From IMG/VR virus record IMGVR_UViG_2740892422_000002, positions 1-35,451 of that record: a stretch of 35,451 nt of DNA; one strand, 5' to 3'. Position 1 is the stretch's first letter; every line of letters begins with the position of its first letter. The notes beneath the pieces are model-generated. The model was not told the DNA's origin, ran no database searches, and was given only the letters and a program-made list of their open reading frames with translations. Origin of the DNA: a virus. Taxonomy: Duplodnaviria > Heunggongvirae > Uroviricota > Caudoviricetes. The position numbers and the translations under genes are program-made. Positions 1-35,451 of this stretch are shown one piece after another.

Positions 1-135
1 ATTGATTTTTCGCGAAACCATTTGATCATATGACAAGATGTGTATCCACCTTAACTTAATGATTTTTACCAAAATCATTAGGGGATTCATCAGCGCGCAG
101 CTCCTTTGAACCATAGCCGACAATCCGGCCTTCAT
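1..135 (-). CDS. mom: mom-like DNA modification protein, N-terminal fragment truncated by the window edge; start codon uncertain (ATG at 133..135 or 88..90)
   Basis: Open frame from ATG 133..135 to position 1 on the minus strand, immediately downstream of com; assignment is by synteny only, protein not recognised by sequence. Confidence 0.4.
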
Positions 136-137
136 AC

Positions 138-323
138 TCAATAACGCAGGGTTTTGTCAGAATGCGTGATTTCTTCTCTTTTCCCACAATACAGCTCCGT
201 GGGATGCTCTTTGGCATTCGATATGACAATGTAACGTTTACAGCGAGGGCATTTAATTTCTATATGCTTAAAACCTCCTTTAAACAGTAATTTATTGCAG
301 TTTTTACAGCGAACAGAGTCCAT
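138..323 (-). CDS. com: Com-like zinc-finger translational activator of mom
   Basis: 61-aa product [61 protein letters not shown] with CxxC...CxxC zinc-finger; closely resembles Mu Com as recalled; AGGGGGAA RBS before ATG at 323. The ORF-track start at 350 is judged an upstream extension. Confidence 0.8.
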
Positions 324-446
324 GATTCCCCCTGTGTAATAACCAGACATGACCGCCCGGAGGGCTGGGGGTATTTAATCACAACCGATGCAAACCGACG
401 ATCGATATGATGTTATCGATCGTCATAAACTATACAAACTGATTAT
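324..446 (-). promoter_or_regulatory. com-mom upstream regulatory region, candidate C-dependent late promoter, with Dam-site palindrome (arms 397..407 and 414..424)
   Basis: Intergenic between the tail-fiber assembly gene stop (447) and com; perfect 11-bp inverted repeat GACGATCGATA/TATCGATCGTC with 6-bp spacer; GATC at 400..403 and 418..421. Confidence 0.5.
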
Positions 447-1022
447 TTAATCACCGACAGTTAACGCTCTCACCTCGTCCAGTATGGACAGCCGGGAAAG
501 CTGCTCCTTCATTTCACGCTGGCGCTGATAAATCTCGTCATTGCGATCGACCTGTGCCTGCGCCATTGCTGTCGCCAGTTCTTCCAGTTCAGACATCGAC
601 AGTTTCACCTGTTGATTATCGGCATCACCCCACGCAAGGGTGGTTCGTGCCGTATCGGATTTCGCCGCCATTACTACCGGATAAAGACGGGCCATTGAGT
701 CGGGGCCAGCATTCCAGGTACGACCGTTCCATTCGAACGTGAACGGCTGCGCTTCCTGTTCTGCACGCCAGGCGTTGATTTGCTGTTTTTTGGCATCTTT
801 TGCCGCTGCGATAAGTTCCGGCGTGACGGTGAACGGGGCGATTTCGCCCCATTTGCCGCTCTGTAACTCTTCCCAGATGCGCTGGCCTGTTGTTGCGGTA
901 TCGTCCTGCATGGCGGTATACGGGACAAATTCCGTTTCACCTTCAAATAGCACCTCGCAGTCAACCGCACCATTTTCGAGATAATGCGCGTATCTGATGC
1001 CCTTTACCGCTCTGATTTTCAT
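447..1022 (-). CDS. tail fiber assembly protein (Tfa-type chaperone) for the long fiber
   Basis: 191-aa ORF immediately downstream of the long tail-fiber gene; size, position and C-terminal region typical of lambda/P2-type fiber assembly chaperones. Confidence 0.65.
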   Translation of the reverse strand: MKIRAVKGIRYAHYLENGAVDCEVLFEGETEFVPYTAMQDDTATTGQRIWEELQSGKWGEIAPFTVTPELIAAAKDAKKQQINAWRAEQEAQPFTFEWNGRTWNAGPDSMARLYPVVMAAKSDTARTTLAWGDADNQQVKLSMSELEELATAMAQAQVDRNDEIYQRQREMKEQLSRLSILDEVRALTVGD

Positions 1023-1036
1023 GTTCTATCTCCTTG

Positions 1037-4000
1037 TTACTCAATGCGCACGAACAAACAGATAAAGCCTCTGTCGCCATACGTTCCACGATAACCTGAC
1101 AGGGCCTGATAACGACCGGGAAAACTGAATGCCCCAGCACCACCCGCCTTTACTGAAGGTGTGGAAACATATGTCCCGGAATTATTAATTGCACAGTCGA
1201 TAGCCACAGGACCAAGTCGCGACCCCGCCACTACATCCCCAAGGCCAATTTTTATTTCCTTATCTCCTGCCGCTGTTCCCTGATAGACCGCGAGAATAAG
1301 AGAGCCAACTGCCGGATATTTGTAATATGAGGACGGGCCGTTGCCCGCCGTCCGGGACAGCAGGAAGGCCAGCGAATCGCCGTCGTAAATGACAGGGCTT
1401 ACTGTTGCATTCCAGTTGTTTCCACTCCAGCGATAAGTCAGGCGATGAATACTGTGCTCACCTTCGTAATACTGGTTAAAACACAGCAGCGTTTTGAATT
1501 TACGCGTTGTGTCCGATTCATCGTTATCAAAGGGCGACCACATCACATCAATGATGCCGTTAAATTTTGTGGTTCCTGCCAGTAGTGTGGAAGAATCCGC
1601 AATACTGACCGCATAACGCCCCGGGGTGACCTCTTTCAGCCACTCAGCAAAATCAGCCTGTCCATCAAATGCCAGTGCATCGGTGCTGGTAAATGCCTGA
1701 CCGAACCCATGCATACCAGACAGTGCCAGCCTGCCCGGTGTACGGTCGCGGATATCGCTCTGGGGTTCCATCGTCGCAGCCGCTTTCAGTTCAAGCTCCG
1801 TGCGCATGGCCTCAGACGTGTCCAGCGCCAGTAATGCGCGGGCTTTTTCTGACAGCTGTGCCAGTAAAACCCGGCCCTCTGCACTGAAATAAGGCAGTGT
1901 GTTTTCTTCCGGTGTTATCTGGCTGACAGCCGTTAACATGTCATTAAGCGGCTGCTTACCTGCCAGTGCATTAGTGACCGTTGTCGCAAAGTTCGGGTCA
2001 TTACCCAGCGCCGCTGCCAGCTCGTTCAGCGTGTCGAGGGCTTCCGGTGATGAGCCAACCAGCGCGGCAAGCAGTTTGCGGACAAACTCCGCATTGGCGA
2101 TTTCATTACCAGCTGCATCATCTGGCGGTGTTGGCGTTGTCGGCGTTCCGGTCAGTGCCGGGCTTTTCAGCGGTGCGCGGGTTTCAATCAGCGCCCGGAG
2201 TGAAGCCTCGTTGACTTTCAGGTTTTCCCAGCCAACCAGATAACCATCTCCGGCATTCCAGTAGCGATTGTAATAAATGTGGCCGTTAATACCGTAAAAA
2301 ATAATGATTTTAGCCACATATGCCGGATTGGGGTTGGTTTGAGGCTCCGGCCAGATAATTTCAACGGTACCATTGAACAGCACGCCCTGTATTACCGCAT
2401 TTGTATCTGCATAAACGGCATAGCGACCGGGTTTTGCCGTTTTTACCCAGCGGAGAAAATCGGTCTCTGTTTTAAACTCGGTTCTGTCGCCGCTGGAAAA
2501 TACTTTCCCGAATCCAAACATGCCGGGAATCGCCAGACGGCCTTCGGTGCGGTCGTAAATATTCTCCTGTGCATCCTTCTGTGCTGCATTGCCAAGTTGT
2601 GGCGTCAGATTCGTCCAGGTGACCGGGGCGGAGATATTATCGCCACGAACGGTCATAAGAATCCGTCCGTCTTTTCCAAAAAACAGAACCAGCTTTGTTG
2701 CTGTCTGGCTGGTTTTGTCGTCCCAGCCATTATCCAGCCAGATAATTTCTGTTATTCCGGTCGTCTCTTCCGTTTGTGTGGAAAAGGTGTAATACCGTCC
2801 CGGGTGCAGGTTATGCGCACTTTTGGCTATGGTCGCCATATCGCGGGCAATAATTGAACTTGCTCCGGCGTCCGTCATTCCGTAACCAAATGCACCTGGT
2901 AGCGCAACACGGCCTTCCGTGCTGTCGTAAAGGTCTGTCTGAATGTCCTTTACCGCCGCGCTTTTCAGCTCAAGCTCCGTGCGCATGGCTTCCACTGTGG
3001 CCTGTGCCAGCAGTGACCGGGCTTTTTCTGACAGCGGAGACAGTGAAGCATTCCCGTCCTGATTAAAGCACAGAAGATTATCTGCCCGTTCTTCCAGATT
3101 ACTGATTGCGGTTAACACGTCACTGAGTGGTTGTTTACCCGCCAGCGCGTTCATGATTGTTGTCGCAAACTCCGGGTCATTGCCCAGCGCCGCTGCCAGC
3201 TCGTTCAGTGTGTCCAGGGCTTCCGGTGACGAGTCAACCAGTGCGGCGAGCAGTTTGCGGACAAATGCCGCGTTCGCGGTTTCCAGACCGACTGCATCGT
3301 CCGGTGGGGTTGGTGTGGTTGGCGTACCCGTGAACGCCGGGCTGTCCAGCGGCGCTTTTGTTTTCGTCTCGTCCATGACGGCTTTGACAGCCTTTGGTGT
3401 GGCGGCCAGTTCTTCGCTGTCGTTGTCTGTATCACTACAGAGTTGCACCAGACCTTTTTGCGTCGTGCTGGCGTTGGTTCCTTTCAGGTCATCGACTATC
3501 CGTTGCGCCTCGTCCCTGTGCTGTTTCGCGTTCTGCTCGCTTTTTGCTGCCGCTTCGGCGCTGGCTTTTGCCTCGCCGGTCAGCGTTGCAGCATCAGCAA
3601 GTTTATCGACCGCTTTCTGGACTATCGCGTCAGCATCCTTGACAGCCTGTTCTGCGCGGGCGGCATTCTGGTTTGTTTCAGAGGCCAGCTCTTCAGCTTT
3701 CTGCACATTACCCGCAATTTCTTCTGCATCCTGCTGTATTTCCCCGGCGAGCGCTTCTGTATCCTGGCGGGCCTGTTCAGCAGCGGTGGCGTGCTCTCCT
3801 GCTTTTTCTGCGCTTTGCTGCGCCTGTTGCGCCAGCTCTTCGAATTTCTTCAGGGCTTCCGGGCGCAGGTCAATATCGGTTGCGCCCAGAAAATCATTCA
3901 GCGAACCGTCTGTCGAATCTTCATAAACGCGAATGACACCGATTTCTGAAAGGCGCTGTGTGCTTTGTGTCAGGCGAACGCTGTACACACCCGGCAGAAC

Positions 4001-4150
4001 GGGGAAGTCGTACTCCCCGCTCTGTGTGGTGACGTGGCTGAAAACACCTTTCAGAATCCCTGCGCGGTTGTGCAGGGAGGTCAGTGTAATGGTTGCGCCG
4101 CCAAGCGGTTCTCCCGTGGGCGTTTTAATCACACCTTTAAGCTGCGGCAT
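1037..4150 (-). CDS. long tail fiber protein (P2 gpH / lambda Stf-like, mosaic, with internal module duplication)
   Basis: 1037-aa ORF; contains twice the conserved fiber motif ...SPA(F/L)TGTPTTPTPPDDA...FVRKLLAALV.SSPEALDTLNELAAALGNDP.FATT..NALAGKQP; N-terminus resembles side-tail-fiber N-domains. Confidence 0.85.
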   Translation of the reverse strand: MPQLKGVIKTPTGEPLGGATITLTSLHNRAGILKGVFSHVTTQSGEYDFPVLPGVYSVRLTQSTQRLSEIGVIRVYEDSTDGSLNDFLGATDIDLRPEALKKFEELAQQAQQSAEKAGEHATAAEQARQDTEALAGEIQQDAEEIAGNVQKAEELASETNQNAARAEQAVKDADAIVQKAVDKLADAATLTGEAKASAEAAAKSEQNAKQHRDEAQRIVDDLKGTNASTTQKGLVQLCSDTDNDSEELAATPKAVKAVMDETKTKAPLDSPAFTGTPTTPTPPDDAVGLETANAAFVRKLLAALVDSSPEALDTLNELAAALGNDPEFATTIMNALAGKQPLSDVLTAISNLEERADNLLCFNQDGNASLSPLSEKARSLLAQATVEAMRTELELKSAAVKDIQTDLYDSTEGRVALPGAFGYGMTDAGASSIIARDMATIAKSAHNLHPGRYYTFSTQTEETTGITEIIWLDNGWDDKTSQTATKLVLFFGKDGRILMTVRGDNISAPVTWTNLTPQLGNAAQKDAQENIYDRTEGRLAIPGMFGFGKVFSSGDRTEFKTETDFLRWVKTAKPGRYAVYADTNAVIQGVLFNGTVEIIWPEPQTNPNPAYVAKIIIFYGINGHIYYNRYWNAGDGYLVGWENLKVNEASLRALIETRAPLKSPALTGTPTTPTPPDDAAGNEIANAEFVRKLLAALVGSSPEALDTLNELAAALGNDPNFATTVTNALAGKQPLNDMLTAVSQITPEENTLPYFSAEGRVLLAQLSEKARALLALDTSEAMRTELELKAAATMEPQSDIRDRTPGRLALSGMHGFGQAFTSTDALAFDGQADFAEWLKEVTPGRYAVSIADSSTLLAGTTKFNGIIDVMWSPFDNDESDTTRKFKTLLCFNQYYEGEHSIHRLTYRWSGNNWNATVSPVIYDGDSLAFLLSRTAGNGPSSYYKYPAVGSLILAVYQGTAAGDKEIKIGLGDVVAGSRLGPVAIDCAINNSGTYVSTPSVKAGGAGAFSFPGRYQALSGYRGTYGDRGFICLFVRIE
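1780..2200. repeat. intragenic direct repeat copy 1 (~0.4 kb, roughly 80-85% identical to 2958..3375 by eye)
   Basis: Near-identical strings, e.g. TTGTCGCAAA.TTCGGGTCATT.CCCAGCGCCGCTGCCAGCTCGTTCAG and CAAGCTCCGTGCGCATGGC, in both copies; boundaries approximate. Confidence 0.7.
2958..3375. repeat. intragenic direct repeat copy 2 (partner of 1780..2200)
   Basis: Same as copy 1; offset about 1.18 kb, inside the long tail-fiber gene. Confidence 0.7.
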
Positions 4151-4667
4151 CGGGACGCTCCGGCCAGTTGATGGAATTAAAGGAGGCTTCGTCAGTAACG
4201 GTGCTTAAATCCAGTGCCTTTACCGCTTTGATATATGCCATCCACTGCGTAAGACGGGCTTTATCATCGTCGCTGATGGTGCCCAGCTCCAGCTCGGTTT
4301 TCCAGTCGGAGGTGATGTCCTTCGCTTCATTCAGCAGGCGCTGACGTTGTTTTTCTGCCAGTTGCGAATAATCAACAGGAACAGGCAGCACTTCGCCATC
4401 TTTGTAATACCAGCTGACTTCAATGCCAAAACCTTCCGGCAGTTCATCCACTTCCACAATGGTGAAGCCAGCCGGATAAAGACGGGACACGTCTTCCGCC
4501 ATTGAATAAATCACGCCGGTTTCCGGGTGAATACACAATTTGTATTTCTTCGTGAATTTATCCAGTGATTCATAAAAATCTTGTCCGTCTTCACTGCGGA
4601 AATACTGAATGTTTTCACCGTAAGGCATTTCTTCCGGGTAATAACGCGTGACGTTTCTGAGTTCCAT
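4137..4667 (-). CDS. tail fiber assembly protein (Tfa-type chaperone) for the upstream 259-aa fiber
   Basis: 176-aa product from ATG at 4667 preceded by TAAGGAG RBS; follows the 259-aa fiber gene. The ORF-track start at 4703 is judged an extension. Confidence 0.65.
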   Translation of the reverse strand: MELRNVTRYYPEEMPYGENIQYFRSEDGQDFYESLDKFTKKYKLCIHPETGVIYSMAEDVSRLYPAGFTIVEVDELPEGFGIEVSWYYKDGEVLPVPVDYSQLAEKQRQRLLNEAKDITSDWKTELELGTISDDDKARLTQWMAYIKAVKALDLSTVTDEASFNSINWPERPDAAA

Positions 4668-4681
4668 TATTTTCTCCTTAA

Positions 4682-5461
4682 TTAACCAGAGATAGTGCGC
4701 CATGCGCCACTAATATAAATTTGCACAGGTTTATACTTGATGAACTCCATTTTTTCGCCGCCATCAACAAAGGTGACCACGCAGCCTGTCGGAGCCTGAT
4801 ATCCACCCTGAACCTGCGCCCCCAACTGAACATTCTGAACGTACCGGGCATCGGCTGTTGACTGACTCATTCCTGCAGGAATCGTGATATCGCTGGTGCC
4901 ATCAAATGGCACATTGTTAATCCTGCGGGCCGTCTGAAGTCGGGTTGCCGTTCCGGCGTTGCCGCTGATGTTGCTGATGGTGATATCCGAAGACAGGGCC
5001 ATGCCGTTGACCCTGCGGGTATTCGGTACAGCACTATTAGCTTTATTTACCGTTTCACGTAATGAAAGTGCTTCGATAATTTCACCGGCTGTGTTTTTCC
5101 CGAGAATACTGCGCACAAAAGCACTGAGCGGCGTTAATGCCATTGTGTCTTCGCCCGTAAAATACGGGAACGTATTATTCTGACCGGTTAATCCGGCAAT
5201 AGCTCCGGCTGAACCACTGTTCGTAATAAACAGTTTTTTCAGCGCCGTCATAATCTGGTTGGTGGTATTTTTATCCGGTTTGATATTTGCCTGCCGGAGA
5301 ATTTCCAGCAGTTCAGACTGAATAATATTAAACCAGTCCGGCCCCGGATAAGTGGGCGGAATACCATTCCCGCCTTCGGTGAAATAAAGCGTTGTTTTGC
5401 TTAATTCAGCCGCGACAGGTGGCATTACCGGCACCCCCGTCGGATTATCCACATGAAACAT
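4682..5461 (-). CDS. tail fiber protein (shorter fiber, S-like position)
   Basis: 259-aa ORF between the baseplate cluster and a Tfa gene; internal segment ...AGLTGQNNTFPYFTGEDTMALTPLSAFVRSIL... resembles tail-fiber shaft motifs. Confidence 0.55.
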   Translation of the reverse strand: MFHVDNPTGVPVMPPVAAELSKTTLYFTEGGNGIPPTYPGPDWFNIIQSELLEILRQANIKPDKNTTNQIMTALKKLFITNSGSAGAIAGLTGQNNTFPYFTGEDTMALTPLSAFVRSILGKNTAGEIIEALSLRETVNKANSAVPNTRRVNGMALSSDITISNISGNAGTATRLQTARRINNVPFDGTSDITIPAGMSQSTADARYVQNVQLGAQVQGGYQAPTGCVVTFVDGGEKMEFIKYKPVQIYISGAWRTISG

Positions 5462-5464
5462 AAA

Positions 5465-6049
5465 TTATTCTCCGGTGTAATAATATTCATATTCCGTGCC
5501 CGCCAGCCGGTAATGCTTCAGCAGGCATTCCAGCTCGCGGGTCCGTTCGCTGATTAATGGCGTCATGACGTCATCAATACAGGTAAACCGCCCGGCATCT
5601 TTGTCCGGGACTTCCACTTTCAGCAGCCAGCGATACCGCGCCGGATGTAGCGGGTACATGCAGTCACGCAGGCAGTGGTGCGGCAGAACGGCCGTCACCT
5701 TAATAGTGAATCCCAGCGCCGCCGCAGCGGCTTCAATCTGCCAGGTGGCCAGCCCGCCTTTGCGGCGGTATTTCTCCACCACGGCCCGGCGGCGGGCTTC
5801 CGTTGTGGTGGCGGCAATTCCGCATTCCGGCAGCGCCAGATATTGCTCCCACTCCGGCAGCAACTGGAGCGTGGTTTCCGGTCGCATCTCCACATGCAGA
5901 CGCGAGGCGTCGTATTCAACGCGGGTTAAACGCTCTGCAAGCGCCCTTAAAAAACGGTTTAAATCCGCGTCGTTATCACGCGGCCATGCCTTACCCCGTG
6001 GCATGACCTGTTGCAGTGCGGTCAGCCATTCCGTCACGCTGTGAGCCAT
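5465..6049 (-). CDS. tail/baseplate protein (Mu gp48-like, DUF2313-type)
   Basis: 194-aa ORF directly after the baseplate-J gene; position and size match the Mu gp48 family. Confidence 0.55.
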   Translation of the reverse strand: MAHSVTEWLTALQQVMPRGKAWPRDNDADLNRFLRALAERLTRVEYDASRLHVEMRPETTLQLLPEWEQYLALPECGIAATTTEARRRAVVEKYRRKGGLATWQIEAAAAALGFTIKVTAVLPHHCLRDCMYPLHPARYRWLLKVEVPDKDAGRFTCIDDVMTPLISERTRELECLLKHYRLAGTEYEYYYTGE

Positions 6050-7110
6050 GTCACCTCCCCGATGGTGATAAGCTCATCCACATCACTGGTAGTGTCTTCC
6101 CCGATGTTCAGGAAGTAGTCCGCGATGCCGGACGTCATACCGATGGCCGTGCGCAGCGAGGACACCGGCAACATCTGACCGGGGGCCAGCGTTTTCTGTA
6201 ATGCGGTCAGGTTTGCCCGGACGGCGTTCCTGTTCGCCTGGCTGTCCGGTGTCAGACGGATGGACAGGTCGACTTTCTTCAGCCTGACCTGTACCGGCCA
6301 GACCTCGATGCCGCCCGGTTTTCCCACCATCACGCCGGTGGCCGGGTGTTTGTGGCAGAACAGATACTGCTCCATTGTCTTCAGGTCTTCGCGGGTCGGC
6401 ACAATGTCTTCACGGTCATCATAAAGCCATGCCAGCCCGACCGTGCCGGGGCCGTGCCACGCATCCCACGCCCACGCACGGCTGACGCCCGGCACTTCAC
6501 GCGCCCATATCACGTAGTCATGCAGCGCACCGCCCACCGGGGGATTGCGGCGCACATACAGCAGACGGTCCAGCAGCTCTGCGATGGATTCGATGTCTGC
6601 GCCACCGGTGATGCCACTTTCAGTCACCGCGCCTGTGCTGCCCGTTCCGGGTAGCGGGGATAACAGGGTCAGCACGGCACCGGCAGCAAGATTGCCTGCC
6701 ACACCGGCTTCTTCAGCCTGCACGATGACGGTGACCTCGCCGTCCTGTACCTCGCCGGATGTGAGTACCTGATACACCTGATTCGTGTCGGACTGCATCC
6801 GGGTTTCTGCCGGAATGGGGGACTGACTGGTGAAGGTCACCGGCCCGCTGGCAAAGGTTGCCTGCTTGCGGATAACCCCTTCATACGTTGCTGTTTTGAT
6901 AATGGTTTCATCATCAGACGTAGTGGACGGAATTATCTGGTCCTTGATCCAGCTCTGATGGTCGTATAAATCCCGGACCTGACTGCTGAACGACACGTTC
7001 AGCGCCTGCTCAACACTGACAGGCGGCAGCTTTTGCAGGCCGAGTTCATACGCAATATCTTTTTCGCCGTCGGCAATCAGTTTGCCCAGCGTGGGGATTT
7101 CATACGGCAT
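6034..7110 (-). CDS. baseplate J-like protein (Mu gp47-like)
   Basis: 358-aa ORF in the baseplate cluster; size and synteny. Confidence 0.75.
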   Translation of the reverse strand: MPYEIPTLGKLIADGEKDIAYELGLQKLPPVSVEQALNVSFSSQVRDLYDHQSWIKDQIIPSTTSDDETIIKTATYEGVIRKQATFASGPVTFTSQSPIPAETRMQSDTNQVYQVLTSGEVQDGEVTVIVQAEEAGVAGNLAAGAVLTLLSPLPGTGSTGAVTESGITGGADIESIAELLDRLLYVRRNPPVGGALHDYVIWAREVPGVSRAWAWDAWHGPGTVGLAWLYDDREDIVPTREDLKTMEQYLFCHKHPATGVMVGKPGGIEVWPVQVRLKKVDLSIRLTPDSQANRNAVRANLTALQKTLAPGQMLPVSSLRTAIGMTSGIADYFLNIGEDTTSDVDELITIGEVTWLTA

Positions 7111-7552
7111 TAATGGTGGCCTCCCATCGGCGGGTGATTTCGATTGTGAGCGTGGTTTTGTCCGGGCGGGTTAACACCACCTGAAAGGCAATACGGTCAG
7201 GGACGATGATTCTGGCCGCGACGGTGGCGTTACGGGCGTAACCGGCCCGCAGCAGCGGTTGCATGGACAGTCGCGCGTAATCCTCCACACGCAGGCGGAC
7301 ATCTTCCGTCAGTTTTTCGCGTTCAAGCAGCCACAGGCGGGAACCCCACGAAAAATCGCTGTACGTGTCGCCCGGCCAGCCGCGCGGGTCGCCGGAACCA
7401 TCTGGAATGACATCATCGTCATCAGCACGGGCATCAGTGAAAAGGCAGATAAGAACCTGAGTGACCAGCCCCTCATCCAGTGAGAGGCCGTTATGGGTGA
7501 CGGTGATGTCACCCCGTGAGAGAGTATTATTCCAGCGGATTCCGGTCGTCAT
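7100..7552 (-). CDS. baseplate wedge protein (Mu gp46 / T4 gp25-like)
   Basis: 150-aa ORF between spike-like and J-like baseplate genes; synteny. Confidence 0.6.
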   Translation of the reverse strand: MTTGIRWNNTLSRGDITVTHNGLSLDEGLVTQVLICLFTDARADDDDVIPDGSGDPRGWPGDTYSDFSWGSRLWLLEREKLTEDVRLRVEDYARLSMQPLLRAGYARNATVAARIIVPDRIAFQVVLTRPDKTTLTIEITRRWEATINAV

Positions 7553-8085
7553 ATGGGCGGTGATGTCTTCTCATTGTCGCCGTCCTTATGAATGTGTTTG
7601 ATGAAAGATTTACCGTTGATTGTGGCATCTGCAGTAAATTCACAGGGACCGACGAATTTCATTTGTTTACCGATAATATTCAGCAATTCGTCGGCGGTGA
7701 GATTTACCGTTTTCCCTGAAACGTTTAATTGTTCTCCTGTGATTTCAATAATTCCGCCTTTCTTTAACGTGATATGCGATTTACCGTCCTGGTGATACAG
7801 CCGGACATCACCGGGGGACAGGCCTTTCGGGCGACATCGCTTGTCCTCCACCGCGATGGCAACCAGCCCGTCACGCCGTCCGCCCACGGCCAGCACGATG
7901 GCTTCAGAACCTTCCGGCGGAACGGAAGTAAACCCGTAGTTCTGGAAGCGTTCCACGTCGTCGTCGGTGGCATCAGCCAGCGTCTGGATTTGCAGGTTCT
8001 GCCGCTCCAGACTGTCAGACACCATGCGCACAACGGCACGGTCAACCAGCAGCCGCAGACGGCGGGCAATTGCGTTTAATCCCAT
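7549..8085 (-). CDS. baseplate assembly/spike protein (Mu gp45-like)
   Basis: 178-aa ORF downstream of the gpD/P-like gene; synteny. Confidence 0.6.
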   Translation of the reverse strand: MGLNAIARRLRLLVDRAVVRMVSDSLERQNLQIQTLADATDDDVERFQNYGFTSVPPEGSEAIVLAVGGRRDGLVAIAVEDKRCRPKGLSPGDVRLYHQDGKSHITLKKGGIIEITGEQLNVSGKTVNLTADELLNIIGKQMKFVGPCEFTADATINGKSFIKHIHKDGDNEKTSPPI

Positions 8086-9146
8086 GTGGCCACCGCCTTT
8101 GTTTTCTTCGTCTTCGCTTTCATTTCCGGCATATCCAGTGATTCAGGCGGAACCAGCGCCAGAACCGTCATCCGCCCCTGTGCGCCATCCGTCCAGGTCA
8201 CCCCGGATATCAGCCAGGTGGTTTTCAGGTTCTGAATGCTGTCGTCGATATCGACAAGGCGGTTGGTCTGCCACAGCGGGCCGCTGTCGCCCTGTTCGCG
8301 CCAGCCTGCCACCGTGATTTCCGTCGTGCGGGATTCCCCCAGCATCCGGGCTTTGTACCATTCCCCGCGAATGCTGGCCCCGCCCACGGTCAGGCTGTCT
8401 TCATTGACCAGAATGCGCGGGCGGTAACGGTTAATTTCCGGGTCTTCGGTGATGTACTGGCGACCACCCACCATCGAGGCAGGCTGGCTGTCCCACAGTT
8501 TGCCACCGGCACTGGTGGTGCCCTTGATGATGTACTGGCTGTTACGCTCCCGCCAGCTGAAGCGCCCACGGGCAGCGAGGATATTTTTCCCCAGCACCAG
8601 TGACACACCCGCGCGAACGGAAGAGGCGCGGGTGATAATCAGGTTACCTGCGCCGTCAGACGTCAGCAGAACGCCGCGCTGTTTTGCCAGCCGGTCGAGC
8701 AGTTCAAAGCCCGTTTCACCCTGTTCCAGAACGACGGACGCAAACGCCTCCCCGGTCGGGGTTTCCGTGATGACGGTTATCCCGAACGGGCGGCAGACAT
8801 CAGCCGCCACCTGTTCAAGCCGCACGCCTTTCCATTTCCCGGATGAATGCACCACAGAGCAGTCCACCAGGTCACCGGTTTTGTCGCGCCCCATGACGCG
8901 GATCTCCACGTTATCTGCGTCATAGCTGGGGATAAAATCATCAATATACCCCGTCAGCACGGTATCCGCGCCCAGCCTGACCGTGCAGGGTTGCCCCTCA
9001 CGAATCACGCGCGGTGCCGCCGCTGACCAGCGGGTTGTCACACTGAGATCAAACTCACCGGCAATCGCCTTCAGGGAACGGCTGATGGACATTTCCGTCC
9101 AGCCTTCCCACAGTTTGCCGTCAACGGTAAGAATCACGGATTCCAT
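8076..9146 (-). CDS. baseplate hub/tail protein (Mu P, P2 gpD-like)
   Basis: 356-aa ORF following the DNA-circularisation N gene; size and order typical of Mu P. Confidence 0.7.
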   Translation of the reverse strand: MESVILTVDGKLWEGWTEMSISRSLKAIAGEFDLSVTTRWSAAAPRVIREGQPCTVRLGADTVLTGYIDDFIPSYDADNVEIRVMGRDKTGDLVDCSVVHSSGKWKGVRLEQVAADVCRPFGITVITETPTGEAFASVVLEQGETGFELLDRLAKQRGVLLTSDGAGNLIITRASSVRAGVSLVLGKNILAARGRFSWRERNSQYIIKGTTSAGGKLWDSQPASMVGGRQYITEDPEINRYRPRILVNEDSLTVGGASIRGEWYKARMLGESRTTEITVAGWREQGDSGPLWQTNRLVDIDDSIQNLKTTWLISGVTWTDGAQGRMTVLALVPPESLDMPEMKAKTKKTKAVATWD

Positions 9147-18779: not shown

Positions 18780-19544
18780 TTACTCACTGTCAAAACGGGC
18801 CTGTTTTGTCGCCAGCTGGCGTGCCAGCTCCTGCTCACGGTTTATACCGGGATTGTAGTTCCAGCCCGGATCAATCCCTTCCGGCACATCTTCCTCTTCG
18901 CCCGTGCGTTTGTTCACCCAGCGGACGGTTCTGATTTCCGGCGCTTCGGTGTGAATGGTGCCCTGTGCCGCCAGTTGCGCATACTCACCACGGCTGACCT
19001 GACGGATGGTGCATTTGCAGCCCCAGCCGTTAGGGGCAAAATGTGTCTGCCAGAACGGATGATCTACCGGCAGACACAGACGCGCCCATTTCACATGCTC
19101 CGCCCGGTGCTCGCGGGATGGCCCCAGCTCGTAAATCAGATACGGCATGGCCCGCTTTGTCCGTTGAATGCGTTCCCACTGGCCCGCCGCGCGGGCAGTG
19201 CGCATGTTGGTGTCAAAAATCGTACGGAGGCGGCGGTCGCTGCCCTGTTGCACGGTGCGGGTTTCACCCGTCAGCGGATCATCCATCTCCTGTACGCCCC
19301 ACCATCCGCGTTTTATCAGCAGCGGTTGCAGCGCCTCCCGGAACTCACTGAACGTCTGCCCGCTTTGCAGGGCGTCTTCCACAAGGGCTTTCACATCCGA
19401 CAACAAATCCAGTTGCAGCATTTTTGCCACGGTGAAGCTGTTCCGGTGCTCTTCCCGCCATACATCCCGGTAATCAAAACCGGGGCGCAGCTTCTTCGCC
19501 TTCAGCCACGCCAGCGCCTCTTTCGGGATGAGAGTTTCACGCAT
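18780..19544 (-). CDS. head morphogenesis protein (Mu F-like)
   Basis: 254-aa product from ATG at 19544 (MRETLIPKEALAWLK...); follows the portal gene. Confidence 0.8.
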   Translation of the reverse strand: MRETLIPKEALAWLKAKKLRPGFDYRDVWREEHRNSFTVAKMLQLDLLSDVKALVEDALQSGQTFSEFREALQPLLIKRGWWGVQEMDDPLTGETRTVQQGSDRRLRTIFDTNMRTARAAGQWERIQRTKRAMPYLIYELGPSREHRAEHVKWARLCLPVDHPFWQTHFAPNGWGCKCTIRQVSRGEYAQLAAQGTIHTEAPEIRTVRWVNKRTGEEEDVPEGIDPGWNYNPGINREQELARQLATKQARFDSE

Positions 19545-21108
19545 GAGCAGTGTCCCCCAGCACACGCGCCTTAAAGCACACCTCCGCCAGTTGCAGGGCA
19601 AAGTCGTCCGCGTTCAGCGTTTCCTGAAGCTCAGGCAGACGTTTCAGAAAGTCATCAAAACTGTCGCATTCCTGCGCCAGTGTCAGCACCGGGTTCGTGA
19701 ACGCCTCGCCGGTTTTCTGCCAGTCACGCAGGGCATCATCCACCATCTGTGCCAGTTCATCGGGGTGTTCACGGTTCAGGGCGACGCGCTCGCGGTTCAT
19801 CGCCATATCACCTGACATTCCGGCAGACACCGGATGCAGAACATCAGCCCCGTCGTCCGGTTCAGCCAGGCCGAACCGGTCCCGCAGCTCCGATTCCTGA
19901 ACCCGCATCCCCCGGTCAATCAGTGGCACCAGAGCGTCTGTCAGCGCCTTCAAATCTTCCGCTTCACTGATACGCAGAACAACACGGGGGTAGTGCGCCT
20001 GTGGCCCGTAGTTGGCCTCAATGTAGGGGCGTACCAGATATTCATTCAGCGTGTTAGCCAGCTGCCGCGCGTCCCAGCGCACAATGTCCATGCGCACCTG
20101 ATTGTGCACGTCCGCCTGTGAACGCGAACTGCCGTTATCCGTGGTCATGGTCTGCCCCAGCACGGCTTTACTGATTTGCGCATCACACCATTCCGCCATT
20201 TCACGGAACAGTGCGCCGCCGTTATTCCTGCTGGCGGTTTCCTTCATCTCCAGTTGCATGGACTGCGGAATGGCACACCCGGCATCCGAGGCAATGGAGG
20301 CAATCGCATCAATCAGCACGCGGATTTGCTCCTCCGTGGCGTTGGGACCGTATTTCCCCACCGTGACCGGAATGCCGAATTTTTCCGCAAATGCCCACCA
20401 GTCGCGCACGGTAAAGGATTTCAGCATGTACATCACCGCCACCAGACGGGCCAGACCGTTACGCAACGGCAGACCGGATTTCAGGCGCGGCTGGTGAACA
20501 ATGAATTTTCCCGGTGTCAGCGGTACGCCATCCACCGGTTCATCGTCCGTCAGCAGGCGGAACTGGCGCAGCGTGGGTTTTTCGGCTTTCAGAAAACGGG
20601 GATCAACCCATTCATAATCACGGGGCATCCAGTGGTTGTTGCGGGTGTCCCACAGGATTTCACAGACCGCCACGCCTTTTCCCAGCCCGTCGAGCAAATC
20701 AAACATCAGCTCAGGGATTTGCGGGGCTTCCATCAGCGCACGGATGGCGTCCGCCAGTTGCACGTCAGCATCGTCATCACTGGCGGCCACCACCACCGGT
20801 TCGATACCCGCCACCGTCAGCTTGCGGGTGCGCAGCACCGAGGCGTAATGCAAATCGCGTTCTTCCATCTCTTCAGCAAGGATAAAAAAATCACGTGTGA
20901 TGCCGTCGGCGGCATTGCGCAGAATGCCTGCCAGCCTGCCGGGGTTCAGCCCGGAGGCGACGCTGATACCCGGCGAGGCCGAACGCACACCGGCATGACG
21001 CGGACGGGCCTGTGCTTCGTTGAGCGCCTCTTTTTTCAGCGTGTCTTCCTCACCGGTTGCCGGGTTCAGCAGACGGCGAACGGCCCCGGCCAGTTGTTTC
21101 AGGTTCAC
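19537..21108 (-). CDS. portal protein (Mu H/gp29-like)
   Basis: 523-aa ORF with GTG start at 21108 preceded by GGGAGG RBS; GTGA overlap with terminase large stop. Confidence 0.85.
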   Translation of the reverse strand: MNLKQLAGAVRRLLNPATGEEDTLKKEALNEAQARPRHAGVRSASPGISVASGLNPGRLAGILRNAADGITRDFFILAEEMEERDLHYASVLRTRKLTVAGIEPVVVAASDDDADVQLADAIRALMEAPQIPELMFDLLDGLGKGVAVCEILWDTRNNHWMPRDYEWVDPRFLKAEKPTLRQFRLLTDDEPVDGVPLTPGKFIVHQPRLKSGLPLRNGLARLVAVMYMLKSFTVRDWWAFAEKFGIPVTVGKYGPNATEEQIRVLIDAIASIASDAGCAIPQSMQLEMKETASRNNGGALFREMAEWCDAQISKAVLGQTMTTDNGSSRSQADVHNQVRMDIVRWDARQLANTLNEYLVRPYIEANYGPQAHYPRVVLRISEAEDLKALTDALVPLIDRGMRVQESELRDRFGLAEPDDGADVLHPVSAGMSGDMAMNRERVALNREHPDELAQMVDDALRDWQKTGEAFTNPVLTLAQECDSFDDFLKRLPELQETLNADDFALQLAEVCFKARVLGDTAHA

Positions 21109-22640
21109 AGTAAACCTCCCTCATTTTTCAGGCCGCGCGTCAGCTTCATCTGGCGGCGCGCGTTGCGTTCTTCCGGTTTCGCCGGGCGGTTCAGGCGGTG
21201 CAGTTCGTAACGGTGGCAGTCATCCTTGCTGGCAAGGAAGCCCAGGAAAATGGCCACAGCGGCGTCGCCGTGACGTTTGTGACCGTCGCTGCCTCTGGTT
21301 CGTGAATCATCAATGCCGGGAACGCCACGCAGTAACTGAATGGCCCCGAGGTCATTGATCACGTCTTCATGCTTCGGAAGGATCAGCTCATCATCTTCAA
21401 ACGCTGCACGGAACCGGGGCATGTTTTCGCGGTAGAACGCCACGGACAGCATCACCTGTTCCACTTCGTCGCCGTACCGCTCCGCCGCCTGTTCTGCCAG
21501 ATACTGACCATTCCCCCGCGCATCCATTTTGATACCGTCACGACGGGGCAGACGATCGCAAAGCCAGAACAGCACCTGCTCCTGCTGTTTAAACGGCACA
21601 TTGCCAAGCTCAACCAGGAACGGCACCTCGCGGGTGGTGTCATCGTTCACCGTCACCGGGGCCAGTACGGTCAGGTCACCCGAACGCGCAAAGTCTTCCC
21701 CCAGACAGTGGCGCAGGTTCTTCGGGAGTTTTTTCAGCTCGGGGCGCACCACCGTTTCCAGCCATTCCCGGATATCTGCCCGGCGCTGGCTTTCCGTCAG
21801 TGCGTTAAATTCCGGTGTGCCGGTAAAGCGCAACACTTTCCCGGTGCCACGGGCCGCACGTTCACGCAGTGAGCGGCGGATATACGTGCCGCCGCCGTTT
21901 TTCGGGACGCAGTAATACTCCTCCAGCGCGTCTTCGCGGGTGGCGGTATTTCGCAGCAGGCCTTCTTTCCATTCCGCCTCGGCTTCCGGTGACCACACCA
22001 TGCCGCGCACCTGACAGATACGTCGGTACAGCCCGTCATTGCAGGCGTCGTCCAGCGTGATGGTGTGAATGCTGTAATCTTTTTTGCCCGCGCGGCTTTC
22101 CTGAATCAGCTGGTTAAACAGGTTGTCCACGCCGTCATGGGTGGAAATAAGGCGAATTTTGCCGCCCCATGTTTTCAGCGGCAGCACAGCCTTCAGCAGC
22201 TCGTCCAGTTTTTCATGGAACGCGGCCTCGTCGATGGTGACATTCCCCTGCATCCCGCGAATGTTGCTCGGGTTGCTGGACAGTGCCTTGACCTTAAAAC
22301 CGCTGGCGAAGTACACGACGAACGTCAGAATGTCCTTGTCTTCGTCGGTGATCACTTCCTCGCAGATTTCTTCCGCTGCCGCATTAAACGCTTTCGCCCA
22401 CATCGCCACAGCGTCGATAAATTCGCGGGCCATCTCCTTATTCGAACCGATATAAAAGTGATCGCGCCCGCCGTCTTCCTTCTTCAGCGATGCCGTCAGT
22501 GCTGCATCTGCCGCCTCCGCCCAGGTTAAACCTGTACGGCGGGATTTCTCGGCGATTTTCAGGTCGGCATCATCCGCCACCCAGCGTTTCTGATACGGCA
22601 GCAGAACATCATATTCACTGAACGTATCCATTTGTGTCAT
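21105..22640 (-). CDS. terminase large subunit
   Basis: 511-aa ORF; ATGA overlap with the terminase small gene; ATPase and nuclease-like regions; position upstream of portal. Confidence 0.9.
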   Translation of the reverse strand: MTQMDTFSEYDVLLPYQKRWVADDADLKIAEKSRRTGLTWAEAADAALTASLKKEDGGRDHFYIGSNKEMAREFIDAVAMWAKAFNAAAEEICEEVITDEDKDILTFVVYFASGFKVKALSSNPSNIRGMQGNVTIDEAAFHEKLDELLKAVLPLKTWGGKIRLISTHDGVDNLFNQLIQESRAGKKDYSIHTITLDDACNDGLYRRICQVRGMVWSPEAEAEWKEGLLRNTATREDALEEYYCVPKNGGGTYIRRSLRERAARGTGKVLRFTGTPEFNALTESQRRADIREWLETVVRPELKKLPKNLRHCLGEDFARSGDLTVLAPVTVNDDTTREVPFLVELGNVPFKQQEQVLFWLCDRLPRRDGIKMDARGNGQYLAEQAAERYGDEVEQVMLSVAFYRENMPRFRAAFEDDELILPKHEDVINDLGAIQLLRGVPGIDDSRTRGSDGHKRHGDAAVAIFLGFLASKDDCHRYELHRLNRPAKPEERNARRQMKLTRGLKNEGGLL

Positions 22641-23218
22641 GCGCTAATCCCCAGAATTTCACGTTTGATGGTGTCAGCCGCACCACCTGACAGACCGCCC
22701 GTTCTGACCAGTTCTTCGGTTTTCTCTGCCATCTCCTGCGCAAACGCATCGCGGATCGCTTTCTCGCGTTTATGGCTGGTCATGGCTGCCGCTTCCAGAC
22801 GCTGGGCAACCAGCGCCAGTTGCCCCAGCGCCTTCGGTGCAACGGGCTTGTCGTCTTCTGCCATCGACATGGACGTTTCAAAGGCCAGCGTTTTCACAAA
22901 CTCCATCAGCAGCTTGCCGACGTCTGACGTCGGCGCGGAACCCAGCTTTGCCGCCCAGACTTCGGCCATTTCGCGGGAGGCGCGGATTTTGGCCCCGACT
23001 TTTTCCATGCGGATGGCATAGCGGTTTAAGCCCGTCCGGCTTAACTGCATCTCTTCCGGCAGGTTGTGTTCGTCAATCAGGGCGTTGATGGCTTCGCGGA
23101 TTTCTTCCTGCGTGTGCCGCTTTTCCCGCAGCATCTGATGCAACTGCTCCCGGATGCTGTCAGGGAGTAAATCCACTTTGGAAAGACGGCCACGGGTGGG
23201 GCGTTGTTCATTTTCCAT
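22637..23218 (-). CDS. terminase small subunit-like DNA-binding protein (Mu gp27/D-like)
   Basis: 193-aa product from ATG at 23218 with AGGAGG RBS (the ORF-track start at 23239 is a GTG); ...SKVDLLPDSIREQLHQML... typical of the Mu-like terminase small subunit family. Confidence 0.7.
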   Translation of the reverse strand: MENEQRPTRGRLSKVDLLPDSIREQLHQMLREKRHTQEEIREAINALIDEHNLPEEMQLSRTGLNRYAIRMEKVGAKIRASREMAEVWAAKLGSAPTSDVGKLLMEFVKTLAFETSMSMAEDDKPVAPKALGQLALVAQRLEAAAMTSHKREKAIRDAFAQEMAEKTEELVRTGGLSGGAADTIKREILGISA

Positions 23219-23355
23219 GTGTGCCCTCCTGTTGCTCACTACGCTGTAAACTTTCGTATGCAGATTTCAGTGCGCCGCTCTGGATTTCCCGCCATGTCAG
23301 GTTGTGCGCCAGACGGCGGAGTTCATCACGGGACGCTTTACTTATCGGATTCTTT

Positions 23356-23655
23356 TTACGGTTCACGACGGCCCCCGTCTTCAGTTCCCGGTGTTTTCAG
23401 ACCGGCGTATATTTCTTCGCGAACGGAGCGGATATCCTTACCCAGCAGCTTCCACAGCCGCGCACATGCCGGTGATGAACGCAGGGCACGTTTCATGGGG
23501 GTATCCGGTGCATCCGGGTTCCAGGGCTTTCCGGTCTGTTGTTCATATGCACGGGCGATGGCGTTTTTCTCAATATCCGCGAGCACAAGACAGTACGCCA
23601 GCTGCCGCACGACGGCCCGTTCTCCGCGACTTAACGGCTTCAGTTTTCGGGCCAT
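23356..23655 (-). CDS. hypothetical protein
   Basis: 99-aa ORF tightly packed after the upstream gene; no family recognised. Confidence 0.4.
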   Translation of the reverse strand: MARKLKPLSRGERAVVRQLAYCLVLADIEKNAIARAYEQQTGKPWNPDAPDTPMKRALRSSPACARLWKLLGKDIRSVREEIYAGLKTPGTEDGGRREP

Positions 23656-23657
23656 GC

Positions 23658-23951
23658 TCAGTCCCTCGCACGGGGTTTCTTAACGCCCGGAACGCTGGAC
23701 AGGCCGTTTGCCACATCCTCACCGCTGCCGGTGATTTCAGCCACGTAACAGCCGCCCACATCAGACAGACGAACCAGCCCCTGCTCGCGCAGCCATGCAA
23801 GCTGGGTGCGCACCACATCACGGGATACCTTATGACCGTAGGCCTGAAGGCAGGTCTGCAACACGGATTCATTCGCGCTGTCGCCACAGTCCAGCAGGGA
23901 ACGCAGCAACACCAGACGACGGTCTTCAGTGAGGATCTCTTTCATCGCCAT
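23658..23951 (-). CDS. hypothetical protein, possible winged-helix DNA-binding protein
   Basis: 97-aa ORF with ATG at 23951 overlapping the upstream stop; helix-rich N-terminal half. Confidence 0.45.
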   Translation of the reverse strand: MAMKEILTEDRRLVLLRSLLDCGDSANESVLQTCLQAYGHKVSRDVVRTQLAWLREQGLVRLSDVGGCYVAEITGSGEDVANGLSSVPGVKKPRARD

Positions 23952-24256
23952 TATTTTTTTTCCTTTAACTCGTTCTCTAATAACAAATCGCTGATGCGGG
24001 ATACCTGGCGGATGGATGGCCCCAGCTCTTTGATTTCTCCCCGCAGGTTGCTGATATCCAGTTGCAGGCGGTGGAACTCATCACGGTCGGGTAAATGGTG
24101 TACCTGGCTTTCCATCACCGACACGCGGGAACGGAGTGAATCAAACTCTTCACGTTTGACGTAGGTTTTCGCCAGAATCAACTGAAGCAGGTTTATTCCT
24201 GTCATCAGCAATGCCCACAGAATGGGCCAGTTGGCTCTGATCATTTCCCAGGACAC
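23951..24256 (-). CDS. membrane-anchored coiled-coil protein (DUF2730-like; candidate lysis accessory protein)
   Basis: 101-aa ORF with N-terminal hydrophobic segment WPILWALLMTGINLLQLIL followed by a charged coiled-coil region. Confidence 0.5.
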   Translation of the reverse strand: MSWEMIRANWPILWALLMTGINLLQLILAKTYVKREEFDSLRSRVSVMESQVHHLPDRDEFHRLQLDISNLRGEIKELGPSIRQVSRISDLLLENELKEKK

Positions 24257-24468
24257 GTTTTCCTCCTGCGTTCACGCATCTGCTGACAGTCAATACAGGT
24301 CACCACATCCGGCAGCGCCGCAAGGCGCTGTGCCGGAATAACGTTCCCGCAGTCATTGCATAAGCCCCGGCTGTGGGGCGCTTCTTTTGTCCGCGTCTGC
24401 CAGGCTTTAACGACGCTCTGACGCTCGTTCAGAACCACTTCACTGATGCGGTCGATTTCGTCGGTCAT
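24241..24468 (-). CDS. TraR/DksA-family C4 zinc-finger protein
   Basis: 75-aa ORF with CNDCG...(17 aa)...CIDCQ motif. Confidence 0.75.
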   Translation of the reverse strand: MTDEIDRISEVVLNERQSVVKAWQTRTKEAPHSRGLCNDCGNVIPAQRLAALPDVVTCIDCQQMRERRRKTCPGK

Positions 24469-25073
24469 TTCAGCCCCGCAGAAATTTTGTGACGGCTTGA
24501 CTTGCTGTAACGGGCAAAGCCGTCAAGGGTTCTTACACCGAGATAGCCCAGCGCCGGGGTAAGCAACATCAGCGTGATATCCCAGTCCGGTGACGGCATA
24601 TGCAGCGAGATACCTCTGGCACCGGCAATGGCTCCGGCAATCTGGCCGCAGGAGAGCAACAGCACATAGGCCAGACTGCTGTAACAGGAAAGGCGGGCCA
24701 GCAGCGGGCGCGTCTGGCGCACATAGCTGTCCGTGGCGTTGTCACCATTGCGGATGGTTTCCTGCTGTTCGTGGTGTGCGGCCTGCTGGTCAGCCAGCAC
24801 CAGCTTCTGCCGTTCCACCTCCAGCTGTTGCAGCTGAATTTTCAGGGTTTCCAGTTGTATCTGTTGTTCCGGTGGTAACATCGCCATCTTCTGTTCCAGA
24901 ACGCGCTGCTGTTCAGCCACCGGCAGGCTTTCCCGGACGCTTTCCACCATACCGGCCACCGAGTCAGCGGCAGCAGACGTGCTGCCACCAAACCAGCGCC
25001 CGACGGAACGAATCAGCCCCGGCCCGGCGTTCAGCAGAACAGAGGCGATGCCTGAAAGGGTTAACGGATCCAC
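24465..25073 (-). CDS. coiled-coil membrane protein (candidate spanin-like lysis protein)
   Basis: 202-aa product from GTG at 25073 preceded by GGAGG RBS; Gln/Glu-rich heptad-like region; C-terminal hydrophobic stretch containing LLLSCG. Confidence 0.4.
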   Translation of the reverse strand: MDPLTLSGIASVLLNAGPGLIRSVGRWFGGSTSAAADSVAGMVESVRESLPVAEQQRVLEQKMAMLPPEQQIQLETLKIQLQQLEVERQKLVLADQQAAHHEQQETIRNGDNATDSYVRQTRPLLARLSCYSSLAYVLLLSCGQIAGAIAGARGISLHMPSPDWDITLMLLTPALGYLGVRTLDGFARYSKSSRHKISAGLK

Positions 25074-25486
25074 GGGAAACCTCCATACAGATAACGCTGA
25101 AGACAGAGCAGACCGCCGCAACTGCCACCACACAGCCAGAACACCGGATGCACCGGTGACATCATCATCAGCGTGCTGAAGACGCAGCAGAAATACCCCA
25201 GCGCCCAGACCACCCATGACCACACGATGATGTGGCGACCAAAAGCCCGGTAACGGACTTCAGGCAGCAGGCGAAATGGCACATTCCCGAGGCTTGCGCT
25301 GTATGAAAACAACACCACCCCGGCAAAGGACAACAACATCAATACGAACGATCGCCAGCCACATAACATGCTGATGATGAACATGCAGAGTGTCAGTCCG
25401 GCCAGCGGCCATGGCGTTCTCATCAGTCGGGAACAAATCAGCCAGTCACACAGTTTTAAAATTTTGTTCATTACCTTTTTCCACAT
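25061..25486 (-). CDS. polytopic small membrane protein (candidate holin)
   Basis: 141-aa product from ATG at 25486 with GGGA RBS; three to four hydrophobic segments, Cys/Trp-rich. Confidence 0.4.
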   Translation of the reverse strand: MWKKVMNKILKLCDWLICSRLMRTPWPLAGLTLCMFIISMLCGWRSFVLMLLSFAGVVLFSYSASLGNVPFRLLPEVRYRAFGRHIIVWSWVVWALGYFCCVFSTLMMMSPVHPVFWLCGGSCGGLLCLQRYLYGGFPWIR

Positions 25487-25697
25487 TGAATTTTTCCCTG
25501 TACTTCTGGCACTGCCAGAAAATGTCCCGTGTATCCACGGAGTTCCAGCCACGCATGTAGTAGCTGGCGTGTGTGCCGTCATGGCCTGTATAGTCCAGCG
25601 GTTTCGGGGGCGGACCTCCGGCCATGCGGTGCAGAACCTCCTGACGCAGGCGGTCACGCCGCCCGGCTTTCAGTGAGGCATCCCAGCCTTTACCCAT
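25446..25697 (-). CDS. hypothetical protein (lysis cluster)
   Basis: 83-aa ORF whose ATG at 25697 follows the endolysin stop; no transmembrane segment or lipobox. Confidence 0.4.
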   Translation of the reverse strand: MGKGWDASLKAGRRDRLRQEVLHRMAGGPPPKPLDYTGHDGTHASYYMRGWNSVDTRDIFWQCQKYREKFNVEKGNEQNFKTV

Positions 25698-25698
25698 A

Positions 25699-26283
25699 TC
25701 ACCCCCGCGTGGCGGACATGATGCCCAGAGGGGTAAGACAGGCGTCGGTCAGCTTTTCCATGCGGTTAAACCAGCCGTTCAGGTATTTGCCCTGGGCGGG
25801 TTTTGATTTGATGATGTCGGCATAAAAGCGGGAACGACGGACAATACAGCGGGCCAGCAGCCAGTCAGGGGTGGACTGGCTCACGGCCTTGCGGGTACGC
25901 GGCCCGATGATGCCGTCAGCATCCACATCAGCGGCCTCCTGCAAAAGTTTGATAGCCTTTTTAACGCCATGCTGAACCGCCGCATCAAACACAAAAAGCG
26001 CCACGCCATCAGGCCACTGGTCACACCCGGCAGGCAGCCAGTAATCGCGCCAGTAAATCTGCGCAACCTGTTCGCGGGTCAAATCCTTAATGCGGGTATC
26101 CGGTTTGCCGTCGCCGTTGACGTCGGTTTTGCCGTCAATCACACCGTCGCGGCGGTCAGAAATGCCGTATTTGGTTTCGCCGCCACGGTCAGTGGGGTCA
26201 TTGACATAGACGCCTTCGATATCGGGACGCAGAATGAAATTCAGCGCATGTTCAAAGGCCGGGGAGAATTTTTGATTTTCCAT
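25699..26283 (-). CDS. endolysin, glycoside hydrolase family 108-like with C-terminal peptidoglycan-binding domain
   Basis: 194-aa ORF; N-terminal ...ALNFILRPDIEGVYVNDPTDRGGETKYGIS... matches the GH108 catalytic motif; no signal or SAR sequence. Confidence 0.8.
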   Translation of the reverse strand: MENQKFSPAFEHALNFILRPDIEGVYVNDPTDRGGETKYGISDRRDGVIDGKTDVNGDGKPDTRIKDLTREQVAQIYWRDYWLPAGCDQWPDGVALFVFDAAVQHGVKKAIKLLQEAADVDADGIIGPRTRKAVSQSTPDWLLARCIVRRSRFYADIIKSKPAQGKYLNGWFNRMEKLTDACLTPLGIMSATRG

Positions 26284-26338
26284 AAAAGCACCTGTGAAGC
26301 AGATTTAAACGTGGTCTGCTTCATGGTGCCGGAGGCAT

Positions 26339-26362
26339 AAAAAAAGCCGGATTTACCGGCTT
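26339..26362 (-). terminator. Rho-independent terminator-like hairpin with U-tract (copy A of a duplicated element)
   Basis: Minus strand AAGCCGG-TAAAT-CCGGCTT followed by T-run; lies between the secreted-protein gene stop (26385) and the endolysin start (26283). Confidence 0.6.
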
Positions 26363-26384
26363 CATTGAATATAAGGTTATTGGT

Positions 26385-26882
26385 TCAGTTAACTTTACGG
26401 GCAGAACACGTAGTCTTCATTACTGAACGTTCAATTTTTATCTTCCAGCCATTTACTGTTTTTTCGACAGGATCATCTTCAGCTTGCTTTAAATTTTTAA
26501 CTTGCATGAAATTCAGCGGGGCTGGGGTATCATCGTCCCATGATGTCGGGCGAACATAATCAGGGACAACAAAAGGCTCAAAAACAGTTTCACATAAAGC
26601 AGACGTCATTTGAGCGAACTCGTCGCTATCGGGGCGAACCGGTCCTGTAACATACTGCATTTTTATGTTGATTTCGTTATCTCGCACAGACGTCTTTAAA
26701 TCCTGATATACACCTAAGTTAAATCCTTTAAACTCAGCAATGGCAGCGTCACCTTTACCGTACCAGTCGGTATAGTCAACGGATGTTTTTTTCTGAAAAA
26801 CATCTTTGACTTTTTGCTGGAATGTATCCGCCGCTTGTACAGTAGTAACAGTTAGTAAAAGAATAAGGGGAAGATATTTCAT
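26385..26882 (-). CDS. secreted/periplasmic protein of unknown function (AT-rich moron)
   Basis: 165-aa ORF with N-terminal signal peptide MKYLPLILLLTVTTVQA|AD; markedly AT-rich relative to flanking phage genes. Confidence 0.7.
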   Translation of the reverse strand: MKYLPLILLLTVTTVQAADTFQQKVKDVFQKKTSVDYTDWYGKGDAAIAEFKGFNLGVYQDLKTSVRDNEINIKMQYVTGPVRPDSDEFAQMTSALCETVFEPFVVPDYVRPTSWDDDTPAPLNFMQVKNLKQAEDDPVEKTVNGWKIKIERSVMKTTCSARKVN

Positions 26883-27280
26883 TGTTCGTCCTTAAATAGT
26901 TGCATTTGATATTTTCCACGCTCCAGTCGGCGCATTCTTTTGATGGCCTGATATACCGTTTTGTATGTCACTTTGTAACGCTGCACCAGCTCCGCTACGT
27001 TTTTCCCATCAAAATCACGCCAGATGCGCATGTCTCTGATAAGATTTTCCAGTATTTTCCCTTTCGGAACATATACCTGAATCCCACCGATATGATTGCA
27101 AATCGCCACTACCAGCTCAAGGGAGTGGGCAGGGTTAACTCCAAGCCTTATCAGCTCTTGTCGCAACAGAGCATTCAGCTCAGCCAGTAAAGATGGAAAT
27201 CCCGATTTTTCCTGAACATCATCAAAATATTCAAGGATACTGTCGTCCTGATAATCACCAAATAAATCCTGCTCTTTCAT
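26879..27280 (-). CDS. mor: Mor/C-family transcriptional activator
   Basis: 133-aa ORF with acidic N-terminus and C-terminal ...AHSLELVVAICNHIGGIQVYVPKG...YKTVYQAIKRMRR... resembling Mu Mor/C; located directly after the gemA-like gene. Confidence 0.7.
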   Translation of the reverse strand: MKEQDLFGDYQDDSILEYFDDVQEKSGFPSLLAELNALLRQELIRLGVNPAHSLELVVAICNHIGGIQVYVPKGKILENLIRDMRIWRDFDGKNVAELVQRYKVTYKTVYQAIKRMRRLERGKYQMQLFKDEQ

Positions 27281-27828
27281 AGAACTATTCTCCCGCTGTT
27301 TCTGGCGCGGGCATACGCACTGGTCAGTGCATCATATCCGCGCAGTTCCCGCCCGGTTTCGCTCACAGGTAAAGGCACGCCGTGTCGGGCAAAGGCTTCC
27401 CGAATGCAGCGCATATGCCACTGCTTGAGCGTTTCGAGCACAACCTGCAACGATTCCCCATGACACCAGGCCAGCGTGGAAACACCCTGACCACCATTAC
27501 GTCTGGCCGTCAGACGTTCAACGTATTTGTCCAGCGCGGCGTCGCTGATATCGGAGACGAAACCATCAAGAAACATCTGCTGCCAGATTTTATAAATCTT
27601 CTCGCGCGGTGTGACATGCCCCTTAAAGCGACGGCGGGGATGTTTTTTCTGCTTTTTAAAACCGCGCTCTTTCATGGCATCGAGCACTTGTTCCAGTTGT
27701 GCAACAGACAGCTCGCGGCAACTGGTTTTGCCCGTGCACTGCACCAGAAAAGCTCGGTAAGTGTCATCGTCGAGTTGCAACTCCCGACGGGCAACATGAA
27801 TTAATTTAATCAGGGATGTGCGGCTCAT
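27277..27828 (-). CDS. gemA: GemA-like early protein
   Basis: 183-aa ORF immediately upstream of mor, matching Mu gemA in position and size. Confidence 0.6.
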   Translation of the reverse strand: MSRTSLIKLIHVARRELQLDDDTYRAFLVQCTGKTSCRELSVAQLEQVLDAMKERGFKKQKKHPRRRFKGHVTPREKIYKIWQQMFLDGFVSDISDAALDKYVERLTARRNGGQGVSTLAWCHGESLQVVLETLKQWHMRCIREAFARHGVPLPVSETGRELRGYDALTSAYARARNSGRIVL

Positions 27829-28141
27829 TATGTCCCCCGGATTTAAAAATTAATTCAGTGTTGAATAGCTCTTTACTCATTCGCTGTAGCACATCGAGGG
27901 CGGCAACTGCCGCCACTTTATCCTGACTGGCAATGATTCCCCGCAACTCTTCGATAATCCATGCAGGGCTTAATGATTCAGCAATCATCGTGCGCTTTTC
28001 TGAAATTAAATTTTCTCTGGCCTGCTCATAGTGTTGGTATACGACATTATCCAGAAAATAATTTACCTCTTGTTCTGACATGCCACTGGAAATTAAGGTT
28101 GCAGCCATTAAATCAGCATCAGTAATCATCTGTATTTTCAT
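27806..28141 (-). CDS. hypothetical early protein (AT-rich accessory region)
   Basis: 111-aa acidic ORF between gam and gemA. Confidence 0.5.
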   Translation of the reverse strand: MKIQMITDADLMAATLISSGMSEQEVNYFLDNVVYQHYEQARENLISEKRTMIAESLSPAWIIEELRGIIASQDKVAAVAALDVLQRMSKELFNTELIFKSGGHNEPHIPD

Positions 28142-28316
28142 TTCTTAATACCTCTTCGCAATAAAAGATTTCATTGGGATAACGTTTTTGTATGCGCTCA
28201 ATCACCTGCATACATGCCTGCTCTGTGGGCCAGATTTTTTCTGTTGCCGGGATAGCATCACAGGCATCACTCCCGCAGGTGCCAACCAGCAGGACAAAGC
28301 CAATTGACTTAATCAT
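28119..28316 (-). CDS. small secreted or lipoprotein-like protein
   Basis: 65-aa product from ATG at 28316 (MIKSIGFVLLVGTCGSDACD...): N-terminal hydrophobic segment followed by Cys, with four further Cys. Confidence 0.45.
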   Translation of the reverse strand: MIKSIGFVLLVGTCGSDACDAIPATEKIWPTEQACMQVIERIQKRYPNEIFYCEEVLRNENTDDY

Positions 28317-28851
28317 GTTCACTGACTTCCTGTGTTGCTGCCGGAGCTGGTGAATAATCAAGAATGAGATAGCGCATGACGTGGTCGGTGATATTCCAGC
28401 CACTGGAACCACAAATAAAGCGCCCCAGCCGGATATCGATATACGCCATCACAAAACGGGGCATCCCCTGTTTGCACATCTCGTCATCCACTTCAGCAAC
28501 GATGTAAACCGACTCGCAGGTCAGTACGCCTGTCGCAAATTCTTTTGCCAGTGCCGGAATGGCATTGCCTTCCAGCCAGGGCAAAGAGCGGCGGAACGCG
28601 CACCATTGAGCATTATCAACAGCGGGGTGTTCCGTTGTTGCGTTTCGTCTTACTGGCGGCGTTGGACGAGGGCGCGGAACGTCATAAAATCCGTTACATT
28701 CAGTGAGAACTCCGGCATCAACCGCATCACGCAGGAAATACACCATTGACGAGGGCAGCATATTCATTTTTTCAGCCAGAACCCCGCAGGTCAGACGCCC
28801 GTAAGCCCGTAATAATGTGCTGACACCATTCAGAACTTTTGCATCAACCAT
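28309..28851 (-). CDS. hypothetical early protein, possible winged-helix N-domain
   Basis: 180-aa ORF; first gene after gam and a 98-bp spacer. Confidence 0.5.
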   Translation of the reverse strand: MVDAKVLNGVSTLLRAYGRLTCGVLAEKMNMLPSSMVYFLRDAVDAGVLTECNGFYDVPRPRPTPPVRRNATTEHPAVDNAQWCAFRRSLPWLEGNAIPALAKEFATGVLTCESVYIVAEVDDEMCKQGMPRFVMAYIDIRLGRFICGSSGWNITDHVMRYLILDYSPAPAATQEVSEHD

Positions 28852-28949
28852 TTTTTATTCCTCAGTAATCTGTTTCAGGCGCGAGCAATCCCCTGACGCA
28901 TCGCGCCATAATTAAAAGAAAGTGAACTAATTAAATATTAATGGTGGTA

Positions 28950-29474
28950 TTAAATACCGGCTTCCTGTTCAAACGGAATAATAGAAAAATCTTCAATGCC
29001 TGATTTAACTGTAATTCCGGCGACACCTGCGACTGCTTTCGGTTCCAGTAAAATCGCTTCCTTGTTGATTTCCTGTTTCGTGCGAATAAAGCGTTGCAGG
29101 CCAAGACGCTCCAGCGTTTCCATCACCGCATCCACACCGCGAATACTTACCGATGGTGGGCGCTGACGCCATGACACATCGCCGGTTACCAGGTTCGCCG
29201 TCTTCACCTTGCCGCCGTTCGTCAGTTCGTCGCGGTTCGCTTCACACCATCCCTGAACGCCTTTTGAAAGGGTTTCAATACTGGTTTTAAGGGGCGCAAT
29301 CTGTGAGGCGTATTTCTCAGTAATTTCAGCGATAGCGTCATTCATTTCCGTTTCAAGTCGTGCCGCTTCGCGTTGCAGGTCACCAATCCGGCGAATATCA
29401 CACACCACGGCATCGCGGGATTGCGGAACATAAGCTGCTGCGGCACTCTTGATTCGTTTTGCTGGTTTAGCCAT
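28950..29474 (-). CDS. gam: host-nuclease inhibitor Gam (Ku-like DNA end-binding protein)
   Basis: 174-aa ORF MAKPAKRIKSAAAAYVPQSRDAV... with coiled-coil; matches Mu Gam in length and sequence as recalled. Confidence 0.85.
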   Translation of the reverse strand: MAKPAKRIKSAAAAYVPQSRDAVVCDIRRIGDLQREAARLETEMNDAIAEITEKYASQIAPLKTSIETLSKGVQGWCEANRDELTNGGKVKTANLVTGDVSWRQRPPSVSIRGVDAVMETLERLGLQRFIRTKQEINKEAILLEPKAVAGVAGITVKSGIEDFSIIPFEQEAGI

Positions 29475-29494
29475 ATAAATAAAGCTCCTGTTAA

Positions 29495-29785
29495 TTAATA
29501 TTCGCTGTATACAATGCTGGATACAGCACGATTGCTTAATTCCATCTTTTGGGCAATGACATGAATAGCCAGCCCTTCTTTATAAAGTTCACGACACAAA
29601 TATTTGTCGTGCTCACTGACCCGGTATGCACACAACGATATTCCGTGCCTTCTGGCATGTGCCTGTAGGGCGGTTGGGGCAACGTTCAGTTTTTTCGCCA
29701 TTTCCTCGACGGTCATTTTCCCGACACTGGCTTCGATAAATTCCCGGTCTTCGCGTGACCATCTTTTGCGAGGGATTATCATCAT
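29495..29785 (-). CDS. small HTH-containing DNA-binding protein
   Basis: 96-aa product from ATG at 29785 with GGGAAGGAGG RBS; HTH-like segment TVEEMAKKLNVAPTALQAHARRHGIS. Confidence 0.5.
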   Translation of the reverse strand: MMIIPRKRWSREDREFIEASVGKMTVEEMAKKLNVAPTALQAHARRHGISLCAYRVSEHDKYLCRELYKEGLAIHVIAQKMELSNRAVSSIVYSEY

Positions 29786-29801
29786 GCCTCCTTCCCTGAA
29801 A

Positions 29802-30071
29802 TTAATGTTTGGCTGCATCCGGGTTATACCGGAATAACTCGCCTTCGGCTTCCAGCCCAAGTTCTCTGGCTGACTTCAACAACTCCTGGGTTGCTTTTTC
29901 AATAATTTCAGGAGCCATGCTCTTGATAATGCCTGCCATCACGTCATGTGGTCCGATTTGCGCCTTAGGTGACTGTTCTTTCAGTTGCACACTCATTCCT
30001 ACAAAGAAACCTCCTTTTTTCTGAAACTCAACATCTTCCATGCGGTTAAATTCAAAGATTACTTTTGCCAT
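29802..30071 (-). CDS. hypothetical early protein
   Basis: 89-aa product from ATG at 30071 with GAGGAA RBS (MAKVIFEFNRMEDVEFQKKGG...). Confidence 0.5.
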   Translation of the reverse strand: MAKVIFEFNRMEDVEFQKKGGFFVGMSVQLKEQSPKAQIGPHDVMAGIIKSMAPEIIEKATQELLKSARELGLEAEGELFRYNPDAAKH

Positions 30072-30099
30072 TTTGTTATTCCTCACAAATAAGCCGTTA

Positions 30100-30327
30100 T
30101 TAACGCCAGATAATCTGGCAACCATTAAGGCGGGCCGTCCATACGGAACGGGCAACCCCTGATTTATGCTCCATAATCCTGACAGCGTTTCTGACCAGCT
30201 CCGGTGGTGGGCAGGTGATTTCAAGTACCGGGCGGGCTACGCCCAGCCAGGATTCGTTGACGTGGCTGCCGTGCTCCTGTAACCAGGTCTTTACTTCCGT
30301 TGCCATTTTGATATTCCGTGACATCAT
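30100..30327 (-). CDS. kil: Kil-like small protein (by position after B)
   Basis: 75-aa product from ATG at 30327 with GGAGAG RBS, starting 13 nt after the B stop; assignment by synteny with Mu. Confidence 0.45.
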
Positions 30328-30340
30328 GATTTCGCTCTCC

Positions 30341-31279
30341 TTACGTGCGCAGCAGGGTTGAAATATCAACGTCGAGGTCTAATTCACGGAAAGCCTGACG
30401 CAGATAATCTTCATTAACACGTTCACCTTTGCCGTGGGCGGTCATGGCCGCAAGGCGCAGCGAGTGGTTCAGGATGCGAAGCGCACCTGGTTTTTGCGCA
30501 ATCTGCTGTAATAATTCCCGCTCGTTTTCGCCGGTAATTTGCCAGGCATCCGCAATGGCCTTTACATCATCAATTTTGGTTTTATTGATTGCCGTCCGTT
30601 TGGCAATACGGGAAAACAGTCGGGCAAATTCAACCGTTCTGTTACCACCGGTCATGTTTGAATAAACGCGGTGATTCCCCATCAGAACAAGGCCAATACG
30701 GGCGGATTCCTGCAACAGGCGGAGTTCTTCCAGAACTTCAGCGCCAAGATGATCAGCTTCGTCGATAATGACCAGCCCCTGCGTACCTTCAAGGCGGCGT
30801 CGCAAAGCGCGGGAGAGCGGCCCTTTGCGGCGCGGTGCGTCATTCATTCCCAGTTCATACGCCAGTTCAGTGAGACATTCCAGAACACTGGCGCAGGATG
30901 GGGTAATGGTGATCATCCAGACATTGTTATTGGTGCGACGAAATTCGCGGGCTGCTTCAGTTTTTCCCACACCTGGATTACCGCAGATAACAGAAATACT
31001 TTCAGTCAGGCTGGCAAAACGCATACTCGTCCAGATTTGGCGTGCTGTTCTGGTTTCCACAAAACGTGGTGGTTCTGGCAGCTCTGCGGCACGGTGATAG
31101 TTCTCCAGCCAGCGTTCCAGCGTCTGCGCAACACGTTCATTGTCGCCGTTGTACTTGTTATTCACGAATGCGCTTAACGTTCCTGCGGCCACGCCAGACT
31201 CGCGTGCAATTTGTGCATAAGTCGCTTTTTCACTTTCTACAAGCGTGCGCAGTCCTGCGCGAATATCGGAAATATTCAT
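30341..31279 (-). CDS. B: transposition ATPase / target DNA activator MuB
   Basis: 312-aa ORF with Walker A GNPGVGKT and Walker B IIDEADHL; near-identical to Mu B as recalled. Confidence 0.92.
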
Positions 31280-31317
31280 CTGAATAACCTCGTAATTAAA
31301 TTTTGTTTAAACGTTAA

Positions 31318-33309
31318 TTAAATGGCTTTTTTACGTCTGTTCTGTTCCAGAATATCCAGCGAATGATTCAGATATTCATCACGATCAGTTTCATATTCAT
31401 CATCGGGTTCCTGGTATTTCACCTGCACCGTGTTACCGGAAGGCCGGAAAATACCAACAACCCTTGATTCTGGCGCTGCTGGTTCGGCTATCTGCGGCAG
31501 CAGTTCAGCAATTTCCAGCGCGTCCATTTGTTTCTGCGCCTTAATGGCTGCTTTAGTTGCAGATTTCAGTTGTTTCTGGCGGCGGCGATATTCACGGCCT
31601 GCCGCAGCATCATTAAACGCAACAGGTGCCAGACATTCCGCTTCACAGATAAACCGACCGTCCAGGGTGTAGCAATAAACCGTGCTGTGTAGCTGTTGTG
31701 GATCAAATCTGACCACAACTTTTTTCACTCCGGCATTCATTAACGCCATGTTGTAATAAACGTTTTTCGCGCCTTTAAGGGAGCCGCCAACTTTAAGCGT
31801 AAACTCGCCTTTGCGTGAAACGTTCACCGCCTCGGCAGGCAGTAACAGCATCCGTTTTTGTTCTTCGGTTGGCTTACGCACAATCGTTCTGGCGTATTCA
31901 CGCTCGAAAACATCATCAAACGAGAGTTTGCCCCCGCACATTTCTGTTTCACGGCCTGTTCTGGCATTGAACATCGCCACACCTTCGGCAAGGGTTTTCA
32001 GAAACAGCTCTGCATCAACAGCGCGGTCGCCATAGTTATCAGGTTTTGCCTGCGGATTTGGCCCCGTATATGCGCCAGCCAGTGCCGGATGCTTATCAAC
32101 GTATTCCTCAAGCCCACCAACACCGAAAGCACGTTCAACAGGTTTTGCCTGGCCCCAGCCTTTACCGGCAACAACGCTTGTCCAGTGCATTTTCGCGCCC
32201 ATCAGTAAAAACAGTCCCTTTGGATCGTCCTCTTTTACCTTAAAGCGGTAACGATTGGGCGCGCCTCCCGTCAGCCATTTATTCGCTGCACCACGGGTGT
32301 TATCAATGGTGATGTGAAAATCCTCCGGGATACCGTAGCGAGTCACAACATCCATGAACGAGAGGCGAATTGAATCAATGTTCTCGCTCACATCGCAGCG
32401 CCAGCCCAGAATTTTTCGGGTTTTCACATCCTGCCAGAACCATGTTTTCGGGCGGATCACATCACCGTTAAACCAGCGTACAAAGACGTTATGCAGATAA
32501 CCGTCGCCGTTGATCCACTGCATGGCGTCCAGGTGTTCCACAGTTCGTTGCTGTGCCGGTATCAGATGCATCAGTGCATGTTCACCTTCACGGCAGGCAA
32601 CAACCATTGCCTCGTCCAGTTGCTGAATCCGGCGAAAGGCCGTGGCACGGGAGGGAATATTCCAGTCATGCTCACGTGCTGCCAGTTCCAGACGCTCATA
32701 ACATTTGCGAAAGGCGGGTTTTTCCGGTCGCAGATAATCTGCAATCAGAAACTGCCAGGCATCCTCGTCAAATTCACTTTTGTGAACGTTGCGACGGGAT
32801 GCACCACGGCCATCAACAAGCGCAGCCGCCCAGTCAGACTTCGCAAACTTCTGTACCTGGTAATATTTGTCCCGCAAAGTGGATGCGCTGACCTGGTAAT
32901 GTCCAGCAACGGTCGCAAATGCCGTTTTCGTTGAAATCCCCTGGTTCAGCATTTCGTCTGCAGCCTGAACCGCAGGCAACCATTTTTCAGCAAGTCTGCG
33001 CTGGGAATCGCTGGCGTTATCCCATTTGCTCCACAGTGCCTCACGATCATAATCATGGGCTTCCAGCGTGGGGCGGGCGATTTCAAAACGGCCCAGGCTT
33101 GTTTCAATCTCTCCTTGTCTAAGCAATAACGCCGCTTTCGCTTCAACAGGTAAAGAGTTAGCATTGTATTCAATTGCTTTACCTCCTTTGACACCTGCTC
33201 TAGTGCGGTTTTGCCATCCTTGCTTTTTAGCGACATAAATCACACCAGCTGATGTTTTCGGCAAGCCAGGAAGATTCGCACACTCTTTCGGTGACACCCA
33301 AAGTTCCAT
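31318..33309 (-). CDS. A: DDE transposase MuA
   Basis: 663-aa product from ATG at 33309 ([15 protein letters not shown]...), one nucleotide after the ner stop; matches Mu A. The ORF-track 685-aa version carries a spurious 22-aa N-terminal extension. Confidence 0.92.
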
Positions 33310-33310
33310 A

Positions 33311-33538
33311 TTATTCACCTGCTTGATATCGGCTAGGCCAGATGACTTCCGGTTTAGTTTCAAGGGCGTTAGCAATAATCTGTTCGCCCTTTGGCCAGTG
33401 CCGTTCTAGCGCATTAGCTAATGTTGTTGGCGCATAACCAAACTGCCGAGAAAGAGCTGATAAAGAGAGCTTTCTTTTCTTAAGTCCCGCAATCACATCA
33501 GCACGATGCCAATCACGGACCTTTTCGTTGGAACACAT
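33311..33538 (-). CDS. ner: Ner DNA-binding regulator (negative regulator of early transcription)
   Basis: 75-aa [55 protein letters not shown]...; matches Mu Ner. Confidence 0.9.
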
Positions 33539-33706
33539 TTAAAAACCCTCCTAAGTTTTGTAATCTATAAAGTTAGTAATTTAACTAAGTGCAAAAACTT
33601 AGTTTACTTGCCAAAAAGATAAATACTGAAAAGTCTTTTGTAAAGTAACTTTTCAGTATTGTTGGGTGTATTTTGTTTATCACATTGAAAAATAAGGGTT
33701 TAAATT
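33539..33706. promoter_or_regulatory. divergent early/repressor promoter and operator region (also the expected position of the transposition enhancer)
   Basis: AT-rich intergenic between divergent ner (-) and c (+); 13-bp inverted repeat AATACTGAAAAGT/ACTTTTCAGTATT (33622..33634 and 33648..33660) and repeated GAAAAGT motifs. Confidence 0.7.
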
Positions 33707-34297
33707 TTGAAAAGTAACTTTACAGAATCCACTGATACTAAAAAGTCAATCTGGTGTACGCCGCAAGAAATTATGGCTGCTGATGGTATGCCTGGATCTG
33801 TTGCAGGTGTTCACTATCGGGCAAATGTTCAAGGCTGGACAAAGCGAAAAAAGGAAGGTGTGAAGGGGGGAAAAGCAGTTGAATACGATGTGATGTCTAT
33901 GCCCACCAAAGAACGAGAGCAAGTTATTGCACACCTAGGTCTGTCTATTCCTGGCACTGCTGCTCAAGCTAATGAGCAGCAGGATTCTTCGGAGCTGATA
34001 AACAAATTAACCACAACCTTAATCAATATGATTGAAGAACTGGAACCAGATGAAGCACGTAAGGCACTGAAACTTTTAAGCAAAGGTGGACTATTGGCGT
34101 TAATGCCACTTGTATTTAATGAACAGAAACTTTACAGCTTTATAGGATTTTCACAGCAAAGTATCCAGACGTTGATGATGCTAGATGCATTACCTGAAGA
34201 AAAACGCAAAGAGATTTTGTCAAAGTATGGGATTAATGAACAGGAGAGCCTTGTAGCTCCTTTGCAGGATCCACAAGATGTAAAAAAAGCCGTATAA
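33707..34297 (+). CDS. c: Mu-type repressor c
   Basis: 196-aa ORF (M)KSNFTESTDTKKSIWCTPQEIMAADGMPGSVAGVHYRANVQGW...; matches Mu repressor; begins with TTG at 33707 immediately after an in-frame stop. Confidence 0.88.
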   Translation: MKSNFTESTDTKKSIWCTPQEIMAADGMPGSVAGVHYRANVQGWTKRKKEGVKGGKAVEYDVMSMPTKEREQVIAHLGLSIPGTAAQANEQQDSSELINKLTTTLINMIEELEPDEARKALKLLSKGGLLALMPLVFNEQKLYSFIGFSQQSIQTLMMLDALPEEKRKEILSKYGINEQESLVAPLQDPQDVKKAV

Positions 34298-34456
34298 CAA
34301 CCAGGAACCTAGCTAAAACACACACTTCCCCTCAGTAACCTAGAGGGTAAGATACTGAAACAACAAAAGCTGTTTTTGATATACGTCATTCGCCAGAAGC
34401 CTGGTTGTTATCGGGTTTGAAGCGTTTTTGAAGCTGCAATTGAAATAATGCGTGAA

Positions 34457-34636
34457 GCAACTGCTTTTCGTATGTTTAATGAAACAAAAGCCATTTCTAA
34501 CAATCTTTCGCGTTTCAATGCTTAACGGCTAAAATTTGTTCTACAGGCTTGCAAGCCCCACCAAATCTAATCCCGTCAAATCCCGAATAATCCAATATCC
34601 TCCCGGTTTTTTTCGTACTTCTCGTGAATCAATACA
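34457..34636 (-). other. Mu left-end (attL) region with terminal MuA-binding sites; terminus at 34636
   Basis: Minus strand from 34636 reads TGTATTGATTCACGAGAAGTACGAAAAAAACCGGGAGGATATTGGATTATTCGGGATTTGACGGGATTAGATTTGG..., matching the Mu left end with a few substitutions. Confidence 0.85.
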
Positions 34637-35451
34637 CCGGTGATGAGCAGGTTGAGGTGCTGAAGGGCATCAGCCTCGATATTTATGCGGGTGAGATGGT
34701 CGCGATTGTTGGCGCTTCGGGTTCCGGTAAATCGACCCTGATGAATATTCTCGGCTGTCTGGATAAGGCCACCAGCGGCACCTATCGCGTCGCCGGTCAG
34801 GATGTTGCCACGCTGGACGCCGATGCGCTGGCGCAACTGCGCCGCGAGCATTTCGGCTTTATTTTCCAGCGTTACCATTTGCTTTCGCATTTAACCGCCG
34901 AGCAGAACGTTGAAGTACCCGCCGTCTATGCTGGTCTTGAGCGGAAACAGCGACTGCTTCGTGCCCAGGAGTTGCTGCAACGGCTGGGGCTGGAAGACCG
35001 TACAGAGTATTATCCGGCACAGCTTTCGGGTGGTCAGCAACAGCGCGTCAGCATCGCGCGGGCATTGATGAACGGTGGTCAGGTAATTCTTGCCGATGAA
35101 CCAACCGGCGCACTGGACAGCCATTCTGGCGAAGAGGTGATGGCGATCCTGCATCAGCTGCGCGATCGTGGGCATACGGTGATTATCGTCACCCACGATC
35201 CGCAGGTCGCTGCTCAGGCCGAGCGGGTGATCGAAATTCGCGACGGCGAAATTGTGCGCAATCCTCCCGCCATTGAAAAAGTGAATGTTACTGGCGGGAC
35301 GGAACCTGTTGTCAACACGGTGTCTGGCTGGCGGCAGTTTGTCAGCGGTTTTAACGAGGCGCTGACGATGGCATGGCGGGCGCTGGCAGCGAATAAAATG
35401 CGTACTTTACTGACCATGCTGGGGATTATTATCGGTATTGCGTCGGTGGTT
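34637..35451 (+). pseudogene. macB: macB (macrolide ABC transporter ATP-binding/permease), 3' portion only; gene interrupted by the prophage and running off the window end
   Basis: In-frame translation from 34639: [56 protein letters not shown]...[15 protein letters not shown]...[11 protein letters not shown]..., i.e. the ABC ATPase domain of E. coli MacB beginning around codon 18. Confidence 0.85.

Follow-up and report, generated by a model that had tools for sequence, protein, structure and literature searches.

Introduction

Bacteriophages Mu, D108, and SfMu carry four small genes between kil and gam, in the order kil-gp6-gp7-gp8-gp9-gam. Mosaic gene content is well known in this semi-essential region of Mu. 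One of the four genes, Mu gp7 (also called E6 or Mup07; NP_050611.1), now has the name gnarl2, given by Silas et al. (Nat Commun 2025), who tested NP_050611.1 as orf63 (PMC12373910). Expression of gnarl2 caused a downward shift of the O-antigen bands in ECOR1 and ECOR22, and both strains were sensitized to T5 (PMC12373910). The O-antigen phenotype was reported for the Mu allele only (PMC12373910).

In a search of the literature on gp9 (E8), we found no functional study of this gene from any Mu-like phage. SfMu ORF9 has been termed a protein of unknown function (PMC4406740), and the RefSeq label on Mu gp9 is “transcriptional regulator, D5-like.” The D5 protein of phage T5 (255 amino acids [aa]; T5.118, YP_006946.1) is described in its database record as an early DNA-binding protein that replication and late transcription require and that is involved in shut-off. 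T5 and the Mu-like phages that carry gp9 are very different phage types.

Here we compare these systems with the kil-gam interval of a Mu-like prophage found in reverse orientation in IMG/VR record IMGVR_UViG_2740892422_000002. The whole stretch of DNA analyzed, 35,451 nucleotides, is referred to as the window, and the two genes of interest are referred to by their lengths as ORF96 and ORF89.

Results

Gene content of the kil-gam interval

A preliminary description of this DNA had placed two small early genes between kil and gam. Both open reading frames (ORFs) are indeed there, on the minus strand (Table 1), and the order in the window is kil-gp7-gp9-gam. Mu was correctly said to have more genes in this interval, with gp6 to gp9 making four against the two of the window. 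A 1.5-kb segment (28900-30400) has 100% identity to the chromosomes of the pig enterotoxigenic Escherichia coli (ETEC) strains ETEC1732, ETEC1734, and ETEC1703; in the ETEC1732 prophage, PGAP calls the matching coding sequences (CDSs) as hypothetical proteins.

The boundaries of the gene cassettes fall exactly at stop codons and ribosome-binding sites (RBSs). In Mu, gp6 directly follows kil; in the window, it is missing between the kil stop codon and the gp7 RBS. In relatives with gp8, the gp7 stop codon is followed by sequence that leads into the gp8 RBS, whereas in the window this sequence leads into the RBS of gp9, and the gp7-gp9 spacer diverges from the gp8-containing relatives exactly at the Shine-Dalgarno sequence of ORF96. 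E. coli genomes hold all the intermediates, with neither gp6 nor gp8, with gp8 only, or with both. Of the 30 complete E. coli genomes that matched best, 27 had the compact layout, which was also found in 4 of 54 viral loci that were selected through the B gene (see below). We conclude that gp6 and gp8 are missing through ordinary cassette-like mosaicism among prophages.

We scanned the coding (minus) strand from 28800 to 30500 and detected no promoter-like or terminator-like sites. Given this result, together with the tight spacing of the genes and their RBSs, the data fit cotranscription of ORF96 and ORF89 from Pe. A separate transcription unit for the two genes was considered and rejected, since neither an internal promoter nor a terminator, which it would have needed, was detected on the coding strand. 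We interpret the interval as a naturally compact version of the segment between kil and gam in the Mu early (Pe) operon.

TABLE 1 Positions of genes and sequence elements in the early region of the prophage (numbering of the window)
Feature	Position	Strand	Description or basis
Mu-type repressor gene c	33707-34297	+	
ner	33311-33538	-	
A	31318-33375	-	Transposition gene
B	30341-31279	-	Transposition gene
kil	30100..30327	-	75 aa; upstream flank; phrog_2743, E=5e-39
Shine-Dalgarno sequence of ORF89, GAGGA	30080..30084	-	Sequence read
Block common to Mu-type gp7	30046..30077	-	Spacer upstream of start plus first 9 codons (MAKVI.E..); blastn
ORF89 (D108 gp7 ortholog by sequence)	29802..30071	-	89 aa plus stop; phrog_2230, E=5e-36, residues 1-89 of 89
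Shine-Dalgarno sequence of ORF96, AAGGAGG	29787..29793	-	In the 16-nt gp7-gp9 spacer; sequence read
ORF96 (gp9/E8 ortholog by sequence)	29495..29785	-	96 aa plus stop; phrog_323, E=7e-27
Predicted HTH domain 1 of ORF96	29636..29761	-	Residues ~9-50; helices 11-20, 26-33, 37-46; basic arm RKRW before it
Predicted HTH domain 2 of ORF96	29501..29617	-	Residues ~57-95; helices 58-69, 74-80, 85-94
gam	28950..29474	-	174 aa; downstream flank; Pfam Phage_Mu_Gam, E=2e-43; phrog_491, E=2e-74
gp11-like gene	28309-28851	-	PF25754 Gp11_C
gemA	27277-27828	-	After 336-nt ORF (phrog_1988)
mor	26879-27280	-	After gemA

ORF96 is assigned to gp9

ORF96 shares 86% amino acid identity with Mu gp9, 86% with D108 gp9, and 93% with SfMu gp9, over the full length except for the first few residues. 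Like ORF96, the gp9 genes of Mu, D108, and SfMu lie immediately upstream of gam, encode 95 to 99 aa, and match phrog_323. ORF96 shares its strand with A, B, and kil, and the same order is seen in 46 IMG/VR loci. On the basis of megablast matches and RefSeq annotations, we identify ORF96 as the direct ortholog of Mu gp9 (E8, Mup09, NP_050613.1), D108 gp9, and SfMu ORF9. The preliminary description had proposed ORF96 as an additional early regulator; since Mu carries its ortholog, it is not an extra gene.

Mu gp9 differs from ORF96 in its upstream neighbor, which is gp8 in Mu and gp7 in the window, and in its first 4 to 8 residues. The N terminus of gp9 is variable among its homologs and begins with MMIIP, MVTDMKCN, or MTCN. 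DNA homology to Mu extends from gam across most of ORF96 and ends at position 29761, inside the first 8 codons (blastn); because of this end point, we regard the variable N terminus as a mosaic junction with the upstream cassette.

The RBS that had been noted for ORF96 is present upstream of the gene as AAGGAGG. The distance from AGGAGG is 1 nt to the first ATG and 4 nt to the second. In the identical ETEC1732 prophage, PGAP picks the second ATG (a 288-nt CDS encoding 95 aa), and the majority of database homologs of ORF96 are 95 aa long. For these two reasons, the true start is probably the second ATG (29782), giving a product of 95 aa (29495..29782).

Among 46 ungapped orthologs of ORF96, there were no internal stop codons, and the dN/dS ratio was 0.16. 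The ratio was 0.19 among ORF89 orthologs; for comparison, it was 0.09 for kil, 0.09 for gam, and 0.03 for B. Judged from sequence conservation, ORF96 and ORF89 are genuine genes, beyond chance ORFs.

One deposited genome (LR595867.1, Escherichia virus Mu_3F6, positions 5603-5887) labels gp9 as “COG1209: dTDP-glucose pyrophosphorylase.” We rejected this label, which has no Pfam, PHROG, or fold support; on a 95-aa helix-turn-helix (HTH) protein it is likely an annotation artifact.

Conservation of gp9 among Mu relatives

To avoid ascertainment through gp9 itself, we gathered IMG/VR loci through MuB and scored the genes downstream of B. The resulting set comprised 54 loci with a B identity of at least 70% whose sequence continued for at least 2.5 kb downstream. 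All 54 had kil, and 52 had a member of the gp9 family; gam was present in 33, gp8 in 29, and gp6 in 19. A gp7 gene of either type was found in 32 loci, 23 with the type of D108 and the window and 9 with the Mu type. In Klebsiella, Raoultella, and Pluralibacter, Mu-like prophages (L056-L080 and L082-L085; e.g., L057, 3483-4912) keep B, kil, and a gp9 homolog (~50% identity), which stands directly after kil or after one unrelated ORF. In this group, a DUF3164 protein (E=5e-86) follows gp9 and replaces gam.

From the presence of gp9 in 52 of 54 loci and its retention where gam is replaced by DUF3164, we conclude that gp9 is the near-core gene between kil and gam among the enterobacterial relatives of Mu; gp6, gp7, and gp8 are accessory. 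Indeed, gp9 is the sole kil-gam gene that nearly all of these relatives have kept, more often than gam, and it is a conserved HTH protein of a classic model phage. Among more distant Mu-like loci, with MuB identities of ~50%, gp9 was detected in 0 of 16.

In only 2 of the 54 loci, L117 and L135, no gene of the gp9 family was detectable in the 4 kb that follow B.

Predicted structure of ORF96

The preliminary description had noted an HTH segment in ORF96. This was an understatement, in that the AlphaFold2 (AF2) model (pLDDT, 80.8), built from an alignment of 16 sequences, has six helices that form two three-helix HTH bundles joined by a linker of ~10 residues. HTH domain 1 is similar to the DNA-binding domain of GcrA and to Myb repeats. 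The motif LCRELYKEGL..VIA.KMELS..V..IVY, which is the best conserved in the family, lies in HTH domain 2. Across residues 61 to 80, AF2 blocks had a mean pLDDT of 90 to 91, and L63, C64, I77, K80, M81, and E82 are columns that stay invariant even among relatives with as little as 35% identity. With a pI of 9.2, the protein is basic.

None of the Pfam and NCBIfam models matched ORF96 at its curated cutoff. Sub-threshold HTH matches from these collections fell into two separate stretches, residues 22 to 46 and residues 66 to 91, the latter with weak matches to GerE, HTH_23, and HTH_40. An internal sequence repeat was considered and rejected: Smith-Waterman alignment of the two halves gave a score of 21, compared to a shuffle mean of 18.9, and 567 of 2,000 shuffles scored as high, so the halves are not significantly similar. 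As there is no significant sequence repeat, the two-domain claim rests on the structure model.

Among the fold neighbors of ORF96 are HTH domains from transposases and recombinases (IstA, Tc3, and resolvases); other structural neighbors are sigma-70 region 4 domains, a sigma/anti-sigma complex, and small-terminase N-domains. Searches of PDB sequences with ORF96 gave sub-threshold matches only (2lvs, E=0.18). In the model, ORF96 shares the fold of the N-terminal DNA-binding domain of GcrA (PDB 5yiu; PF07750); it had no match to the Pfam GcrA model at E≤0.1. The C-terminal sigma-70-binding domain of GcrA is missing from the 96-aa ORF96, where a second HTH makes up the C-terminal half. Two tri-helical HTHs with a short linker, as predicted for ORF96, are also found in Tc3 transposase (1u78), Myb R2R3, and archaeal Cbp1/Cbp2 (2lvs). 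The sequence matches of ORF96 to Cbp1 (NF040595) and 2lvs are weak and far under the family cutoffs, and shared ancestry with these tandem-HTH readers (Tc3, Myb, and Cbp1/Cbp2) appears unsupported beyond the HTH superfamily.

A HMMER profile search of 1.84 billion representative sequences identified 997 relatives of ORF96 at E≤1e-3. Some are ~96-aa look-alikes with 35 to 47% identity, others are ~150 aa long with an extra N-terminal unit, and many are long proteins with 4 to 10 tandem copies of the first unit. Several of the multi-repeat relatives pass the Pfam thresholds for GcrA, Myb, or HTH_23, and the GcrA model is matched at its threshold by relatives of this kind only.

Relationship of gp9 to T5 D5

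Residues 4 to 95 of ORF96 match positions 144 to 244 of the 319 positions of phrog_323. T5 D5 matches the same family (E=1e-71), which is the source of the “D5-like” label. Residues 138 to 230 of D5 align with the whole of gp9, including both HTH units, at a modest hhalign probability of 72% (E=3e-5). The N-terminal 137 residues of D5 are missing from gp9, so the link covers the HTH half only, and ORF96 does not have the full-length D5 architecture (~255 aa, with an N-terminal region and the HTH units). A tblastn search with ORF96 gave no T5 match at E≤1e-3, placing the link at the profile level only. Based on the membership in phrog_323, the alignment to D5 residues 138 to 230, and the lack of a tblastn match, gp9 resembles the HTH half of D5 in a minimal form and is not a full D5 homolog.

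ORF89 and the gp7 slot

The 89-aa ORF had been left unassigned in the preliminary description. It has 75% amino acid identity and 83% nucleotide identity to D108 gp7 (YP_003335755.1); both proteins are 89 aa long, occupy the same slot, and belong to phrog_2230. By these comparisons, ORF89 is the ortholog of D108 gp7. D108 gp7 is flanked by gp6 and gp8, whereas ORF89 is flanked directly by kil and gp9. ORF89 encodes a small soluble protein that is acidic (pI 5.7).

ORF89 is the positional counterpart of Mu gp7/Gnarl2. Gnarl2 occupies the slot of ORF89 (after kil or gp6 and before gp8 or gp9), has a similar size, starts with MAKVI.E, and has a final His; both proteins are small and lack an enzyme-like domain. 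The amino acid identity of ORF89 to Mu gp7 and to SfMu gp7 (E6) is 19%, and BLASTP of ORF89 against Mu gp7 returned no alignment. When D108-type and Mu-type gp7 were compared using hhalign, only residues 1 to 13 aligned (probability, 43 to 50%). Removal of the N-terminal 10 to 13 residues left no significant match (E=0.11; probability, 0.5%), also with IMG/VR alleles added, including those of the “TWLESS” class described below. The block shared with Mu-type gp7 (Table 1) is 90.6% identical to Mu over 32 nt and 86.8% identical to SfMu over 38 nt (blastn). It is the sole DNA similarity to Mu in the gp7 slot and reads as a mosaic boundary.

The AF2 model of ORF89 consists of a hairpin and one long helix and is unreliable (pLDDT, 57), and a Foldseek search of viral structures with the model returned nothing at E≤0.001. 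For these reasons, we make no fold claim for ORF89. A search of PDB sequences gave an irrelevant sub-threshold match only.

Three deeply diverged allele classes, which have the first 9 to 13 residues in common, occupy the gp7 slot: Mu/Gnarl2, D108/window, and “TWLESS.” A slot whose Mu allele alters O antigen has at least three versions, and the D108/window type outnumbers the Mu type (23 versus 9 of the 54 loci).

Members of the “TWLESS” class begin with MAKVIFEFTWLESS. They have ~40% identity to ORF89 and are clearly related to the D108 type. The class was found in at least 10 IMG/VR loci (L025, L027, L039, and L040, among others, at ~3279-3545), always with gp6 and gp8.

Neither ORF96 nor ORF89 is new, since RefSeq and the reference genomes of the Mu family already contain both genes and published ETEC chromosomes carry an identical segment; the interval consists of known genes and known mosaicism. 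For annotation, the 96-aa ORF can be described as “Mu gp9/E8 ortholog, tandem-HTH protein” and the 89-aa ORF as “D108-type gp7, positional allele of gnarl2,” assignments that follow the sequence comparisons above.

Possible functions of gp9 and ORF89

We think it fairly probable that the early protein ORF96/gp9 binds DNA in a bipartite manner and that ORF89, in the slot of gnarl2, is an accessory protein directed at the host. The comparisons above establish the orthology, fold, conservation pattern, and mosaic gene content; DNA binding, regulation, and an effect on the envelope or O antigen are inferences. Most likely, the recognition helices of both HTH domains contact double-stranded DNA, and gp9 would act as a bipartite reader. 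By analogy, its binding mode may resemble that of Tc3, Myb R2R3, or the C-terminal half of T5 D5. The protein would act in early lytic development, in the control of transcription or in another DNA transaction. Both genes of the interval proved to be direct Mu-family orthologs, and the regulatory DNA-binding role suggested for ORF96 in the preliminary description stays plausible, as a putative one. ORF89 belongs to the D108-type alleles of a hypervariable gp7 slot and most likely encodes a host-directed accessory protein; the positional match to Gnarl2 suggests, by analogy, that it may be directed at the envelope.

Instead of regulating transcription, gp9 could be a DNA-binding accessory of transposition, replication, or nucleoid handling. 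It might, for example, be the genetically defined semi-essential early function arm or cim, binding to the DNA of Mu or of the host and thereby aiding replicative transposition or immunity control. Such a role would suit its position in the semi-essential early region, after A, B, and kil and adjoining gam. The transposase and recombinase HTHs (IstA, Tc3, and resolvases) among its fold relatives point the same way, as does the T5 D5 record, which names DNA replication besides late transcription. However, these fold matches are generic to tri-helical HTHs, and we found no literature that maps arm or cim to the gp9 ORF. Moreover, the absence of gp9 from all 16 of the distant Mu-like loci indicates that it is dispensable for the transposition machinery as such, and we consider the accessory role unlikely. 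HTH-like three-helix bundles also serve protein-protein contacts, as in sigma region 4 and small terminases, and phage early proteins frequently target RNA polymerase. The bundles of gp9 might accordingly bind protein and not DNA, for example by mimicking sigma region 4 or the GcrA domain and redirecting RNA polymerase or another host protein. The sigma-70 region 4 domains, sigma/anti-sigma complex, and small-terminase N-domains among its structural neighbors are in line with this idea, as are weak matches of ORF96 to Sigma70_r4_2 and ECF-sigma models. Nevertheless, we judge protein binding to be quite improbable. The pI of 9.2, the RKRW arm, and conserved Arg/Lys residues in and after helix 3 are typical traits of DNA readers; relatives of gp9 form long tandem arrays, as in DNA-tracking Myb-like proteins; and T5 D5, the best-characterized member of the family, is described as DNA binding.

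For ORF89, there is a substantial chance, although we lean the other way, that the protein is functionally unrelated to Gnarl2. It would then be a nonhomologous replacement that shares a translation initiation region and has another target, such as a defense system or host pathway. Consistent with this, similarity to Gnarl2 is undetectable past residues 1 to 13, the two types belong to separate PHROGs (phrog_2230 for D108-type gp7 and phrog_10252 for Mu gp7), and the only DNA similarity to Mu is a 32-nt stretch at the 5′ end, as is typical of a mosaic junction. On the other hand, ORF89 (89 aa) and Mu gp7 (87 aa) are nearly equal in length and share a C-terminal His, and their families align with only two one-residue gaps. 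Mu gp7 also has a weak, nearly end-to-end match to phrog_2230 (E=0.009; residues 1 to 78 to profile positions 1 to 80), and the two types occupy an identical slot and are mutually exclusive. The shared slot, the lengths, the gaps, and the phrog_2230 match are compatible with very fast divergence of one ancestral gene. We still prefer to read ORF89 as a host-directed accessory protein that occupies the slot of gnarl2. A joint reading of both genes, which we regard as doubtful, would make gp9 an overlooked near-core DNA-binding factor and the gp7 slot a diversifying locus, each of whose three allele classes would retarget the biosynthesis of the host envelope or O antigen in a manner specific to the strain. 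In this joint reading, gp9 would be of the minimal two-HTH T5 D5 type and may act in transcription shut-off or redirection or in a semi-essential function. If the gp7 slot does diversify in this way, the allele of the ETEC prophage would remodel the host surface.

Additional observations

The region 3′ of gam (27806..28851, minus strand) contains the gp11-like gene, followed by a 198-nt ORF and then a 336-nt ORF (phrog_1988). Its content is also unlike that of Mu, and gp12, gp13, and gp14 of Mu seemingly do not have the same representation.

In some E. coli prophages, the gene in the gp7 slot is frameshifted near its 3′ end, and the copy in STEC346 is flagged as “frameshifted” by PGAP. Three database proteins (P0051, P0055, and P0060) end in ...GNYSAITRMQPDINSQRNADNERQNPK, and L005 (1641-1912) is among the loci concerned. 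The shifted frame is the frame that is open upstream of ORF96 (29495..29860, minus strand; a TTG ORF of 121 aa). This frameshift probably reflects decay or sequencing indels and not programmed frameshifting.

Follow-up and report, generated by a model that had tools for sequence, protein, structure and literature searches.

We use the term window for the whole stretch of DNA analysed here (IMGVR_UViG_2740892422_000002), which is the entire 35,451-bp contig JRGC01000248.1 of the Escherichia coli draft assembly GCA_000754855.1. Since the window is a whole contig, both of its edges are assembly breaks, the left one falling, as is usual, in a repeat. As can be seen in Table 1, it opens with the end of an IS10 element, continues with a Mu-like prophage in reverse orientation, and closes with a piece of the chromosomal gene macB.

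Table 1. Position, strand and main characteristics of the features in the window
Feature	Coordinates	Strand	Characteristics
IS10, transposase-proximal end	1..93	-	93 bp, stops at the contig end; 100% identity to the Tn10 IS10 on R100
Mu-like prophage, part on this contig	94..34636	-	34,543 bp; collinear with a complete 35,259-bp copy
mom, 5' fragment	94..187	-	about the first 31 codons; interrupted by IS10; intact com-mom loci align from base 94, base 93 differs
com	138..323	-	61 aa; Pfam Zn_ribbon_Com; Com family regulator in siblings (RefSeq)
MuB-type target-capture ATPase	30341..31279	-	312 aa; Pfam Phage-MuB_C (E=3e-33), AAA_22
MuA-type DDE transposase	31318..33309	-	663 aa; Pfam DDE_2 (E=2.3e-136), HTH_Tnp_Mu_1, HTH_Tnp_Mu_2, Mu-transpos_C
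ner	33311..33538	-	75 aa; Pfam HTH_35 (E=1.5e-27)
Repressor c	33707..34297	+	196 aa; Pfam HTH_Tnp_Mu_1 (E=5.9e-53); transcribed toward the phage end, co-directional with the macB remnant
attL region with MuA end-binding sites	34298..34636	-	L1 34610-34626, L2 ~34504-34525, L3 34465-34481
Phage left-end terminal dinucleotide	34635..34636	-	CA on the + strand, 5'-TG on the phage strand; Mu bases 1-2
CCGGT target pentamer, predicted target-site duplication	34637..34641	.	adjoins the phage end; one flank on the contig
macB remnant	34637..35451	+	nt 47-861 (from the second base of codon 16 to codon 287), cut by the contig end; without promoter, ribosome-binding site or start codon

A Mu-type left end and a late region of its own

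The early region of the prophage has the organization of a Mu-type phage, with the genes for the transposase and the target-capture ATPase next to a divergent c/ner switch. The repressor gene is found where Mu has its own c gene (339-929, minus strand), and the MuB allele is a common one, present in 2,176 blocks. Outward of c, the left end displays multiple MuA-binding sites, another Mu-type trait. The end-binding consensus YMYNWRAARYRCGAAAR, as quoted in the GenBank record of phage D108, is matched without mismatch at L1 (offset 11-27) and with one mismatch at L3 (offset 156-172), while L2 is a block that is invariant in a three-way alignment with Mu and D108. The consensus has three matches in the window, compared with 0.31 expected by chance. 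The third of them (31764-31780, minus strand) was rejected as an end-binding site, given its one mismatch and its position within the transposase gene, remote from both ends; chance probably explains it.

Starting from the left end, ~7.6 kb share 88.9% nucleotide identity with Mu. The late region (lysis, head and tail), on the other hand, has no nucleotide-level counterpart (at most 13% coverage) among 50,697 deposited phage records, and in identical siblings, that is, other copies of the same phage, its genes carry Mu-family Pfam domains. Judged by these sequence comparisons, the phage is a mosaic. Among 5,426 complete E. coli genomes, 43 contain at least 80% of a query made from window 94-25000 (24.9 kb of the late region). 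The phage has neither a gin invertase nor an invertible G segment; the stretch from the baseplate genes to com is free of any invertase ORF, and we have therefore filed the phage as Mu-like and not as Muvirus mu. In their place lie a DUF4376 protein (447-1022), a tail-fibre assembly protein and a single fixed fibre of 1037 aa (1037-4150). A laboratory Mu or mini-Mu derivative is ruled out, with ~88% identity to Mu versus 99.98% to natural prophages of enterotoxigenic E. coli (ETEC).

The closest of these is the prophage of strain ETEC1732, to which window 90-34636 aligns with 99.977% identity over 34,548 aligned bases, with five mismatches and three single-base gaps, bearing in mind that this alignment includes four bases of the IS10 end and that one of the five mismatches is IS10 base 93. 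Each of the three indels coincides with a place at which the ETEC1732 copy has either an annotated frameshift or an ORF of unusual length, and at these places the ORF lengths in the window match those of other siblings. Apart from mom, the prophage in the window looks intact. Searches with exact copies of the DUF4376, repressor, tail-fibre and MuB sequences yielded nothing but sibling prophages inserted elsewhere, and a search of the literature on ETEC1732, or on macB together with a Mu-like prophage, found nothing relevant.

An IS10 element cuts the prophage at mom

At the other extremity of the window, the prophage is cut short by IS10. The matching IS10 sequence on R100 lies 15 bp upstream of an IS4-family transposase CDS, and positions 1-48 are recognized by the Rfam model of the IS10 antisense RNA, RNA-OUT (56.9 bits versus a gathering score of 41) although the hit is cut by the sequence end, which gives the terminal sequence with RNA-OUT next to the transposase start that characterizes IS10. 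The element sits in the anti-restriction gene mom after approximately codon 31, the Mom protein of siblings being 231 aa long, and the prophage is therefore mom-negative. The 9-bp IS10 target adjoining the element is CGCGCAGCT (94-102). Compared with the ETEC1732 copy, the part of the phage missing beyond IS10 amounts to the last ~717 bp, consisting of the 3' part of mom and attR. A Mu right end, which the first-pass annotation had proposed to look for to the left, is thus absent from this edge, where the first 93 bases are the IS10 end in mom. The IS10/mom junction has no exact match in the genome collection scanned, nor does either start variant of the mom'-IS10 chimeric ORF correspond exactly to a protein on record. 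At the opposite edge, the contig breaks off within macB, at 35451, in unique sequence without a repeat, which suggests a coverage gap or a fragmented assembly and not biology.

The phage end adjoins macB nucleotide 47

Three independent routes place the junction between phage and host to the base. The first is Mu itself: window 33300-34636, in reverse complement, can be aligned over its full length with Mu 1-1337 at 87.8% identity, and window 34636, where a Mu-type left (repressor) end finishes, is the counterpart of Mu base 1, also in an alignment with both Mu and D108. The second is a comparison of eight copies of the phage, that is, the window and seven others in different host contexts that were fetched via exact matches to the repressor. 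All eight are the same through ...CGTGAATCAATACA (...CAATACA) and unlike from the next base, so the boundary is known empirically, beyond the analogy with Mu. At 34636 the phage therefore has the terminus expected of 5'-TG...CA-3' ends, and the right end of siblings reads ...GCGCCGCTTCA. The third route is the host gene. In 5,425 of 5,426 complete E. coli genomes, the match to macB sets in at window 34637 (query base 338). The corresponding position of the K-12 reference locus (L021; macA 1843-2958, macB 2955-4901) is 3001, which makes window 34637 nucleotide 47 of macB, in the middle of codon 16. On the window side, 46 nt of macB (15 codons and 1 nt) are absent.

These results agree in most respects with the first-pass annotation, which had put a terminal CA at 34635-34636, macB coding sequence starting mid-gene directly against it, and CCGGT at 34637-34641. 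All of these positions are right, as is the translation that it gave from 34639, and the comparison with an uninterrupted macAB locus that it recommended is what locates the break at nucleotide 47. Its figure of about 17 missing codons holds for the stub expected at the other junction (nt 1-51, including the pentamer), but not for the window side. That the downstream ORF might not be macB, which would have spoken against its proposal, can be set aside, since the 815-bp remnant is 100% identical at the nucleotide level to K-12 macB nt 47-861; it is likewise identical to many other strains, and this identity does not discriminate between alleles.

Since the contig continues through the junction for 815 bp, the insertion was clonal in the sequenced culture. 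Could the join nevertheless be an assembly chimera, or a junction carried by a subpopulation while most cells keep an intact macB? Mu-type phages make many junctions when induced, and the window is contig number 248 of a fragmented draft and ends abruptly in mid-macB. However, the join falls at the exact terminal nucleotide of the phage and next to a preferred pentamer, which a random chimera would not do. A mixed population would have broken the assembly at the phage end instead of giving 815 bp of a single flank, and Mu virions carry only ~50-150 bp of host DNA at the left end. We regard a chimeric or subpopulation junction as very improbable. A Mu-like prophage is integrated inside E. coli macB, as the first-pass annotation had it, and this is confirmed by the exact terminus, the L1 and L3 sites, the ORFs for MuA, MuB, c, Ner and Com, a collinear sibling and a macB gene broken at nucleotide 47.

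The target pentamer predicts the far junction

Mu-type transposition is known to use a 5-bp staggered target with the consensus CYSRG (PMC7350765), and the site preference of the siblings agrees with both the consensus and the stagger. In the 28 end reads that represent 25 distinct insertion sites of this phage, a pyrimidine occupies position 2 in 26, G or C occupies position 3 in 23, and a purine occupies position 4 in 27. The phage thus enters many unrelated sites, with only an N-Y-(G/C)-R-N preference, and the pentamer in the window, CCGGT, fits it at all three constrained positions. This pentamer is present in intact K-12 macB, once, at nt 47-51. All three siblings with both ends on one contig are flanked by perfect 5-bp duplications (GCTAT, ATGGT and GCCGT).

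That CCGGT is a target-site duplication, and that the 5' stub of macB and macA lie beyond the other prophage end, are well-founded predictions. The far junction is predicted to read ...CAGCTATCCTGCCGGT joined to TGAAGCGGCGCACG..., given also as ...CGTCGCAGCTATCCTGCCGGT joined to TGAAGCGGCGCACGAAAAACG.... On the phage strand, attR (...GCGCCGCTTCA) would be joined to ACCGGCAGGATAGCTG..., the reverse complement of macB nt 36-51. Such a junction would leave a macB stub of 17 codons followed immediately by a TGA in the phage right end, and it should be found ~2 kb from the left edge of the window, on another contig.

Neither the genome nor the metagenome collections scanned contain an exact match to the predicted junction of the macB 5' end, CCGGT and attR. 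The attL/macB junction as it stands in the window likewise has no exact match in the metagenome collection, the insertion of this phage in macB occurs in none of 5,426 complete E. coli genomes, and the 35-aa ORF that spans the attL/macB junction has no exact counterpart among proteins on record.

macB is left without its beginning

What remains of macB still carries a recognizable ABC domain. The Pfam domain ABC_tran is detected in the remnant with an E-value of 1.9e-34, retaining profile positions 1-136 of 137. The remnant corresponds to residue 17 onward of K-12 MacB, whose intact form aligns residue for residue with PDB entry 5NIK (E=1.5e-176). The expression signals have been lost. An intact macB would have its own start overlapping the macA stop; here, the sequence upstream of nt 47 is phage DNA, and the ATGA overlap that couples macB to macA in K-12 is gone from the remnant with everything else upstream. 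The lost residues 1-15 would form the first β-strand of the ATPase domain and include Tyr14, which aligns with Tyr11 of MJ0796. We take Tyr11 of MJ0796 to be the A-loop tyrosine, whose ring stacks against the ATP adenine. Because the expression signals, the first β-strand and Tyr14 are all lost, the macB allele in this strain is, as far as the sequence allows us to judge, almost certainly null, and the MacAB-TolC pump would be lost with it. The expectation of the first-pass annotation, that MacAB-TolC efflux should be abolished, is therefore sound.

Might the remnant be partly active nonetheless? Read-through from the repressor promoter, with translation starting at a GTG at 34624 or at Met36, could yield a truncated MacB that is active or that interferes with MacA/TolC. 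The repressor gene is co-directional with macB, and no terminator-like site was found between the c stop codon and the phage end (34297-34636). The macB frame extends 15 codons back into the phage end, to 34591, with the GTG at 34624 as the sole in-frame start there, and ABC_tran and the rest of the protein are intact up to the contig end. A trace of an N-terminally altered MacB might consequently be made, at a low level. Against this, the sequence upstream of the GTG (CCTCCCGGTTTTTTTCGTACTTCTC) has no Shine-Dalgarno motif, the first β-strand and the A-loop residue Tyr14 would be absent from any product, and translational coupling to macA is no longer available. We therefore give a partly active macB very little credence and retain the null allele as the preferred reading. 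No promoter-like site is seen between the repressor gene c and the phage end. For the record, initiation at the GTG would yield MNQYT fused to MacB residue 17 (residues 17-648).

The operon ends with macB, and cspD, which comes next in K-12, lies on the other strand, so that no polarity on downstream genes is to be expected. Regarding phenotype, macrolide resistance through MacAB requires its overexpression, and intrinsic resistance owes nothing to pumps other than AcrAB (PMC4263509). Macrolide susceptibility is consequently a poor read-out of the mutation, and a macrolide test, which had been suggested for this locus, would probably not reveal the defect in an AcrAB-positive strain. Phenotypes that do depend on MacAB include protoporphyrin efflux and, as cited in the same study, enterotoxin II secretion (PMC4263509).

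Discussion

Established Mu biology provides a straightforward scenario for how this locus would have arisen. A MuA transpososome would assemble on the L1-L3 and R1-R3 end sites, and the two 3'-CA ends would be joined at macB nt 47-51 (CCGGT), to target bonds separated by 5 bp. Repair would then produce a simple insertion with a flanking 5-bp duplication, leaving the left (repressor) end of the prophage against the 3' portion of macB, the remnant of which runs from codon 16, while on the far side an intact macA would be followed by the 17-codon macB stub. IS10 would have entered mom, a non-essential phage gene, later, and its repeat would have broken the assembly, which would put the far junction off this contig.

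The main alternative accepts the junction as real but not the event as simple. Mu and IS10/Tn10 both promote adjacent deletions and inversions, and Mu-type replicative transposition or IS10 could have generated an adjacent deletion or inversion that puts the far end of the prophage somewhere other than at the macB 5' end and macA, in which case loss or rearrangement may exceed macB. The far end is indeed off the contig, with IS10 between it and the visible prophage, and some siblings (L008/L031 and L035) are internally rearranged or deleted. On the other side of the argument, the visible 34.5 kb are perfectly collinear with an intact copy, the siblings with both ends readable are simple insertions with 5-bp duplications (3/3), and the 9 bp by the IS10 end (CGCGCAGCT) run seamlessly into mom, as is to be expected of a plain IS insertion. 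We find a complex event of this kind unlikely, and consider it highly probable that the complete account is a Mu-type phage in chromosomal macB, inserted by a simple event, with a null macB and a later IS10 in mom.

The simple insertion is an ordinary, textbook gene disruption by a Mu-type phage, a kind of event that is already known. The phage genotype is already in public genomes, and the sole novelty relative to the collections searched is where it has inserted. In practical terms, macB on this contig should be annotated as a prophage-interrupted pseudogene, and the strain considered a natural macB mutant. More generally, one Mu-like phage genotype has recently inserted into different genes of different E. 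coli strains, which makes it a small but concrete example of gene inactivation by a phage among natural isolates. Since copies that are 99.98% identical are found in flhA of Belgian pig ETEC and in macB, one might go further and speculate that the phage is now active as a natural insertional mutagen in livestock-associated E. coli, the macB knock-out perhaps being selected and not neutral, for instance through altered MacAB-dependent export of heat-stable enterotoxin II or protoporphyrin, or a truncated MacB interfering with MacA/TolC. We think it improbable that all this holds.

Comparison with known systems

Compared with E. coli MacB (PDB 5NIK and 5LJ9), the ABC half of MacAB-TolC, the remnant is without residues 1-15, part of codon 16 and the expression signals, and the 3' part of the gene past codon 287 is off the window's contig.

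With Mu (Muvirus mu; AF083977/NC_000929), the phage shares the terminal 5'-TG...CA-3', L1-L3 sites at the same offsets, a c/ner/A/B early module in the same order (88.9% over ~7.6 kb), com-mom on the right side, near-random insertion at a CYSRG-type 5-bp pentamer, and gene inactivation by insertion, the property for which Mu, the "mutator" phage, was named. The two phages differ in their late regions, which have no nucleotide match, and in that Mu has gin and the G segment while the phage in the window has neither. D108 has the same left-end architecture, its annotated transposase sites at 11-27 and 156-172 coinciding with those in the window, and it aligns with an 8-kb early-region query over 73% at 87.7%. 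With a 1.3-kb left-end query, in contrast, both D108 and SfMu (Muvirus) align only over the first ~360 bp, at 77-83% identity, because the immunity regions differ.

Several siblings are known from other host sites or in other forms. The flhA insertion of ETEC1732 is also seen in assemblies L005, L010, L012, L026, L028, L033 and L034. Among these flhA copies, the tail-fibre region of L005, L010, L026, L033 and L034 contains a transposase of the IS5 type (326 aa, DDE_Tnp_1), at about 5260-6240 or 8387-9369 of their loci. In L008/L031 and L035, internal deletions join the early genes directly to the baseplate genes.

The best counterpart is the flhA prophage of ETEC 1732 and 1734, two Belgian pig strains (NZ_CP122823.1, 2159655-2194913). 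It is the same phage, 35,259 bp long, collinear with the prophage in the window and 99.977% identical over 34.5 kb. It also splits a host gene, flhA being annotated as two partial pseudogenes in RefSeq (1282-1665 and 36915 onward in locus L022, NZ_CP122823.1, 2158000-2196500), and its 5-bp duplication, GCTAT, is observed directly. Both strains are predicted to be non-flagellate. The differences are that the interrupted gene is flhA and not macB, that mom is intact and free of IS10, and that both prophage ends lie on one complete chromosome.
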